DNA of 64,000 nucleotides from the NCBI GenBank assembly GCA_942490715.1, contig CALNYP010000047.1, forward strand, positions 4,744 through 68,743, in the 5' to 3' direction. Below the pieces are notes generated by a model that worked only from the letters and a program-made list of their open reading frames with translations, was not told the DNA's origin and ran no database searches. A program made the translations under genes and the position numbers. Origin of the DNA: an uncultured bacterium. GTDB lineage: Bacteria > Acidobacteriota > Polarisedimenticolia > Polarisedimenticolales > Polarisedimenticolaceae. Positions 1-64,000 of the stretch are shown piece by piece (within the stretch, counting starts at the first letter, position 1; every line of letters starts with the position of its first letter).

Positions 1-361
1 GCAATCCGACTGCGATTCCGTGGAGGATGCCATTCGTGCGGTGGAGATGTGTTCGACCGTGTGCGAGGACTGCCCGGCTACTACTACGTGCCCGGGACCA
101 TACTGCACCGATGGCGACGAGTTATCCTCGGTTGACAAAGCCATCGACCGATGCAAATTGCCGAGCGGTCAAATGTTCGAGTGTGATCTTGGCGACAACA
201 TCAACACCGTGACGTATGAGTGCGACCGCGATGCATGCTGTGAGCGGCTCGCCGCCCACGTGCATTTGCTGCGCCTCAGGAGCGACAAAGGTGGCACTGG
301 AATGCGAGGCGGCACAGACGGCCCTCTGCTTGGCGTACCCATGAACAACAGGAAGATACCC

Positions 362-1118
362 ATGAGAACAACCGCGATTTCCATTTCGTGTCTCGTGATG
401 ATGTTTCTCGCTGGCGGTTCCGCCTTCGCTGACTCACAGACTCATGATTGCTGCGATGCGGCGGCTCGCCCTCTCGATTGCCCGAACGGCGCCAGTTGCT
501 GCGAAGACACGACCTGGCAGTGTAACGATGAAGCCGGCTGGTCGACCTGCCCGGCAGATGGCACGGTCTGCTCGTGCGGGGGGATCAGGCGGCGGAACCT
601 GCGCCGAGGGGGAGTACTGCTTCCGAGAGAGCTTCGAGAGCCTCGACGATTGCTACCAGGTTGCCGACCTGGCAGGAGTATGCACGCTCACGACGCCAGA
701 CTGTTCGATGTGCAATATCACGTGCGGTTGCAACGGCATTACCTACCAGAACGCGTGCTCGGCGCAGGCAGTCACCGACCCGCACTTCTTCGGCGCCTGC
801 GGTTCGGAAGTCCGGGGCCTGAAGTTCGGGCACCCGTTGCACCCTACTTGGATGATATGGAGGCAGCAGGAGGACGCTCTCGCCTACAACGTCTACCGAA
901 AGGTGTACGAAGGAGTTCCTCCGACCGACCTTGGGTCATGTTTGCTGGCCAACTATTCACCGCAGGCGGCAATTCTGGACGACCCGGAACCAGGCGAGCT
1001 GTGGTTCCTGTCCGTAACTGCAGTGTACCCAACCGGGGAGGGGACCCCAGGCCGCCAGGGCGGTCCGCTGCCATGCGAACCCAAGGTGATCGCGGAGCGG
1101 TGCGGCGCCGGTTTGTAA
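362..1118 (+). pseudogene. Tandem copy 1 of the secreted Kazal-like / FN3-like-CTD protein gene, broken by a +1 frameshift near 587-590
   Basis: ATG at 362 gives MRTTAISISCLVMMFLAGG..., near-identical to copies 2 and 3 up to ...CSCGGI. Then 'atcaggcggcgga' replaces the 'atcgccggcgga' of the other copies (one extra nt). Homology continues in the frame of ORF 444..1118 (GGTCAEGEYC...CGCNGITYQNAC...AERCGAGL, stop TAA 1116-1118). Confidence 0.75.
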
Positions 1119-1148
1119 TGGGACAAACGGTACGCGAGGAGGACATCC

Positions 1149-1904
1149 ATGAGAGCAACCGCGATTTCCATTTCGTGTCTCGTGATGATGTTTCTCGCTG
1201 GCGGTGCCGCCATCGCCGAGTCACAGACTCATGATTGCTGCGATGCGGCAGCTCGCCCTCTCGATTGCCCGAACGGCGCCAGTTGCTGCGAAGACACGAC
1301 CTGGCAGTGTAACGATGAAGCCGGCTGGTCGACCTGCCCGGCAGATGGCACGGTCTGCTCGTGCGGGGGGATCGCCGGCGGAACCTGCGCCGAAGGAGAG
1401 TACTGCTACCGAGAGAGCTTCGAGAGCCTCGACGATTGCTACCAGGTTGCCGACCTGGCAGGAGTATGCACGCTCACGACGCCAGACTGTTCGATGTGCA
1501 ATATCACGTGCGGTTGCAACGGGATTACCTACCAGAACGCGTGCTCGGCGCAGGCAGTCACCGACCCGCACTTCTTCGGTGCCTGCGGTTCGGAGGTCCG
1601 GGGTGTGGTGTTCGGCAGCATCTTCCACCCGACGTCGATGGTCTGGAAGAGGCGAGATGGGGCACTGTCCTACAACGTGTATCGGAGAATCTACGATGGT
1701 ACTCCCCCGACCGACCTCGGCAAGTGCCTTGTTGCTGCTCACCCAGTGGGCGGGATCATCCTGGACGATCCAGGGCCAGGCGAGCTTTGGTTCCTGTCCG
1801 TAACTGCGGTGTACCCAACCGGGGAGGGGACTCCGGGCCGCCAGGGTGGTCCGCTGCCATGCATCCCCAAGGTGATCGCGGAGCGGTGCGGCGCCGGTTT
1901 GTAG
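1149..1904 (+). CDS. Secreted Cys-rich protein: signal peptide, Kazal-like domain, C-terminal FN3-like module (tandem copy 2)
   Basis: 251-aa ORF preceded by GAGGAGGA. N-terminal hydrophobic signal (MRATAISISCLVMMFLAGGAAIA). Motif C..C...CGCNGITYQNACSAQAV......GAC matches the bacterial Kazal-like pattern (VCGCDG.TY.N.C.A). The C-terminus has W....GALSYNVYR ... ELWFLSVTAVYPTGEGTPG. Confidence 0.85.
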   Translation: MRATAISISCLVMMFLAGGAAIAESQTHDCCDAAARPLDCPNGASCCEDTTWQCNDEAGWSTCPADGTVCSCGGIAGGTCAEGEYCYRESFESLDDCYQVADLAGVCTLTTPDCSMCNITCGCNGITYQNACSAQAVTDPHFFGACGSEVRGVVFGSIFHPTSMVWKRRDGALSYNVYRRIYDGTPPTDLGKCLVAAHPVGGIILDDPGPGELWFLSVTAVYPTGEGTPGRQGGPLPCIPKVIAERCGAGL

Positions 1905-1934
1905 TGGGACAAACGGTACGCGAGGAGGACATCC

Positions 1935-2684
1935 ATGAGAGCAACCGCGATTTCCATTTCGTGTCTCGTGATGATGTTTCTCGCTGGCGGTTCCGCCTTC
2001 GCTGACTCACAGACTCATGATTGCTGCGATGCGGCGGCTCGCCCTCTCGATTGCCCGAACGGCGCCAGTTGCTGCGAAGACACGACCTGGCAGTGTAACG
2101 ATGAAGCCGGCTGGTCGACCTGCCCGGCAGATGGAACCGCCTGCTCGTGCGGGGGGATCGCCGGCGGAACCTGCGCCGAAGGGGAGTACTGCTACCGTGA
2201 GAACTTCGAGAGCCTTGACGATTGCTACCAGGTTGCCGACCTGGCAGGAGTATGCACGCTCACGACGCCAGACTGTTCGATGTGCAATATCACGTGCGGT
2301 TGCAACGGCATTACCTACCAGAACGCGTGCTCGGCGCAGGCAGTCACCGACCCGCACTTCTTCGGTGCCTGCGGTTCGGAGGTCCGGGGTGTGGTGTTCG
2401 GGCACCCGTTGCACCCTACTTGGATGATATGGAGGCAGCAGGAGGACGCTCTCGCCTACAACGTCTACCGAAAGGTGTACGAAGGAGTTCCTCCGACCGA
2501 CCTTGGGTCATGTTTGCTGGCCAACTATTCACCGCAGGCGGCGATTCTGGACGACCCGGAACCAGGCGAACTGTGGTTCCTGTCCGTAACTGCGGTGTAC
2601 CCAACCGGGGAGGGAGCCCCGGGCCGCCAGGGTGGCCCACTGCCATGCATACCCAAGGTGATCGCGGACCGGTGCGACGAGTAA
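1935..2684 (+). CDS. Secreted Cys-rich protein: signal peptide, Kazal-like domain, C-terminal FN3-like module (tandem copy 3)
   Basis: 249-aa ORF. The 30-nt spacer and SD upstream are identical to those before copy 2. Domain order matches copy 2. Only the last residues differ (ADRCDE versus AERCGAGL). Confidence 0.85.
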   Translation: MRATAISISCLVMMFLAGGSAFADSQTHDCCDAAARPLDCPNGASCCEDTTWQCNDEAGWSTCPADGTACSCGGIAGGTCAEGEYCYRENFESLDDCYQVADLAGVCTLTTPDCSMCNITCGCNGITYQNACSAQAVTDPHFFGACGSEVRGVVFGHPLHPTWMIWRQQEDALAYNVYRKVYEGVPPTDLGSCLLANYSPQAAILDDPEPGELWFLSVTAVYPTGEGAPGRQGGPLPCIPKVIADRCDE

Positions 2685-2712
2685 TGGTTTCAGCCGCGCC
2701 GTCTACAACGCT

Positions 2713-3945
2713 TCAGCCGGAACCGGAGACCGGTGCGGTCCAGGGCGCGAAACGACTGACGGCGAACACCGCCACGCCACAGGCGCCGATCGCCGCACCG
2801 CATAACAGGGTCGCCTCGACCGACCAGACCGCCAGCACGCCGCCGGCGATGGCGATGACGGCGTTGCCGATCGAGAACAGCGATACGGTCAACCCCATCA
2901 CCTTGCCCTGCTCCGTCGGACCGACGTGGTTCGAGACGTAGACCGCGATGTGGGTCGACGTCATCGCGATGAAGATCCCGAACAGCGGAAAGGTGATCAG
3001 CAGAGAGGCCGACGAAGCCGGTAACGGCAGGGCGAACAGGACCGTCGTGAAACCGGTCAGGGCAACGAGGATGTTGGCCCGGGCGCTGAACCGCTTCGCG
3101 CTCCAGGGGACGATGACCAGGTTCGTCAGCACCATCATCCCGGTCATCAGCGCCGTCCGGGTGGCGATGACACCGCTGCCGAAGCCCCATTTCTTCACGA
3201 ACAGGTAGGGGTAGAACTCGTAGAACGTGTTCATCGCCATCGTCGCCAGGAAGTAGACGAGCAGCAAGCGGCGCACGGCAGGGTGGCGCAGCACGACCCA
3301 CGCGTTCAGCTTGGCGGCCAGGCTGGTCGCTGGAGCCGCGCCGGCTGCGGGATCCCGGATCTGCTCGCGAAAGAACAGATACGTCGCCAGCCAGGCGGAG
3401 AAGGTCAACCCGGCGGCGAAGACGAAGACCGCCTCGTAGGAGATCGCGGCGACCAGCCCGCCGAGCAGCGGCCCGACCAGCCAGCCGCCGGTCGTCGCCA
3501 CGCTGAGCATCCCGAACGAGCGAGCCTTGTCGACGGATCCCGTCATGTCCGCCGCCGCGGCACGGGCGATGGCGATGTTGCCCTCGAGGAGGCCGGTGAG
3601 GAAACGGCTGAGTACCAGCAGCGTGAAGTCCTCGATCAGGATCGCGTAGGCGCTCGCCCCGTACAGCACCGTCGACAGCGCGAGGGATCCGAGCAGGATC
3701 CGTCGGCGACCGAAGTTGTCGGACAGCGCTCCCAGGATCTGGCTCCCGAGAAACGTGCCGAAGGGATAGACCGCGATGACCCAGCCGAGCAGCACCTCCG
3801 GAGGGATGCCGCCGAACTGCGCGATCCGGCCGGCTCCCTCGCCGAGGAACAGCGGAGCCAGGACCGGATAGGGCATCGCGATCCCGGCCGTCGAGACGAA
3901 GACGACCAGGGCCAGGCTCAGCAGGATCGTGCGGTGGCGGACCAT
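2713..3945 (-). CDS. MFS transporter (drug/H+ antiporter-like)
   Basis: 410 aa and about 12 hydrophobic helices. MFS-type loop motif GALSDNFGRRRILL between TM2 and TM3. Confidence 0.85.
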   Translation of the reverse strand: MVRHRTILLSLALVVFVSTAGIAMPYPVLAPLFLGEGAGRIAQFGGIPPEVLLGWVIAVYPFGTFLGSQILGALSDNFGRRRILLGSLALSTVLYGASAYAILIEDFTLLVLSRFLTGLLEGNIAIARAAAADMTGSVDKARSFGMLSVATTGGWLVGPLLGGLVAAISYEAVFVFAAGLTFSAWLATYLFFREQIRDPAAGAAPATSLAAKLNAWVVLRHPAVRRLLLVYFLATMAMNTFYEFYPYLFVKKWGFGSGVIATRTALMTGMMVLTNLVIVPWSAKRFSARANILVALTGFTTVLFALPLPASSASLLITFPLFGIFIAMTSTHIAVYVSNHVGPTEQGKVMGLTVSLFSIGNAVIAIAGGVLAVWSVEATLLCGAAIGACGVAVFAVSRFAPWTAPVSGSG

Positions 3946-3976
3946 CGTTGGCCTTACAGGAAGCGGTGCCCGGCGG

Positions 3977-4435
3977 TCAGGGACGCCAGGGCCACCCGTC
4001 GGGCTTCCCGGTATGCGCCCAGGCCACGGCGATCAGGCTGACGATCAACAGGACGCTGTACTCCATGCCGTTGCGTCCGGCGCCGACGACGAACCAGCCC
4101 TCGGCGGCGTGAACCAGCAGGATCCCGGCGGCGAGCTGCACGGCGAACCAGGCGGCCAGCGGACGGACGAACCAGCCCGCGGCGAGGGAGATGCCGCCGA
4201 GGATCTCGACCACCGTCAGTATCCAGGCCAGCCAGAGGCCGAAGGGCAGCCGCAGCGACTCGAAGAACAGGCCGAAATCGTCGACGATTCCCAGAGACGC
4301 GCGGGCGACCCCGTGGACACCGAGCAGCGCGGCGACGGCGATACGCAGCAGCACGATGCTGCGGTCGGCAGGGGTCGTTTCCTTCATCGTGTGTACCATG
4401 ACCGGGATGCGTCGCTTGCGACCATGGGATGACAT
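3977..4435 (-). CDS. DoxX family membrane protein
   Basis: Small 4-TM protein with DoxX-like sequence (RIAVAALLGVHGV...VVEILGGISLAAG...). The real start is probably an internal ATG at 4399 or 4387 (MKETTPADRS...). Confidence 0.75.
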   Translation of the reverse strand: MSSHGRKRRIPVMVHTMKETTPADRSIVLLRIAVAALLGVHGVARASLGIVDDFGLFFESLRLPFGLWLAWILTVVEILGGISLAAGWFVRPLAAWFAVQLAAGILLVHAAEGWFVVGAGRNGMEYSVLLIVSLIAVAWAHTGKPDGWPWRP

Positions 4436-4474
4436 CGTAACGGCTCCGGCACGATCCGCCCGCGGAAACTACAA

Positions 4475-4837
4475 ATGGAAGAACTCACCGACGAACAGAT
4501 CGCAGAACTCACCGCCGATCTGCGCCGACTCCGGGAAGAGCTCCGCGAGCTGCTCCAGTCCACCCGGGAGACGGCGAAACCGGTCGAGCTCGACGAGCCG
4601 ATCGGCAGGCTGACCCGGATGGACGCGATCCAGCAGCAGAAGATGGCCACGGCGAACCGTGGCAGCATCGACCTGCGGCTGCGGCAGGTCCAGCAGGCCC
4701 TGACCCTCGCCGATCGGGGGGAATACGGCGACTGCCGGCGCTGCGACGAGACGATCGGCCACAAGCGGCTGAAGGCCCGGCCCGAGTCGCCCTACTGCCT
4801 CGACTGTCAGGACGAGATCGATCGAAAGCACAGCTAG
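4475..4837 (+). CDS. DksA/TraR family C4-type zinc-finger protein
   Basis: 120 aa with a coiled-coil N-terminal half. C-terminal CRRCDETIG...SPYCLDCQ four-Cys zinc finger typical of the DksA/TraR family. Confidence 0.85.
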   Translation: MEELTDEQIAELTADLRRLREELRELLQSTRETAKPVELDEPIGRLTRMDAIQQQKMATANRGSIDLRLRQVQQALTLADRGEYGDCRRCDETIGHKRLKARPESPYCLDCQDEIDRKHS

Positions 4838-4851
4838 CGATCAGGTACGGT

Positions 4852-4890
4852 GTGGCATGAGGGACACGCCGCCGTGGCATGGTGAACACG
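4852..4890. promoter_or_regulatory. Two imperfect 17-nt direct repeats, starts 22 nt apart, upstream of the PBP gene
   Basis: 'gtggcatgagggacacg' (4852-4868) and 'gtggcatggtgaacacg' (4874-4890) match at 14 of 17 positions. They lie in the 135-nt intergenic region. Confidence 0.3.
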
Positions 4891-4910
4891 GAGACTCCCC
4901 GGGAGTCTCC
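4890..4910. promoter_or_regulatory. 21-nt perfect palindrome (hairpin or dimeric operator candidate)
   Basis: 'ggagactccccgggagtctcc' forms 10-nt arms around one central nt. It sits about 53 nt after the DksA/TraR stop and about 62 nt before the PBP start. No U-tract follows directly. Confidence 0.3.
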
Positions 4911-4972
4911 CCGACTTCCCCGGTTTTCGTACGTACTGGATTGGCGCGGGTCTTGCCACCCGTGAAGGCATC

Positions 4973-7630
4973 ATGCGTCTGATCATCGCCATCCCCCCGC
5001 TGCGGCTGCCCCGGCTCCCCTGGCCCGGGAAGGGCCGGAAAGCCCGTTCCGGCTCCGCTGGACTCGGTCGCCTGGTCCGCCCGCACCGCGCCGCCCTGGC
5101 CGGGGTGGCCGGGTTCGCCGTCCTCGCCGGAGGGTTCGGAGCCACCGCCGGCTACTTCGTCCGGCTGGACATGCCGAGCCTGACGGGACTGGCCGACTAC
5201 CAGCCGCCGGAGATGACCCGGATCCGCGCCCGGGACGGCTCGGAGATCGCCAACTTCGCCTCGGAGAAGCGCCTCTCCCTGGGTTACGGACAGATCCCCC
5301 AGAGCTTCCGAGACGCGCTGATCGCCAGCGAGGACTCGCGCTTTGCCGAGCACGCCGGCATCGACGTCTTCGGGATCGGCCGCGCCCTGCTACGGGATCT
5401 CCAGCAGATGGAGATGACCGAGGGCGCCAGCACGTTGACGATGCAGCTCGCCGGCAACCTCTACCTGGATCGCTCCCAGCGCACCGTGCGGCGCAAGCTC
5501 CAGGAGGCGTTCCTGGCGATGGAGATCGAGCGTCGCTACTCCAAGCAGGAGATCCTGCGCTTCTACACCAATCAGGTTCACTTCGGCCACGGCCTCTACG
5601 GCCTCGAGGCCGCGGCACAGCACTTCTTCGGCAAGACGGCACCCCGGCTGTCCCTCGGCGAGTCGGCGACGCTGGTCGGCCTACTGCCCCGGCCGGCGGG
5701 CTACTCGCCGCTGGTCAACCTCGGGCGCGCGACCGAGCGCCGGAACCTCGTGTTGCGCCGGATGGTCGACGAGGGATACCTGACCGCCGCCGATTTCGAG
5801 AGAGAGCGCGAACTGCCGCTCCTCGTGGCCGACCAGGACGACCAGGACACGATGGCGCCACACTTCACCGAGGAGGTCCGCCGGCATCTTCAGGAGAGCT
5901 ACGGCACCGGCGAGCTGTACCGCGGTGGACTGGTCGTCGAGACGACCCTCGATCCCGAGCTGCAGCGCAGCGCCGAGCGCGCCGTCGATTTCGGCCTGCG
6001 GGCGCTGGACAAGCGCCAGGGCTGGCGCAGGGAGGCGATCCGCCGCATCCCGGCGGAGCTGACCCCGGAGACCTGGGACTCGCCGGCATGGAACGCCGGC
6101 ATCCGCACCGGCGACGTGACCGACGGCATCGTCGTCTCGGTCACCCCCGATCAGGCGGTGGTCCGGGTCGGCAGCCGCCGGGGCCTGCTGACCCGCGAGT
6201 CGATCGCCTGGACCGGTCGCACCCGGGTCGACCGGCTGGTCGAGGCCGGCGACGTGATCCACGTCGGGATCGAGCGCTCGGAGACCGACCGGGTCGAGCT
6301 GACCCTCGAGCAACGGCCGACGGTGGAAGCCGCGCTGGTCGCCATCGATCCGCGAACCGGCGAGGTGCTGGCGATGGTCGGCGGCGCCGACTTCTCCCGC
6401 AGCGAGTTCAACCGCGTGACCCAGGCCCGGCGGCAACCCGGTTCGCTGTTCAAGCCGTTCATCTACGCGGCGGCGTTCGAAAAGGGCTGGACCCTCGCCG
6501 ACCGGATGCTCGACGAACCGACGGTGTTCCTCGAAGGACGGCGGGCGATCCCCTACCAGCCCGAGAACTTCAGCCGCAACTACTACGAGACGATCACGCT
6601 GCGCACCGCGCTGGAGAAGTCGGCGAACATCGCGACCGTCAAGCTGCTGCGCGAGGTCGGCTACGACTCGGTGATCGAGACCACTCGCCAGCTCGGAGTC
6701 ACGAGCCGCTTGCGACCCTATCCCTCGCTGGCCCTGGGCGTGTTCGAGGTCAGTCTGCTCGAGGTGACCAGCGCCTACGGAACCTTCGTCAACGAAGGGT
6801 TGCGGATGGAGCCGCACTGGGTGCGGGAGATCCGGGACCGCACCGGCGCCACGCTGTTCGCCTCGGAACCCAAGGTCCAGTCCGCACTGTCCCGGGAGGT
6901 CGCGCATCTCGTGACCGCGGCCCTGGAGGGTGTCATCGAACGCGGCACCGGCAAGACGGCGAAGTCGGCGCTGGGCCGGACGCTGGCCGGCAAGACCGGC
7001 ACCACCGACAACTACACCGATGCGTGGTTCGTCGGGTACTCGTCGGATCTGGTGGTCGGCGTCTGGGTCGGATTCGACGACCCGAAGTCGCTGGGCACCG
7101 TGGAGACCGGCGGTCGCGCGGCGTTACCGATCTGGATCGAGTTCATGCGCGACGCCCTGGAGCCTCGCCCCGACCGGCGCTTCCGCTCGCCCGCCGGAAC
7201 GACCCGGGTGCGGATCGACCCGTTCACCGGTCTCCGTCCTGCGGCGGAGTCCGACTGTGTCGGCACGATCGTCGAGACGTTCCGGGACGGGACCGAGCCG
7301 ACCGCCTTCTGCTCGAAGGAACAGCATCGGCTGCTGCGGATGCCCTACCCGTTCCAGCGCTATTCGATCGACTCCCGCGGATCGCTGGCGATCCCCGGCA
7401 ACGAGCTGATCGCACTGCTCGACAGCGAACCCCGGGTCGAGGTGAGTCGTGACGGGCGACTACGGCATACCGACGTCGACGGCAACGTGACCGAGCTGCG
7501 ACTGGCGGTGCTCCCCGACCGCGACGCGGAGACCGTCGTGCCCGACGACCCCGAACTCGACCCGAGCTCCTGGCGCGGCACCGATGGTCGAATGGCGCAG
7601 ATCGTCTGGTTCGGCCGGCCCGGGGGCTGA
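4973..7630 (+). CDS. mrcA: Class A penicillin-binding protein (bifunctional transglycosylase/transpeptidase, PBP1A type)
   Basis: 885 aa with an N-terminal TM anchor. GT51 motifs (EDSRFAEHAGID, GASTLTMQL, RKLQE). Transpeptidase motifs (SLFKP = SxxK, KTGTT). Confidence 0.9.
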   Translation: MRLIIAIPPLRLPRLPWPGKGRKARSGSAGLGRLVRPHRAALAGVAGFAVLAGGFGATAGYFVRLDMPSLTGLADYQPPEMTRIRARDGSEIANFASEKRLSLGYGQIPQSFRDALIASEDSRFAEHAGIDVFGIGRALLRDLQQMEMTEGASTLTMQLAGNLYLDRSQRTVRRKLQEAFLAMEIERRYSKQEILRFYTNQVHFGHGLYGLEAAAQHFFGKTAPRLSLGESATLVGLLPRPAGYSPLVNLGRATERRNLVLRRMVDEGYLTAADFERERELPLLVADQDDQDTMAPHFTEEVRRHLQESYGTGELYRGGLVVETTLDPELQRSAERAVDFGLRALDKRQGWRREAIRRIPAELTPETWDSPAWNAGIRTGDVTDGIVVSVTPDQAVVRVGSRRGLLTRESIAWTGRTRVDRLVEAGDVIHVGIERSETDRVELTLEQRPTVEAALVAIDPRTGEVLAMVGGADFSRSEFNRVTQARRQPGSLFKPFIYAAAFEKGWTLADRMLDEPTVFLEGRRAIPYQPENFSRNYYETITLRTALEKSANIATVKLLREVGYDSVIETTRQLGVTSRLRPYPSLALGVFEVSLLEVTSAYGTFVNEGLRMEPHWVREIRDRTGATLFASEPKVQSALSREVAHLVTAALEGVIERGTGKTAKSALGRTLAGKTGTTDNYTDAWFVGYSSDLVVGVWVGFDDPKSLGTVETGGRAALPIWIEFMRDALEPRPDRRFRSPAGTTRVRIDPFTGLRPAAESDCVGTIVETFRDGTEPTAFCSKEQHRLLRMPYPFQRYSIDSRGSLAIPGNELIALLDSEPRVEVSRDGRLRHTDVDGNVTELRLAVLPDRDAETVVPDDPELDPSSWRGTDGRMAQIVWFGRPGG

Positions 7631-7662
7631 GCCCCCATTCTGCTCCGGGTCTCGACGCGTGC

Positions 7663-9249
7663 TTGCCCCTGGCGTTACACCCCTTTTACCGGCTCGGCTC
7701 CCACGGCGAAGTATGCTGGTTGGACGTGGCCCGAACCTCCTCCATCGCCCGCGACCTGCACCGGCGGCGGTTACTCAAACAGCTCGCCGGCGGAGTCGTC
7801 GTCGCCACCGCCGGCTCGCTGCTGCCGGTCCGGGCGCTCCGCGCTACCGGGACATCGCCGACTGCCAGCGTCGTGCGGCCGGGAAAAGTTCTCGAGCTGG
7901 CGGAGTTGCTCCGGACCACACCCCGGGAGCGGGTCTTCGCCGTGGCGGCCGCGCAGGTGCGCAGCGGCGCGACCTATCGCGAACTGCTGGGAGGCACGCT
8001 GCTCGCCGGGATCCAGGACGTCAAGCCGCGCCCCGCGGGGACGAAGTTTCACGTCGTCCTCGTCGTCGCGTCGTCGCTGGAATTGACCGAGGCCTCGCCG
8101 GCGGAGGATCGGTTCGTCCCGGCGTTCTTCAACATCCACACCCTGAAGAACTCCCAGGAGCGCGATATCCAGGAGGGTGACTGGTTCCTGCCCGCCGCGC
8201 CGGAAACCCGCATCGACAGCCCGGAGCAGGCGCGACGGGCGCTGACCTTCGCCCTGGAGGACTGGGACGAACTGGCCGCCGACCGGGCGGCGACCGCCGC
8301 GGCCCGGCTGCTCGAACGGGACGAGCTGTTCGAGTTGCTCTGGCCCTACGGCGCCCGCTGCTACCGCAACATCGGTCACAAGATGATCCACACGTCGCAG
8401 ATCTATCGCGGACTGGCGATGCTCGACGGGCACCATCGAGAACCGGTCGTGCGCTCGCTGGTCTACAGCCTGCTCTGGGGCGGCCCCGGCGAGACGACCG
8501 AGAGTTACGAAGTTTGCCGGCAGCGGCTCGACGAGCTGCCCGCGGACTGGCAAGGCGGACGGCGGGACGCCGATGTGGCGATCGACTGGATGCGACGGCT
8601 ACGTACGCTGAACCGGGCCCAGGCACTCGACCTGGCGCTGGAACAGCTCCGCTCGGGCATCTCGCCGGACTCGATCTGGGACGGCATGCGCCTGGCCGGA
8701 TCGGAGATCCTGTTCCGCTTGCGGCAATCCGATGTGCGCAACGCCCAGCTCCTCGGCGTGCATCCGCTGACGACACTCAACGCGTTCCACTTCGCCTACA
8801 CCCGGACCGACGACGAACGGACGCGACGTCTGCTGCTACTCCAGGCGGTGGCCTGGATGCCGGCGTTCCGGGATGACCTGAAGCGGTTGAAGGATCTGTC
8901 GATGGAGGCGCCCGGGTTCGACCGCCTCGCAGCGCCCGGGGATCCCGTCGATCTACAGCAGGCGGTCCGGGCCGCCGACGGCGACTATGTCGATGCGGCG
9001 TCCCAGGTTCTGCGCGCGACGGAACAGCGGGGGCAGGGCGATCGGTACGTCGACGTTTGCCGGGATCTGGTGCTGCGCAAGTCCCTCGAGCACCACAATC
9101 ACAAGTACGCGGTCGCCGCCTTCGAGGAGTACCGCAAGGCCGATCCGGCGATCGCTCCCTACCTGCTGGCGACCTGCCTGTCGTATCTTCCGACGCCCGA
9201 CGCCGACGAGTCGCCGATCTACCGGGCGACCCGCGAGGCGCTGCAGTAG
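7663..9249 (+). CDS. Uncharacterized protein with Tat-like signal (paralog A of 44009..45586)
   Basis: 528-aa ORF with a twin-arginine region HRRRLLKQLAGGVVVATAG. Shares conserved blocks with the 44009 protein (LW.YGAR....GH..I; LH..T..NA; LQAV.W; HH..K..VA.FE). The exact start is uncertain. Confidence 0.7.
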   Translation: MPLALHPFYRLGSHGEVCWLDVARTSSIARDLHRRRLLKQLAGGVVVATAGSLLPVRALRATGTSPTASVVRPGKVLELAELLRTTPRERVFAVAAAQVRSGATYRELLGGTLLAGIQDVKPRPAGTKFHVVLVVASSLELTEASPAEDRFVPAFFNIHTLKNSQERDIQEGDWFLPAAPETRIDSPEQARRALTFALEDWDELAADRAATAAARLLERDELFELLWPYGARCYRNIGHKMIHTSQIYRGLAMLDGHHREPVVRSLVYSLLWGGPGETTESYEVCRQRLDELPADWQGGRRDADVAIDWMRRLRTLNRAQALDLALEQLRSGISPDSIWDGMRLAGSEILFRLRQSDVRNAQLLGVHPLTTLNAFHFAYTRTDDERTRRLLLLQAVAWMPAFRDDLKRLKDLSMEAPGFDRLAAPGDPVDLQQAVRAADGDYVDAASQVLRATEQRGQGDRYVDVCRDLVLRKSLEHHNHKYAVAAFEEYRKADPAIAPYLLATCLSYLPTPDADESPIYRATREALQ

Positions 9250-9264
9250 GCGTACAATCCCGCC

Positions 9265-10554
9265 GTGACACCTCGGGACTCACCCAGCAATCCGACGACC
9301 GGGCGACTCGCCCGCTTCCAGGCCGCCTTCGGACCGGGTCTACTCTGGGCCGCGGCGGCGGTCGGCGTCTCCCACCTGGTGCAGTCGACCCGCGCCGGCG
9401 CGATCGCCGGGCTCGGACTGGTCGGCGTGGTCATCGGCGCCCTGATCCTCAAGTACCCGTTCTTCGAGTTCGGGCCGCGCTACGCGGCGGCGACCGGCGA
9501 GAGCTTGCTCGAGGGCTACGGGCGGATCGGCCGCTGGGCGCTCTGGCTCTACTTCGGCATCACCCTCGGCACCGCGGTGATCGTCCAGTCGGTGATCGTC
9601 CTGCTGACCGCCTTTCTGGCCAACTACGCTCTCGGTCTGAGCTGGCCGGTACCGCTGACCGCGGCGGTGACGATGGCGGCGGTGGCGGCGATCCTGGCCG
9701 TCGGCCGCTACCGGGCGCTGGACGGGACGATCAAGCTGTTGATGGCGCTGCTGGCGCTCTCGACGCTGACGGCGGCGGTGGTGGTGGCTCCTCGACTGGA
9801 CTTCGGCTCGTTGCGGCTGTTCAGCGCCCCGCCGGCCGACATCGCTCCGTTTGCCTTCGTGCTGGCTCTGGTCGGCTGGATGCCTTCGGCGATCGACATC
9901 TCGGTCTGGAGTTCGCTGTGGACGCTGGCCAAGGCCGAGGGACGACCGGCCCGGCCCTCGGTCGAGGAAGTCGGACTGGATTTCCGCATCGGCTACTTCG
10001 GCACCTCGATCCTGGCCCTGGCCTTCGTCTCCCTCGGCGCCGGCGTGATGTTCACCTCGGGGCGCACCTTCAGCCCGTCGGGTGCGTCGTTCTCCACCGA
10101 GCTGGTCGAGCTGTACACCGAGACCCTCGGCGGCTGGACGCGGCCGATCGTCCTCGTCGCCGTGGTGACGACGATGCTGTCGACGGCGCTGACCGTCATC
10201 GACGGCTTTCCCCGGGCGATCGAACGGGCGATCCACAACCTCGGTCCTTCCCGGGACGCACCGGCGCCGGTCGGCCGGCGCCCCTACTGGATCTCGATCG
10301 CGGTGCTGTTCGTGGCGACAGAGGTCGTCCTGCTGCGCTTCCTGGGGAACCTGACGACGCTGGTCGACTTCGCCACGATCGTCTCGTTCCTCACCGCACC
10401 GGTGCTGGGCTACCTCAACCTGCGGGTGGTCACCGGAGAGCAGATGCCGGTCGAGCATCGACCGGGTCCGGCGCTGCGTGGACTCTCCTGGCTGGGGTTG
10501 CTGGCGCTGGGCGGAATCGGGCTGGTCTTCGTCTTCACGGTCTTCACGCGCTAG
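9265..10554 (+). CDS. NRAMP-family divalent metal cation transporter
   Basis: 429-aa polytopic protein. N-terminal block FGPGLLWAAAAVGVSHLVQSTRAGA resembles the NRAMP consensus region. Confidence 0.8.
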   Translation: MTPRDSPSNPTTGRLARFQAAFGPGLLWAAAAVGVSHLVQSTRAGAIAGLGLVGVVIGALILKYPFFEFGPRYAAATGESLLEGYGRIGRWALWLYFGITLGTAVIVQSVIVLLTAFLANYALGLSWPVPLTAAVTMAAVAAILAVGRYRALDGTIKLLMALLALSTLTAAVVVAPRLDFGSLRLFSAPPADIAPFAFVLALVGWMPSAIDISVWSSLWTLAKAEGRPARPSVEEVGLDFRIGYFGTSILALAFVSLGAGVMFTSGRTFSPSGASFSTELVELYTETLGGWTRPIVLVAVVTTMLSTALTVIDGFPRAIERAIHNLGPSRDAPAPVGRRPYWISIAVLFVATEVVLLRFLGNLTTLVDFATIVSFLTAPVLGYLNLRVVTGEQMPVEHRPGPALRGLSWLGLLALGGIGLVFVFTVFTR

Positions 10555-11698
10555 CTGCGCCGAGGTCGAAGTGCCGGGCCAGGCCGTCGGCCACGGCGAG
10601 GCCCTCCAGGGTCGGGACGATCCGGTCGCCCTCGACCTCGATTTGCCCCTGGCTCGTGAGGGTCTCGAGCAACGGCCCGTTGGACGCGAGCAGATCGATC
10701 CCCCAGCGCGACCGGACTGCCGCCGTGTCGACACCGGCATAGGTTCGCAGGCCGGTCATCAACGCCTCGAGCACCAGATCCTCGGCGGCGAGGGTCTCGC
10801 GCTCCTCGATCGCCGACTCCCCCGCCGCCACCCGTTCCTGCCAGGGGTCGGTGCGGCGCAGGTTCCACCAGCGGGCGTCGTCCCGGTAGGAGTGGGCCGA
10901 GGGGCCGAGGCCGAGGTAGGGCGTGTGGGCCCAGTACTTCATGTTGTGCCGGGAGCGATGCCGCGGCTCCCGGGCGAACTGCGACACCTCGTACCCCGCC
11001 AGGCCCTGGGCCGCCAGCTCGTCGTGGGTCACCCGGAAGAACCGGCCCTGCTCCTCGTCGGGCAGCTCGGTCAACTTGCCGCGATCGCGCAACAGCGAGA
11101 AGCGCGTCCTGTCGTAGACCGTCAACTGATAACAGGAGATGTGCTGGACCGGCGCCGCGGCACCGAGGGCCAGCTGCCGGCGCCAGTGCGCCAGCTCCTG
11201 ACCCGGCAGGCCGTAGATCAGATCGATCGACAGCGTGTCGAAGCCGACCGCCGCCGCCTGCTCGATCGCCCTCCGGCCGGCGCGGCCGTCGTGGCGCCGG
11301 CCCAGGAAGGCCAGCGCATCATCGTCAAAGGTCTGGATGCCGAGGCTGAGCGTCGCCACACCCAGGTCACGCCATTCCTGGAGTCGCCCCGGATGCACAT
11401 CTTCCGGATTGGCCTCCAGGAACAGCCGGGTATCGGCAGCGACGTCGAAGTGCGTCCGGATGGCGGTGAGAATCCGCTCCAGATCGCCGGGCTCGAGGAG
11501 CGACGGCGTGCCGCCACCGAAGTAGATCGTGTCGAAGCGCCAGTCGTCCCCGGCCTGCTGCTCGATCTCCAGCAACAGGTGGTCGACGTAGCGCCGACGA
11601 CGAGCGGCGTCGCCGGTGCGCACGGCGAAGTCGCAGTAGGGGCAGACGCGGGAGCAGAACGGAACGTGGAGGTAGAGGCCGGCGGGCGCCTGGCTCAA
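10544..11698 (-). CDS. hemW: Radical SAM family heme chaperone HemW (oxygen-independent coproporphyrinogen oxidase-like)
   Basis: 384 aa. LYLHVPFCSRVCPYCDF carries the CxxxCxxC radical-SAM cluster motif, and an HemN_C-like C-terminus follows. There is a 4-nt overlap with lepA upstream, the conserved lepA-hemW order. Confidence 0.85.
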   Translation of the reverse strand: MSQAPAGLYLHVPFCSRVCPYCDFAVRTGDAARRRRYVDHLLLEIEQQAGDDWRFDTIYFGGGTPSLLEPGDLERILTAIRTHFDVAADTRLFLEANPEDVHPGRLQEWRDLGVATLSLGIQTFDDDALAFLGRRHDGRAGRRAIEQAAAVGFDTLSIDLIYGLPGQELAHWRRQLALGAAAPVQHISCYQLTVYDRTRFSLLRDRGKLTELPDEEQGRFFRVTHDELAAQGLAGYEVSQFAREPRHRSRHNMKYWAHTPYLGLGPSAHSYRDDARWWNLRRTDPWQERVAAGESAIEERETLAAEDLVLEALMTGLRTYAGVDTAAVRSRWGIDLLASNGPLLETLTSQGQIEVEGDRIVPTLEGLAVADGLARHFDLGAASA

Positions 11699-13491
11699 GA
11701 GCGATCCGTCTTCAGCACGGCGACGAAGGCGGACTGGGGAATGTCGACGGCGCCGACCGTCTTCATCCGCTTCTTGCCTTCCTTCTGCTTGTCCAGCAGC
11801 TTGCGCTTGCGGCTGATGTCACCGCCGTAGCACTTGGCGGTGACGTCCTTGCGCAGGGCGCTGATGTTGGTGCGGGCGATGATGCTCCCGCCGATCGCGC
11901 CCTGGATCGCGATCTTGAACTGCTGCTTGGGGATCGTGTCGGCGAGCCGCTCGCAGTAGTGCATGGCGCGGCTGCGCGCCTTGTCCCGGTGGGTCAGCTG
12001 GGACAGCGCGTCGACCTGTTCGGCGTTGACGAGGATGTCGACCTTGACCAGATCGGTCGGACGGTAGTCCAGCACCTCGTAGTCGAACGAGCCGTAGCCC
12101 TGGGTCAGCGACTTCAACCGGTCGTAGAAATCGAACAGCACCTCGGCCAGCGGCAGCTCCGCCGTGACCTCGACGCGACCCTGAGCCAGGTAGTTGATCT
12201 GGGCGTTGAGCCCCCGCCGGTCGAGGCAGAGCTCCATCACGCCGCCGATGTACCGCTCGGGGATCAGCACCGAGGCCTTGATGTAGGGCTCCTCGGTCGA
12301 GGCGATCGTGCTCGGATCGGGGTAGTAGGTCGGGTTGTCGACCCAGGTCTCCTCGCCGTTCTCCAGCATCACCTTGTAGCGCACCGATGGCGCCGAGAGC
12401 AGCAGCGACAGGTCGTACTCGCGTTCGAGCCGCTCCTGGACGACCTCGAGGTGCAACAGCCCCAGGAAGCCGCAGCGGAAGCCGTGGCCCAGCGCCGCCG
12501 ACGAGTCCTTCTCGAACGTCAGCGACGCGTCGTTGAGCACGAGCTTGTCCAGCGCCTTGACCAGCTCCTGGTAATCGTCGGTCGACATCGGATAGATCGA
12601 CGAGAAGACGACCGACTTGGCCACGGTGTAGCCGGGCAACGGAGCCTCGGCCCGGGCCGCCGAGTCGGTGATCGTGTCGCCGACGGCCACGTCCCGCACC
12701 GCCTTGATCCCGGCCAGCACGTAGCCCACGTCGCCGGCGACGAGCTGCTTCGTCGGGAAGCGGCTCAGCCGCAGCTGTCCGACCTCCTCGACGTTGTGCT
12801 CCTTGCCGGTGTTCATCAAGCGCAGCTTCATCCCGGCGCGCAGCCGTCCCTGCTTGACCCGGACCATCAACACCACGCCGCGGTAGGCGTCGTACTGGGC
12901 GTCGAACAGCAACGCCTGCAGCCGGGCATCGGGGTCGCCCTGGGGCGGCGGGAGCTTCGTGACGATCGCCTCGAGGACGTCCTCGATGCCAGCGCCGGTC
13001 TTCGCCGAGCAGGGAACCGCGGCGGTGGCGTCGAGTCCGAGGTCGCTATCGATCTCGTCGGAGACCCGGTCGATGTCCGCCGCCGGCAGGTCGATCTTGT
13101 TGATCACCGGCACCATCTCGAGGTCGAACTCGAGGGCCAGGTACATGTTGGCGACGGTCTGGGCCTCGACGCCCTGGGAGGCGTCGATCAGCAGCAACGC
13201 CCCGTCACAGGACATCAGCGACCGGCGCACCTCGTGGGAGAAGTCGACGTGTCCCGGAGTGTCGATCAGGTTGAGCGTGTAGGTCTCACCGTCGCGGGCC
13301 TTGTAGTCCAGGGTGACGGTGTTGCTCTTGATCGTGATCCCGCGCTCGCGCTCGATGTCCATCGAGTCCAGCAGCTGATCGCGGAATTTGCGGGCGTCGA
13401 CGCCGCCACAGTGCTGGATCAACCGGTCGGCGAGGGTCGACTTGCCGTGGTCGATGTGGGCGATGATGCAGAAGTTGCGGGTCCTGTCCAC
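11695..13491 (-). CDS. lepA: Translation elongation factor 4 (LepA)
   Basis: 598 aa with GTPase motifs AHIDHGKST, DTPGH and NKID. LepA-specific C-terminal domain (...YGGDISRKRKLLDKQKEGKKRMK). Confidence 0.97.
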   Translation of the reverse strand: MDRTRNFCIIAHIDHGKSTLADRLIQHCGGVDARKFRDQLLDSMDIERERGITIKSNTVTLDYKARDGETYTLNLIDTPGHVDFSHEVRRSLMSCDGALLLIDASQGVEAQTVANMYLALEFDLEMVPVINKIDLPAADIDRVSDEIDSDLGLDATAAVPCSAKTGAGIEDVLEAIVTKLPPPQGDPDARLQALLFDAQYDAYRGVVLMVRVKQGRLRAGMKLRLMNTGKEHNVEEVGQLRLSRFPTKQLVAGDVGYVLAGIKAVRDVAVGDTITDSAARAEAPLPGYTVAKSVVFSSIYPMSTDDYQELVKALDKLVLNDASLTFEKDSSAALGHGFRCGFLGLLHLEVVQERLEREYDLSLLLSAPSVRYKVMLENGEETWVDNPTYYPDPSTIASTEEPYIKASVLIPERYIGGVMELCLDRRGLNAQINYLAQGRVEVTAELPLAEVLFDFYDRLKSLTQGYGSFDYEVLDYRPTDLVKVDILVNAEQVDALSQLTHRDKARSRAMHYCERLADTIPKQQFKIAIQGAIGGSIIARTNISALRKDVTAKCYGGDISRKRKLLDKQKEGKKRMKTVGAVDIPQSAFVAVLKTDRS

Positions 13492-13548
13492 GGGGTTCCT
13501 CGGGTCGCGCGAGAGCGGCGAATCCCCGTGGAATCTAGCACGAGCCCA

Positions 13549-14022
13549 TCAGTTCTGCAGGCCGGCGGGCCACTGGGCGAACTGGCCGTCGAAGATGACG
13601 ATATCGGCGTTGACGCTGTGGGTCTCGCCCCCTTCGCCGTCGTTCCCGTCGTCGAGACCGTCCTTGCCCAGCGACCAGAGGATGTATTCGGCGGCGTCCG
13701 CGGCCGGATCCAGCCTGGCGTAGAGCATCGCGTTGCCCCAGGCGTCCTCGGTGGCCACCGTGTGGATGTAGGTCGGCGTCAACTCGTCGATCAACGGCTC
13801 GGTCGTGCCGGTCGAGTCCGGATAGTTGCCGTGGTCGACGGCGTAGGCCTGGAGAGCGGTGGCGATCGCGCGCAGCTCGGTCATCGTGCGCTTCTGCTTG
13901 CCCCGGTCGAGGGCGGTGAGCAGGTTGGGGATCGTGATCGAGGCCAGGATCGAGATCACCATCACCACGATCATCAGCTCGAGCAGCGTGAATCCGTCGG
14001 CACGATCCAGGCGATATCGCAC
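13549..14022 (-). CDS. GspG-like pseudopilin (prepilin-type N-terminal cleavage/methylation domain)
   Basis: N-terminal G|FTLLELMIVVMVISILA prepilin motif. GspG-like core (LQAYAVDHGNYP, DAWGN, SLGKDG). No other T2SS or pilus genes are nearby. Confidence 0.8.
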   Translation of the reverse strand: MRYRLDRADGFTLLELMIVVMVISILASITIPNLLTALDRGKQKRTMTELRAIATALQAYAVDHGNYPDSTGTTEPLIDELTPTYIHTVATEDAWGNAMLYARLDPAADAAEYILWSLGKDGLDDGNDGEGGETHSVNADIVIFDGQFAQWPAGLQN

Positions 14023-14121
14023 TTCGCGAAACCCTCGCCCCCGTTACCTTCAACTTCGGCCGCAGGGGCGGCGATGTCCAGTGACGGCGAGATCGTGGGG
14101 AATTCCGGGTCAGGCCGGCCG

Positions 14122-15168
14122 TCACCGCTTCAGGCAGCAGCGCTTGTACTTCTCGCCGCTGCCGCAGGGGCACGGCGAATTCCGGCCGATCACCCGGCCA
14201 CCGCCGAGGATCTCCCGGCGAAAGTCGTCGGTCCGGAGGGCCAGGTCCTGGCCGAAGGCCTGGGCCATCATCTTGTAGAGCTCCGGATGTTTCTGCTGCA
14301 TGACCCCCGGCCGCTCGAAGAAGTACTCGCTTGCGACCGCGAAGAACTCGGCGGTGTTCGTCAGCCCGTACTGGTTGATGTCCGACCGTCCGCTGCGCAT
14401 CTCCTCCATCTTGCGCCGCACCAGCTCGATCCAGGGCCCGGAGCTCGCCGCCCCCAGGCCGACGCCGGGCCGGCCGTCGATCGCCCCGTCGGACTTGTCG
14501 ACGAGGTGGGCGAACTCGTGAATTCCGACGTTGCGCTTGTCCCCGGCGTTGCGGAAGCCCTGGATCAGGTCGGGGCGCGAGAGGATCATCAGGCGGTTCA
14601 TCGCCCCGCTGCCGACCATGCCCAGGGTGCTCTCGGCGTGGCCGATCCGGTAGTCCTCGTCGAAACGATCGGGGTAGACCAGCACCTCGGAGATCTGGTC
14701 CCACTCCCACTCCGGGAAACCGAAGATCGGAATCACCGCGCTGGCGCCGACGAGCACGAGGGTCGTCGTGTCCAGTTCGGTCTTGATCCCGGTGATCCGC
14801 TTCTCGCGAACGAACACCTGCAGCTCGGCCCGGAACCGTGCGCGATCCTGCTCATCGAGGGTGCGGTAGAAGGCGACGTCCTTCTGCAGCACCGCCTCCC
14901 ATTCGGCGGGAAACGGCTGGGCCAGGATCGCCGTGCGCCGCCGGATCCGGGCGGTCATCCCGTATTCGATCGCCAGACCGACGGCCGCGGCGAGCAGCAG
15001 CACCAGCCACCAGGCGACGTCGGGGAACAGCAACGCGCCGAGCAGGGCGGCGACGAGCAGCCCGAGCCCCGCAGCGAGCCAGGCGGTGCGCTTCGTGCGA
15101 CGCTCCCAGTGGGTGTAGAGGCCACGGCGATGTGCGGCGGGGCCGCTTGTGTTCGATACTGGATGCAT
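14122..15168 (-). CDS. M90 (MtfA-like) zinc metallopeptidase with N-terminal TM helices and C-terminal SEC-C motif
   Basis: HEFAH zinc motif in an MtfA-like context (GIHEFAHLVD...EFFAVASEYFFE). The C-terminus CPCGSGEKYKRCC is a SEC-C metal-binding motif. Confidence 0.75.
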   Translation of the reverse strand: MHPVSNTSGPAAHRRGLYTHWERRTKRTAWLAAGLGLLVAALLGALLFPDVAWWLVLLLAAAVGLAIEYGMTARIRRRTAILAQPFPAEWEAVLQKDVAFYRTLDEQDRARFRAELQVFVREKRITGIKTELDTTTLVLVGASAVIPIFGFPEWEWDQISEVLVYPDRFDEDYRIGHAESTLGMVGSGAMNRLMILSRPDLIQGFRNAGDKRNVGIHEFAHLVDKSDGAIDGRPGVGLGAASSGPWIELVRRKMEEMRSGRSDINQYGLTNTAEFFAVASEYFFERPGVMQQKHPELYKMMAQAFGQDLALRTDDFRREILGGGRVIGRNSPCPCGSGEKYKRCCLKR

Positions 15169-15955
15169 GAGTCAACCTGGAGTCCGCACCGCCTGCTCGT
15201 TCCTCACGATGCTGCTGCTCGCCGTTGGCCTGACGCCGGCGGCGCCCTCCGGGAAACCCCGGGGCACGCTCACCGAGAACCGCATCATCGAAAGCGAGAT
15301 CCTCGGCTACCGGCTGCAGTACCGAGTCTACCTCCCCCCGGGTGCGATCCAGCACGACGATCTGCCGGTGCTCTACGTCGCCGACGGGCAGTGGTACATC
15401 GAGGGCGGCGATCTCCCGAGGTTGCTGGACCGGATGATCTCCCGGGGCGAGATCCGGCCGGTGGCGGCGGTCTTCGTCGACAACCGCAACCCCGACGACC
15501 TCGCCGAGAACCGTCGCAACCGCCAGTTCTTCTGCAACGAGAAGTACTCGGCGTTCTACCAGCAGGAGTTGATCCCGACGATCGACGAGACCTTCGCAAC
15601 GAGCGCCGAGCGAACGGGCCGGGTGATCCTGGGCATGTCCTTCGGCGGACTCAACGCGGCCTGCTTCGGACTCCAGGCCCACGACTCCTTCGGCGGAATC
15701 GCCATGCAGTCACCGGCGGTCCACCCGGTGCCCGAGCTGCACGATGCCTGGGCCGGCACGGAACGACTACCGCTACGGATCTTTCTCAGTTCGGGGACCG
15801 TCAACGACAACGAGGGCAGCACCCGCCGCCTGCACAAGATCCTGGACGACAAGGGATACGACCTGCACTACGTCGAGGTGGATCAGGGACATGACTGGCG
15901 CAACTGGAAGCCGTTGCTCGACGACATGCTGCGGTTCTTCTTCTCCGCGAGCTGA
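15167..15955 (+). CDS. Secreted alpha/beta-hydrolase, putative esterase family (esterase D / enterochelin esterase-like)
   Basis: Signal peptide present. Nucleophile elbow GMSFGG. Family-typical blocks (LPVLYVADGQ, FVDN...R..E). The start was moved to ATG 15167 (MSQPGVRT...). Confidence 0.7.
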   Translation: MSQPGVRTACSFLTMLLLAVGLTPAAPSGKPRGTLTENRIIESEILGYRLQYRVYLPPGAIQHDDLPVLYVADGQWYIEGGDLPRLLDRMISRGEIRPVAAVFVDNRNPDDLAENRRNRQFFCNEKYSAFYQQELIPTIDETFATSAERTGRVILGMSFGGLNAACFGLQAHDSFGGIAMQSPAVHPVPELHDAWAGTERLPLRIFLSSGTVNDNEGSTRRLHKILDDKGYDLHYVEVDQGHDWRNWKPLLDDMLRFFFSAS

Positions 15956-15961
15956 ACCGCG

Positions 15962-18397
15962 TCACTCGTGACGTAGCCGTTCGGCCAGGGATGCGCGACC
16001 GGCACGGATCGCGGGCAACCCGCTGGCCAGCGCGCCGACGGCGAGCAGGGTCGCCCCGGCACCGGCGATGGTCCATGGATCCAGCGGCTGGACTCCGTAG
16101 AGCAGCCCGGCCAGCGAGCGACCGGTGACGGCGAACAGTCCGACGCCGACGAGGAGTCCGGCCACACACAGTCCGACCCCTTGCCCGATCGCGATCCGCA
16201 GGAGTGTCAGGTTCGTCGCGCCGAGGGCTCCGCGGATCGCCAGCTCCCGGCGACGACGGGTGACCCCGGCCGCAACGAGCCCGTAGACGCCGACGAGGGT
16301 CAGCGCCAGCGCCGCCGCCGCGAAGGCGACCGCCAGGGTCAGGGAGAGTCGCCGGGAACCCAGGCTCCGGCGGACGACCGCCGAGAGCGGCTCGAGGGCC
16401 ACCTGCTCCAGCCCTGGATCGAGGTCGGCCACCGCGGCGCGAATCTCCTGCTGCAGGTCGTGATCCCGCCGGGATGTGCGCAGGATGAAGTTCGCGCCCT
16501 CGGCCGGGAACTGCGCCATCGGCAGGTAGATCCCGGGCGCCGGCGCCTCCTCGAGGCTGCTCTGGTGAACGTCGCCGACGACGCCGACGATCTCCCACAG
16601 CGTTCCCGGCGGGTTGAGCTGGCCCCGCCAGCTCAGCTCCAGACGACGACCGAGGGGATCCTCTCCGGCGGAATGGATGCGAACCCAGGAACGACTGACC
16701 TGCACGACACGAGGGGCGTCGGCGTCGTCGCCGGAGCGAAAGTCCCTGCCGGCGATCCTGGGGATCGAGAGCAGGTCGGTGTAGCCGGGCGACGCGATAT
16801 GAATCCCGGCACGGTTCCAGTCGCGACGTTCCCGCGCCTCGCCCTCGAACTGCCAGCCGGTGCGGGCGACGCCGGTCAGCGGAACGCGAAACGCGACGGC
16901 GGCCCCCTCGACCCCGGGAAGTTCGCCGAGCCGATCCGTGAGCTGTCGGTGAAACCCGGCGATCCCCCGCTCATCGTAGCGAGCTTCGGGAAGCCCGATG
17001 CCGAAACGCACCAGCTGCTCGGTGCGGAAGCCGGGGTCGAGACGGGTCAACTGGACGAAGCTACGCAGGAGCAGCCCGGCGCCGAGCAACAGCACCACGC
17101 TGACGGCGACCTGGGCGACCAGCAACCCCGCGCGAAACCGTGAAGAGGATGCGGCCGGGTCGACCCGGCCGGAGAGCAGCCTGCGCAGGTCGCGCCGGTG
17201 AACCTCGACCAGCGGCACCAGGGCGAAGACGATCGCCACGCCGGCCAGTACCGGCAGGGTGAAGCCCAGGAGCTGGCCGGTGTCGCGGATCTCCTCCCAT
17301 ACGTGAGCCGGAACCGCGGCCGATCCGCCGAGCAACGGCAGCAGGGTCGGCAACAGCTGCAGCAACCCCTCGGCAACGAGCAGGCCGGCGGCGGCACCGA
17401 CCAGCGCCAGCAGGATCCCCTCGGAAAGGAAGCGCAGGGTCAGATCTCCGCTTCCCGCTCCCAGCGCCCGGTGAACCGCCACCTCGAGTCGGTCCGCCGC
17501 CCCGCGTTCGAGCTGCAGCCCGGCGACGTTGGTGCAGGCGATCGACAACAGCAGCCCGGCGGCGAGGAGCAACAACAGCAACGGGCGACGGTTGCCGGCG
17601 GTCCGTGCTTCGTGGAGATCGATGGCGACGAGTCCTACGCCACGATTCGTCTCGGGGTGGTCCCGGGCCAGGCTCTCGCCGACGGCGTCGAGCTCGGAGG
17701 TGGTCTGCTCGGCGGTCGCTCCGGCAGCCCGCCGGCCGATCGCCTCGAGAGATCGTGTCCCCCGGGACTGTCCGTAGTCCCGACGGCTGAGGGGAATCCA
17801 CAGGTCGGGGACGTGACCGTCGACGACGAAGTCGGGACCGGGCGGAGCCACACCGACGACGGTGCGTGGGGCGTCGTTGAGGCGCACGACGGCGCCGAGG
17901 ATGTCGGGCCGCGCATGGAAACGGTCGCGCCAGAGTCGGTCGGAGAGCAGGACCAGCGGTTTGTCGCCGGCCACCTCCTCGGGGGTGAACTCCCGGCCCA
18001 ACGCCGGGGGCGTCCCGAGGAGCCGGAACAGACCGGCGGTGATCATCGCCGACTGGACGACCTGGACGCCGCCGTCGGCGGTCGACAGCCCGAAGCTGCG
18101 GCGCCGGAAACCGGCGATGCCCTCGAGGGTCCGGCTGCGTGCGTTCCAGTCCTCGATCTCCAGCATCGAGACCGGGCGGAGGCTCCCGTCGGCCGCCGTC
18201 GTGTGCAGAGCGACCAGGCGGTCGGCGTCGGGATACGGCAGCGGCTGGAGCAGCAGCACCCGGGTCGCCGCGAACATCGCCGCCGGCGCGCCGATGCCGA
18301 TCGCCAGCGAGATCACCGCGACGACCAGGAACGCCGGCCGTCGAGCGAGGGCGCGCGCGGCCTGCCGCACGAGTCGAAGAACACTCATGGTTCGCAT
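15962..18397 (-). CDS. ADOP-family duplicated FtsX/MacB-like ABC transporter permease
   Basis: N-terminus MRTMSVLRLVRQAARALARRPAFLVVAV is typical of the family. Two MacB_PCD + FtsX halves follow. The 104-codon upstream extension in the ORF track is non-homologous and overlaps the divergent DUF4212 gene. Confidence 0.85.
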   Translation of the reverse strand: MRTMSVLRLVRQAARALARRPAFLVVAVISLAIGIGAPAAMFAATRVLLLQPLPYPDADRLVALHTTAADGSLRPVSMLEIEDWNARSRTLEGIAGFRRRSFGLSTADGGVQVVQSAMITAGLFRLLGTPPALGREFTPEEVAGDKPLVLLSDRLWRDRFHARPDILGAVVRLNDAPRTVVGVAPPGPDFVVDGHVPDLWIPLSRRDYGQSRGTRSLEAIGRRAAGATAEQTTSELDAVGESLARDHPETNRGVGLVAIDLHEARTAGNRRPLLLLLLAAGLLLSIACTNVAGLQLERGAADRLEVAVHRALGAGSGDLTLRFLSEGILLALVGAAAGLLVAEGLLQLLPTLLPLLGGSAAVPAHVWEEIRDTGQLLGFTLPVLAGVAIVFALVPLVEVHRRDLRRLLSGRVDPAASSSRFRAGLLVAQVAVSVVLLLGAGLLLRSFVQLTRLDPGFRTEQLVRFGIGLPEARYDERGIAGFHRQLTDRLGELPGVEGAAVAFRVPLTGVARTGWQFEGEARERRDWNRAGIHIASPGYTDLLSIPRIAGRDFRSGDDADAPRVVQVSRSWVRIHSAGEDPLGRRLELSWRGQLNPPGTLWEIVGVVGDVHQSSLEEAPAPGIYLPMAQFPAEGANFILRTSRRDHDLQQEIRAAVADLDPGLEQVALEPLSAVVRRSLGSRRLSLTLAVAFAAAALALTLVGVYGLVAAGVTRRRRELAIRGALGATNLTLLRIAIGQGVGLCVAGLLVGVGLFAVTGRSLAGLLYGVQPLDPWTIAGAGATLLAVGALASGLPAIRAGRASLAERLRHE

Positions 18398-18427
18398 CCT
18401 GCCATACCTGTTAAGCTCCCGCTGGAG

Positions 18428-18768
18428 ATGGTGGATCGAACACACGTCCCGGTCGATGTCCGGGATCCCCGCGTCGCCGAGGCGGTGCATCGTTACTGGC
18501 GGCGTAACGTACGCACGATGGCGATCCTGCTGGCGATCTGGGCCTTCGCCGGTCTGGGCTGCGGGGTCCTGTTCGCCGACTTCCTCAATCGCTACCGCCT
18601 GGGCGGATTCCCTCTCGGCTTCTGGTTCGCCCAGCAAGGGAGCATCCTGGTCTTCGTACTGCTGATCCTGGTCTACGGATTGGTGCTCAACCGGCTCGAC
18701 GCGGATCACCGGCGGGAGCTCGAGCGGCTGCAGGACGCCGCGTCTTCCCGGGAACCGGGCCCGGCACG

Positions 18769-18772
<4 letters not shown>
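18428..18772 (+). CDS. DUF4212 protein (small subunit of a solute:sodium symporter pair)
   Basis: 114 aa with two TM helices and the motif FPLGFWFAQQGSI. It ends in an ATGA overlap with the large symporter gene, the conserved small/large subunit arrangement. Confidence 0.8.
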
Positions 18773-20612
<1,840 letters not shown>

Positions 20613-20616
<4 letters not shown>

Positions 20617-21371
20617 CCGAGGCGGAGCTGTACGGCTGGGTCGTCGGCGGCATCCTCGCCGCCGGCCTGCTCAGCTTCGCGTCGCTTCAGTTCGTCGTCG
20701 CCCCCTACGGCCGGCACATCCGGGGTGGCTGGGGACCGACGCTCCCCGACCGGGTCGGCTGGATCCTGATGGAGAGCCCGGCGGTCTTCCTGTTCCTGGC
20801 GGTCTACGGGATCGGCGAGCACCGGGCGGACCGGGTTCCGTTGCTGCTGCTCGCACTGTGGATGCTGCACTACCTCTACCGGACCCTGATCTACCCCTGG
20901 CGCACCGACAGCTCGGGCAAGCGGATGCCGATCGCGATCGTCGGCATGGGGTTCGTCTTCAACAGCGCCAACGCCGCCGTCAACGCACGCTGGCTCAGTC
21001 AGCTGGGTCCGTCTCCCGGGCGCGGCTGGGTCGGCTGGTGGCTCGTCGCCGGGGTGGTTCTGTTCCTGGCCGGCTGGCTGTTGAACCAGACCGCCGACGC
21101 GACGTTGCTGCGGATGCGCCGGGAACGACCGGGCGAATACCGCATCCCGCGAGGAGGCGCCTACCGCTGGGTCAGCTGTCCGAACTACCTCGGCGAGATC
21201 CTCGAGTGGTTCGGCTTCGCCCTCGCCGCCTGGTCGCCGGCCGGTCTGGCCTTCGCGCTGTTCACCGTGGCCAACCTGGCGCCGCGGGCCGGGGCCCATC
21301 ATCGCTGGTACCGGGAGCGGTTTCCGGAGTATCCGCCGGAGCGGCGTGCGCTGATCCCGTTCGTCTACTGA
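20613..21371 (+). CDS. 3-oxo-5-alpha-steroid 4-dehydrogenase / steroid 5-alpha-reductase-like membrane protein
   Basis: GTG start at 20613 overlaps the symporter stop (GTGA). C-terminal family motif RGGAYRWVSCPNYLGEILEWFGFAL....H.WY..FP.YP..R.A.IPF. Confidence 0.75.
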
Positions 21372-21392
21372 CCGGTCTACCGATCGGCGCCG

Positions 21393-23207
21393 CTAGTTCG
21401 ACCCCACCACCGGCAGTGAGACCCGCGACGGGTACTTTTTCGAATGATAGATCCGGTTGTGGGCCACGACGCCCTCGGACTCGTCGTGATTCGCACCGCC
21501 GGTGTTCAGGTTCCTGGCGAAGCGCGGGAAGTTGCTGCTCGAGATCTCGACGCGGATCCGATGTCCGGCCGGGAAGTAGTTGCTGGTGACCATCGGGCTG
21601 AGGGTCAACGGGTAGACCTCGCCCGGTTTCATGAATACCTGCTTGTCGTAGCCCTCGCGGTAGCGGGCGCGCTGGATCGTCTCGTCGAGGTTGTACGCCG
21701 TTCCGTCGGGGGAGACGTCGATCAGCTTGACCGAGAAATCGGTGTCCTTCGCGTCGGAGCCGACGAACAGCTCGACCTCGATGAAGCCGCTGACCTCGAT
21801 CGCCTGCTCGAGCGGGGGCGAGGTGTAGACCAGGATGTCCCGCCGGGTCTCCTGCTCGCTCTGGTCGAACGACCCCCGGGCATCGACCGCTCCGCCGATG
21901 CAGCAGACACCGCCGCCCGAGGGACGGAACCGGCCGCCGTGGATCGTAGGTGAAGCCATCGAACCGCGGCCTTGCGCGGCTTTGCCGGCGACTCAGTCTG
22001 CCGTCGCCGAACAGACTGTTGGCGCCGGCATCGCTGTCCAGGTACCAACTGTGCATCGCGGTCGAACCCTGGGGCGGCCAACGGTCGGCGACTCGACCCA
22101 GCGGTTCGCGCCCATCAGGTAGTAACGGATCTTGGGATTCTCCTGCTCGAACGCTTGTTCATCGTCGGCCAGCCAGCGATCGAAGAACCCGTAGAGCAGC
22201 TTGTCGTAGTCCAGTCGGACATCGCCCATGTTGCGCTCGCCGACGATCGTCTCGCTCTCGGTCTGGAAGAACCTGCAGTGGGGCGTCGGGGCGACGATCG
22301 CGTACTGGTTGTTCGCGACCTCGGGATCGCCGGCGTTGTCGGTCACGTGGTTGAACAGCGCCAGGTTCGGGCCGATCGACACGTCGTACCAGGAGTTCAT
22401 CCAGAACGCCGGCACGCCGTATGTCCTCGTCGTCGTGGTACAGACCGCCCGTCGTACCAGGCCGGGTCGTCGGGGGTTGACGTGCGGATGAACTCGTCGT
22501 AGATCCCCTTCGGGCCGTCGACGTTCTTCATCAGGTCACCCAGGGGCAGGTGACGGATCGCCTTGACCCAGTCGACCTCGGGCATCTCCGGCGCCAGATC
22601 GAAGTAGTTCGACAGTCGGACCCGATCCTCGCGCGTCAGGCCCGCCGGCAACGACGGACGCTGGGTGTTCTGCACCTTGTAGAGCCAGGGGCCGAAGAAC
22701 ATCTGATCGACGCCGCCGCGGTACCAGTTGCCCTGCTCCCAGTACTCACCGACCTTACCGATGCCCGCGCCCGGCGCCATCGGGATCATCGCTGCGTGCG
22801 CCGGGTGGTCCATCGCCGCCAATGCCAGCTGCCACTCGGCCGAGGAGGAACAGCCGATCGTGCCGACCTTGCCGTTGGACCAATCCTGCCCCTCGATCCA
22901 GTTCAGTGCGTCGTACCCGTCGGTGCGCGGAAAACCGAGGATCTCCCACTCACCTTCCGAGAAGTACTTGCCGCGCTCGTTCTGGATCACGAAGGCAAAG
23001 CCACGCTGCAACGCCTCGTGGAGCAACAGCAGGCGCGATGTCGCGCATCGGCACGAGGATCTTCTTTTCCACGGTCGAGAGCTCTTCGACCTTTTCCAGC
23101 AGCTTCTTCTTCGACTCGTCGTCGAATGCGGCACTGATCGGGAGCAGCGGGAGCAGCAGGGCTGCCACCGCGAAGACGAGCAGAGTACGTCGCAGGCGCT
23201 GGGGCAT
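21393..23207 (-). pseudogene. CocE/NonD (X-Pro dipeptidyl-peptidase S15) family hydrolase, degraded
   Basis: Homology is split over at least five reading-frame segments. These are signal peptide + ...VPMRD (from 23207), FAFVIQNERGKYFSEGEW...GCSSSAEW, TYGVPAFWMNSWYD..., WPPQGSTAMHSWYLDSDAGANSL...[12 protein letters not shown] and [17 protein letters not shown]...RVSLPVV. Shifts lie near 22447, 22424, 22080 and 21915. An internal deletion of roughly 40-60 codons lies near 23035. Confidence 0.8.
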
Positions 23208-23372
23208 GGGATTCCTCGAGTCGCCTGGCGACGCGGGCGGGCCGTCGATCGGCCACCGGATGTACGCAGGAACTCAGCAGTGGGGCCCAGGAGTGTCGGA
23301 GGGCCCCGCGAGAAGCGGGACCCGGGCAGTCGGCGTGCGGCCAGCCCGGGCATGTGCAGGCTACCGGGTAAC

Positions 23373-24521
23373 TCATCGGGTGTGGAGGAGGGCGGTAGAT
23401 TGTCTGAGAGGTGACCCGACCCCTCGGAGAAGGGGGGGGAGGCCTGGGGAAGGGTCCCATGTTGCGAAGGTGTTGCCTACGGCCTTGTTGCGGACGGTGT
23501 TCCGACCGAAGGTGTTGCCCTGGGCCTCGGGCTCGAAGTGCAATCCCGCCAGCGTGTTGTCGTTCAGCACGTTGCGATCGATGTGGCTGCGATCCCCTTC
23601 GACCCGCAGCCCGCTCATCCAGTTGTTGGTCGAGACGTTGTTCAGGATCAGGCAGTTCGACGCGGAATCGTTGACGAAGAGCCCGTCTCCTCCGCGACCG
23701 GAGTCCTGCAGCACGCCGGAGTACTGCACGACGTTGTCGGAGATCCGGCAGGAGCCGGTACGACTGGCGATGATGCCGCGGTAGCCGGTGGAGTTGACCC
23801 GGTTCCCCTCGATGATCACCGTACCCCGGGAGTTGACCGTCATGCCGTAGGTGTAGGGCCGCTCGATGCGGTTGCGCTTGATCGCCACACTCGAGACGCC
23901 GAACCGCACCTCGATACCCCGGGCTCCGTCCGGCGCGGTCGACGGGGAGCCACAGTCGCGAAGGGTATTGTCCTCGATCGCGCCCTCGGCGACCTCTTCC
24001 GCGTCCGGGTTCGACGTGTAGTTGACGAGAATGCAGTTGTCGGCGGTGGTGGTGATCGTGTTCCTCAGGATGGCGAAGCTGGAGACACCGAAGCCGATCC
24101 GGATGCCGTAGCGCCCTCCGCTCACCTTGTTCTCGTTGATGATCGCCCGATCGGTATCCTCGACCTTGATGCTCGAGCCCGACGAACCGAGGTGGTGGAT
24201 CACCCCGTTGACGATCGTCAACGTCCGGATGTCCTTGGCATCGATCACCGAATCGGCGCCGGCCTCCGCGGTGAGGGTGAAACCGTTCAGGTCGATCTCG
24301 ACCTCCTCGGTGCCCGAGCCGCGGACGCGGATCACATTGCCGCTCGCAGCGACGATGTTGGCGGTGACGACGTACTTGCCGCTGATCGGCATGTTGGCGA
24401 TGTCCAGATCGATCGGCTCGAAGATCGGAATTCGCCCCTCGTCGGCCAGCGCCGTGGAAACGGCGAGCGCCAGCCCGAGAACGAGAACGAGAACGAGTAC
24501 GGTGGTTCGCTTCATGGTCAC
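23373..24521 (-). CDS. Secreted right-handed parallel beta-helix repeat protein
   Basis: Signal peptide MKRTTVLVLVLVLGLALAVSTALA. Repeated N/D-rich about 22-aa beta-helix rungs (IINENKVSGG..., ILRNTIT..., IEDNTLRDCG..., IKRNRIE..., IEGNRV..., ISDNVV..., ILNNVST..., IDRNVLNDN...). Confidence 0.8.
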   Translation of the reverse strand: MTMKRTTVLVLVLVLGLALAVSTALADEGRIPIFEPIDLDIANMPISGKYVVTANIVAASGNVIRVRGSGTEEVEIDLNGFTLTAEAGADSVIDAKDIRTLTIVNGVIHHLGSSGSSIKVEDTDRAIINENKVSGGRYGIRIGFGVSSFAILRNTITTTADNCILVNYTSNPDAEEVAEGAIEDNTLRDCGSPSTAPDGARGIEVRFGVSSVAIKRNRIERPYTYGMTVNSRGTVIIEGNRVNSTGYRGIIASRTGSCRISDNVVQYSGVLQDSGRGGDGLFVNDSASNCLILNNVSTNNWMSGLRVEGDRSHIDRNVLNDNTLAGLHFEPEAQGNTFGRNTVRNKAVGNTFATWDPSPGLPPLLRGVGSPLRQSTALLHTR

Positions 24522-24613
24522 CCTCCCGCCGGCTCCGGGTCGTTACGTTGCCCGCGGCTCCTCTAAGTCTACCCACTTCGCCGACCTCTGACCGCCGATA
24601 AAGGCGAGAGTCC

Positions 24614-24642
24614 TTGACTCCCGGGGCCGCCCGGCGAAGAAT
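24614..24642 (+). promoter_or_regulatory. Candidate sigma70-type promoter for the barrel-led operon
   Basis: TTGACT (24614-24619), a 17-nt spacer, then AAGAAT (24637-24642), about 22 nt upstream of the TTG start at 24664. Found by eye only. Confidence 0.3.
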
Positions 24643-24663
24643 TCGGTCTCCTCCGGGTGACTC

Positions 24664-26094
24664 TTGCTCTACGACCAGCCACATTTCCGGGCACAACCCG
24701 GCCGCGCCTGCCTCGGACTGGCCGGCATTCTGGCGCTGGCGGTCGGCTCGGCTCCGGTCCGCGCGGTCACCGACGAGGAGATCTTCCGCGATCTGCGTTT
24801 CAACTTCATCAACCCCGGAGGCCGTTCCCTGGGGATGGGCGGCGCGTTCATCTCGATCGCCGACGACGCGACCGCGGCCCAGGCGAATCCGGCCGGCCTG
24901 ACCAACGTGTTCGATCCTCAGTTCTTCCTCGAGCTGCGCCGGATCGATCCGGAGTCGGTCGAAACGGTCCGCAGCTTCCGCGACCCGTTCCGTCCCGACG
25001 AGGGCTTCGACGTCGTCGCCCGGACCGATTCGAGTCTCTCGACCAGCCCGACGTTCCTCTCCTACGTCGCACCCTACGGTCGCTTCTCGTTCGGCGTCTC
25101 CCGGCACGAACTGCTGGATGTCAACAACCGGACCGTCAGCAGCTACGGCTTCTTCGTCACCGAGGGCAGCGACCTGCGAACCGGCGAGGGACAGGTCGAG
25201 CTGTCGCTGACGAACTGGAACCTCTCCGCCGGCTACCGGATTCACGATCGCTTCCGGATCGGCGCGACCGCGTCGTACGGCGATCTGTCGATGAGTTCCC
25301 AGATCGTCAACACCTTCACCGACCCCACCGGTGCCGTGCTCGGCGACCCGGCGCTGGCCGGTAGCCGCTTCGAGGTCTACCGGACGACGATCGACGGCGC
25401 AGACACCGACTGGACCCTGACCGTCGGCGCACTGGTCAAGATCACCGAGCGGATCAAGGTCGGCGCGGTCTGGCGGCAAGGCGGATCCTTCTCCGTCGAG
25501 CAGGAGTTGACGGCACAGCCGGTCGACCGCTCGCTGCTTCCCGGCCGCATCGCCGAACAGGTCTACTTCAACGAGAGCGGCACGCTGTTGACCGCCGAGA
25601 ACACGGCGCATCGCTTCGAAACCCGGCTGAACATTCCCGACACCGTCGGTCTCGGCATCTCCTGGGTACCGCTCGACCGGCTGACGCTCTCGGCGGACGC
25701 GGTCAAGATCACCTACAGCGACCTGCTCGAGGGCTTCAACTCCCGGCTCAACATCCTGACCTTCGGCTTCCCCGAGGAGGAGCAGGCCGCCTTCACCGTC
25801 GACGATCAGACCAACCTCCACGTCGGCGCCGAGTACCTGCTGCCCCAGAAGGGCACGACGACCTGGGTCATCCGGGCCGGTTTCCACCAGGACAAGGACA
25901 GCCGGATCCGCGCCGACTTCGCCCCGGGCGATCCCGGGCTGGGCAGCAACGAGAATTTCCCGGGACGGGAAGACGACCAGCACTACTCGGCCGGCATCGG
26001 AGTGGTGCTGAATCAGCGCTTTCAGATCGACGCGACGGCAGATTTTTCCGACTTCGGCACCGAGGCAGTGGTATCTTTTATCTATTCGTTCTGA
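24664..26094 (+). CDS. Outer-membrane beta-barrel protein of the FadL/TodX/PorV superfamily
   Basis: Signal peptide ...GILALAVGSAPVRA. N-terminal hatch-like motif GGRSLGMGGAFISIADDATAAQANPAGL. Alternating amphipathic strands and a terminal aromatic (...VVSFIYSF). Non-ATG (TTG) start, so the start is uncertain. Confidence 0.75.
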   Translation: MLYDQPHFRAQPGRACLGLAGILALAVGSAPVRAVTDEEIFRDLRFNFINPGGRSLGMGGAFISIADDATAAQANPAGLTNVFDPQFFLELRRIDPESVETVRSFRDPFRPDEGFDVVARTDSSLSTSPTFLSYVAPYGRFSFGVSRHELLDVNNRTVSSYGFFVTEGSDLRTGEGQVELSLTNWNLSAGYRIHDRFRIGATASYGDLSMSSQIVNTFTDPTGAVLGDPALAGSRFEVYRTTIDGADTDWTLTVGALVKITERIKVGAVWRQGGSFSVEQELTAQPVDRSLLPGRIAEQVYFNESGTLLTAENTAHRFETRLNIPDTVGLGISWVPLDRLTLSADAVKITYSDLLEGFNSRLNILTFGFPEEEQAAFTVDDQTNLHVGAEYLLPQKGTTTWVIRAGFHQDKDSRIRADFAPGDPGLGSNENFPGREDDQHYSAGIGVVLNQRFQIDATADFSDFGTEAVVSFIYSF

Positions 26095-26105
26095 GGGGCG
26101 CGGCC

Positions 26106-27281
26106 GTGCTGCGTAGGCAAATCCCACTGCTGGTCTTGACCCTGACGATTCTCGCATCGTCGGCCCCGGGGATCCTCGCCCAGAAAACACAGCCGACCCA
26201 GTTCGTCACTCCGGACACGACGACGTTCACGATCTCCACCGGACTGCTGCTGCCCTGGGAGACCAAGAAGCACCGCGCCGGTACCTACGGTCCCGGGGCC
26301 GAGCTGATCCTCGACGACGGTGCGACCTCCAGCATCAAGATCGACGGGCTGCACAAGCTCGACAACCCCGGACAGTGGCTGTTCACGATGGCCACCGCCA
26401 GCGACCTCGACGGTCTGCTTCCGGAGCTGGCCGACCGTAACGACATCCTGCGCTACGACGGGGCCAGCGGTTTCACGAAGGTGTTCTGCGGCAGCACCAC
26501 CACGGATCCGGTCCCGCCGCGCTGCAACATCGACGCCGTCTATCTCGTCGGCGATGACGACAGCGACATCGTCGTCAGTTTCGACCAGTGCGGTGCAACG
26601 ATCCGGGGTGAGACCTACGAGGCCGCCGACCTGGTCCAGTTCACCCGCAGTGACCCGACCGACTGCAACGGCTGGAGCGTGGCAGGACTCGTCTTCGATG
26701 CCTCGGGCAAGATCCCCAGCAGCACCAACGTGATCGGAGCGTCCCGGGCGGGCAATCAGCTCATCCTGTCCCTCGACGTGGCCACCCACGTTCCGACCAA
26801 GGCCGGCTCGACGCAGTTCATCCCCGGCCAGCTCGTGCGCTGGGACGGGACCTTCTTCAGTCTGTACGAGAACCTGCCGGGCTGGCCGCAGAGCACCCAG
26901 GTCAACGCCCTGACCCTGCCCTCCGAGACGTGTCGCGGACTCGACGACGCCGACCCCGGCGACAGGATCGTCGATCTCTGCACCCGGGCCTGGACATCGG
27001 ACAGCGGGGGCCGGTTCGATAGCCTCGAGTGGCGGGTCGAGGCCGGCGCGCTGGCGTACAACGTCTATCGCAGCAACCTCAACGGAGCCGTCTTCGGTTG
27101 TCAGACACCGGAGCCCTTCGTCGATCGCCAGTACGTCACACCGGAGCTCCCCCCGAGCGATTCGGCCTTCTACTACCTCGTCACCGTGATCGACGGGATG
27201 GGCGAGGGTTCCCTGGGGAATGCATCGAGCGGCGCAGAGCGAACCAACTCTGCCCCATGTGGCGGCGGAACGGCACATTGA
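26106..27281 (+). CDS. Secreted uncharacterized repeat protein ending in the shared FN3-like C-terminal module
   Basis: GTG start 11 nt after the barrel gene. Signal peptide MLRRQIPLLVLTLTILASSAPGILAQ. Internal repeats (..DILRYDGASGF.., ..DLVQFTRSD.., ..QLVRWDGTFF..). C-terminus WRVEAGALAYNVYR...C...PPSDSAFYYLVTVIDGMGEGSLG...C. Confidence 0.7.
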   Translation: MLRRQIPLLVLTLTILASSAPGILAQKTQPTQFVTPDTTTFTISTGLLLPWETKKHRAGTYGPGAELILDDGATSSIKIDGLHKLDNPGQWLFTMATASDLDGLLPELADRNDILRYDGASGFTKVFCGSTTTDPVPPRCNIDAVYLVGDDDSDIVVSFDQCGATIRGETYEAADLVQFTRSDPTDCNGWSVAGLVFDASGKIPSSTNVIGASRAGNQLILSLDVATHVPTKAGSTQFIPGQLVRWDGTFFSLYENLPGWPQSTQVNALTLPSETCRGLDDADPGDRIVDLCTRAWTSDSGGRFDSLEWRVEAGALAYNVYRSNLNGAVFGCQTPEPFVDRQYVTPELPPSDSAFYYLVTVIDGMGEGSLGNASSGAERTNSAPCGGGTAH

Positions 27282-30200
27282 TCTCCGCGCCACGGTCCGC
27301 ACGTCGGGCCGCCCTGGGGATCGCGCTGCTGTGCGCGGCTCCGTCGTACTCTTCGCGCTCGATCCCTGCCGCGAACTCCTCGCTGACAACCGGACGGCTC
27401 TCGGCCTCCTTCACCGCTGACGGCGTCGAGATCCGGCCCTCGGGAGAGACTCCCGGCGACCAGTGGCAACTGCGAATCGACGGCTTCCGGCCCGGGGTGC
27501 TCGGCGAGGCCGGGGTCGTGATGCCGTCACTACCCGATGGCGATGGAACCTCCGTCGCGTACCGGCGACGGGAGGGCACCGAGAGCTGGAGCGCGACCCG
27601 GGAGGGACTCTCCGTACGGCTGGATCCCCGACTTCACGACGATCGATCCGGCTGGATCCTCGGCGTGCACACCGAGCTCGAGCTCCGGGATGTCACCGGC
27701 GGCGTCGCCTTCCTGCATCGAGGCCGACCGGTCGTCTCGTTGCGATCGGCCGACGACGGCTGGCGTGTCGGACTCTCGTCGTCACCAGCGCTGACTCCGG
27801 GTCGCCGATCCGTCGAGGTCTCCCCGGTGGGTTCGAGGGGCAGTACCTCGCCGACCCTGCAGCTGCGCGCCCTGGGCAGCGACACCGCACTGGCGGACGA
27901 GGTCCTGGCGACGGTGCCCCACTGGATCGTCGAGAGCAACCGCTCCGCGGCGACCTTCGGCGCGGCGGTCGCCACCGTGGGCGACGTGAACGGTGACGGC
28001 TACAGCGACGTCGTCGTCGGCTCCCCCACGTTCGCGTCGGGCGAACTCGACGAGGGGCGTGCGTTTCTCTATCGCGGATCGGCCGACGGTCTGTCGACCG
28101 CACCTTCGTGGACGATCGAGAGCAACGTCGTCGGCGCCCGCCTCGGTAGCGCCGTGGCCCCGGCGGGCGACGTCAACGGCGACGGCTACGCCGATTTCCT
28201 CGTAGCGGCCGACGCACTCTCCGCAGAAGTGACCAACGGCGGACGGGTGCTCCTGTTTCTCGGTTCCGCCGATGGCCCATCGACGACACCGGACTGGACC
28301 GCCGACGGCAGCCAGCAGGGTGAGCGGTTCGGCAGCTCCATCGCCCCTGCCGGCGACGTCGACGGCGACGGCTATGACGACGTGATCGTCGGCGCGCCGT
28401 TCCACGACGGCACGGTCGCCGACGAGGGACGGGCGGTGCTCTACCTTGGATCGCCGGCCGGCCTGGAAGTCACCGCTGCCTGGTCCGTCCTCGGAGCGCA
28501 GGACAACGCCCAGTTCGGCAGTGCCGTCGCCGGGGTCGGCGATCTCGACGGTGACGGCCACGCCGATGTCGCCGTCGGTGCGCCGGCGTTCAACGGCGTG
28601 TTCTTCGCCTCGGGCCGTGTATTCCTGTTTCGCGGGGCCGCCGATGGCCCCGCCGCCATGGCCGACTGGACCGCCGACGGCGACACGGTCTTCTCCTCCT
28701 TCGGCGCGGCGATCGCGCCGATCGGCGACGCCGGCGGCGACGGTCACGCCGATTTCGCGGTCGGTGCACCGACCGCGGGAACGACCGGCAAGGTTCACGT
28801 ATTCGTCGGCGCCGCAGGCGAGCCCCTCGCCGGTCCGGTGCTCGGCGGGCCGTCAGGCTCCGAACAGTTCGGTGCCACCGTCGCCACCGCCGGAGACGTC
28901 AACGGCGACGGCTACGCCGACCTGCTCGTCGGCGATCCGCTCTACGCCGACGGAGAGCTGGACGAGGGTGGTGCGTTCCTGTTCCTCGGTAGCGCAAACG
29001 GCCTCTCCACGGGAATGGCCTGGCAGGTGGAATCCGACGAGCCGAACGCCTCGTTCGGCGCCGCGGTCGGAACCGCCGGCGACGTCGACGGCGACGGCAG
29101 GAGCGACGTCATCATCGGCGCACCTCGTGCCGACAACGGCCAGGCCGACGAGGGGCGCGCCTTCTCCTACCTCGGCTCGACGACCCCGCCGGGGCGTGTC
29201 CCGGGCTGGGAGGCGACCGGGTTCTCCTTCGGCGAGCTGTTCGCCGGAGCGCTGGACTCGGCCGGCGACGTCAACGCCGACGGCTTCAGCGACGTGATCG
29301 TCGGAGCACCGTTCTACGCCGGTGGCCAGTCCGCCGAAGGGCGGGCGCTGGTCTACCTGGGTTCGAGCGAGGGGCTGGGAGCCGGGGCGCACTGGACCTT
29401 CGAACCGAACCTCCCCGTCGCCCTGGCCGGACGCTCGGTGGCCGGTGTCGGCGACGTCAACGGTGACGGCTACGCCGATGTGGCCGTCGGGGCTCCCAAC
29501 GTCAGCGGCACGCTGCCGGCTTCCGGACGGGTCTACCTGTTCCTCGGGCCGCTGGTCTCCGGTCAGGCACCGGACTGGCACGCCGACGGCTCGATCTCGA
29601 ACGGCGGATTCGGGCTGGCGATCAGCGGCGCGGGCGACGTCAACGGCGACGGCCTGGCCGACCTGTTGATCGGCGCGCCGGGACCGATCGAGGGGCAGCC
29701 GGCACGGGGTCGCGCCGAGCTTTACCTCGGCACCCACGATGGACTCGCGCAGACAGCGGCCTGGAGTTACGAGGGAAGCACGACCGTCTCGCGCTTCGGC
29801 AGCGCGGTCGCCTCGGCCGGCGACGTCAACGGCGACGGCTTCGGTGACGTCGTCATCGGCGCCCCGACGGTGGCGACCGAGTTGATTCGCGGCGAGGTGC
29901 TGCTGTTCCTGGGCTCCGTCGACGGCCTCTCCAGAGAGCCGGTCTGGCGCGCCGAATCGAGCCAGTCTCGATCGCTGTTCGGTTCGTCGGTCGCCGGAGC
30001 CGGCGACATCGACGGCGACGGTTTCAGCGACGTCGTCATCGGCGAGAACAACTTCAGCGGCGGCGAGCTGAGCGAGGGACGGGCCTCGCTTTACCTCGGC
30101 TCGCCGGCGGGTCTGTCCGGCACTCCGATCTGGGAGGTCGTCTCGGCCCAGGCCAACGCGCTGCTGGGAAGCGACGTCTCCGCGGCCGGCGACGTCGACG

Positions 30201-31576
30201 CCGACGGCTACGGCGATCTGCTGATCGGCCTCGCCGGCTACACCGACGACTTCGAACGCGAGGGTCAGGCGCGGATCTACCTCGGTGGCCCGGACGGCCC
30301 GTCGACGACCGCGGTCTGGTCCGTCACCGGCCGTTTCTCCGACGCGAAGATGGGCGACGCCGTCTCGTTCGCCGGTGACGTCGACGGAGATGGTGCCGCC
30401 GACGTGGTCGTCGGCGCGCCCCAGCACTTCGGCTTCCGTGGGCTGGCCCAGCTCTACTCGGGCAATCGCGGACCGGGACGGGCCCTGCCGATCACCCAGC
30501 GCAGGCTGCGGACCCGGCGGCCCCTCGGTATCGGGTCGACGGTGGACGGTGTCGGCGCCTTCCGCATGCATGCGCTGGCGGCGAGCCCCGCCGGCCGCGC
30601 CCGGGTCGGACTGGAGTGGGAAGCCCGCCCGGTCGGCACCGTCTTCGGCGGCACCTCTCCGGAGGTCGAACCGCTGGAAGACACCGGTGCGCCGACCGCC
30701 GCGGGCAGCGTGACCGTGGCCAATGTCGTCGCCGACGGCCTCGAAGCTGCGACGGCGCTGCACTGGCGCGCGCGATACCGCTCGGCGTCGCCGTTCTTCC
30801 CGCACTCGATCTGGCGCTCGGCGCCTCATCTCAGCATGGCGGAAACCCGCTTCCGGACCGCAGGGGTCGCACCCGCTCCGGCGTTCGGCCTGATCGGTCC
30901 CGCCGCAAACGAGCTGGTGTTTCCCGACGCGATTCCGCTGATCTTCTCCTGGCTGACCGGCGGCCTGAGCAACGTGCGGCTCGCGTGGTCGCTCAACCCG
31001 GAGTTCGTCGACGCCCTGGTGACCAGCCCGACGCTGTCGACGGCGAGCGACGGGGCGATCGCCGTCTACCGGCCCGACGACGCCCTGTGGCTCCAGATCC
31101 TGCGACTCGCCGCGGGCAGCCCGGAGATCCGTGACGTTCCGGTCTTCTGGCGCATCGAGGCCGACGGTGCGCCGACGCCGGACCTGCGGGTGCTACGCAT
31201 CGCGGCGGCCCGGGCCCCCGAGGTGACCTTCCCCCCGGACGGCTCCGAGTTCCTCGCGATCCAGCCACCGACGCTGATCTGGGAGCCGAATCACACCGAA
31301 GCCTACCGGATCGTCTTCGCCGCCGACGCCTCGCTGTCCGGCGAGGTGATCGAGACCAGCGCCGGTTACGACCTGACGGAACCGATCTACGACGTGCCGG
31401 ACGCCCTGTGGGCCCGGATCGTCGAACTGGCCGGTTCCAGCGGAAACCAGGTGCATTACGTGGTTTTCGCCCGGGACTCCCTGGACCGGATCACCTGGAG
31501 CCGGACCCGGACTCTGCGTATCATCCAGAGCAGTGCTACGCTCGGTAGCAGTCCGCCCGGCGGGAAACGCCGGTGA
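27257..31576 (+). CDS. Giant secreted FG-GAP (integrin-alpha-like) repeat protein
   Basis: ATG 27257 (MWRRNGTLIS...AALGIALLCAAPS) overlaps the previous gene by 25 nt. There are 14 FG-GAP units, each with a Ca-binding loop GD(V/I/L)(N/D)GDG(Y/F).D..(V/I)GAP. The C-terminus carries two copies of an about 110-aa domain (...SW...LAWS...DALW..I..LA...). Confidence 0.9.
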   Translation: MWRRNGTLISAPRSARRAALGIALLCAAPSYSSRSIPAANSSLTTGRLSASFTADGVEIRPSGETPGDQWQLRIDGFRPGVLGEAGVVMPSLPDGDGTSVAYRRREGTESWSATREGLSVRLDPRLHDDRSGWILGVHTELELRDVTGGVAFLHRGRPVVSLRSADDGWRVGLSSSPALTPGRRSVEVSPVGSRGSTSPTLQLRALGSDTALADEVLATVPHWIVESNRSAATFGAAVATVGDVNGDGYSDVVVGSPTFASGELDEGRAFLYRGSADGLSTAPSWTIESNVVGARLGSAVAPAGDVNGDGYADFLVAADALSAEVTNGGRVLLFLGSADGPSTTPDWTADGSQQGERFGSSIAPAGDVDGDGYDDVIVGAPFHDGTVADEGRAVLYLGSPAGLEVTAAWSVLGAQDNAQFGSAVAGVGDLDGDGHADVAVGAPAFNGVFFASGRVFLFRGAADGPAAMADWTADGDTVFSSFGAAIAPIGDAGGDGHADFAVGAPTAGTTGKVHVFVGAAGEPLAGPVLGGPSGSEQFGATVATAGDVNGDGYADLLVGDPLYADGELDEGGAFLFLGSANGLSTGMAWQVESDEPNASFGAAVGTAGDVDGDGRSDVIIGAPRADNGQADEGRAFSYLGSTTPPGRVPGWEATGFSFGELFAGALDSAGDVNADGFSDVIVGAPFYAGGQSAEGRALVYLGSSEGLGAGAHWTFEPNLPVALAGRSVAGVGDVNGDGYADVAVGAPNVSGTLPASGRVYLFLGPLVSGQAPDWHADGSISNGGFGLAISGAGDVNGDGLADLLIGAPGPIEGQPARGRAELYLGTHDGLAQTAAWSYEGSTTVSRFGSAVASAGDVNGDGFGDVVIGAPTVATELIRGEVLLFLGSVDGLSREPVWRAESSQSRSLFGSSVAGAGDIDGDGFSDVVIGENNFSGGELSEGRASLYLGSPAGLSGTPIWEVVSAQANALLGSDVSAAGDVDADGYGDLLIGLAGYTDDFEREGQARIYLGGPDGPSTTAVWSVTGRFSDAKMGDAVSFAGDVDGDGAADVVVGAPQHFGFRGLAQLYSGNRGPGRALPITQRRLRTRRPLGIGSTVDGVGAFRMHALAASPAGRARVGLEWEARPVGTVFGGTSPEVEPLEDTGAPTAAGSVTVANVVADGLEAATALHWRARYRSASPFFPHSIWRSAPHLSMAETRFRTAGVAPAPAFGLIGPAANELVFPDAIPLIFSWLTGGLSNVRLAWSLNPEFVDALVTSPTLSTASDGAIAVYRPDDALWLQILRLAAGSPEIRDVPVFWRIEADGAPTPDLRVLRIAAARAPEVTFPPDGSEFLAIQPPTLIWEPNHTEAYRIVFAADASLSGEVIETSAGYDLTEPIYDVPDALWARIVELAGSSGNQVHYVVFARDSLDRITWSRTRTLRIIQSSATLGSSPPGGKRR
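27940..30470 (+). repeat. In-frame array of 14 FG-GAP repeats (two predicted 7-bladed propellers)
   Basis: I counted 14 loops: VGDVNGDGYSD, AGDVNGDGYAD, AGDVDGDGYDD, VGDLDGDGHAD, IGDAGGDGHAD, AGDVNGDGYAD, AGDVDGDGRSD, AGDVNADGFSD, VGDVNGDGYAD, AGDVNGDGLAD, AGDVNGDGFGD, AGDIDGDGFSD, AGDVDADGYGD, AGDVDGDGAAD. Confidence 0.85.
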
Positions 31577-31595
31577 TCTCCGGCCGAGGGGCCCG

Positions 31596-33254
31596 ATGCG
31601 ACGATTCGGAACCAGTCACGCCGGCCTGACCCTGGTGCTGCTCGCCGCACTGGCGGCCGGAGTTGCGTGGGCCGGAATCGACGATGCCTACCGGCACTAC
31701 CGCAAGTCCGAGAGCAAGCTCGAACGCAACGAGCTGGACGAGGCGCTGGAGCTGGTCGAGCGGGCGATCAAGGCGCACCCCGAGTCCGGTGTGTTCCAGA
31801 TGGGCATCCAGCCCCGGGACTACTTCCCCTACTACCTCCGCGGCATGATCCGCCTGCGGATGGGCGAGGCGGATCTGGCCCTGGAGGACTTCCTCGACGA
31901 GCAGTCGCGGGGCGCGATCGAGCCCTCCTCGCCGCTGAACGCCGCGCTGTCGAGCCGCATCGATGAGGCGCGGGCGCTGGACAACGAGCGCCCCGAGGTG
32001 CGCATCACCTCGACCGAGATTCGCGAGTTCGAGTTCGTCAACCGCCACGGCGCCGAGATCGAGGAGGCGGAACTGCTGATCAGCGGCACGGCGGAGGACA
32101 CCCGCAGCGGAATCCGTTCGATCTCCGTCGCCGGCCGCGAGGTCGCCCTGACCGCCCGGGACGGCGTGCATCATTTCAACGAGACGATCCGGGTCGACGC
32201 CCGCTCGACCGAGCTTCCGGTGATCGTGCAGGACGCCGCGGACAACGTCACCACCTTCGATCATCCCATCGAGTTGCCGGCACTCTCCCTCGGCGAGCAG
32301 GCCGAGCGCATCCACGCCGTGATCGTCGGCGTCAACGAGTACGACCGCGGACACCTCGACGAGAACGGCGATTGCACCGAGGAGCTGCGCAGCAGTTGCG
32401 ACGGCCGCTTCACCTGCCACGCCCTGAGTGATCTGAGCTATTCGGTCGCCGATGCCCAGCGGGTCGCCGAGTTGCTCTACCGGCGCGGCGTTCCGGAGCG
32501 AAACGTCACCCTGCTCGTCAGCGGCGGCGGCACGAACGACGCCACCCGCGAGAACGTCGAGGCGGCGATCGCCCGGGCCCGGGAGGCCGACGGCGACAAG
32601 GTGCTGTTCTTCTTCTCCGGCCACGGAATGCTCTCGCGAGATCAGGACAACCTGATGATCCTCGAGAACACCCGGACCTGGGAGTGCGCCGATCGCACCG
32701 ACGACGAGGAAGAACCGCAGGCCGACGATCCGGTCCGGCGCGCGTCGCCCCTGGAAGAGACGGCGATCAGCGTGGCCAGCGTGGCGCGGCAGCTCAAGGA
32801 GAGTCGTTCCCCCGAACGCTACATCATTCTCGATGCCTGCCGCACGCCGGTGACCGCGACCAAGAGTGTCGGGACCAAGGAGATCCCCGGTTTCTCCGCC
32901 GAGGGGATCAAGGGCATCCGGCTGGTCCTCGAAGAGGTCGAGGAGGATCGCGGCCGCGACCCGATCATCTTCTACTCGACCCTCGAGCGTAAGGTCAGCG
33001 TCGAGTGGAACACCAAGGGCAGCGGCTACTTCACCTGGTTCCTGATCCAGGGTCTGCGTCGCAACCTGGCCCTCGACGAGCTGAAGCGTTTCGTCCAGGC
33101 CGGAGTCAAGCAGCAGACCCAGGAAGACCTGTGCGGCCGGGCCCAGGATCCGGAGCTGTGCGCCTACCTCCAGGCGCCGTACCTGCAGCTACCGCCGGAG
33201 CTCGAGCAGAACTACGACCTCCAGGCCCAGACCTACATCCTCGGCGGGAAGTAG
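31596..33254 (+). CDS. Extracytoplasmic caspase-like (peptidase C14) protein with N-terminal TPR-like and Ig-like regions
   Basis: ATG 31596 lies 19 nt after the FG-GAP stop. Signal peptide MRRFGTSHAGLTLVLLAALAAGVAWA. Caspase core IHAVIVGVNEYD..., catalytic His in FFFSGHG and Cys in IILDACR. Confidence 0.85.
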   Translation: MRRFGTSHAGLTLVLLAALAAGVAWAGIDDAYRHYRKSESKLERNELDEALELVERAIKAHPESGVFQMGIQPRDYFPYYLRGMIRLRMGEADLALEDFLDEQSRGAIEPSSPLNAALSSRIDEARALDNERPEVRITSTEIREFEFVNRHGAEIEEAELLISGTAEDTRSGIRSISVAGREVALTARDGVHHFNETIRVDARSTELPVIVQDAADNVTTFDHPIELPALSLGEQAERIHAVIVGVNEYDRGHLDENGDCTEELRSSCDGRFTCHALSDLSYSVADAQRVAELLYRRGVPERNVTLLVSGGGTNDATRENVEAAIARAREADGDKVLFFFSGHGMLSRDQDNLMILENTRTWECADRTDDEEEPQADDPVRRASPLEETAISVASVARQLKESRSPERYIILDACRTPVTATKSVGTKEIPGFSAEGIKGIRLVLEEVEEDRGRDPIIFYSTLERKVSVEWNTKGSGYFTWFLIQGLRRNLALDELKRFVQAGVKQQTQEDLCGRAQDPELCAYLQAPYLQLPPELEQNYDLQAQTYILGGK

Positions 33255-33260
33255 ACCGGC

Positions 33261-36200
33261 TCAGAGGCAGAACTTGCCGGTCCGCGGCTGGCCGTCGGAG
33301 CCGACCCCCAGGGAGCCGAAACCGACCGGGCAACCGTTGCGGGCCCGGGCCAGGTAGTAGAAGACGGTGTCCGGCGGCGGCAGCGTGGCGTCGATCGCCG
33401 TCGCGCCACCGATCTGGATCGAATCGATACACTCGGTCGCGGTGCTGAAATCGGCGGGGTCCGTCGTGCGCAACAGGTGCATCGTCAGCACGCCGCCGGG
33501 TTCGACCGGGGGCAGCCAGCGCAGCGTCGTCAGGCTGAGAAACGTCAACGGGTTGATCTCGCCGGGAGTGGCCCAGGCATCGGCATTGGCGTCGGTACAG
33601 TCGCCGGCGTCCGGGCCGTACCCGTCGGGCGCTTCGCAGGCGACGACATGGTCATCGGGGTCGCCGAACCCGTCGCCGTCGAAGTCGGCATACCAGTCGC
33701 TCGCGTCCTCCGCGCTGCTCTCGTCGATCTCGCCGTCGCAGTCGTTGTCGATACCGTCGAAGCAGACCTCGGGAGACTCGACCATCGGAATGCAGTCGTC
33801 GATCAGCGTGCCGTTGACGCATTGCAGGTTGCCGGTCGTCTGGCAGTTGCCTTCGCCGCAGAAGGTCACCGTCGGGACGTAGTCGTCGTCGGCCAGGTCG
33901 TCGCAGTCCTCGTCGACACCGTTGCAGGTGTCGTCGGGCTGGGGCTCACAGATCACCGTGACGCGCCCGGACGGATCGCCGAGCAAGATCATCTCCCGCA
34001 CCATGTTGATCGACACGGGCTCGGTCAGGAAGGTCTCGACCAGGGCGCCGGAGGTCGCCGTGCCCAGCGCCTCGACGCGGTCGGTGAACATCGTGCGATA
34101 GAAGATGCGCTGCAGGCGGTCGAACTCGCCGAGGAAACCCAGCGCCGACGGCGCCCACATTCCCAGTGCCCCTCCCGAGGCGCTGTTGTGGAAGGCCTCG
34201 GCGAGACTCGTCGTGCTGAACGGGTCTCCGATGAGACCGTTGAGACAGTTCAGCGCGACGACGAACGGCAGCCTGGTGAAGTTCGCCAGCGCGGCGGCGT
34301 CGTCGATCCCGAAGTAGGGGCCGTTGATTCCGCTGTCGGCCCAGAATCCGACGTTGCCGTGCCCGAGGAACGAGACCATCGCCGCGCCCTCTTCGATATC
34401 CGTGGAGATCGATGCGGTGGTCGCGCCCTCCCGGCGGTAGGCACTCTTGACCGTGTAGTGGTCGGGAAGGAACTGCGCCGCCTCTTCGAGGGAACTCTCG
34501 AAGGCCGCGTCGTTGGAGGCGACCTGCAGGACGTCCTTGAACCAGCGGCGGCTCTCCGGCTGCGCCTCGTAGGCCAGCACCTTGTCGATCATCAACCCGA
34601 TGCCGTTGGCCGAGTCCCGGGAGAACCGGCCGATCCCGACCTCGGGGAGGTCGTCGCCGTTGATCGAGCCGAACCAGTTGTCGGACATCGTCTCGCCCTG
34701 GGCCGAGGTCACGGTGAAGTGCGTCGGCATCTGGTGCTGGTGATTCGGCCGGTCCAGCCAGTTCTGCGGGTCGAGGTTCGGTACGCCGACCAGCATCGTG
34801 TAGGCCAGCGCCGGCGGGGTCCAGTGGGTGTAGGCGTAGGCGATCACGTCGCGAATGGCGACGTCGTCGACGTTGCCGCCGGCGAACTCGTCGGCGATGT
34901 CGGTCAGGCCGGCCAGGACGACCCGGAGCCCCTGGGCTTCCCGGGCCGCGACGAGATCGGCGAGCGCCGGCTCCCAGCCATCGGGCACGATGATCAGCAG
35001 GTCCGCGGCGTTGGCCGGGTCCCGCAGGTTCGAGACGACATCCAGCTCGAAGCCCGAGGCGGTCAGGCGGCCCGAGTCGCCGGCGAGCCAGTACCGCGCT
35101 CCCGCCGGGCTGCTCTCCTCGAACGAGACGGTGAACGGGCCGGATCCGAGAACGTCGAAATCGACGATCTCGACCGGTGCGAGAGGATTCGAAATGTCGA
35201 GCACGACCGGATCGAAGGCGGAGGTGAAGCTGGTCACCGGGTAGCGCAGCAGTCCGCCCGGGCTCGTCAACCGCAAGCGGTTGGAGATCGCGCGCAGCTG
35301 GCGCGGGTACTCGATCTCGATCCAGTCCAGGTAGTAGGCGTCGGGAAAGGCGATCTCCTGGTAGTCGATGCGGAAGGCGTTCGCGCCGGCCTGAAACAGC
35401 GTGCCGTCAAAGGGGAAGTCGGCGGTGTGGAAGGTCCGGCCGTTCCAGCTCGTCTCGCCGATCACGGTGCCGTTGACTCGCAGGCGTACCGAGTGGTCCG
35501 GATCGCCGATCGTGTCGGTGCGCCCGAAGAACAACGCACGGAACCTCGCCGGATAGGAGGTGACCTCGAGGCCGGGCAACGAGGCCGAGTGCGTCTTGGT
35601 CGTCACTCGCGGCGGGTTCGGGTTGTCCTCGAACCAGACCCAGTAGTAATGCGGGTCGCCGACCTGCGCCGGCGCGCCGAGGGTGTAGATGTCGTTCCCC
35701 TCCTCGAAGTGGATCGTCTCGGGGAAGACGTCGGGAACGCTGGCGGTTCCCGGCGGCGCCGAGCGGGTCGGAAAGCGCAGGCCGGGAGAGGGCATCTCGT
35801 CGATGAAGAAGACGTTCTCGCTGGAGAAGCGGCTGTTCGACGGGAAGTCCCGGCTGTTCGGGAAGCCGTAGAACTCCAGCTCATCCTGGGATCCGAAGAC
35901 GCCGTCGTCCTCACCGGTCACCCGGCAGGGGATCGGTTGACCGCGAAACGAGACCTGCAGGTTTCGCGGATCGACGGCATCGATCTCGAAACCGGCCCCG
36001 GCCAGCTGGCTCCGCGTGACGCGGTAGAGGCCCTCCTCGGCCACCCGGACCTTGACCCCAGGGCGAACGGGAAGAACAAGGCCACCCTTCGGCGGCGCAA
36101 CCGATTCCGGTGCCGGCCGGGAGTCGACCTGGGCCAGCGTGCGATGGTTCAGGATCCCGCGGCGGGCGATCCGTGCCTCGGGACCCGCAGGTGGCATCCG

Positions 36201-36797
36201 GGCGAAACCACGGGACGCACCGAAGTCGACCTGGAGGTCGATCGAGCGTGTGATCTCGATCCGTTCCTCGCCGGCGTTCCAGATCACCGGGTGAATCCGC
36301 AGGCGAGCGATGCGCAGACCGCGGTAGCGCAACAACTCCATCGAAACCGGCTGGGCCGGCCAGGGAGCATCGCGGCGAACTCGCAAGTGTGGCGGTTCCG
36401 CCGGCAACGCCTCGTCGATCTCCGCCGTCTCGGCCACAGCCGAATAGACCGGCCTCCCCTCGTGACCGACGAGAGGACCGAGCTGATACGAGTACCGGGG
36501 CTCGGGCCCTTCGGGTATCGCGATCGACACGACGATCGACGGGAGCTGGGGCGTGCCGGGTTCGAGCCACGGGTCGAGCCCGTCGATCGTCACAGTGCGG
36601 CTGCCGTCGACGGTCGTGCCGACGGTGACCGCATCCTCGGGAATCGTGACGGACAGACGTATCCCCTGCGCATCTTCGTGCACGATCTTCAAATGGCGCG
36701 AACCCGCATCCGCCGACGCCGTGACACTCGCGAGAGCAAGTGCGAGCACGGAAGCTGCCAGGCCACGCGAGATGTCTCGAATAAAGCTCATCCCCAC
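33261..36797 (-). CDS. Gingipain-like peptidase C25 family protein (PorU-like architecture) with MopE-like Cys/Asp motifs and the shared C-terminal module
   Basis: 1178 aa with a signal peptide. C25-type blocks (LLIIVPDGWEPALADLVAAREAQGLRV..., IRDVIAYAY). Clan CD dyad SFLGHGN ... VVALNCLNG, with His and Cys 38 residues apart. Then CNGVDEDCDD, CFDGIDNDCDGEIDE and DFDGDGFGDPD motifs. C-terminus LRWLPP...C...PPPDTVFYYLARARNGC..G.GSLG...C. The start is GTG 36797 or ATG 36791. Confidence 0.85.
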   Translation of the reverse strand: MGMSFIRDISRGLAASVLALALASVTASADAGSRHLKIVHEDAQGIRLSVTIPEDAVTVGTTVDGSRTVTIDGLDPWLEPGTPQLPSIVVSIAIPEGPEPRYSYQLGPLVGHEGRPVYSAVAETAEIDEALPAEPPHLRVRRDAPWPAQPVSMELLRYRGLRIARLRIHPVIWNAGEERIEITRSIDLQVDFGASRGFARMPPAGPEARIARRGILNHRTLAQVDSRPAPESVAPPKGGLVLPVRPGVKVRVAEEGLYRVTRSQLAGAGFEIDAVDPRNLQVSFRGQPIPCRVTGEDDGVFGSQDELEFYGFPNSRDFPSNSRFSSENVFFIDEMPSPGLRFPTRSAPPGTASVPDVFPETIHFEEGNDIYTLGAPAQVGDPHYYWVWFEDNPNPPRVTTKTHSASLPGLEVTSYPARFRALFFGRTDTIGDPDHSVRLRVNGTVIGETSWNGRTFHTADFPFDGTLFQAGANAFRIDYQEIAFPDAYYLDWIEIEYPRQLRAISNRLRLTSPGGLLRYPVTSFTSAFDPVVLDISNPLAPVEIVDFDVLGSGPFTVSFEESSPAGARYWLAGDSGRLTASGFELDVVSNLRDPANAADLLIIVPDGWEPALADLVAAREAQGLRVVLAGLTDIADEFAGGNVDDVAIRDVIAYAYTHWTPPALAYTMLVGVPNLDPQNWLDRPNHQHQMPTHFTVTSAQGETMSDNWFGSINGDDLPEVGIGRFSRDSANGIGLMIDKVLAYEAQPESRRWFKDVLQVASNDAAFESSLEEAAQFLPDHYTVKSAYRREGATTASISTDIEEGAAMVSFLGHGNVGFWADSGINGPYFGIDDAAALANFTRLPFVVALNCLNGLIGDPFSTTSLAEAFHNSASGGALGMWAPSALGFLGEFDRLQRIFYRTMFTDRVEALGTATSGALVETFLTEPVSINMVREMILLGDPSGRVTVICEPQPDDTCNGVDEDCDDLADDDYVPTVTFCGEGNCQTTGNLQCVNGTLIDDCIPMVESPEVCFDGIDNDCDGEIDESSAEDASDWYADFDGDGFGDPDDHVVACEAPDGYGPDAGDCTDANADAWATPGEINPLTFLSLTTLRWLPPVEPGGVLTMHLLRTTDPADFSTATECIDSIQIGGATAIDATLPPPDTVFYYLARARNGCPVGFGSLGVGSDGQPRTGKFCL

Positions 36798-36897
36798 CCG
36801 TTCCCATCCTTATTACGATGGGCCGGCCGGGCCAGCAACCGATATTCGGCGCTTCGCGGGCTTTCCACGGCCCGCTGGACCGCAGGGCGAGACAGCA

Positions 36898-38019
36898 TCA
36901 GTCCCGCAAGACCCGGTAATAGACGATCTCCCCGGGTGGCGGCGTATCCAGCCAGTTCCCGTCGGCGGAGTGTCCGACGAGACTCCCTGGAGCGTCGATC
37001 AGCGCCGGGTCGAACGAACGACGGACCTCGACGAGGGTCGGACAGTCGTTCCAGTCCAGCACGACCGCCTCGGGCACGAGGCCACGATTGACCCGTAGCC
37101 CGAGCCCGTCCCGGGGCACGCGGTGGGTCGACCAGACGATCGCGTTGACGAGAATCTGGAGGTTCGGTCCGGCAGGGTCCAGCGCCGACGGCTCGTATTC
37201 CCCCGGCTGGTAGACGACGACCGCGCCGCGCCACCCGGGACGACGATTCGTGAAGCCGAGCAGGTGGGTCGTTCCCGACTGATCGTAGTTGCTCGCGAAC
37301 AGGATCTCGACGTCGGTGGCGGACGGGTTGAGCTCGAACGACAGGTAGCGCTCGTCGGGAACGTTGGTGAAGAAGGGGTAGTCGTCGTCGGGAACTCCGC
37401 GACCGGCGTCCTCGTAGCGCACCAGCGGTTCCGGGTCGAGCTCGTTGCAGGCGACGAAGTGCAGCGGCGAGACGGAGATCACCCGTTGCCCCTCGCCGGT
37501 ACTCCAGACGACGGCGCCGGTCGCCGTGCCGCCCAGCAGCTGCTGGATGCTCTCCTTCCCCGGAGTCAGGTAGATGCCGTGATGAAAGCTGACGACGCCT
37601 CCGCCTCGGATGACAAACGTCTCGACCGCTGCGGCGAACGCCTCCTGGCGGTCGCCTCCTTCGGGCCCCGCAGGGATCCGGTGGGCGAAGTAGACCAGGA
37701 CATCGTAGGCCAGCGGGTCGTGATGCGGCCGCAGCAGCGCGGCGGTGGCCTGTTCGATCTGATCGGTGGCGATCTCGAGCAGCGGATCCGGGCCGGCGTC
37801 GAACCGCAGCCCCGAGGAGGCCAGGGCCAGGGCTGCCGACAGCTCTCCGGGCTGGGTCAGCTCCTCGGGCGCCAGCCCGTGGGGGTTGACCTCGTCGCTG
37901 ACGATCAGCACGCGCAGGGGTCGGTGAACGGGCAGGTTCGCGGCAAGGCTGACGCCGGCGGAGCTGCCGCCGACCAGGATGCCGGCCAGACAGCCGACCA
38001 CGAGGAGAGGTCGCATCAC
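36898..38019 (-). CDS. Secreted ThuA-like (class I glutamine amidotransferase-like fold) protein with a short degenerate copy of the C-terminal module
   Basis: Signal peptide present. ThuA-like blocks (RVLIVSDE..., YDVLVYFAH, FVIRGGGVVSFHHG). The C-terminus is ...LDWNDC...NWLDTPPPGEIVYYRVLRD. The function call is tentative. Confidence 0.6.
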   Translation of the reverse strand: MMRPLLVVGCLAGILVGGSSAGVSLAANLPVHRPLRVLIVSDEVNPHGLAPEELTQPGELSAALALASSGLRFDAGPDPLLEIATDQIEQATAALLRPHHDPLAYDVLVYFAHRIPAGPEGGDRQEAFAAAVETFVIRGGGVVSFHHGIYLTPGKESIQQLLGGTATGAVVWSTGEGQRVISVSPLHFVACNELDPEPLVRYEDAGRGVPDDDYPFFTNVPDERYLSFELNPSATDVEILFASNYDQSGTTHLLGFTNRRPGWRGAVVVYQPGEYEPSALDPAGPNLQILVNAIVWSTHRVPRDGLGLRVNRGLVPEAVVLDWNDCPTLVEVRRSFDPALIDAPGSLVGHSADGNWLDTPPPGEIVYYRVLRD

Positions 38020-38393
38020 GGCTCCTTCACGTAGACCTTGATGGCGGAGTAACGACGGAGACTCACCTTCCCCGGGGCGTACCCTCGCGGTTTCCTGACG
38101 TCACCGGCACGACAGACGTGGACCTCGACCTTGCCGCCGGCGCCTCGGGCCTTCGAGTGCCAGGCCGCCAGCTGCGCGGCATGGTCGATGACACTCGCCG
38201 GCGGCTCGGCGCAACCATCGGGGATGCGGATCACGACATGACTGCCGGACCACTCGGAGACGTGGAGCCACAGGTCGTTCTTGGCGGCGACGCGGAAGGT
38301 CAGCGCGTCGTTGTCCCGGCTACCCTTGCCGACGAGGATTTCGTAACCATCGCGCTCGAAGGTGCGGTAGCCCTTGCCGGTCGTCGTCGCCAT
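38016..38393 (-). CDS. NFACT-R_1 (DUF814) domain protein
   Basis: From ATG 38393: MATTTGKGYRTFERDGYEILVGKGSRDNDALTF....DLWLHVSEWSGSHVVI, the typical DUF814 core. Its stop overlaps the GTG start of the downstream gene (GTGA). Confidence 0.75.
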   Translation of the reverse strand: MATTTGKGYRTFERDGYEILVGKGSRDNDALTFRVAAKNDLWLHVSEWSGSHVVIRIPDGCAEPPASVIDHAAQLAAWHSKARGAGGKVEVHVCRAGDVRKPRGYAPGKVSLRRYSAIKVYVKEP

Positions 38394-38457
38394 CGCCCGA
38401 TTGTAGCCGTTCGACGCCGTGATAGCATCGCCGCCGACTCGGCGTCGGGGGATTGGG

Positions 38458-39081
38458 ATGGAAGGTTCGTACCGCACCGTCTGGCGCGCGCAGCGACACG
38501 AGCCCGAGCCGACGAAGCGCTCCCGCTTCATCGCCGATCTCCGGCCGGTCGACTCGGCCGCCGCCGCGCTGGCCGAGATCGAGGCGCTGCGGAGCGAGTT
38601 CCCCGACGCCTCCCATCACTGCTGGGCCTATCGACTCGGAGCCCGGGGCGATCTCTACCGCTTCAGCGACGACGGTGAGCCGTCCGGCTCGGCGGGACGT
38701 CCGATCTACCAGCAGCTCGAAGCGCAGGAGCTGACCAACCTCGTCGTCGTGGTGACTCGCTACTTCGGCGGCACGAAACTCGGTGTGGGTGGGCTCGTTC
38801 GGGCCTACGGCGGTGCCGCGGCCGAGCTGTTGCGAACGGCGAAGGTGCGGGAGGTCGTACCGACGCGGCGACTGGTGTTCACGGTGGCCTACGCCAGCGC
38901 GCCGGAGATCGAGCGACTGCTCGCCGATGAGGGGCTGGGGCCGGTCGACGCCGAGTACGCCGCCGCGGTGCGGCTGGCCCTCGACGTGCCCCTCGACCGT
39001 CTCGAAGCGCTGCGTGACCGCATCACCGACCTCACCGCGGGACAGGCCGTCTGGGAGGGCGACGACCCGATACCGGGATGA
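38458..39081 (+). CDS. yigZ: YigZ / IMPACT family protein (UPF0029)
   Basis: KRSRFIADLRPV...DASHHCWAYRLG....RFSDDGEPSGSAGRPI........VVVVTRYFGGTKLGVGGLVRAYG is the diagnostic YigZ core. ATG 38458 is preferred over the alternative GTG at 38419. Confidence 0.85.
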   Translation: MEGSYRTVWRAQRHEPEPTKRSRFIADLRPVDSAAAALAEIEALRSEFPDASHHCWAYRLGARGDLYRFSDDGEPSGSAGRPIYQQLEAQELTNLVVVVTRYFGGTKLGVGGLVRAYGGAAAELLRTAKVREVVPTRRLVFTVAYASAPEIERLLADEGLGPVDAEYAAAVRLALDVPLDRLEALRDRITDLTAGQAVWEGDDPIPG

Positions 39082-39083
39082 GT

Positions 39084-39108
39084 CCGGGCCGGCTCCCGCC
39101 GGCCCCGG
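39084..39108. terminator. GC-rich hairpin between convergent genes (possible bidirectional terminator)
   Basis: 'ccgggccggc tccc gccggccccgg': about 10-bp stem with one bulge and a 4-nt loop, in the 30-nt gap between the yigZ stop and the M1 peptidase stop. No clear U-tract. Confidence 0.3.
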
Positions 39109-39111
39109 GGA

Positions 39112-40974
39112 TCAGAGGCCGAGAACCTCGTCGATCGTCGACGATGCCAGCGGGTGATAGAAGCCTCGCGCCCGGTCGTAGATCGCCAGCGCGCGCTGCT
39201 TGCCCTCGGGGGTCCGGGCCATCTCGGTGTAGAGCGGCCGCAGGAACTTGCGTCGTCCCTGCCGCGTCAGGAACTCCTCGACCGCGGGGTAGGCCGGTTC
39301 GTAGCCGTGGGCGATCGCCTGCATCAACCAGGCGTGGAGGATCTCCGAGTTGCCGCTGTGGGTCAGGTCGAACCTCGCGTCGAGGTCGGCCATCTGCGCG
39401 AGGGTCATCGACTCCGGCAACCCGCGCAGGAAGTGCAGCCACTCGTGGGTCGACCAGCCGTCGACCCACAGGGCCGACGGCCCCTCCCCGAGAAACGCAG
39501 CCAGCTGCTTGTCGACGTCGTCGAACGCCGACGACCGGATCACCGGTGCGTTCACCGGGATTCCCGGACCGTAGATCCACTTCTCGAGTTCGAGAGGGGC
39601 CAGCTCCGCCGGATCCTCGAACAGCGACTGCAGCTGCACGATGAAGCGTTCGGTCGTCATCGGTCGGAACGCCCAGGCGTCGAAGTACTCCCGGAGGAAG
39701 GCGTCCCAGCGCTCGCGACCGGCGGTCTCTTCGAGCAGGCGCAGCATCAGGTAGCCCTTCTCGTAGGCGACGTCGGTCATGCCGTCGTCAGGGTCCCGGC
39801 CGGTCAGATCCAGGCGCAGGTGGGTGTCGGGGTCGCCGGCACCCAGCTCCTCGACGGCGCCCTGGAGGTCCTGGAGGCCCAGCAGCGCCAGCATCTCCGA
39901 GTAGTCCCGGCCGGCGATCTCTTCCATGATTCGCCGCTCGATGTAGGTCGTGAACCCCTCGTTGAGCCAGAAGTCGTCCCAGGTCTCGTTGGTCACCAGG
40001 TTGCCGGACCAGGAGTGAGCCAGCTCGTGGGCCACCAGGCTGACCAGCGAACGATCGCCGGCGAGCACCGTCGGCGTCAGGAAGGTCAGCCGCGGATTCT
40101 CCATTCCGCCGAAGGGAAAACTCGCCGGCAGCACGAGCATGTCGTAGCGCTCCCAGCGGTACGGACCGTAGAGCTTCTCGGCGCTGGCGATCATCGACTC
40201 GGTCTCGCCGAACTCCCAGGCCGCCGCCTCGACGACCTCGGGCTCGGCGTAGATCCCCGAGCGCTCGCCGATCGGACGGAACTCCAGCTCGCCGGCGGCG
40301 ATCACCAGCAGGTACGGCGACAGCGGCTGCTGCATGCGGAATCGATAGACTCCGTCGGCGCTGGTCTCGGTCGGGTTCTCGGCGCTCATCAGCGCCATCA
40401 TTCCCGGAGGTACACGAACGGTGGCATCGTAGGTCACCCGGACCGCCGGCGTGTCCTGACACGGCAGCCAGCTGCGGGTCAGGATCGCCTGCCCCTGGCT
40501 CAGCAGGAACGGAAAGCGGCCGCCGGTCGTCTGTTCCGGGGTGAGCCACTGCAGCGCCGCGGCTGGGGGGCGCGAGGCGTACTCGACGTCGACATACTCG
40601 GTGTCGGGTTGAATCGCGATCCGCAGTGGACTGCCGACGAACGGCTCGGCCTCACCGACGCTCCAGTCGGCGGCGCCGCCGTCGGGTCCCAGGGTGACAC
40701 CGGCAAGCTCCAGATCGCGGGTGTCGAGCCAGAGCTCCGTCGCACCGGTCCTGTTGTCGAGGGTCAGCCGGACTCGCCCGGAGACGCTGCGGGCCTCGAA
40801 GTCCACGTCGAGATCCAGCGCGAGATGGGTCACCGCGACCTCGGCGGGCCGGGACCAGGAGTGATTCTCGAGTACGGCGGCGGAGTCGACCCGGTCCCCG
40901 GCGGCACAGGCCGCGAACAGGGTCAGCAGCGGCAGGACCGCGGTCGGGAACCGTTTCGAAAAGCGTGGGTGCAT
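39112..40974 (-). CDS. M1 family metallopeptidase (leukotriene A4 hydrolase-like aminopeptidase), secreted or lipoprotein
   Basis: Zinc motif VAHELAHSWSGNLVTN...WLNEGFTTYIE (HExxH-x18-E). GGMEN-type exopeptidase motif FGGMENP. Leuk-A4-hydrolase-like C-terminal domain. ATG 40974 precedes the signal peptide MHPRFSKRFPTAVLPLLTLFAACAAG. Confidence 0.9.
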   Translation of the reverse strand: MHPRFSKRFPTAVLPLLTLFAACAAGDRVDSAAVLENHSWSRPAEVAVTHLALDLDVDFEARSVSGRVRLTLDNRTGATELWLDTRDLELAGVTLGPDGGAADWSVGEAEPFVGSPLRIAIQPDTEYVDVEYASRPPAAALQWLTPEQTTGGRFPFLLSQGQAILTRSWLPCQDTPAVRVTYDATVRVPPGMMALMSAENPTETSADGVYRFRMQQPLSPYLLVIAAGELEFRPIGERSGIYAEPEVVEAAAWEFGETESMIASAEKLYGPYRWERYDMLVLPASFPFGGMENPRLTFLTPTVLAGDRSLVSLVAHELAHSWSGNLVTNETWDDFWLNEGFTTYIERRIMEEIAGRDYSEMLALLGLQDLQGAVEELGAGDPDTHLRLDLTGRDPDDGMTDVAYEKGYLMLRLLEETAGRERWDAFLREYFDAWAFRPMTTERFIVQLQSLFEDPAELAPLELEKWIYGPGIPVNAPVIRSSAFDDVDKQLAAFLGEGPSALWVDGWSTHEWLHFLRGLPESMTLAQMADLDARFDLTHSGNSEILHAWLMQAIAHGYEPAYPAVEEFLTRQGRRKFLRPLYTEMARTPEGKQRALAIYDRARGFYHPLASSTIDEVLGL

Positions 40975-41085
40975 GAAAAACGGGACCTCCAGGCGTCGGA
41001 TGTTCCTCTGCGAGAGGGGCATCCTAGCCCAAGGTCCCGTTACCCGACTACCGGCCGTCGGGAGGCACTCGATCGGTGCGGAGCG

Positions 41086-41622
41086 CTAGAAGCGGAAGAC
41101 CGCACCGGCGGAGAAGCTGTTGAGATCGGCACTGCTGACGTCGTAGGTCTCCCACTCGGCGCGCAGACCGAAGAATCCACCGAAGTGGAACTCGGCGCCG
41201 ACTCCGTAGAGCAGCTCCCAGTCGTCCTCATCGATCGAGCTGAGGGTGCCGTTGTCGTCGAAGGTGCCGTCCTGACCGATCAAGGCGTAGCCGACCTTGG
41301 CGAACAGCTTCAGCTTGCCGATCGGCAGGATGCCCCGGGCTTCGACATCGAAGCTGTCGAGGTCGACGTCGACCGTCGAGGTTCCCACGGTCTGCATGTG
41401 GGTGCCCAGGTCGCGGTAGGACGCCTCGAGACCGAAGAACTTGAACATCGTGAACCCGCCGAAGAACTTGTAGGACGAGTCGTCGGTGTCGAAGTTATCG
41501 ACCGCGGTGTCGAACTCGGCGTCGGTGCTCAGGTAGCTGGCGCCGAGGTAGAACTCGGCGTGTGCACTCGTCGCGAACGAAGCAACGATCAACAGCAGCA
41601 GAACAGGAAGCAGTCGTCTCAT
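41086..41622 (-). CDS. Small outer-membrane beta-barrel protein (OmpA-like / OMP_b-brl family)
   Basis: ATG 41622 gives MRRLLPVLLLLIVASFATSAHA. Then alternating aromatic strands (EFYLGASY..., FGLEASYRDLG, LYGVGAEFHF) and a terminal ...AGAVFRF. Confidence 0.8.
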   Translation of the reverse strand: MRRLLPVLLLLIVASFATSAHAEFYLGASYLSTDAEFDTAVDNFDTDDSSYKFFGGFTMFKFFGLEASYRDLGTHMQTVGTSTVDVDLDSFDVEARGILPIGKLKLFAKVGYALIGQDGTFDDNGTLSSIDEDDWELLYGVGAEFHFGGFFGLRAEWETYDVSSADLNSFSAGAVFRF

Positions 41623-41678
41623 CGTGAACACTCCTTGGTTGCGGACTCCATGCCCGGTCGGGGACGATATCACGAAGT

Positions 41679-42191
41679 TCAGCGATCCTGCGGAGACCAC
41701 TCGCAGATGTAACCGGTCGGCATCCAGAAATCGTCACCCGACCCCTCGACGTCGACCCACTCGCCGCCGTCGTAGGTCGCCAGGAAGTCCTCGGTACCGC
41801 CGTAGTCGTTGGGCTGGCCCTGGAGCCAGTTGGTGAAGCCCCAGGGAGTCCCGTCGACCCACTTCCAGCTGCCCTCCTCGTCGCGATCCGTCGCGCCGAG
41901 GAACATGTAGCGGTCGTCGCTGAGTGCCGCGATGAAATCCGCCTCGGCCTGGTCGTTGATCACGACGAGGTCACCGCCGGCCGCCTGGCAAGCCTGCCGG
42001 CCGGAGTCCCACGAGAGATCTTCGACATCGTCGAACAGCTGATACTCGTGTTCCCCGTGGGTCACCCGGCCACCGGCGGACCCTGCGGCATCCCCGGCGG
42101 GCTCGTCGTCCCCGACCGGAACCGGAGCGGCGTGGAGCAAGGCACCGAGGGCCAGGGAGGTCAGCAACGCGGCGATCTTGTTCGGTCTCAT
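41679..42191 (-). CDS. Secreted C-type lectin domain protein
   Basis: Signal peptide MRPNKIAALLTSLALGALLHA. CTLD hallmarks: W..GRQACQAAGGDLVVIND..E..F, GATD...EGSWKWVDGTPW.FTNW..GQPND, ...YICEW. Confidence 0.8.
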   Translation of the reverse strand: MRPNKIAALLTSLALGALLHAAPVPVGDDEPAGDAAGSAGGRVTHGEHEYQLFDDVEDLSWDSGRQACQAAGGDLVVINDQAEADFIAALSDDRYMFLGATDRDEEGSWKWVDGTPWGFTNWLQGQPNDYGGTEDFLATYDGGEWVDVEGSGDDFWMPTGYICEWSPQDR

Positions 42192-42370
42192 CGGAATCTC
42201 CTCGAACGGTAGGCTGAAGGGGCCGCGACACGGCAGAGGATCCACGGTACCGCGCTTTTCCCTCCCCTGCCCCTCGGGCCGGCCCCTCGACCTCCGGGCG
42301 CCGACTGGTCTTTGCCCACGGGGCCCCCTAGATTCTGCCGAGACTCTCGAGGAATCCGAAAGGAGCGGAG

Positions 42371-43934
42371 ATGTCCAGGAACCAGGTGATATTCGCGGCG
42401 CTGGCGGTCGGCCTGGCGCTCTCGACTGCGCAGGCTCTCGATATCGACCGCAGGCTCGTCGATATCCGCTGGGTCGAGTACCCCGAGGCGTCGATCGTCG
42501 ACCTCGACTTCGGCGCCCTCCGCGCCGAGGCCGCCCCGGGTGGGGTCTCGATCCGCGACCCGATCCTGCGCACGACCAGCACGGTCTGCGTTCCCGAGGG
42601 GAGCGACAACGTGCTGCGCGACGCCGTCGAGGTCGAGACCTTCTACTACGAGATCCCCTACGAGGCCGGCGCCGGCGTTCTCGTCGTCCGCGACGCCGAC
42701 GATCAGCCCGTCTTCACCTCGTGGATCGACGCCCTCGGCGCCAGCGAGCGCTACGGTCACGGCGACTGTCGCTTCTGGAGAGAATCCGCGCTGGTGGAGT
42801 CGTTCGCCGGTGCCGACCTGCGAGACGCGATCGAGGCCCAGGTGCGGCTGTACACGAAGCGAGTCGGCCTCGAGCGTATCGATCAGGCCTTCTTCTTTCA
42901 GGTCGACGAGGCGCGGATCCCGATCTACGACGTGACGGACCGCAAGCGGGATTACTCGGACCTCCACCTGGCAGCTTCCCGCGCCGAGGCCGGCTATCGC
43001 GCGCTGAACCGTGCCGGCATCACTGCCGAGGACGCGGGACGGACCGACCTCGAGCGTGCCGCCGAGACCTGGGCCGACGCACTGAAGGAAGCGGACCTGG
43101 CGAACAAGAACGCCCGGATCAATCGCAGGGTCGCCGCCAGGCTGCACGAGAACCTCGGTGTGGCGCGGATGACCCTCGGTGAACCGGAGGCCGCCGTGAT
43201 TCACCTCGAAAAGGCGCTGCAGCTGGCGACGGTGTCGGTCTCGCGCACCGGCGGCACGGGCAACGATGACCTGCTGAAACGTGCGAAGGAGCGGGCGCGA
43301 CGCAGCGACCGCAATCGAGAGATCGACAGCGGCAATCTGGACGTCGAGGGGTTGATGTTCCACACCGATCGCTTCCGGGGCCACATCCCCCTGGTGCTGG
43401 TCGACGGTTCGGAGCTGACGGCGTTCGAGGAGGAGCACATCGCGTTCTTCGCCTCGTCGACCCTGGGCGAGGCGGCCCGGGAGGTCGAACAGCGAGACGC
43501 GGCGATCGCCGATGGCCGCGTCAACCGTTACGACAGCATGGTCTCCCACACCGCGACCCAGGGCTTCGTTCTGTTCATCACCAAGTACCAGGCCGAACTG
43601 ACCGACTTCCCCCCGGAGATCACGCAGATCCGGCATCTGAACCGGCTGCGACTGACCGGCCACGGCTTCACCGGCGTACCGGAGACGATCGACGATCTCG
43701 CAGCGCTGGAAGTGTTGAACCTGGCGAACAACGCGATCGCAGATCTGCCCCGGAGATCGGCAACCTGTCCAAACTGACGCGGCTCGATCTGACGAACAAC
43801 CGGATCTCGACGCTGCCGACGAGATCGCCAACCTCTCCGCGTTGCGACAGCTGACGCTCAAGGGCAACCCGCTGGCCGCCGGCGAACTGGACCGGCTGCG
43901 CCTGCTGCTGCCGCGTTGCAAGATCAAGCTCTGA
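42371..43934 (+). pseudogene. Secreted TPR-like + leucine-rich-repeat protein; the LRR tail is interrupted by two single-nt deletions (or assembly errors)
   Basis: SD + ATG 42371 and a signal peptide. LRR units LEVLNLANNAIADLP | PEIGNLSKLTRLDLTNNRISTLP | DEIANLSALRQLTLKGNPL...RCKIKL are readable only after -1 shifts at the C-run 43748-43751 and at 43818. The restored frame stops at TGA 43932-43934. Confidence 0.7.
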
Positions 43935-43937
43935 CAC

Positions 43938-43990
43938 CTTTACACTTCTTTACGAGTCTTTACGCCTGACCCGGCGACCGGCCTCTACAC
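43938..43990. promoter_or_regulatory. Helically phased direct repeats (3x CTTTAC at exactly 10-bp spacing, plus a fourth related 8-mer) in an AT-richer intergenic island
   Basis: CTTTAC occurs at 43938, 43948 and 43958. CTTTACAC (43938-43945) recurs as CTCTACAC (43983-43990). The element lies in the 74-nt gap upstream of the Tat-signal gene at 44009. Confidence 0.4.
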
Positions 43991-44008
43991 TTTTCGTATG
44001 AGGTCTGG

Positions 44009-45586
44009 ATGACGAATCGTCGACAGTTTCTCGCTCGTGCCGGACAGGCTTCGCTGTTCGTCGGCCTGAGCGGCCTGCCACTGCAGGCTGCGATACGGAC
44101 CATGGACCAGCACGCCATCCCCGGTCGCCTGCTCGGGAAACATGACGATCTCGAAGGGTTGATCCGCCGGTTCATCGAGGTGCCGGCGGACCGCGCCCTC
44201 GACGACCTTCACACGCTGCAGGAGGACGGAACCCCCGACGACGCCTGCTACGCGGCGCTGTTCTGCGCCGCCGCCCGGGCCACGGATTTCCATCACGCGG
44301 TCTTCGTGATCCACTCGGCCCATGAGATCGGTCGCGCGATCGGCGAGCGGGACGCGTCGCTGCCGCTGTACTGGTCGCTGGCCTACCTCAAGCGCTGGCA
44401 GAGCCGGAATCCCGGAGTCGCCCTACGCCATCAGCCGGTCCCCGCGGGCCGGTTCCCCACGCCGAGTACGGCGGTGAGCGCCCTGCGCAGCGCGATGGAC
44501 GGGATGCGGCGGGAGGAGGCCGAGCGAGCACTGCTGGCGGTCGCCGACAGCCGCGGCCCACGGGCGGCGATGGACGAGCTGTGGCGCTACGGTGCCCGGG
44601 ACTGGACTTTTGTCGGCCACCGTGCGATCGCCGTCGCCAGCGCCCGTCGCTCTCTCGACACCCTGGGGTGGCGCTATGCCGGTTCGGCGCTCCGCTTTCT
44701 CAACGGGTTCCTCTACGACCGGGGTGCGACGGGAGGCGTCGGCCAGAGTCACGCCGCCAACAGCGCCCGTGTCGAGCAGGCGCGAAACACGACGCTGCCT
44801 CATGACTGGAGTGTCGCCCCGGGTCAGGATGCGGCGACCCGGGAACTCGTCGCCTCGATCCGGACCGCCGACGTGGACTCCGCCTGTGGCGAGGCCTACC
44901 GCATGCTGCTCCATGGCGACCGCTCGGCGACGACCGTCTGGGACGCGGTGCTGCTGGCCGCCGCGGAGTTGATGATCCGCGCCCGGGACGGCGACGCCGG
45001 CGGCGGCTACCCGCTCCACGCGGTGACCTCGGCCAACGCGTTGCAGACCGCGTTCCGCGGGGCGCGGGACGACTCGACCCGGCTGTATCTGATCCTCCAG
45101 GCGGTCGGCTGGGTCACTGAGTTCACTCGCGCATCGATCGAGCTGGGCGGCCTCCGGGACCGCACGATCGACGACCTGCAGACGGTACCGATCGCCGGCA
45201 CGGCGCGGGATGCTGCCGGCCAGATCCTGGCCTCCCTGCGCCCGTCGGCGAAGCCGACAAGTACGCCGGCGAAGCCGACAAGCACGTCGCCCGCCGACCC
45301 GACAGCCCATGATCGGGCGGCGAACAGGACGTTCGCCTACGGCCGCCGGTTCGAGGATCCGACACCGTTCGTGAGAGCCTCCCTGCACGCCGCCATGCGC
45401 AAGGCGACGACCGACCCACACAGCCTGAAGTTCCCGGTCGCCGTGTTCGAGAACGTTGCCCGGGTCAGCCTGGGCTGGCGGCCGCAGATCCTGGCCTCGG
45501 TCGTCTACCGACTGCCTGCCGCCGGCGCAGCGGACAACCACATCGCCCGATTTGTCGATTCCGTCCGTGCCCCTGCGCCTAGCTGA
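44009..45586 (+). CDS. Uncharacterized Tat-signal protein (paralog B of 7663..9249)
   Basis: MTNRRQFLARAGQASLFVGLSGLPLQA is a canonical twin-arginine signal. 525 aa, with blocks shared with the 7663 protein. It contains a 2x21-nt in-frame tandem duplication (AKPTSTP/AKPTSTS, 45248-45289). Confidence 0.7.
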   Translation: MTNRRQFLARAGQASLFVGLSGLPLQAAIRTMDQHAIPGRLLGKHDDLEGLIRRFIEVPADRALDDLHTLQEDGTPDDACYAALFCAAARATDFHHAVFVIHSAHEIGRAIGERDASLPLYWSLAYLKRWQSRNPGVALRHQPVPAGRFPTPSTAVSALRSAMDGMRREEAERALLAVADSRGPRAAMDELWRYGARDWTFVGHRAIAVASARRSLDTLGWRYAGSALRFLNGFLYDRGATGGVGQSHAANSARVEQARNTTLPHDWSVAPGQDAATRELVASIRTADVDSACGEAYRMLLHGDRSATTVWDAVLLAAAELMIRARDGDAGGGYPLHAVTSANALQTAFRGARDDSTRLYLILQAVGWVTEFTRASIELGGLRDRTIDDLQTVPIAGTARDAAGQILASLRPSAKPTSTPAKPTSTSPADPTAHDRAANRTFAYGRRFEDPTPFVRASLHAAMRKATTDPHSLKFPVAVFENVARVSLGWRPQILASVVYRLPAAGAADNHIARFVDSVRAPAPS

Positions 45587-45752
45587 CCCTCTCGCTGGTC
45601 CCAGGTTTCAGAATTCACCGGAAACACGGGGATCCAGCACCCCGCACCGATGGCCTGAAATGTCCACTCCCTGACCCTGCCCGCTCTGGCGCCGCCTCCG
45701 GTCGGCCCGTAGACTACCCCTGAATTGCTCGTTTTTCCGCTGGGAGCTCAGG

Positions 45753-46709
45753 ATGAAGCGCCACGTTTGGTTCCTGCTGGTCCCCGAAGTTCACTTGCTG
45801 GATCTGTCCGGTCCGGTGCAGACCTTCTTCGAGGCCCACGAGATGGGCGCCGACTACGAGCTGCACTTCACCTCGGCCCATGACGAGGTCTGCAGCGCCC
45901 AGGGTCTGCGGCTGTCCCAGACCGAGCCGCTGCCGGAGACGGTCGGCGAGAACGACCTGATCCTCGTCGCCGGCATGGAATCCTCGACGATGCACCTGCA
46001 GGACGACCTGCCGCTGCCGTGGCTGCGCAAGATGGCCGCGACCGGCGCGACGATCTGCTCGGTCTGCACCGGAGCGTTCGTGCTGGCCCGGGCCGGTCTG
46101 CTCGACGGCCGGCGCTGCACGACCCACTGGAAGATGATCGAGCGGCTCCGCCGCGAACACCCGGCGGCCACGGTGCTCGACAACCGGCTGTTCGTCAGCG
46201 AGGACAACATCGTCACCAGCGCCGGGATCGTCTCGGGCATCGACACGGCGCTCTGGCTCGTCGAACGGGACTTCGGCCCGATCCTCGCGGCGCGGACCGC
46301 CCGGGAGCTGGTCGTCTGGCTGCGACGGGACGGCAACCACACCACCGACAGCATCTACCTCGACTACCGCACGCACCTGCACCCCGGCGTACACAAGGTG
46401 CAGGACTGGTTGATCTCCCACCCCGACCGCTCGGCACGGCTCGACGAGCTGGCACGGATCGCGGCGATGAGTCCACGGAACCTGACCCGGGTCTTCCGCC
46501 AGGCGACCGGCGTTACGTTGAAGGACTTCTCGACGCGGATCAAGCTCGATCTCGCCGGCACGCTGCTGCACAACCCCGGGCTGACGGTCGAACGGATCGC
46601 CTCGGATTGCGGCTTCCGCGACGCGCGACAGCTACGACGACTCTGGAAACAACATCACGGACAGACACCGTCGGAGTGGAAGCACGACGCCAGGAGGCAA
46701 CTCGCATGA
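45753..46709 (+). CDS. GlxA-family transcriptional regulator (DJ-1/PfpI-like domain + AraC-type HTH)
   Basis: N-terminal DJ-1/PfpI-like fold with CSVCTGAFVLARAGLLDGRRCTTHW. C-terminal AraC HTH (LDELARIAAMSPRNLTRVFRQATG...IASDCGFRDARQLRRLWK). Confidence 0.85.
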   Translation: MKRHVWFLLVPEVHLLDLSGPVQTFFEAHEMGADYELHFTSAHDEVCSAQGLRLSQTEPLPETVGENDLILVAGMESSTMHLQDDLPLPWLRKMAATGATICSVCTGAFVLARAGLLDGRRCTTHWKMIERLRREHPAATVLDNRLFVSEDNIVTSAGIVSGIDTALWLVERDFGPILAARTARELVVWLRRDGNHTTDSIYLDYRTHLHPGVHKVQDWLISHPDRSARLDELARIAAMSPRNLTRVFRQATGVTLKDFSTRIKLDLAGTLLHNPGLTVERIASDCGFRDARQLRRLWKQHHGQTPSEWKHDARRQLA

Positions 46710-49141
46710 TCGAACGACTCGGACAGGATCTCCGTTATACCGTGCGTGGACTGCGCCGCAACCCCGCGTTCGCCATCGGCGCCGTGCTGACCCTGGCGCT
46801 GGGAATGGGCGCCAACACCGCGATCTTCAGCCTGGTCAACGGCGTCGTCCTGCGGCCGCTGCCGTACGTCGACGGCGAGGAACTCGTGCTGTTGCGACAG
46901 TCGGCGCCGATCGCCGAGATCGACAACATTCCGTTCTCGATCATGGAGGTCTACGACTACCGCGAGCAGAACAGCTCGCTCAAGGACCTGGTCGAGTACC
47001 ACAGCATGACCTTCACCCTGCTCGGCCGCGGCGATCCGGAGCGGGTCAACACCGGTGTCGTCTCGGCGACGTTCTTCGATGTGCTGGGGGTCCAACCGCT
47101 GCTGGGTCGGACCTTCCGGGAAGAGGACGACGCGATCGGGGCCGAGGCGGTCCTCGTCCTCGGTCACGGCTACTGGCAGCGGGCGTTCGGCGGAGACCCG
47201 GGCATCGTCGATCAGGTGTTCGAGATGAACAACCGGCCCCACCGGGTGGTCGGCGTGCTGCCGGAGATCCCGCAGTTCCCCCGGGAGAACGACGTCTACA
47301 TGTCGGTCTCCGCCTGTCCGTTCCGCGCCGGCGCCGAGGCGACGATCCACGAGAACCGCAGCGCGTTCCGCGGGCTGACCGCCTTCGGCCGCCTGCAGAG
47401 CGGGGCCACCCTCGCCGCGGCCCAGACCGAGTTCGACACCCTCGCGCTGCGCTTCATGCAGGACCATCCGGAGACCTACCCCGCGGCACGCGGCTATCGC
47501 ATCCGGCTCTCCCGGCTCCATGACGAGTTGACCACCGGAGCGCGGCCGACCCTCTGGATCCTGCTGGCCACGTCGTCGCTGGTGCTGCTGATCGCCTGCG
47601 CCAACGTCGCCAACCTGACGGTGGCCCGGCTGATCCGGAGAGAGCGGGAGCTGGCCGTGCGGGCGGCCCTGGGCGCCAGTCGCGGCCGGATCGTCGGCCA
47701 GGTGCTCGTCGAGAGTGCGGTGATCTCGCTGGTCGGTGGCGGGCTGGGACTGCTGATCGCCTACGCCGGGCTCGACCTGTTGACCGGCTTCATCGGCCGC
47801 TTCACCCCGCGGGTCCACGACATCGAGATCGACGGCACGGTGCTGGCCTTCTCCGCGGGCATCGCACTGTTCATCGGGCTGCTGGCCGGCGTCGGCCCGG
47901 CGATCACCCAGACCCGGGGCTTCGGCGACGCCCTGCGCGGCACCCGCGGAGCGACCAGCGCCGGCCGCCTGCGCTTGCGCTCGGCGCTGATCGTGGCCCA
48001 GGTCGCCGTCTCCCTGGTCCTGCTCGTCGGCGCGGGGCTGCTGCTACGCAGCTTCCACCGGCTCCAGCAGGTCGACCCCGGCTTCGCGACCGAGAACATC
48101 CTCGCCGCCGAGATCGACCTGAACTGGTCGAAGTACCAGGCACGCCTGGACTGGTACGGCTTCTTCGAGTCGTTGCTCGGCCGTGTCCGCGCCCATCCCG
48201 GCGTGGTCTCCGCGGCGACCTGCAACGGAATACCGCTCTCCGGCCAGTCGCCGTTCATCGGCAACTTCCGCATCGAGAATCGCGAGATCCCCGACGGCGG
48301 CCTGGCCCCGCGGATGAGTCCGAACTTCGTCAGCACCGATTACTTCCGCACGATGAGCATCCCGCTCGTCCGCGGGCGGGTGTTCGAAACCACCGACACC
48401 GCCGACACGCCGCCGGTCGTCGTGATCAGCCAGTCGCTGGCCCGGAAGTACTGGGGTGACGAGAACCCGATCGGCCAGCGTGTCTCCGCATTGAACAACA
48501 CCACATGGTCCACGATCGTCGGCATCGTCGGCGATGTCCGCCGGCAGGGACTGAACACCGAGGCCGGCGAGGACATCTACATGGCGGTGGCCCAGAACGG
48601 CACCGCGTCTCGCCTGACCGTGCGCACCGCATCGGACCCGCTGCTGCTCGCGCGCGACATCAAGGAGCTGGTCTGGGCGATCGACCCCGGCCAGCCGATC
48701 TCCAACGTGCAGACGATGGCGGAGCGGCGTGGCGCGGTGATCTCGTCGGAGCGGCTGACGGCGATGCTGCTCGGCCTGTTCGCGTTGCTGGCGCTGTTCA
48801 TCACGGCCGCCGGCGTCAGCAGCGTGATCGCCTTCTCGGTCAGCCAGCGGACCCGCGAGTTCGGCGTGCGGATGGCGCTGGGCGCCAGGGCCTCGACGGT
48901 GCTGTGGATGGTCCTGCGCCAGGGGCTGAGCCTCGTCGCCATCGGCCTGGTACTCGGGCTCGCCGGGTCGCTGGCGCTGGGGAGACTCGTCGCCAGCCTG
49001 CTGTTCGAGACCCACCCGAACGATCCGCTGACGCTGGTCGGGGTCTCGGGCGTCCTGCTGGCATCGGCGGCGCTCGCCTGTCTGCTCCCGGCGCGCCGGG
49101 CCACGGCGGTCGACCCGACGGTCGCGCTGCGGGCGGAGTAG
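46706..49141 (+). CDS. ADOP-family duplicated FtsX/MacB-like ABC transporter permease (second copy in window)
   Basis: ATG 46706 overlaps the GlxA stop (ATGA). MIERLGQDLRYTVRGLRRNPAFAIGAVLTLALGMGANTAIFS is the family-typical N-terminus. Two MacB_PCD/FtsX halves follow. Confidence 0.85.
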   Translation: MIERLGQDLRYTVRGLRRNPAFAIGAVLTLALGMGANTAIFSLVNGVVLRPLPYVDGEELVLLRQSAPIAEIDNIPFSIMEVYDYREQNSSLKDLVEYHSMTFTLLGRGDPERVNTGVVSATFFDVLGVQPLLGRTFREEDDAIGAEAVLVLGHGYWQRAFGGDPGIVDQVFEMNNRPHRVVGVLPEIPQFPRENDVYMSVSACPFRAGAEATIHENRSAFRGLTAFGRLQSGATLAAAQTEFDTLALRFMQDHPETYPAARGYRIRLSRLHDELTTGARPTLWILLATSSLVLLIACANVANLTVARLIRRERELAVRAALGASRGRIVGQVLVESAVISLVGGGLGLLIAYAGLDLLTGFIGRFTPRVHDIEIDGTVLAFSAGIALFIGLLAGVGPAITQTRGFGDALRGTRGATSAGRLRLRSALIVAQVAVSLVLLVGAGLLLRSFHRLQQVDPGFATENILAAEIDLNWSKYQARLDWYGFFESLLGRVRAHPGVVSAATCNGIPLSGQSPFIGNFRIENREIPDGGLAPRMSPNFVSTDYFRTMSIPLVRGRVFETTDTADTPPVVVISQSLARKYWGDENPIGQRVSALNNTTWSTIVGIVGDVRRQGLNTEAGEDIYMAVAQNGTASRLTVRTASDPLLLARDIKELVWAIDPGQPISNVQTMAERRGAVISSERLTAMLLGLFALLALFITAAGVSSVIAFSVSQRTREFGVRMALGARASTVLWMVLRQGLSLVAIGLVLGLAGSLALGRLVASLLFETHPNDPLTLVGVSGVLLASAALACLLPARRATAVDPTVALRAE

Positions 49142-49174
49142 CCGTCGTATCATCCCTCCGACAGGAGGAACGGT

Positions 49175-49657
49175 ATGAGCGAACCACCGTCGAAGCGACT
49201 GGTACGTGCAACGGAGCGTCCGGCGGACGAGACCTTCGGGCACCCGTTGAACGAGAACGCGAAGATGAGCGGCTGCTCCTTGAGCGAGGCGGCCGGGATG
49301 GAGCGGATGGGCGTGCATCTGGTCCGGATTCACCCCGGCAAGGAGTCCGCCGAGTTCCACAGGCACCACGTCGAGGAGGAGTGGTTCTTCATTCTCTCCG
49401 GGCGCGGGATCGCCGGCATCGGCGACGAGGAGTTCGAGGTCGGGCCGGGAGACTTCATGGGCTTTCCCAGTGCGACCGAGGGCCACAACCTGCGCAACCC
49501 CCACGACGAGGAGCTGGTCTACCTCGTGGGTGGAGAACGGAAACCGGTCGAGATCGCCGAATTCCCCCGGCTGGGCAAGGTGATCCTGCGGATGGGCGGC
49601 GAGGCCAAGGTCGTCGACGCCGATCGACTGGAGCCGTTCTGGAAGGCCGACAGCTAG
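49175..49657 (+). CDS. Cupin domain protein
   Basis: 160 aa preceded by AGGAGGA. Cupin motifs G.ESAEFHRHHVEEEWFFILSGRG and GPGDFMGFP....HNLRN. Confidence 0.8.
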   Translation: MSEPPSKRLVRATERPADETFGHPLNENAKMSGCSLSEAAGMERMGVHLVRIHPGKESAEFHRHHVEEEWFFILSGRGIAGIGDEEFEVGPGDFMGFPSATEGHNLRNPHDEELVYLVGGERKPVEIAEFPRLGKVILRMGGEAKVVDADRLEPFWKADS

Positions 49658-49700
49658 GGCACTGCTGGTAGACTGAGCGACCTTTTTCCGGAGGTCACGA

Positions 49701-52467
49701 ATGCGGGTCGCTGCAGCCTTGCTCTGTCCACTGATCGCCTGCCTGGCGGTCACGCCGTCGGCCGCGGTCGAACTCGCCGACTATCTTCCCGAAGACGTCG
49801 CCTACGACGCCGACGTGCCGAAGCCCGCGGACATCCTCGGCTTCGAGGTCGGCGAGTGGCACGTGCGCCACGACCTGCTCGTGGCCTACATGGAAGCGCT
49901 GGCCGAGGCTTCCCCCCGGGTACACCTCGAGGTGAGCGGTCGGACCCACGAGGGACGCAAGACGCTGCTGCTGGCGGTGTCGACACCGGAGAACATCCGC
50001 AACCTGGAGCGACTGCGCCAGGCCCATCTCGACGAGAGCGACACGGGCGAGACCGGCGACGGTCCGCTGGTGATCTGGCAGGGCTTCAGCGTCCACGGCA
50101 ACGAGCCCAGCGGCAGCAACGCGTCGCTGCTGCTGGCCTACCACCTGGCCGCCGGTGGCGGCGACGTCGAGCGCTTCCTGCAGGAGACGATCGTGCTGAT
50201 CGATCCCTCGGTGAACCCCGACGGCCTCGGCCGCTTCGCCCAGTGGGCCAACGGCCACCGCAGCAAGTCGCCGGTGCCCGACCCGAACAACCGGGAGCAT
50301 CGCGAGGTCTGGCCCAACGGCCGCACGAACCATTACTGGTTCGATCTGAACCGCGACTGGCTGCTGCTGACCCACCCCGAGTCCCGGGCGCGCATCGCGA
50401 ACTTCCATCGCTGGCGCCCCCACGTGCTGACCGACTTCCACGAGATGGGCAGCAACGCGACCTACTACTTCCAGCCCGGCGTACCGGAACGGCGCAACCC
50501 CTGGACGCCGATCCGTAACGAGGAGTTGACACGGCAGATCGCCGGCTATCACGCCCGGGCGATGGACCGCGCCGGCCGGATCTACTACACCGAGGAGACC
50601 TTCGACGACTTCTACTACGGCAAGGGCTCGACCTACCCCGACGTCAACGGCTCGATCGGCATCCTGTTCGAGCAGGCCAGCTCGCGCGGGCCATCGGATG
50701 TCGACGGTCCACGGCGACCTGACCTTTCCGACGACGATCGCCAATCAGCTGCGCACCGCGATGTCGACGATGCAGGCCGCCGACGAGATGCGCGACGATC
50801 TGCGTGAGTACCAGGCGAAGTTCTGGGTCGAATCCAGGGACGCCGGCGCCAGGGACCCGGGTGGCGCCTACGTCATCGGCAACGCCGACGATCCGGCCCG
50901 GGCCTACTACCTGCTGGACATCCTGCTGCGTCACGAGGTCGAGGTCTACGAGTTGGCCGAGAAGGTCGAGGTCGATGACGAGTCGTTCGAACCCGGCGCG
51001 GCATATGTGATCCCGCTGAACCAGCGGCAGTACCGGCTGGTCCGGGCAGTGATGGAGTACCGGACCTCGTTCGAGGACGAGACGTTCTACGACGTCTCGA
51101 CCTGGACGCTGCCGTCCTCGTTTCACCTGCCCCACGCCGAGCTGGGCAAGCGCTTCAAGGGCAAGCTGCTCGGCGAACGGATCTCGGCGGCGACCTTCCC
51201 CGCGGGGTCGTTCCGGGCCGACCCCGAAGCGGTCGCCTACGCCTTCGAGTGGCGGGGCTACCACGCACCTCGCGCGTTGCAGCGCCTGCTCGCCGGTCGC
51301 TTCCGTCCCTATGCCGCGACCAAGCCGACGACGGTGCCGACCCCCGAGGGCACGGTCGACCTGGCCCGCGGGTCGATCCTGATCCCCCTCGGGTTGCAGA
51401 TTCATCGCATGCCGGCGAGCCCCGGCACGACCGCCGCGCAGCAACCGCCGATCGATCGCCGGGCCGAGGTCGAGGAGGTCCTGCAACGGATCGCCGAACT
51501 GGACGGGCTGACGATCCACAGCGTGACCAGCGGCATGACGCCGAAAGGCGCCGACCTGGGATCGCCGACGATGCGACCGCTTCAGCCGGTCCGGCCGTTG
51601 CTGGTCGTCGGCAGCGGCGTGTCGGGTTACGAGGCCGGCGAGGTCTGGCACCTGCTGGACACCCGGGTCGACCTGCCGTTGACGATGGTCGACGCCGACC
51701 GGCTGCTGTCGGTGGACCTCGCCGAATACACCCACATCCTGCTCGTCGACGGTAGCTACAAGAGCTGGTCCAGGAGCTGGACGCCGCGCCTCGAGTCGTG
51801 GATCAAGTCCGGTGGCGTGCTCGTCGCCACCAAGCGCGGCGCCGAGTGGGCGACCGAACAGCAACTCCACACCGCGAAGAAGACGGAACCCGCTGCAGAG
51901 GGCAAGGACGACGCGGACAAGGGCAAGGACGACGCGGACAAGGGCAAGGACGACGCGGCCAAGGGCAAGAAGAGCAAGAAGGGTAAGACCGGCGAGTCGC
52001 CGGAGGATGGCGAGGCTCAGGACGAAGGGGAAGAACCCGAGGGGGAGGAATCCGAGGAGGAGACCTATCGCCCCTACGGCGACTTCCTCGACGACCGGGC
52101 CAGGCGCGTGGTCGGCGGCTCGATCTTCCGGACGACGATCGATACGACGCATCCGCTGGGCTACGGATATCGCGACGCGTCGCTGCCGGTCTTTCGCAAC
52201 AGTACGCTGTTGCTGAAGCGCAGCGAGAACCCCTACTCCACCGTCGGCCGCTACGAGAACGAGCCGCTGCTGTCCGGTTACGCCTCGGCGGAACGCCAGG
52301 AGGAGATCGCCGGCACCGCCTCGATCGTCGCCACCCGCCACGGCCGGGGTGCCGTGATCCGCATCGTCGACAACCCGAACTTCCGCGGTGTCTGGTACGG
52401 CACGAACAAGCTCTACCTGAACGCGATCTTCTTCGGCCAGCTGATCGACAACACGAACCTGGACTGA
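49701..52467 (+). pseudogene. M14-family zinc carboxypeptidase-like protein with a large C-terminal extension; single frameshift at G-run 50688-50690
   Basis: The N-terminal ORF carries M14 motifs (QGFSVHGNEPSGS, HEMG...YYFQPG, GILFEQASSRG). Homology continues in the next frame (H..TVHGDLTFPTTIANQLRTAMSTMQAA...) through 52467. One extra G would explain the shift, so this may be an assembly error. Confidence 0.75.
51901..51963 (+). repeat. 3 x 21-nt in-frame tandem repeat (GKDDADK) within a charged low-complexity insert
   Basis: 'ggcaaggacgacgcggacaag' occurs twice perfectly, and a third unit has 2 changes. It lies inside KKTEPAAEGKDDADKGKDDADKGKDDAAKGKKSKKGK...EGEEPEGEESEEE. Confidence 0.9.
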
Positions 52468-52470
52468 GCC

Positions 52471-53007
52471 GTGGCGGTCGACGCGATCTTCCGGACGTTC
52501 GACGGTCGCAGCGTCGATCCGTTCAAGGATGTCGCGGCGACGCTGCCCCGGACCGGTGAGAGCATCCGTCTGCTCCTCGAGCTGGCCCGCGAGCCCGACG
52601 AGCGGTTGCGTCACGGCGCAACCTGGGTGCTGAAGGCCTGGATTCTCGACGGAGTCACCCTCGATGCCCGGTCCACCAGCGCCTTGATCCGCTGCATCGG
52701 CGACCCGGCGATGCCGCCGATGTCGGTGGTCAACCTGCAGCAGGCGCTGCCGGCGATGCGCTTCACCGCAGCCCAGGCGCGGAAGCTCCATGACATCCTG
52801 CTCGAGCAGACCTCGCACGAGGTCTCGTTCCTCCGGGGCTGGGCCTACAACGGCCTCGACGTGGTGGCCTGTGTACGGCCGGATTACCGGGCCGAGGTGG
52901 ACCGCCTGCTGGCCCAGGCGGCGAAGGATCCGGCGGCGTCGGTCCGGGCGCGAGTTCGCAACCGGGTCAAGGAAAGGGCGAAAGAACAGCGTCGCCAGCT
53001 AGAATAG
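52471..53007 (+). CDS. Hypothetical helical-repeat protein
   Basis: 178-aa ORF with a GTG start 3 nt after the M14 stop. Coding-like composition and helical-repeat-like sequence. I do not recognise a family. Confidence 0.5.
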   Translation: MAVDAIFRTFDGRSVDPFKDVAATLPRTGESIRLLLELAREPDERLRHGATWVLKAWILDGVTLDARSTSALIRCIGDPAMPPMSVVNLQQALPAMRFTAAQARKLHDILLEQTSHEVSFLRGWAYNGLDVVACVRPDYRAEVDRLLAQAAKDPAASVRARVRNRVKERAKEQRRQLE

Positions 53008-53024
53008 GACCGGGGGACGGTCCG

Positions 53025-53858
53025 ATGCATTACGAGGAACGACAGCCTCCGGCCCGACTGGCCGGTCTGGTGCAATGCCTGTGGTCCCTCGAGGCCCCGG
53101 CGGCGGCGACACCGCTGCCCGCCGACCGCATCCTCCCCGACGGCACTCTCGAAATCGTGTTGCATCACGGGGACCGCTTCATGCGCCATCGGGATGGCTC
53201 GTGCGATCGCCAGCCTCGGAGTTTCGTGGTCGGTGGCACGACCCGGGCAATCGACGTCTCGCCCAGCGGTCGCGTCGGCGTGATCGGCGCGCGCCTGCTG
53301 CCGGAGGGTGCCTATCGCTTCCTCTCCTGTCCGCTGCATGAGCTGCGCGATCGGACCGTACCGGTCGAGGATCTCTGGGGCAGCGACGGACGGCGGATCG
53401 CCGAACAGATCGGCGAGGCGTGCAGCGTCGAGGAAAGATTCCGGCATCTCGATCGGTTCCTGGAAGAGCGACTGCTCCGGGGTCGCCCGCGGCGCCCCTC
53501 GATCGAGCTGGCGATCCGGCAACTGACCCACTCCCACGGTCGACGGTCGGTCGGCGAGGTCGCGGCGACCGTCGGACTGGGCATGCGCCAGATCGAGCGG
53601 GGGTTTCGCGAGACGATCGGCCTGACGCCGAAGGAGGTCGCCCGGGTCGCTCGCTTCCAGTGGGCGCTGGCGCGATTGCAGGACGGCAGCTCGCCGGGCC
53701 TCTCCGGGCTGGCCCACGAGGCGGGCTACAGCGATCAGGCGCACTTCACCCGGGAGTTCCGCACGATCAGCGGCAGTCCCCCGTCGCGCTTCCTCCGGGA
53801 GGCACACCAGCTCTCGGATCTGTTCACCGATGCGCCGGGGCCGGCAATCGCCCGCTAG
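53025..53858 (+). CDS. AraC family transcriptional regulator
   Basis: C-terminal AraC HTH (VGEVAATVGLGMRQIERGFRE..G..PKE..R..RF..A; LAHEAGYSDQAHFTREFR...G.PPS.F). N-terminal ligand-domain-like region. Confidence 0.85.
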   Translation: MHYEERQPPARLAGLVQCLWSLEAPAAATPLPADRILPDGTLEIVLHHGDRFMRHRDGSCDRQPRSFVVGGTTRAIDVSPSGRVGVIGARLLPEGAYRFLSCPLHELRDRTVPVEDLWGSDGRRIAEQIGEACSVEERFRHLDRFLEERLLRGRPRRPSIELAIRQLTHSHGRRSVGEVAATVGLGMRQIERGFRETIGLTPKEVARVARFQWALARLQDGSSPGLSGLAHEAGYSDQAHFTREFRTISGSPPSRFLREAHQLSDLFTDAPGPAIAR

Positions 53859-53980
53859 CGTCGCGCATCCGAAGTCGAGTTGATGACAGGATGTCGTGTT
53901 TTTTCAAGACGCCACGCCCGGATCGCAGAACACTGCTCCCATCGCGGCAGGTCGCCGTGGGCCATTGCAGGGAGAACGAG

Positions 53981-54487
53981 ATGACCCGTTTCGCCGTCCT
54001 CTTGATCGTCTTGATCGTCGCCACACTTCCGACCCCGGCCCTGGCCGCTCCGCCGAACGCAATGGAGAAGCTCGAGAGTCTGGGCTGGCTCACCGGCGTG
54101 TGGATCGGAGACACCGGCCGCGGTAGCTGGGAGGCGCGCTACTCCACCGCCTCCGGCGGCCTGCTGCTGAGCACGAACAAGGAGTTCGCCGGCGGCCGCG
54201 TCGTCGGCTTCGAGTTCGAGCAGTTCCGCGTCGAGGGCGACGACGTGATCCTGTCGCCCTACCCCAGCGGCCAGCAGAGCCCGGTTGTTTTCACGTTGAC
54301 CGAATGGGATCCCGACGCCCGTAAGGCGGTCTTCGAGAACCCCGAACACGACTTCCCGCAGATCATCACGTATCATCGAACGACGGACCGGACGCTGAAC
54401 ATCCTCGTCCAGGCGCGGCGAGACGGTGAGCTGTCCGGTTTCGAGTTGAAGCTGAATCTTGCCGAAGGGAGCTCCACCGACCGCTAG
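53981..54487 (+). CDS. Secreted DUF6265-like protein
   Basis: ATG 53981 and signal peptide MTRFAVLLIVLIVATLPTPALA. Blocks LGWLTGVWIG...WEA.Y and FENPEHDFPQIITY typical of that family (recalled from memory, not searched). Confidence 0.7.
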   Translation: MTRFAVLLIVLIVATLPTPALAAPPNAMEKLESLGWLTGVWIGDTGRGSWEARYSTASGGLLLSTNKEFAGGRVVGFEFEQFRVEGDDVILSPYPSGQQSPVVFTLTEWDPDARKAVFENPEHDFPQIITYHRTTDRTLNILVQARRDGELSGFELKLNLAEGSSTDR

Positions 54488-55520
54488 GATCCTGGCCGCA
54501 GCCGCGATGGTTTCGGTGGCGATCGGTGTGACCGTAGCTCCGGTCGCCTGCGCCACCGAGCCGCCGCGGACCCACGAGCTCAAGGCTACCGCCGCGTCGA
54601 CCCACTGGGGCTACTACGACGCGACGACCAGGGCGGCGCTGCGCATCCGCTCCGGCGACACCGTGCGGGTGCAGACCTTGAGCAACTTCCCGCCGGAGCG
54701 ACTGCCCGGTATGGGTGTCGACGAGGCGCTGATCCCGCCGGCACTGGTCGCGCTGGCGGCGTCCTCTCCCGAACGGATGGGGCCGCACATCCTCACCGGA
54801 CCGATCCACGTCGAGGGCGCGGCTCCCGGTGACGCGCTCCAGGTCGACATCCTGGAGGTCACCCTGTCGGCACCCTACGCGATCAACGGCTTCTTCCCGG
54901 GCAAGGGTTTCCTGCCCGAACGCTTCCCGGGGCCGAAGACCCGGCTGGTTCCGCTGGATCTCGATCGCGGTGTCGCCGAGTTCGGCGATGGCATCGAAAT
55001 TCCGCTGCGCCCGTTCTTCGGTAGCATCGGCGTCGCGCCACCGCTGGATTCCGGACGGATCCATAGCGGACCACCGTCGATCCACGCCGGCAACCTGGAC
55101 AACAAGGAGCTCGTCGCCGGGACGACGCTGTACATCCCGGTCCACGTCGCCGGCGCGCTGCTGTCGATCGGCGACGGCCACGCCGCCCAGGGCGACGGCG
55201 AGGTCAACCTGACCGCCCTCGAGACGCCGATGGACGGCGCGATCCGGGTCACGCTGCACAAGGGCATGCGGCTCACCTGGCCCCGGGCCGAATCGCCGAC
55301 CCATTTCATCTCGATCGGCCTGGACGAGGAGCTGACGGTCGCCGCCCGGATCGCCCTGGAGCAGATGATCGACTTCCTGATCGACGACAAGGGGATGGAA
55401 CCCGACGCCGCCTACGCGCTGTGCAGTGTCGCCCTCGACCTGCGGATCACCCAGGTCGTCGACGGAACCAAGGGCGTTCACGGGATGCTGCCGAAGTCGA
55501 TCTTCGCAAAGGGCCGATGA
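54459..55520 (+). CDS. Acetamidase/formamidase family protein (secreted?)
   Basis: FmdA/AmdA-like blocks (TVRVQT......GPHILTGPIHVEGAAPGDALQVDILEV, GNLDNKEL..GTTLYIPV...GALLSIGDGHAAQGDGEV). The start is uncertain (54459 or ATG 54507). Confidence 0.8.
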   Translation: MPKGAPPTARILAAAAMVSVAIGVTVAPVACATEPPRTHELKATAASTHWGYYDATTRAALRIRSGDTVRVQTLSNFPPERLPGMGVDEALIPPALVALAASSPERMGPHILTGPIHVEGAAPGDALQVDILEVTLSAPYAINGFFPGKGFLPERFPGPKTRLVPLDLDRGVAEFGDGIEIPLRPFFGSIGVAPPLDSGRIHSGPPSIHAGNLDNKELVAGTTLYIPVHVAGALLSIGDGHAAQGDGEVNLTALETPMDGAIRVTLHKGMRLTWPRAESPTHFISIGLDEELTVAARIALEQMIDFLIDDKGMEPDAAYALCSVALDLRITQVVDGTKGVHGMLPKSIFAKGR

Positions 55521-57664
55521 AGTTCCGGAACGCGGTGCTGCTGGCGGTTGCGCTGATCGGAGCGGTCGGCGGCGGCAGCGCAGTGTTGCAGGCCGAGGGT
55601 CAAGAAGGAGAGGGTTCTCGCCGAGACACCAGCATCGTCGAGGAGACCGGACAGGAGCTGTTCCAGATCGACGTCAGCGTTCGCCGGACCCGCCGCTCGC
55701 CCGAGGGTGAGATTCCACGCTTTGCCTTGACCGATTTCGACCTTGTCGTCTTCGGGCGGCCGACGCCGATCCGCTACCTCGACTACGTCTGCACATCCGC
55801 TCCCGGGGAGAACCGGATCGCCGACGACGACTCGAGGGATGCGCAGGAAGTTTCCCCGGAGATCTCGGCGACCGGGGACGCGGCCGACGCCACGGCAAGT
55901 GCCACACCTCGGGCCCGGGCGACCTACCTGTTCTATCTCGAGCTGTCCCACCTGACGATGACCGGGCTGAATAACACCCTGGACATGCTGGAGGAGATGG
56001 TCCCGCAGCTCGTGCGTGACGGCAATCGCGGAGTCCTCGTCTCCAGCGGCAACACGGTCGTCTCCAGCGACGTCTCGGACGACCCCGCGGTGCTGCTGGC
56101 GACCCTGACGCAGGTCCGTAAGGACCCGGAGCAGTGGACCTCCTACGCCTACGCCCAGGGTGAGGCCTTTCGTCACCAGGAGGTCCGTCAGGCCCTGGCC
56201 CGGGGCACCCACATCGGCGTCAACGTCGCGCGGCAGTTCCAGCTCGAAGAACAGCAGATGACCAACAACCGGCTGCGCCGCTTCTCGGCGGTGCTGGGCA
56301 TGCTGGCCGACCTCGATGCACCCAAGGCGGTCCTCTACTTCTCGGACATCGTCCGCAGCAACGCCGGCGAGCACTACTTGAATGCCGTCGGCGCCGGTGT
56401 GCTCGGCACGACCGACCCGGAAGACACCGCGTCGATGATGCGCGGAGAGCTGACGGCCCAGTATGCGGTCGACGCCGTGATGAAGGAGGCCGGCGCCCAG
56501 GGCGCCCGGCTCTACACCGTGCAAGCCCAGGGGCTGCAACACTCGACCCAGACCCGGGCCAACCTCGATGCCGAGAGCACGATGACCTCCTTCGCCCTCG
56601 AGACCGGTGGCGAGACGTTTCGCGGCGGCACCGACCCCCGGGATCTGAAGCGGATCTACGACCGGATCGCAGCGGATCTCGGTTGCGTCTACCTGGTCAG
56701 CTTCGACCCCGGTGATTTCCCCCGGGACCAGCCGCTACCGGTCCGGGTTCGCTTCGATCCCGAATCCGAGCGGGCGATGGAGTTCGCGCGCCTGTACGAC
56801 ATCCGCGCCCGGGGCCAGATCGTGATCCAGAGTCCGGCAGCGCGCCATGAGTCGGTGCTGCTCGCGGCCCACGCCGCGAACTCGGCGGTCGAATCGACGC
56901 CGGGCCGGACGGTGTTGATCCCGCTGGCCTACGACAGAGGCAAGTTCGTCGCCCTGGCCCAGCTGGCGGTCGCCAACCCCGATCTACCCGAGGGGATCCG
57001 CACCGAGACGACCTGGGACGTCGGCATGAGCCACGTCGTCGACGGCAAGGTCGTCGAGGACGTTTCCTCCCGGATCGAGGTCGAGGATGCCCGGGCACCG
57101 GTCGTGCTGGAGACCGCGTGGAGTTTTCGTCCCGGCGAGAGCGAGATCGTCTCCGTCGGCTACGAACAACGTTTCGGCCAGCTCGTGACCGACGACCTGG
57201 AGCCCGAGTGGCCCAACCCGGATCTGTTCCGTTTCACCGTCACCCCCACCGCCCTGGTGCAACCGGTCGACGGCGTGTTCGTCCGGGTCGAGGGCCAGGA
57301 GCAATCCTCCCGGCGACGAGGCTCCCTTGGTGTCGGCGACGGCAGCGTCTTCGTCGATCGACCGACCTATGCGATCACGCTGGTCTGCCGGGGGAAGCGC
57401 TACAACGACGAGGTCTGGATCGAGCGCGACCTCGCCGGTGATTCGACCGTCGCCTTCGCGCCGGTGCACTGGCCCCACGACGGGGATCGCTGCACGCAGA
57501 TTCGCGACCTGATCCGCCCCGGGCAGATGGGCTGGGGCGAGTTCACCTACGGCATCCGTGTGCGGGACAATCCGGACGGGATCGGAACGCCCCTGGCCGA
57601 GGGCTCCCGTGAGTTCGCCGCCCTGCCCGGCGGCACGGACTCAGACGTCGTCGCGACGGAATAG
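55517..57664 (+). CDS. VWA domain protein of the acidobacterial VWFA-related type
   Basis: ATG 55517 overlaps the formamidase stop (ATGA). Signal peptide MKFRNAVLLAVALIGAVGG. Family-like blocks (FQIDVSV...., DF.L...G....I......, YLFYLE, FALETGGETFRG..D......I..DL...Y.VSF.P). Confidence 0.8.
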   Translation: MKFRNAVLLAVALIGAVGGGSAVLQAEGQEGEGSRRDTSIVEETGQELFQIDVSVRRTRRSPEGEIPRFALTDFDLVVFGRPTPIRYLDYVCTSAPGENRIADDDSRDAQEVSPEISATGDAADATASATPRARATYLFYLELSHLTMTGLNNTLDMLEEMVPQLVRDGNRGVLVSSGNTVVSSDVSDDPAVLLATLTQVRKDPEQWTSYAYAQGEAFRHQEVRQALARGTHIGVNVARQFQLEEQQMTNNRLRRFSAVLGMLADLDAPKAVLYFSDIVRSNAGEHYLNAVGAGVLGTTDPEDTASMMRGELTAQYAVDAVMKEAGAQGARLYTVQAQGLQHSTQTRANLDAESTMTSFALETGGETFRGGTDPRDLKRIYDRIAADLGCVYLVSFDPGDFPRDQPLPVRVRFDPESERAMEFARLYDIRARGQIVIQSPAARHESVLLAAHAANSAVESTPGRTVLIPLAYDRGKFVALAQLAVANPDLPEGIRTETTWDVGMSHVVDGKVVEDVSSRIEVEDARAPVVLETAWSFRPGESEIVSVGYEQRFGQLVTDDLEPEWPNPDLFRFTVTPTALVQPVDGVFVRVEGQEQSSRRRGSLGVGDGSVFVDRPTYAITLVCRGKRYNDEVWIERDLAGDSTVAFAPVHWPHDGDRCTQIRDLIRPGQMGWGEFTYGIRVRDNPDGIGTPLAEGSREFAALPGGTDSDVVATE

Positions 57665-58181
57665 CGTCCACGTCCGCAACTCTTCGGCGTTCGCCTCGCC
57701 GAGAATCCGGTAGCCGAACTTCTCGTAGAACGGCAGGTTCGTCTCGGGCCAGGCCCTCTCCCTGGGCCTCGGGACGGACCCCGATCATGCCCAGGTAGTA
57801 GTGCGGCTCATCGGGTTCGAGGGGATCGCATGCGTCGGCGAAGGCCTGGAACCGGCGGATCGCCCCGTCGCCGAGGACCCGGCACATCTCCTCGTATCGC
57901 CGGACCAGTTCCGCAGGCGCCGGGACGGAACTGGGCGGATTGATATTCGCGGCGGCGAGGATGCGGCCTTCGCGCTCGACGCCCAGCACCGGCCAGTTCC
58001 GGGAGAAGCGGGAGTACGTGAAGTAGCCGACGAGATACGGCAAGTGTTCGTCGAACCGGTCGCCCGACTCCTTGAGGACGTAGCGCATCACCGGGTAATC
58101 CCGGAACGCGTCACCGAGGGCGTCGACCACTTCGTCGAAGCGATCGGGAGTGAGGCGGACGAGTTGATTCTTCAGCTTCAT
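57641..58181 (-). pseudogene. GNAT-family N-acetyltransferase remnant (internal deletion plus frame change near 57747)
   Basis: The N-terminal part MKLKNQLVRLTPDRFDEVVDALGDAFRDYPVMRYV...YLGMIGVRPEAQGEGLAR stops being homologous. The expected C-terminus ETNLPFYEKFGYRILGEANAEELRTWTLFRRDDV* is readable in another frame and ends at 57641. Roughly 30 residues expected between the two pieces are absent. Confidence 0.65.
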
Positions 58182-58256
58182 CGGCAGCATTGTAGTTCGT
58201 GGGCGGGTAGCCGTCTCCGTGGGCATCGCCCGGCGCGTTTTCGCGCCCGGACCGGA

Positions 58257-58982
58257 TCAGTCGGTGATCTCGGCTGGACCGGCACAGTACTGCGCGTGAC
58301 GGAAGGTTGCCGCCGCCGACACCCCCGGATTCCGCGAAGCCAGCGCCAGGCCGATGAACGGGTTCGGCCCCATCTCGCTCTCCCGTCGTCCGATCTCGAT
58401 CCAGCGTTCGCCATCGTCGGAGCGGTAGCCGATGAACTCCCCGCCGACCCGCCGTACGCGGACCCACCCCGGTGCCCTGGGCCACTCGTCGGCGGTGCGT
58501 TGCAGGTCGTCCTGGCGACGGGCGGCGAACATCGCCCCGCAGCCGGAACGAATCGCCGTCGTACCGTGAGGGCTGTCCTCCCGGAGACTGTCCCGCACCA
58601 TCACACCCGCTTCGCCCGCGCAATCGGCACCGGCGACCGTCTCGACGTAGGCCGCGAGGTCGATCTCGCCGTGGAGCCGGACGTAGGCGAAGTGAAACGA
58701 ATCGCTCCGCTCGACGGTCTCGCTACCGCGTGCCGAAAGCTGGTAGGCCCCGGCGATCCAGTGGGACTCGCCGAGGATCTTCGCCTCGCCGATGTCCTCG
58801 CCGAACAGCGGCATCGTCGACAGCGGTGTCGTCTCGGCACACGACAGACGAGCGATGACGAAATCGGAATCGGTCGTGAAGGCGTCGCTGACCATCGACT
58901 GGCCGCAGGCGAGGGTCGACAGCACCGACAGGCTCAGGGCCGGAAGGGCGACGAAACTGCCTTTCATCGGGCGAAACGCCAT
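58257..58982 (-). CDS. Secreted hypothetical protein, possibly concanavalin-A-like lectin/glucanase (DUF1349-like) fold
   Basis: 241 aa with signal peptide MKGSFVALPALSLSVLSTLACG. Pattern ...GEIDLAAYVE...AGEAGVMVRDS...GWVRVRRVGGEFIGYRSDDGERW. The fold call is tentative. Confidence 0.6.
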   Translation of the reverse strand: MAFRPMKGSFVALPALSLSVLSTLACGQSMVSDAFTTDSDFVIARLSCAETTPLSTMPLFGEDIGEAKILGESHWIAGAYQLSARGSETVERSDSFHFAYVRLHGEIDLAAYVETVAGADCAGEAGVMVRDSLREDSPHGTTAIRSGCGAMFAARRQDDLQRTADEWPRAPGWVRVRRVGGEFIGYRSDDGERWIEIGRRESEMGPNPFIGLALASRNPGVSAAATFRHAQYCAGPAEITD

Positions 58983-59109
58983 CGTGAGACTCCGGAGGAG
59001 AGCGAGATCCGGGCGGCCGGGCTTGGTTCCAATGTAAGTCCGCGCCGCAGACCGGTCGATGCGCCGGCCACTTACGTTTTCGATGGCAGTCGAGAGCGGC
59101 CCTGGAGGG

Positions 59110-61674
59110 CTAGTCGAGGGTGACTTCCTCGGCCGGGCGACGCTGGTTGTAGTTCGAAGCCATCACCGCTCCGTACGCTCCGGCGTTCTCGATCAGCAGC
59201 ACGTCGCCGGGCCGCGGCTCGGGCAGCAACCGATCGTTGCCGAGGATGTCGCTGGTCTCGCAGATCGGTCCGACGACGTTCCAGTAGTCGGTCGCCGGTT
59301 CGTCGAGCCTGCTCAGGTTGTGGATCCCATGCCAGGCGCCGTACAGCGCGGGACGCAGCAGCGAGTTCATCCCCGTCGCCACGCCGACGAAGCGCACGTC
59401 ACCCTTGCGGCGAATCTGGGTCACCGGCGCCAGCAGCACGCCGGCCTCGCTGACCAGGAAGCGGCCCGGCTCCATGCGCCACTTCAGCCCGGGGTGCCGC
59501 CGGCGAACGCCGGCGAGGCTGCGTTCCACCTCGGACAGGTCGAGCTCGGTCTGCCCCGGCCGCTCGGCGATGCCCAGGCCACCGCCGAGGTCGATCCACT
59601 CCACGGCGTCGAACGTCGTCGCCAGGGAGGCCAGCGCGTCGGCGGTGCGCGCCCAGGCGCCGGGGTCCAGCACTCCACTACCGACGTGGGCGTGCAAGCC
59701 GACGACCGTGGCGCCGGCGGCGTGGGTCGCCTGAGTCAGAGCCGCGCACTCGTCCATCCGCTGGCCGAACTTGGCCCGGGCGCCCGCCGTGAGCACCTTG
59801 GCGTGGTGACCCAGGCCACGGCCGGGATCGATCCGCACACCGATCGAGCGGTCGCGGAACGTCGCGGGCTGTTGCAGAAGCGGCTCGGGTCCGTCGACCG
59901 TAACCTCGGCGCCGGCGTCGAAGGCGGCCTGGTACTCGTCCATCGGGCAGAAGTTCGGCGTGAAGAGGATCGGCACATCGTCGCCCAGCAGTTCCCGGGC
60001 CCGGAGCACCTCCGCCGACGAGACACACTCGATCCCGAAGCCCGCGGCGGCGACGGTCTGCAGTACCGCGGGGTGAGAGTTCGCCTTCATCGAATAAAAC
60101 AGGCGGTCGAGGGAACGCAGCTCGTGGACCAGGCGTCCGGCGCGGTCGGCGATCGTCGGCAAGTGGTACACGTACCGCCCACGACCGTCTTGCACCAGAT
60201 CGCAGAGGCGGGCCTGGCAGCTTCGCCACCAGGGCGCCGCGCCCGCGGAAGCGGCGGCACCACCCTCCAGCACCTCCCAGCTCGCACCGAGTCGCGGGTC
60301 TCCGCTGTGGGCGGGGAACAGCCGCTCGTGCAGCCGGGCGACCAGGGGCTCGGCGTGCTCCTCGTCGACGACGAACGACAGGTTCAGGTCTTCCGACGAG
60401 TCGCTGACCAGGCGGACCCGTCGTTCCTGAAACACCTGCATCGCCGGCCCGAGTTCGTGAAGCGCCGCCCGGATGCGCCGGCCGACGATCGAGACCACCC
60501 CGCAAGGATGCACGACGTCGACGCGACCGAGGGTCCTCAACTGCTCGACCAGCCCGGCGAACGCCGTGCCCCCGACGCCACCGGGGAGCCGGTCCAGGGT
60601 GACGCTGACCGCGGACTGCGAGGTCGCCACGAGGTCGATCGAGACGTCGAAGTCCCGGAACATGCCGAAGACCCTGGCCAGGAAGCCGGCCTCCTCCCAC
60701 ATGTCGAGGGTCGAGAGGGTCACCAGCGTCACACCGCTGCGACAGGTGACCGCGGTGACGGCGGGATGCTCTTCGTCGGTGGACTCGATCCGCGTGCCGG
60801 ACCGTTCCGGTGCACGGGTCGAGTGCAACGTGACCGGAATCCCGGCTCGCGACACCGACTCGAGGCAGCGCGGGTGCAGGACCTTGGCTCCCATCGCGGC
60901 CAGCTCCCGGGCCTCGCGATAACCGATACGGCGGATCAACCGGGCGCTGGGGATCCGGCGCGGGTCGGCGGTGAACAGCCCCGGGACGTCGCTCCAGAGT
61001 TCGAGGCGCTCGGCACCCAGGACGGCGGCGAACAGTGCCGCCGAGGTGTCGCTACCTCCGCGACCGAGGAGTGCGGTCTCGCCGTCGGTCGTGCCGACGA
61101 TGAAGCCCTGGGTCAGGACGACCGCTTCGTCGCCGACGTCCACCGGCAAGCAATCCGCGACGTGCACCTCCGCCTCGAGATAATGCGTACGGTCGAGGCG
61201 AGGCTGCCGGGTCCGGCTGCGCAGGATCGTCCGGGCATCGACACGGCGGGCGTTGCAGTCGAACCGACCCAGCGCGGCGACACCGAGGTGGGTCGATGCC
61301 AGCTCTCCGGTGGCCATGATCCGCGCCCGCAGTCGCGGCGGCGCCTCGCCGGTCTTGCGGATCCCGTCGAGCCAGCGCTCCAGTTCGTCGAGGCAACCCC
61401 GCATCGGCGCCCGGGCGTCGACGTCGAGCTCCAGCTCGTCGGCCAGCCGCTCGTGGGCGTCCCGGATCGACGCCGGCGCATCGGCCGACTCCGAATCGAG
61501 GGCTTCGCCGACCGCGCGATCGAGCAGGTTCGAGACTCCGGCCAGCGCCGAGGCGACGATCCAGACCCGATGGGTCTCTCGCAACTCCCCTGCTCGTTCG
61601 GCGATCTGTCTCCAGTTGACCGCGCTGGCGACGGAGGTCCCGCCGAACTTGAGCACGATCCAGGGTTTGACCAT
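59110..61674 (-). CDS. lysC-lysA: Bifunctional aspartate kinase / diaminopimelate decarboxylase (LysC-LysA fusion)
   Basis: ATG 61674 gives MVKPWIVLKFGGTSV (aspartokinase P-loop-like motif), then kinase + ACT regions. The C-terminal half has PLP-decarboxylase motifs (LFYSMKANSHPAVL, GLHAHVGSG, ...GAYGAVMASNYN). Confidence 0.9.
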   Translation of the reverse strand: MVKPWIVLKFGGTSVASAVNWRQIAERAGELRETHRVWIVASALAGVSNLLDRAVGEALDSESADAPASIRDAHERLADELELDVDARAPMRGCLDELERWLDGIRKTGEAPPRLRARIMATGELASTHLGVAALGRFDCNARRVDARTILRSRTRQPRLDRTHYLEAEVHVADCLPVDVGDEAVVLTQGFIVGTTDGETALLGRGGSDTSAALFAAVLGAERLELWSDVPGLFTADPRRIPSARLIRRIGYREARELAAMGAKVLHPRCLESVSRAGIPVTLHSTRAPERSGTRIESTDEEHPAVTAVTCRSGVTLVTLSTLDMWEEAGFLARVFGMFRDFDVSIDLVATSQSAVSVTLDRLPGGVGGTAFAGLVEQLRTLGRVDVVHPCGVVSIVGRRIRAALHELGPAMQVFQERRVRLVSDSSEDLNLSFVVDEEHAEPLVARLHERLFPAHSGDPRLGASWEVLEGGAAASAGAAPWWRSCQARLCDLVQDGRGRYVYHLPTIADRAGRLVHELRSLDRLFYSMKANSHPAVLQTVAAAGFGIECVSSAEVLRARELLGDDVPILFTPNFCPMDEYQAAFDAGAEVTVDGPEPLLQQPATFRDRSIGVRIDPGRGLGHHAKVLTAGARAKFGQRMDECAALTQATHAAGATVVGLHAHVGSGVLDPGAWARTADALASLATTFDAVEWIDLGGGLGIAERPGQTELDLSEVERSLAGVRRRHPGLKWRMEPGRFLVSEAGVLLAPVTQIRRKGDVRFVGVATGMNSLLRPALYGAWHGIHNLSRLDEPATDYWNVVGPICETSDILGNDRLLPEPRPGDVLLIENAGAYGAVMASNYNQRRPAEEVTLD

Positions 61675-61702
61675 GCGCAGAATTATAGTGACGGTTCGGC
61701 GA

Positions 61703-63508
61703 TCAGTCTCCGGCAAACAGGCCGATCGGCTCGGTCAGGTGTCCCGTCTCCTCGTCGGCAGATTGCTCCTCCTCGACGAACAGCCAGACCCCCGTGCGCT
61801 CGATCGGACCCCGGCGCAGGGTCGCCGGATCGGAACCGCGGAATCCCATCACGCTGCCGACGACCGAAGGAAAGCGTCTTCCCGGGGTGACCGGGTACGG
61901 GATCAGTGTCATCCCGTCGTCGAGGCTCGCATGCCAGGCCTGGAAGGTTCGCGGCCCGGCGGCGTAGTTGCCCGGCGTGAGTGCGATCCAGCCCCATCGC
62001 TCGAGGGAGTGGGCGCCACCGCTGGCCTGCTGCTCCTGCATCTTCGCGTCGAATCCGGTCGGAGTGACCCGCCGCATGCGCAGCGTGACCGCCGAGGGTT
62101 CCTCCCGGGACTGGACCGCGGCGAGCACCACCGGTGTCTCGGGGAACGCGTCGGAATAACGGGGCGACTCCCAGCCGGTCACCCGGTGGCTGGCCGAGGA
62201 GACCAGCGTGCCGGCTTCGATCACGGCTCCGTCGAAGTCATGCCGCCCCGACTCGACGACCAGATAGGCGACCGCTTCCGGATCGTGATCGCCGTCGAGG
62301 TAGTCCCACTCCTGGAGCGAGAGCACGAAGGAATCGCCGGCGACGTCGTCGACCCGCACGACGAGCGGATCGACGTCGCCGGAAGTGGCCGGGCCGGCGA
62401 CGATCACCGGCAGGTCGAAGCGTCGAGGAAGCGGCACCCGGCTCGCCCCGGTCGTGACACCCCAGACCGTCCCCCACGCGACCGGGGACTCTGGATCCGG
62501 GTCGAGCCGTCTCAGCACGACGGTGTCCAGCTCTTCGGTACTTGCCTGCTGGGCGAACAGCCTCGATCCGAGGACCAGCGCGGCGACCTGCTCCTCGACG
62601 TGGTTCGTCTCCTCGTCTGCGGACCGCTCCTCCTCGAAGCGCAGGTTCCAGCCGAGGATCGGCGTCCACTGGTGGTTCACGCCGAATCGCTGGAGCAGGA
62701 AAGGCTCGACCTGGCCATCGACGATCAGATCGCCGGAGCCGGCGGGGTGATGGATCGCGACATAACCGACGGTCTCGATCGGGTGCCCGTTCTCGAACTG
62801 TTCCTCCTCGAGCAAGGAGGCGACGAAGCTGCCGGGCTGGATGTTGCGTGACACGACGACGACGGGCTCCGGCGAGTTCGTCGTCTGGGAGGTCAGCAGC
62901 ACCACGGGTGGAGCGGCGAAGCTCTCCTCGAAGAGCACGGTCCGGTTGGTGCCGACACCACCGATCCCGAACGTACCCGCCTCGATCACCGTCCCGTTGA
63001 CCAGCTCGTGCCGGCCGGCCTCGATGGCCAGGAACGGCACCCGTTCCTCGAGGTCGTGGACGCCGTCCAGGTATTGCCACTCGCCGTAGTTCGCCAGGAA
63101 GCCCGACCGCGTGATGTTGCGCAGCTGGACGACCCCGGGGTCGCTGCCGTGACGGGTCGGTGGCCCGACGATCACGACGGCGTCGCGGAGCGGCTCGGGA
63201 AACGTCACCGCGACCCAGTCCTCGGTCAGACCGATCTCGCCGGTCACGATGCGCTCGACGCACGTCGGTTGCTCCGTCGGTGAGACGCCCTTGGCCGCCC
63301 CTCGCTTCATCGGCAGCAGCGGACAGAGGGGGCAGCTCTTCGCCCCGGCGCAGTCCGGGTCCGCGCAGTCGATCCTGCCGTCGAGGTCCCCGTCCAGGCC
63401 GTCGTCGCAGATCGACTCGCCGGCCTGAAACGTCGAGACGCACGCCAGCGCGAGGATCAGCGCCAGTCCGGTCCGCAAGAAGTCGCTCGTGTGCCCGGGG
63501 AGTCGCAC
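61703..63508 (-). CDS. Secreted uncharacterized protein with N-terminal Cys/Asp-rich motif and a two-fold about 270-aa internal repeat
   Basis: Signal peptide ...GLALILALACVSTF. CDDGLDGDLDGRIDCADPDC motif. Two repeats each contain (Q/G)EW.YLDG.H..E.V..L..E.GRH......IEAGT and end in (F/V)EEE.SADEET.H. No family recognised. Confidence 0.75.
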   Translation of the reverse strand: MRLPGHTSDFLRTGLALILALACVSTFQAGESICDDGLDGDLDGRIDCADPDCAGAKSCPLCPLLPMKRGAAKGVSPTEQPTCVERIVTGEIGLTEDWVAVTFPEPLRDAVVIVGPPTRHGSDPGVVQLRNITRSGFLANYGEWQYLDGVHDLEERVPFLAIEAGRHELVNGTVIEAGTFGIGGVGTNRTVLFEESFAAPPVVLLTSQTTNSPEPVVVVSRNIQPGSFVASLLEEEQFENGHPIETVGYVAIHHPAGSGDLIVDGQVEPFLLQRFGVNHQWTPILGWNLRFEEERSADEETNHVEEQVAALVLGSRLFAQQASTEELDTVVLRRLDPDPESPVAWGTVWGVTTGASRVPLPRRFDLPVIVAGPATSGDVDPLVVRVDDVAGDSFVLSLQEWDYLDGDHDPEAVAYLVVESGRHDFDGAVIEAGTLVSSASHRVTGWESPRYSDAFPETPVVLAAVQSREEPSAVTLRMRRVTPTGFDAKMQEQQASGGAHSLERWGWIALTPGNYAAGPRTFQAWHASLDDGMTLIPYPVTPGRRFPSVVGSVMGFRGSDPATLRRGPIERTGVWLFVEEEQSADEETGHLTEPIGLFAGD

Positions 63509-63589
63509 AAGGCAGATGTACGAGCGAACCGCCGCGGATGCACGGCGGGTGCCAAACGGCGGGGTTTTTCGCGGCCGGAATCGGCCGGG

Positions 63590-64000
63590 TCAGAACCCGA
63601 CCCGCAGGCCGAACTGGAAGCGGCGGCCGAACTCCCTGGTCCCGGTGTTCACGCCGAGGGAGGTGCTCTCCAGGCGAATCGTGTCCTCGTTGAGCAGGTT
63701 GAAGATCTCACCGGTCAGCTGCACGTTGACCGTCTTGATCTGGAACTCCTTGACCAGCTTCACGTCGACGGTCCAGAAGGACGGGTTGCGCTGGTCGTTC
63801 CGCTGTCCGGTCGGAAAGCGCAGGCGAAACCGCGCATTGGCGCTGCGTGCGAGGTTCAGCAGTTCCGGCGAGGTGCCGGTGATCGCCAGCTGGGGCTCGA
63901 GGATCGAGTACGGCGTGCCGGACTCCCAGCGCAGCCGCCCGCCGAAACGCATCCCCCAGCCCGGCACAAGCGCCACTCCCGTCAGCTGGAAGACGTGCCG
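63590..64000 (-). CDS. TonB-dependent receptor-like outer-membrane protein, C-terminal fragment (gene continues beyond the window)
   Basis: The open frame runs to the window edge. The C-terminal strands are ...FWTVDVKLVKEFQIKTVNVQLTGEIFNLLNED...FGRRFQFGLRVGF, with a terminal aromatic typical of TBDR barrels. Confidence 0.7.
   Translation of the reverse strand, partial: RHVFQLTGVALVPGWGMRFGGRLRWESGTPYSILEPQLAITGTSPELLNLARSANARFRLRFPTGQRNDQRNPSFWTVDVKLVKEFQIKTVNVQLTGEIFNLLNEDTIRLESTSLGVNTGTREFGRRFQFGLRVGF

What the first reader, a model, noticed from the sequence alone, without database searches (positions are those of the whole stretch)
359..2684. Three-copy tandem array of near-identical Kazal-like secreted protein genes
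The gene-sized units start at 362, 1149 and 1935, a period of 786-787 bp, with identical 30-nt spacers that include the SD. Each encodes a signal peptide, a Cys-rich region, a Kazal-like core (CGCNGITYQNACSAQAV...GAC) and the shared C-terminal module. Kazal domains are classical serine-protease inhibitors and are uncommon in bacteria. A recently amplified or homogenised three-copy array suggests dosage selection or an arms race. The window is also unusually rich in secreted peptidases (C14, C25, M1, M14, M90 and an S15 remnant).
Basis: partly seen in the sequence, partly recalled or inferred. Interest (0 to 1): 0.65.

Follow-up and report, generated by a model that had tools for sequence, protein, structure and literature searches.

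The report
Tandem divergent bacterial Kazal-like exported genes
A sediment bacterium carries three head-to-tail copies (one frame-shifted as assembled) of a gene for an exported, cysteine-rich protein whose middle part is a divergent Kazal/follistatin-type domain, so it is probably a protease-binding protein of a known kind, though an unusual and uncharacterised variant.

Summary
The three-unit array is real: ATGs at 362, 1149 and 1935, period 787/786 bp, and two identical 30-nt spacers carrying GAGGAGGA. As assembled, copy 1 has a +1 frameshift at 587. Copy 2 carries a strongly diverged 160-nt patch. The copies evolve under purifying selection (dN/dS 0.2-0.3), and the Kazal loop is identical in all three, so an arms race is not supported.

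The proteins hit no Pfam Kazal model. A full scan of 1.84 billion proteins found 141 relatives, and 62 of the 80 scanned carry Pfam Kazal_1 (7 carry Kunitz/BPTI). A family profile matches ovomucoid (2.9e-13), rhodniin and follistatin domains in the PDB.

Each protein has a signal peptide, an undescribed 8-Cys N module, a 10-Cys follistatin-type Kazal module and an FN3-like C-terminal module.

In relatives, a Cys at loop position P2' covaries perfectly with a Cys in the FN3-like module (33 C/C, 5 non-C/non-C). This predicts an inter-domain disulfide. The window's loop is also one residue shorter than canonical.

The best reading is an exported Kazal-lineage protease-binding protein, but inhibition is unproven. 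The peptidase genes found in the window are at least 11 kb away, and none is S1 or S8.

The parts
2..344 (+). 3' end of an upstream Cys-rich ORF (16 Cys in 113 aa) of unknown family. As assembled it reads through into copy 1.
   Evidence: Translation is. An X2 contig of 2742 nt lacks one base at 245. With that base removed the ORF stops at TGA 342-344, 17 nt before the copy 1 ATG. It has no similarity to the K-F family by phmmer.
362..1118 (+). Copy 1 of the array. It has a +1 frameshift at 587 and is split into 362-586 and 588-1118. It is either a recent pseudogene or an assembly error.
   Evidence: Once corrected, the product is 94-97% identical to copy 3. The run contigs show only the unshifted majority form here.
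1119..1148 (+). Inter-unit spacer 1, with the Shine-Dalgarno-like sequence GAGGAGGA at 1136-1143.
   Evidence: It is identical to 1905-1934. Contigs in X1 confirm the junction from unit end through the spacer to the next unit start.
1149..1904 (+). Copy 2, an intact 251-aa precursor.
   Evidence: dN/dS against copy 3 is 0.26.
1616..1775 (+). Diverged patch of copy 2 (unit nt 468-627, aa about 157-209), covering the first half of the FN3-like module.
   Evidence: In codons 151-210, dS is 1.6-1.9 and dN is 0.34-0.37 (omega about 0.2), against dS 0.07-0.27 in the rest. An X2 contig carries this 157-nt variant.
1905..1934 (+). Inter-unit spacer 2, identical to spacer 1.
1935..2684 (+). Copy 3, an intact 249-aa precursor. 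Its 3' end is the end of the array. It is convergent with the MFS transporter gene at 2713-3945(-).
   Evidence: An X1 contig covers 2621-3063 with 0 mismatches.
1935..2003 (+). Signal peptide of copy 3 (aa 1-23, MRATAISISCLVMMFLAGGSAFA, with an AFA|D cleavage site).
   Evidence: Read from the sequence. No signal-peptide predictor was available. Relatives have similar N-termini.
2013..2150 (+). N module (aa 27-72), an 8-Cys unit of the form CCDx..P..CxxGxxCCxxxxWxCNDxxGxSTCxxxGxxC.
   Evidence: Alignment A7. It occurs 1-8 times in 13 relatives. It has no Pfam hit and no PDB hit at E<=10.
2148..2375 (+). K module (aa 72-147), a 10-Cys follistatin-type Kazal domain with one extra Cys.
   Evidence: In the AF2 model the secondary-structure elements fall in a strand-strand-helix-strand order, at TCG, TY, ACSAQAV and HFF.
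2274..2297 (+). Presumptive reactive-site loop, C114-S-M-C117-N-I-T-C121. It is one residue shorter than the canonical C2-x7-C3. C117 is predicted to pair with C238.
2376..2681 (+). F module (aa 148-249), an FN3-like beta-sandwich with Cys193, Cys238 and Cys247.
   Evidence: The AF2 K-F model has pLDDT 83 and pTM 0.70, with blocks of 90-96 in this module. The top Foldseek PDB hits are all FN3 domains, with probability about 1.0, E 0.02-0.4 and TMt 0.5-0.6. Profile hits also fall on poly-FN3-like proteins such as P0024.

Best explanation
The locus is a tandem triplication of one gene. Copy 1 is frame-shifted in this assembly. The gene encodes a Sec-exported protein with 11 predicted disulfides, built from three modules:
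1. An undescribed 8-Cys N module.
2. A divergent follistatin-type Kazal module (MEROPS I1 lineage).
3. An FN3-like C-terminal module.

The Kazal loop Cys117 is predicted to be disulfide-bonded to Cys238 of the FN3-like module.

The most likely function is tight binding of a serine protease in the periplasm or outside the cell, by presenting the loop between Cys114 and Cys121 as a substrate-like inhibitor (the standard Laskowski mechanism). The FN3-like module would act either as a rigidifying clamp or as an exosite.

The array arose by unequal crossing-over. Gene conversion has kept it homogeneous, except for one patch in the FN3-like module of copy 2. All copies are under purifying selection.

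Shown: the array, the module architecture, homology to Kazal-bearing proteins, purifying selection and the Cys covariation. Inferred: export, the C117-C238 disulfide, protease inhibition and the identity of the target.
For: - Array and boundaries.
- Coding constraint: dN/dS is 0.2-0.3 in every pair and every segment.
- Family size: 141 relatives at E<=1e-3 among 1.84 billion representatives.
- Family content: of 80 relatives scanned, 62 hit Pfam Kazal_1, 55 hit Kazal_2 and 7 hit Kunitz_BPTI. The module therefore travels with a second, unrelated serine-protease-inhibitor domain, and it also forms poly-Kazal chains of up to 10 units.
- Membership of the window proteins: a relatives-only profile hits them at 44 bits (K module) and 120 bits (K-F pair).
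- Link to solved inhibitors: the K profile hits ovomucoid at 2.9e-13, rhodniin at 7.6e-11, silk protease inhibitor 2 at 2.8e-10, and LDTI and PSTI. It also hits follistatin FS domains over the whole module, at 6e-4 to 1.5e-3.
- Conserved Kazal features in the window: the P3 Cys, C-G-x-N-G-x-T-Y-x-N-x-C, and the final G-x-C.
- Inhibitor-like variation in the family: the P1 column has the highest entropy of the module (3.41 bits). P2 is Pro or Thr, and P2' is Tyr or Phe in untethered members, as in ovomucoid third domain ACTLEYRPLCG.
- Structure: AF2 of the K-F pair gives pLDDT 83 and pTM 0.70, with Kazal-like secondary-structure order and an FN3-like sandwich.
- Tether: the loop Cys and the F-module Cys covary. 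There are 33 C/C, 5 (Y or F)/G and 0 discordant cases.
Against: - There is no direct Pfam Kazal hit for the window proteins, even at E<=10.
- The window's loop has only two residues between the P3 Cys and the tethering Cys (C-S-M-C). It has three in 20 of the 22 relatives matched (20 of 21 tethered ones), four in P0018, and also three in the closest same-architecture relative, P0005. The canonical P3-P3' geometry may therefore be lost.
- The P-V that precedes C3 in relatives is replaced by I-T.
- A bulky domain tethered at or next to P2' could block docking into a protease cleft.
- The canonical fifth Kazal Cys (C4+3) is absent from the whole family. A Cys at C3+2 takes its place.
- Many eukaryotic Kazal/FS domains (follistatin, SPARC, IGFBP7-type) are not inhibitors. 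This point rests on general knowledge and was not tested here.
- No protease gene is adjacent, either here or in two relatives' loci.
- The five non-Cys/non-Cys cases all carry Kunitz tails and may represent a single evolutionary event.
- The AF2 coordinates could not be inspected, so the C117-C238 distance is unverified.
Confidence: 0.5

Rival explanations
1. The protein is a non-inhibitory binding or scaffold protein. The Kazal/follistatin-type module is only a rigid disulfide knot clamped to the FN3-like module. The protein binds some other ligand (a surface, a polysaccharide or another protein), as follistatin, SPARC or agrin FS domains do.
For: - The loop is shortened and contains a Cys predicted to be tied to the F module.
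- The whole K module matches follistatin FS domains.
- The window proteins fall below the Pfam Kazal thresholds.
- No protease neighbour is seen.
- The part that differs between paralogues is the FN3-like module, not the loop.
Against: - Relatives fuse the same K-F unit to Kunitz/BPTI domains and to canonical-looking Kazal repeats.
- P1 is hypervariable in the family, as it is in true inhibitors.
- The Asn and Tyr that brace the Kazal reactive loop are conserved.
Confidence: 0.3
2. The copy number, the copy 1 frameshift, or both, are assembly artefacts. The real locus has 2 or more than 3 copies, or three intact copies.
For: - Only low-depth (3-10x) short-contig data are available.
- The repeat is collapsed in both runs, and its depth ratio to the flanks is only about 1.5-2.8.
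- Contigs across 587 show only the unshifted form.
- A second indel disagreement lies 340 nt away, at 245. Only 3 low-depth indel differences were seen in the next 20 kb.
Against: - Both array boundaries, the head-to-tail junction and both F-module variants are present in independent runs.
- The collapsed contig equals the 2-of-3 majority base at almost every variable site it covers (unit positions 102 and 249 are exceptions). That is what bubble-popping of three copies would give.
- The 587 change is complex (GC to AGG), not a homopolymer slip.
Confidence: 0.2
3. The array is the product of an arms race or diversifying selection on an inhibitor.
For: There are multiple paralogues, one with a strongly diverged segment.
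Against: - Omega is 0.09-0.46 in every segment.
- The diverged patch has saturated dS with omega about 0.2, which indicates old or imported sequence under constraint.
- The loop is identical in all copies.
Confidence: 0.05
4. The Kazal resemblance is a chance cysteine pattern, and the proteins are unrelated to Kazal domains.
For: No Pfam or PDB hit is obtained with the window sequences alone.
Against: Searches give a significant chain of homology, with the aligned motif CGCxGxTYxNxC.
Confidence: 0.03

Closest known systems
Kazal-type serine protease inhibitors (MEROPS I1; Pfam Kazal_1 PF00050 and Kazal_2 PF07648), for example ovomucoid third domain, rhodniin and LDTI
   Same: - The core motif C-G-x-[DN]-G-x-T-Y-x-N-x-C ... 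G-x-C is shared.
- The P3 Cys is present.
- The predicted secondary-structure order is strand-strand-helix-strand.
- The family profile hits these PDB chains at 1e-13 to 1e-5.
- P1 is hypervariable in the family.
   Different: - The window proteins fail the Pfam models.
- The canonical fifth Cys is missing, and a Cys sits at C3+2 instead.
- The loop is one residue shorter and carries an extra Cys.
- The module is preceded by a 4-Cys subdomain and followed by an FN3-like domain.
- No activity data exist.
Follistatin (FS) domain: an N-terminal EGF-like hairpin plus a Kazal subdomain, with 10 Cys (follistatin, FSTL1, agrin, SPARC)
   Same: - The K module is about 70 aa with 10 conserved Cys.
- The family profile aligns over the whole FS domain: 2arp_F at 5.7e-4, 2b0u_C at 1.2e-3, 1lr7_A at 1.4e-3 and FSTL1 at 1.5e-3.
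   Different: - The E-values are marginal.
- Cys spacing differs in the C-terminal half.
- The host is bacterial.
- FS domains are mostly ligand binders rather than inhibitors (general knowledge).
Uncharacterised metagenomic K-F proteins found here, for example P0005 (280 aa, same SP-N-K-F architecture), P0003 (N x8, K x2, F, Kunitz x2) and P0009 (K, F, Kunitz x4)
   Same: - They share the modules in the same order.
- They share the covarying Cys pair.
- E-values to the window profile range from 1e-52 to 1e-10.
   Different: - Identity is only 30-57%.
- They are single-copy in the loci I could read, sitting next to an ECF sigma factor gene or an IS3 transposase gene.
- All but one of the tethered relatives keep the canonical loop length.
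- Many carry extra Kazal or Kunitz domains.
Vertebrate IGFBP7/KAZALD1-type proteins (Cys-rich N domain, Kazal, Ig-like domain)
   Same: The order of modules is analogous: a Cys-rich N module, then Kazal, then a beta-sandwich. This is recalled from general knowledge, not tested here.
   Different: There is no detectable sequence relation for the N or C modules, so this is an analogy only.

Membership tests
Kazal domain (Pfam PF00050/PF07648; MEROPS I1) | The sequence scores above the gathering threshold of a curated Kazal model. | tested here: not met
   There is no Kazal hit at E<=1 for whole proteins or at E<=10 for the isolated module.
Kazal domain (Pfam PF00050/PF07648; MEROPS I1) | There is significant profile-level homology to bona fide Kazal domains. 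| tested here: met
   A relatives-only profile scores the window at 44 bits (E=2e-6 at Z=1.8e9). Of 80 relatives, 62 hit Kazal_1. The family profile hits ovomucoid at 2.9e-13 and rhodniin at 7.6e-11.
Kazal domain (Pfam PF00050/PF07648; MEROPS I1) | The core motif C3-G-x-[DN]-G-x-T-Y-x-N-x-C4 and a terminal G-x-C6 are present. | tested here: met
   The window reads C121-G-C-N-G-I-T-Y-Q-N-A-C132 ... G-A-C146.
Kazal domain (Pfam PF00050/PF07648; MEROPS I1) | The six-Cys framework with 1-5, 2-4 and 3-6 disulfides is present. | tested here: inconclusive
   Equivalents of C2, C3, C4 and C6 are present. The canonical C5 (C4+3) is absent in the window and in its relatives, and an invariant Cys at C3+2 is present instead. 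Disulfide connectivity is not determinable here.
Kazal domain (Pfam PF00050/PF07648; MEROPS I1) | The reactive-site loop has canonical length (C2-x7-C3), with P1 two residues after C2. | tested here: not met
   The window has C114-SMCNIT-C121 (x6), with a Cys inside the loop. Most relatives have x7.
Kazal domain (Pfam PF00050/PF07648; MEROPS I1) | The Kazal fold is present (three-stranded sheet plus one helix). | tested here: inconclusive
   The AF2 secondary-structure order fits, with pLDDT 76-85 in this part.
Kazal domain (Pfam PF00050/PF07648; MEROPS I1) | The protein inhibits a serine protease by the standard mechanism. | not testable with these tools
   This needs biochemistry.
Follistatin-type (FS) domain | The module is about 70 aa with 10 Cys: an N-terminal hairpin subdomain followed by a Kazal subdomain. 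| tested here: inconclusive
   The module has 10 invariant Cys. The profile aligns over whole FS domains, but only at E 6e-4 to 1.5e-3.
Fibronectin type III-like domain (C-terminal module) | A seven-stranded beta-sandwich of about 90-100 aa resembling FN3. | tested here: met
   AF2 pLDDT is 90-96 over this module. The top Foldseek PDB hits shown are nearly all FN3 or FN3-like domains, with probability 0.9-1.0 and TMt 0.5-0.6, although E is only 0.02-0.4. There is no Pfam fn3 hit.
Tandem paralogue array homogenised by gene conversion | Head-to-tail units whose similarity is mosaic rather than uniform, extending into non-coding spacers. | tested here: met
   The spacers are identical. dS is 0.07-0.27 over most of the unit, against 1.6-1.9 in one 160-nt patch. 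The site patterns are 1=3 at 75 sites, 1=2 at 12 and 2=3 at 15.

The most novel reading that the evidence does not exclude
The K-F pair would be a distinct, undescribed type of 'clamped' Kazal domain. Its reactive-site loop (position P2', or P1' in the window's shortened loop) would be covalently tied to an FN3-like domain. Together with the undescribed 8-Cys N repeat, it would form a bacterial extracellular protein family whose mode of action differs from free-loop Kazal inhibitors. One possibility is a two-surface protease trap; another is a non-protease ligand binder.
Probability: 0.3. Interest if true: 0.55.

Novelty: new variant of a known kind. Interest (0 to 1): 0.35.

Why it matters
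I found no literature on the function of bacterial Kazal-domain proteins in three searches. This locus belongs to a small family, seen almost only in metagenomes, that combines Kazal, Kunitz, FN3-like and a new Cys-rich repeat.

If the predicted loop-to-FN3 disulfide is real, it gives a testable structural variation on one of the best-studied inhibitor scaffolds. The N module would be a new disulfide-rich fold family.

The tandem array itself is ordinary paralogue amplification with gene conversion. Nothing here shows a link to a particular protease or to an arms race.

Tried and rejected
- Pfam and NCBIfam scans of the whole proteins and of each module gave no relevant hit.
- The word-indexed homologue search with copy 3 returned only self hits.
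- A PDB profile search with the window copies alone gave only a spurious beta-galacturonidase hit at E=0.26.
- AF2 on the 4-row self alignment gave pLDDT 29 and was unusable.
- Looking up the window's own contig, and relative P0005, by exact protein found nothing on record.
- Two scans of GTDB representative genomes and one scan of JGI metagenomes found no relative ([error], 48, 51, 52). Copy number in related strains and taxonomy of carriers could therefore not be compared. These scans use a few peptide patterns, so they are weak negatives.
- tblastn of the modules against the rest of the window found no further copies.
- Promoter and terminator scans found no sigma-70-like promoter. They found only weak 5-bp hairpins inside the 3' ends of copies 1 and 2, at chance level.
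- A hevein or chitin-binding reading of the N module (the CCxxGxWxC motif) was considered. It has no Pfam or PDB support.
- Three literature searches for characterised bacterial Kazal proteins found nothing relevant.
- The organism's taxonomy was not determined. Neighbouring genes indicate only a high-GC (68%) diderm bacterium from sediment.
Full report
**Observation**

The region 350-2684 holds three head-to-tail units. ORFs start at ATG 362, 1149 and 1935, with spacings of 787 and 786 bp. The two inter-unit spacers (1119-1148 and 1905-1934) are identical 30-mers, with GAGGAGGA 5-6 nt before the ATG.

Copies 2 and 3 are intact (251 and 249 aa). Copy 1 carries ATCAGGCGG where the others have ATC-GCCGG. 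This +1 frameshift at 587 splits it into 362-586 and 588-1118. The public gene call for it is a 136-aa fragment (P0002).

Copy 1 has its own upstream sequence with a weaker SD-like site. Copy 3 has its own 3' end, which lies 28 nt from the stop of a convergent MFS transporter gene.

**Is the array real?**

Two sediment-metagenome runs hold the locus, but only as low-depth short contigs. These contigs independently show:
- the left boundary (a 2742-nt contig reaching position 398);
- the right boundary (2621-3063, 0 mismatches);
- the unit-end to spacer to unit-start junction (two contigs overlapping on the 30-nt spacer);
- both variants of the C-terminal module.

The collapsed shared segment equals the 2-of-3 majority base at almost every variable site it covers (unit positions 102 and 249 are exceptions). 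Its word depth is 10.2 and 7.5, against about 3.5-5.5 in the flanks. Tandem repetition of at least two copies is therefore certain. Three copies is compatible but not proven.

The frameshift cannot be checked, because contigs drop minority variants. One further indel disagreement lies at 245. The following 20 kb show only three low-depth indel differences. The assembly around the array is thus a little less reliable than elsewhere.

**Evolution of the copies**

dN/dS is 0.2-0.3 for every pair and every segment, so the frame is a real coding frame under purifying selection.

Divergence is mosaic. dS is 0.07-0.27 over most of the unit but 1.6-1.9 in codons 151-210 of copy 2 (window 1616-1775), where omega is still about 0.2. 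This pattern points to gene conversion homogenising most of the unit. The patch is either older sequence or sequence imported from elsewhere.

The presumptive reactive loop CSMCNITC is identical in all copies. This does not support an arms race.

The array (GC 61-63%, GC3 0.68-0.76) and the upstream ORF (GC 59%) are compositionally atypical. Neighbouring genes have GC3 of 0.83-0.95.

**What the protein is**

On their own, the window proteins hit nothing in Pfam, NCBIfam or the PDB. The word-indexed search returned only self hits.

An exhaustive HMMER scan of 1.84 billion representatives found 141 relatives at E<=1e-3. These relatives reveal three modules:
- **N module** (aa 27-72, 8 Cys). It is repeated up to 8 times in 13 relatives. 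It has no Pfam or PDB relative.
- **K module** (aa 72-147). It has 10 invariant Cys.
- **F module** (aa 148-249).

The architectures seen in relatives are SP-N(n)-K(n)-F, sometimes followed by Kunitz domains, and plain poly-K chains. The window protein is the minimal SP-N-K-F form, shared with P0005.

**Kazal test**

- Of 80 relatives scanned, 62 hit Pfam Kazal_1, 55 hit Kazal_2 and 7 hit Kunitz_BPTI.
- A K-module profile matches PDB Kazal inhibitors: ovomucoid at 2.9e-13, rhodniin at 7.6e-11, silk protease inhibitor 2 at 2.8e-10, and LDTI and PSTI. Over its whole length it also matches follistatin FS domains, at 6e-4 to 1.5e-3.
- Profiles built without the window sequences still score the window proteins at 44 bits (K) and 120 bits (K-F). 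These give E=2e-6 and 7e-30 at a 1.8-billion search space.
- The window keeps C-G-C-N-G-I-T-Y-Q-N-A-C ... G-A-C, including the Tyr and Asn typical of Kazal domains.
- In the family, the column equivalent to P1 has the highest entropy of the module. P2 is Pro or Thr, and P2' is Tyr or Phe in many members, much like ovomucoid third domain.

The Kazal assignment therefore holds at the level of homology, although the curated models miss these particular sequences.

**Departures from canonical Kazal**

The whole family lacks the canonical fifth Cys and has an invariant Cys two residues after C3.

In K modules that directly precede an F module, position P2' is usually Cys. This covaries perfectly with a Cys in the F-module tail (motif ..C..R.P...C). 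The counts are 33 Cys/Cys, 5 (Tyr or Phe)/Gly and none discordant. The five exceptions all carry Kunitz tails and may be a single event. Even so, the pattern predicts an inter-domain disulfide, C117-C238 in the window numbering.

That pairing also balances the Cys count. The N module has 8 Cys and the K and F modules together have 14, giving 22 in the mature protein.

The window's loop is also one residue shorter than in relatives (C-S-M-C against C-x3-C), and the otherwise near-invariant P-V before C3 is I-T.

**Structure**

AF2 of the K-F pair, using a 28-row alignment, gave pLDDT 83 and pTM 0.70. Strands fall at TCG and TY, a helix starts at A62 (right after the conserved Asn), and a strand precedes the last Cys. 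A well-predicted beta-sandwich follows.

Foldseek against the PDB returned FN3 domains for the sandwich, with probability about 1.0, TMt 0.5-0.6 and E 0.02-0.4.

**Context**

The immediate neighbours are an MFS transporter, DoxX, a DksA/TraR zinc-finger protein and PBP1A.

All are at least 11 kb away. They are not co-oriented in an operon with the array, and none is S1 or S8. M14 was not seen in the ORFs I scanned.

Relatives sit as single genes, next to an ECF sigma factor gene or an IS3 transposase gene. No close relative was found in GTDB representative genomes or JGI metagenomes by pattern scans.

**Verdict**

The Kazal interpretation is right in lineage but unproven in function. The arms-race reading and the link to local peptidases are not supported.

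The most likely function is an exported Kazal-lineage protease-binding protein (about 0.5). A non-inhibitory scaffold or binding role is the main rival (about 0.3).

The interesting residue of this finding is the predicted loop-to-FN3 disulfide clamp and the undescribed 8-Cys N repeat.

Noticed in passing
window 2-344 (+), especially position 245: The upstream ORF is the C-terminal part of another Cys-rich protein (16 Cys in 113 aa) of unknown family. As assembled it reads through into copy 1. An independent contig lacks one base at 245, and the ORF then stops at TGA 342-344, 17 nt before the copy 1 ATG. This is a likely indel error or a strain variant.
   Followed up: partly
window 2013-2150 (and the equivalent parts of copies 1 and 2); relatives P0003, P0004, P0008, P0028: This is an 8-Cys module of 45-51 aa (CCDP..P...C.EG..CC..G.W.CND..G.STC...G..C). 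It has no Pfam or PDB match and is repeated up to 8 times in a handful of metagenomic proteins. It appears to be an undescribed disulfide-rich repeat.
   Followed up: partly
window 1-2700 compared with 2700-64000: The array and the upstream ORF have GC of 59-63% and GC3 of 0.68-0.76. Neighbouring genes have GC of about 68% and GC3 of 0.83-0.95. This may be a compositionally foreign island that extends beyond the left edge of the window.
   Followed up: no
relatives P0003, P0009, P0026, P0013, P0006 (not in the window): The same K-F unit is fused to 1-4 C-terminal Kunitz/BPTI domains. These proteins therefore combine two unrelated serine-protease-inhibitor folds. In most of them (not P0003) the K-F unit lacks the covarying Cys pair.
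   Followed up: partly
window 4973-7630 (+): This class A penicillin-binding protein (transglycosylase plus transpeptidase) has a Pfam S1 RNA-binding-domain hit (E 8.6e-7) between its two catalytic domains. The hit probably reflects an OB-fold insert.
   Followed up: no
window 22397-23353 (-): This Peptidase_S15 ORF is only 318 aa and covers profile positions 27-211 of 262.
   Followed up: no
window 31533-36797: A caspase-like C14 peptidase gene (+) and a large C25 (gingipain-type) peptidase gene (-) are convergent neighbours. They lie next to a 1515-aa FG-GAP repeat protein gene (27029-31576).
   Followed up: no
window 11671-13671: Contig word depth in both runs jumps to about 50-130x over parts of the lepA region, against about 5x elsewhere. 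Conserved sequence shared with other community members probably explains this.
   Followed up: no

Follow-up and report, generated by a model that had tools for sequence, protein, structure and literature searches.

A cysteine-braced FN3-like module on secreted proteins of Acidobacteriota and other uncultured environmental bacteria

The module that closes several secreted proteins of an acidobacterial contig belongs to a large, cysteine-braced domain family of 100-115 residues, which has been shuffled between proteins that Acidobacteriota and other uncultured environmental bacteria export through Sec. We consider it probable that the module is a shuffled extracellular domain, retained on the mature protein and with a distal binding or spacer role. 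That it is a dedicated C-terminal sorting signal is very unlikely. Its predicted fold is of the FN3 type, and over half of its distinct metagenomic carriers hold it elsewhere than at their end.

Copies of the module in the window

Profile HMMs detect a significant module in five ORFs of the window, as we call the whole 64-kb stretch of DNA that was analysed. These are three small, Cys-rich, secreted Kazal-like and inhibitor-like proteins (K1, K2 and K3), the 391-residue protein P26106 and a C25 peptidase. Their scores with the family HMM, built from 70 sequences of which none is from the window, refer to a set of 784 sequences: the 772 six-frame ORFs of the window and 12 C25 homologues. No additional copy was found among all 772 scored ORFs.

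P26106 is encoded at 26106-27281, and its FN3-like, Cys-braced module lies at the C-terminus, at 26961..27278 on the plus strand (53.6 bits, E 9.5e-16). The interval 27030-27281, where the module had originally been placed, is the Trp-to-stop part of it: it lies inside the module, but the true domain starts about 70 nt upstream, near 26961. The C25 peptidase (1178 aa; gene 33261-36797, minus strand) ends in a copy at 33264..33611 on the minus strand (46.6 bits, E 1.4e-13). Directly upstream of this copy is a MopE-type Cys-rich motif, sub-threshold for Pfam Cu-binding_MopE with 22.9 bits for a cut-off of 27.

The Kazal-like proteins carry one and the same divergent form of the module, always on the plus strand: K1 (ORF 444-1118) at 777..1115 (26.8 bits, E 1.9e-7), K2 (1149-1904) at its C-terminus at 1563..1901 (25.6 bits, E 4.6e-7), and K3 (1935-2684) at 2349..2681 (25.4 bits, E 5.1e-7). 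Their genes share 89-96% DNA identity (89% between K3 and K2) and are, by this measure, the product of a recent tandem triplication. In the K1 gene (about 362-1118) there is a frameshift near 580-610: in a tblastn search of its region with K2, residues 1-83 align in frame 2 (362-610) and residues 73-251 in frame 3 (579-1115).

A sixth copy had been seen, in shortened form, in the tail of a ThuA-like protein (gene 36898-38019, minus strand). This tail, at 36901..37131 on the minus strand, is not a demonstrable member of the family, as it scores 2.6 bits (E 6.3). A hand-made +1 frameshift lifts it to 10 bits (E 0.03), a change selected after the fact. Because K1-K3 are tandem paralogues and the ThuA-like tail fails significance, the five copies of the window represent three independent architectures instead of six. 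The recurrent tail on five to six otherwise unrelated proteins, as the earlier note described it, is thus upheld for five ORFs on three architectures, but not for the ThuA-like protein, and the Kazal-like proteins are paralogues of each other.

The translations of the six proteins named in the earlier note agree with its description. All five copies are C-terminal. By inspection, plausible signal peptides are present in K2, K3, P26106, the C25 peptidase and the ThuA-like protein. The window has a G+C content of ~68%; third-position G+C in the genes of P26106, the C25 peptidase and the ThuA-like protein (0.85-0.88) is at the level of real genes here, and it is lower in the K genes (0.71-0.73). 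LepA of the window has 82% identity to LepA from MAGs labelled Acidobacteria/Acidobacteriota and 78% to that of a Thermoanaerobaculales MAG, which places the source in the Acidobacteriota.

Homology and sequence signature

Pairwise BLAST across architectures is weak, with 34 bits between P26106 and the C25 peptidase and 27 bits between K and P26106, and profiles without window sequences were used for this reason. The relationship among the architectures is therefore established at the level of sequence profiles only, not by pairwise BLAST. An external HMM was built from eight modules of the proteins P0002, P0003, P0080 and P0148, again without window sequences. Among the 772 six-frame ORFs it finds the C25 peptidase with 55 bits (E 3.5e-16) and P26106 with 41 bits (E 1.2e-11), followed by K1, K3 and K2 with 15, 14 and 10 bits (E 1e-3 to 0.04); no other ORF of the window scored. 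When scored properly with such external HMMs, the resemblance is significant for the five copies, though not for the ThuA-like tail.

In 12 aligned copies, the invariant positions are a Trp, the mid-domain Cys, a Pro, two Gly and the last Cys; the conserved cysteines of the original description are thereby confirmed. P0080 (1344 aa) and P0148 (2023 aa), two of the representatives matched in the exhaustive HMMER search described below, each contain three internal copies of the module interleaved with TSP3 repeats, which are assigned by Pfam TSP_3 in P0080 and by inspection in P0148. The N-terminal region of P0148 is subtilisin-like, by inspection, and a cluster mate of P0080 is annotated as 'thrombospondin type 3 repeat-containing protein [Acidobacteriota bacterium]'. 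The copies of these two proteins follow the pattern 'CDCAP..L.W....A..Y.VYKGR......HTC.......D...P..G..FYYLV...NCFG...LG.ASSG..R.....C', and the segment 'FYYLV...GSLGNASSG' of the P26106 module is common to the internal modules of P0080. The consensus of the metagenomic copies consists, in order, of an N-terminal 'DC.P', 'W', 'YNVYRG', the mid Cys, 'D...P..G..FYYLV', 'CGES.LG' and a final 'C(P)'.

The earlier note knew of no named family for the module. Indeed, no relevant model of Pfam-A or NCBIfam matches it at E-values up to 10, not even in the strongest members of the family. The gathering threshold of Pfam fn3 (PF00041) is not reached, and this model has no match at E<=10 in any window protein or isolated module. 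A word-indexed protein search with the P26106 module returned no match, and a search of the literature found nothing on this domain.

An FN3-type fold

Profile A1, built from window sequences only, was used in an exhaustive HMMER search of 1.84 billion representatives at E<=1e-3. It matched 7273 proteins. At the top of the list stand giant proteins with as many as 44 internal matches in tandem, repeats that Pfam calls fn3 (PF00041). The 12-sequence profile A3 matches the PDB entry 3mpc_A, 'Fn3-like protein', with an E-value of 5.5e-4.

AlphaFold predicts all-β structures for the module of P26106 (pLDDT 74, pTM 0.68) and for that of K2 (pLDDT 62, seven strands), at moderate confidence; both models were made from shallow alignments of 12-13 sequences. 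For both models, the best 50 matches of Foldseek in the PDB are all FN3 domains (3mpc, titin, myomesin, integrin beta4 and fibronectin), with TM scores of 0.4-0.57, probabilities up to 1.00 and weak E-values of at least 0.02. [quoted passage not shown] Structure prediction and comparison, as the earlier note had proposed, point to FN3 domains alone, and its FN3-like assignment is supported by the profiles as well. Altogether, the module is an FN3-type β-sandwich; the fold class is well supported by profiles and models, the finer detail is not.

With the bacterial FN3 domains (PF00041; for instance 3mpc, from Clostridium thermocellum) the module has in common a length of about 100 aa, a predicted 7-strand sandwich, a Trp in strand B, the 'Y.VYR' of strand C and the 'YY.V.A' of strand F. 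Profile matches between the two are reciprocal, and both occur as accessory modules on secreted enzymes. Contrary to these domains, the module does not reach the Pfam fn3 model. It also has the mid-domain and last Cys, usually together with an N-terminal 'DC' and a 'CG' after strand F, and is habitually flanked by TSP3 or MopE Cys-rich elements.

Position and carriers across the metagenomic family

The metagenomes were scanned with a DNA motif for YN[VI]Y...FYYL[VI] in high-GC codons, chosen to avoid positional bias; the sample covers only the part of the family with this motif and these codons, and many of its contigs are truncated upstream. The scan yielded 64 loci spanning about 450 kb altogether, and a module was confirmed by HMM in 58 of them. 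Removal of duplicates left 49 distinct ORFs with about 58-59 modules.

The module is the end of the protein in 22 of the 49 distinct carriers, typically as '...CP-stop'. Another 17 run on for 6-140 aa past it, mostly as TSP3 repeats, and the remaining 10 continue for more than 140 aa. In at least six of these long-continuing ORFs (L021, L011, L031, L046, L055 and L033) the module directly follows the signal peptide, and DUF1800 or TSP3 and Lcl_C regions come after it. Two modules are present in 10 of the 49 ORFs. The same sequence subtypes of the module are found at all positions.

The strictly C-terminal position that had been claimed holds for the five window copies, but not for the family, where 27 of the 49 distinct carriers have the module internal, in tandem, before TSP3 repeats or after a signal peptide. 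This also speaks against the suggestion of a sorting or anchoring tag, as does the lack of co-distribution with the C25 peptidase and the barrel described below. The opposite possibility raised in the earlier note, an ordinary internal FN3 domain with no positional bias, is largely borne out, by the internal FN3 arrays that the window profile matches and by the many family members away from the C-terminus, although a C-terminal enrichment of about 45% stays. This enrichment is real and not fully explained; it is typical of accessory domains and identifies no tag.

The carriers are unrelated to each other: they comprise sedolisin, NHL propeller, sortilin/BNR-like, FG-GAP, DUF1800 and TSP3+Lcl_C proteins, and a plausible signal peptide is present in many of them. 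In 11 of 60 loci there is more than one ORF with the module; these ORFs are partly tandem paralogues, as in the window. The usual neighbours of the module are Cys-rich (MopE or Dicty_CTDC-like) or calcium-binding TSP3 linkers. The closest relatives of the module sit inside the TSP_3/MopE-motif surface proteins of Acidobacteriota and their relatives, which the window C25 peptidase resembles by its MopE-type motif. P26106 and the K proteins differ from these in having no TSP3 repeats, with the module alone as their last domain.

A probable accessory domain of exported proteins

These features are best accommodated by a module that stays on its protein. The carriers would be exported through their signal peptides by the Sec pathway, and the module would then fold outside the cytoplasm, probably with disulfides formed by its conserved cysteines. 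It would not be removed from the mature protein, where it would act as a stable distal unit for binding or spacing that may, for example, keep an enzyme or an inhibitor bound to a polymer or to the cell envelope. A C-terminal preference of about 45% is as expected of an accessory module that follows a domain of catalytic or propeller type and a linker that is Cys-rich or binds calcium.

It is possible, if unlikely, that the binding is of one particular kind, the module being a non-covalent retention domain that holds its carrier on the cell surface by binding the cell's own LPS, capsule or EPS, an anchoring without sortase. Its enrichment at the ends of proteins, among them hydrolases, propellers and inhibitors, would agree with such a role, as would the adjoining Ca-binding TSP3 stalks, which are typical of surface adhesins, and the conserved cysteines, which suggest a rigid extracellular fold. 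However, the tandem and N-terminal copies are just as compatible with a generic role in spacing or binding. Surface retention is also a special case of the accessory domain proposed here and not clearly separable from it.

The C25 peptidase, the barrel and type IX secretion

The C25 protein matches Pfam Peptidase_C25 (1.5e-64), and its best match among PDB sequences is gingipain R (E 1e-8). Its architecture is PorU-like, as the alignment with NCBIfam PorU2 (NF052324) and PorU (NF033707) extends over about 700 residues, with 179 and 174 bits that are below the respective cut-offs of 450 and 420. The barrel of the barrel/C25 pair named in the earlier note is an outer-membrane protein of the FadL/Toluene_X type, at 24664..26094 on the plus strand (Pfam Toluene_X, 9.6e-14), and its gene stops 12 nt upstream of P26106. 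It is likewise below the NCBIfam cut-offs: PorV_fam (PorV/PorQ, NF033709) aligns to its N-terminal 34 residues only, with 43 bits for a cut-off of 90, and PorV2 (NF052325, also given as PorVQ2) reaches 28 bits of 325. Downstream of P26106 are an FG-GAP protein and a caspase-TPR protein.

Such a setting invites a comparison with T9SS, in which PorU keeps its own copy of the CTD. The C-terminal copies of the module would then be a CTD-like signal: the PorV-like barrel would shuttle the cargo, and the PorU-like C25 peptidase would cleave off the module, attach the cargo and keep its own copy. We regard this reading as improbable. What credit it retains is due to the local PorU-like and FadL-like genes and to the exact '...C(P)-stop' endings. 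The five window copies are all terminal, the long alignment to PorU2 and PorU belongs to a peptidase that itself ends in the module, the barrel next to P26106 has a PorV/PorQ-like N-terminal motif, and 22 of the 49 distinct carriers end precisely with the module. The T9SS CTDs, type A (TIGR04183) and type B (TIGR04131), are moreover β-sandwiches of similar size that end diverse secreted proteins and the PorU-like C25 peptidases, and they are described as 7-stranded and Ig-like in PMC11285876.

Several observations weigh against it. Over half of the carriers have the same module subtype at the N-terminus, internally or in tandem, so the invariable C-terminal placement of T9SS CTDs is not found. 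The CTD models (TIGR04183, TIGR04131 and their relatives in NCBIfam) match neither the whole proteins at E<=1 nor the isolated modules at E<=10, and the best 50 structural matches are FN3 domains only. The PorU and PorV scores are far under their cut-offs of 420-450 and 90, and none of the T9SS core genes (SprA/Sov, GldK/L/M/N, PorU, PorV) was seen in the 64-kb window. The host belongs to the Acidobacteriota, whereas T9SS was confined, in one survey, to the Bacteroidetes, where 60 of 97 genomes had it (PMC4793230). Literature searches on T9SS in Acidobacteria and on the PorU2/PorV2 naming of NCBIfam found nothing.

The co-distribution of the module with the barrel/C25 pair, for which the earlier note had proposed a test, is also not observed. 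Neither the barrel nor the C25 peptidase has a homologue in the 64 module loci (about 450 kb); the one weak match to the C25 profile (L009, 19.7 bits) is on an ORF that bears the module and TSP3 repeats and is not a peptidase. Conversely, 29 of 31 C25 homologues are without the module. The two that have it, P0002 and P0003, are closest in type to the window C25 peptidase, and in P0003 the module is followed by ~70 further residues. More distant C25 homologues carry other Ig-like domains. In the one syntenic C25 locus, L001, a Toluene_X barrel lies 8 kb away but is not homologous to the window barrel at E<=1e-3, and there is no module. A search of genome contigs with the aligned C25 sequences found a single, distant locus (L002, 27% identity).

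Highly improbable, in our estimate, is the more restricted proposal that in some Acidobacteriota the C-terminal copies are what a PorU-like C25 transpeptidase and a PorV-like FadL barrel recognise, the internal copies being ancestral and non-signal.

Two further candidates were considered and rejected. Eight C25 homologues end in a 'variant B' tail ('LYRVY...GGEGPWGHF') that is similar to the module by eye and not significant with either HMM. Tags of the exosortase/rhombosortase type (PEP-CTERM, GlyGly-CTERM, MYXO-CTERM), in which a short signature motif precedes a transmembrane helix and a basic tail, do not correspond to the five tails, which by inspection are soluble, contain cysteines and have no hydrophobic helix. 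The sorting-domain models of NCBIfam have no match in the window carriers or in the isolated modules.

Discussion

We can hardly credit that the resemblance is generic, between unrelated FN3 domains with common strand signatures and no specific family: the low pairwise scores across architectures (27-34 bits, in a tiny database), the thousands of ordinary FN3 domains matched by the window profile and the mere 25-27 bits of the K copies would fit it, but independent family HMMs match P26106 and the C25 peptidase at E 1e-13 to 1e-16, two Cys are invariant, the block 'FYYLV...G.G.LG.ASSG...C' is common with P0080 and P0148, and the 58 confirmed members among the 64 motif-selected metagenomic loci have the same Cys pattern.

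An accessory extracellular domain, retained on the mature protein, is thus the reading that we favour. Counting against it are the terminal position of all five window copies, the exact ending of about 45% of the distinct carriers at the last Cys, and the presence in the window of a PorU-like peptidase and a FadL/PorV-like barrel in the vicinity of the module genes.

The inference of a new sorting signal coupled to a PorU/PorV-like pair outside Bacteroidota, tempting as it was, is removed here as unsupported. If recognition by such a pair were true nonetheless, it would mean a T9SS-style surface attachment outside Bacteroidota, with a type of CTD unrelated in sequence to types A and B. The module bears on the evolution of type IX-like surface attachment only if this minority reading is true.

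The module is otherwise a recurrent domain of ~110 aa, found on many large secreted proteins from environmental metagenomes and Acidobacteriota MAGs, for which neither Pfam nor NCBIfam has a model. With a curated HMM it would be recognised on proteases, propellers, DUF1800 proteins and TSP3 adhesins.

Secreted gene cluster of the window

Window 24664-38019 holds an Acidobacteriota gene cluster for secreted or surface proteins. Four of its genes encode a FadL-type barrel, whose N-terminal motif is PorV/PorQ-like, P26106 (the 391-aa protein ending in the module), an FG-GAP protein of 13 repeats and a caspase(C14)-TPR protein. They are convergent toward the genes of a PorU-like C25 peptidase and of a ThuA-like protein. 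The true start of the FG-GAP protein likely lies near 27257, so that it overlaps the end of P26106. The best NCBIfam matches in the cluster, to 'PorU2/PorV2 putative type IX sorting' models, all fall far short of the cut-offs.

The end of the ThuA-like protein (window 36800-36960, reverse strand) was once claimed as a shortened module. Its stop codon falls directly after 'GEIVYYRVLRD', and past it the +1 frame reads 'GSCGTDAVSPCGP', similar to the 'CG...C(P)' end of the module. With a frameshift made by hand, this tail reaches 10 bits (E 0.03) against the family HMM, compared with 2.6 bits otherwise. It may represent a module that has decayed or was mis-assembled, and we treat it as a candidate only.

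Eight homologues of the C25 peptidase, P0004-P0011 (~46% identity), share a conserved tail in their last ~100 residues, 'L.W....PC.LYRVY......RYLVVG...GGEGPWGHF(EP)', preceded by TSP3-like Asp-rich repeats. By eye the tail is FN3-like in appearance; it obtains no significant score with either of the two module HMMs.

Other genes of the window

Three tandem copies of a small Cys-rich secreted protein, K1-K3 (window 362-2684, forward strand; DNA identity 89-96%), contain the Kazal-like motif 'CGCNGITYQNAC', which is not detected by Pfam. A frameshift near 580-610 interrupts the first copy, K1: at its locus, residues 1-83 of K2 are matched in frame 2 and residues 73-251 in frame 3. The public gene call of K1, P0053, is a 136-aa fragment.

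An X-Pro dipeptidyl-peptidase (S15/CocE-NonD; window 21393-23353, reverse strand) is apparently split, with the Peptidase_S15 catalytic part in ORF 22397-23353, the PepX_C domain in ORF 21393-21959 and a gap of ~440 nt; the cause may be a frameshift or an error of assembly, or the gene may be a pseudogene. At window 59110-61716 (reverse strand), a single 868-aa ORF joins an aspartokinase-like amino-acid kinase that carries an ACT domain to an Orn/DAP/Arg decarboxylase, and looks like a LysC-LysA-type fusion. In a TPR and leucine-rich-repeat protein (window 42371-43777, forward strand), the leucine-rich repeats give weak, sub-threshold NCBIfam matches to the Xanthomonas T3SS effector models XopL and XopAC.

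Module-bearing genes in metagenomic loci

In the metagenomic locus L035, the product of 2-937 (forward strand) is homologous to P26106 in the latter's N-terminal part (E 8e-22); it likewise has a terminal module (28 bits), and a second module-bearing gene adjoins it. Among the metagenomic loci L003-L066, at least two module-bearing ORFs occur in 11 of 60 loci, and module-bearing genes therefore show a tendency to cluster.
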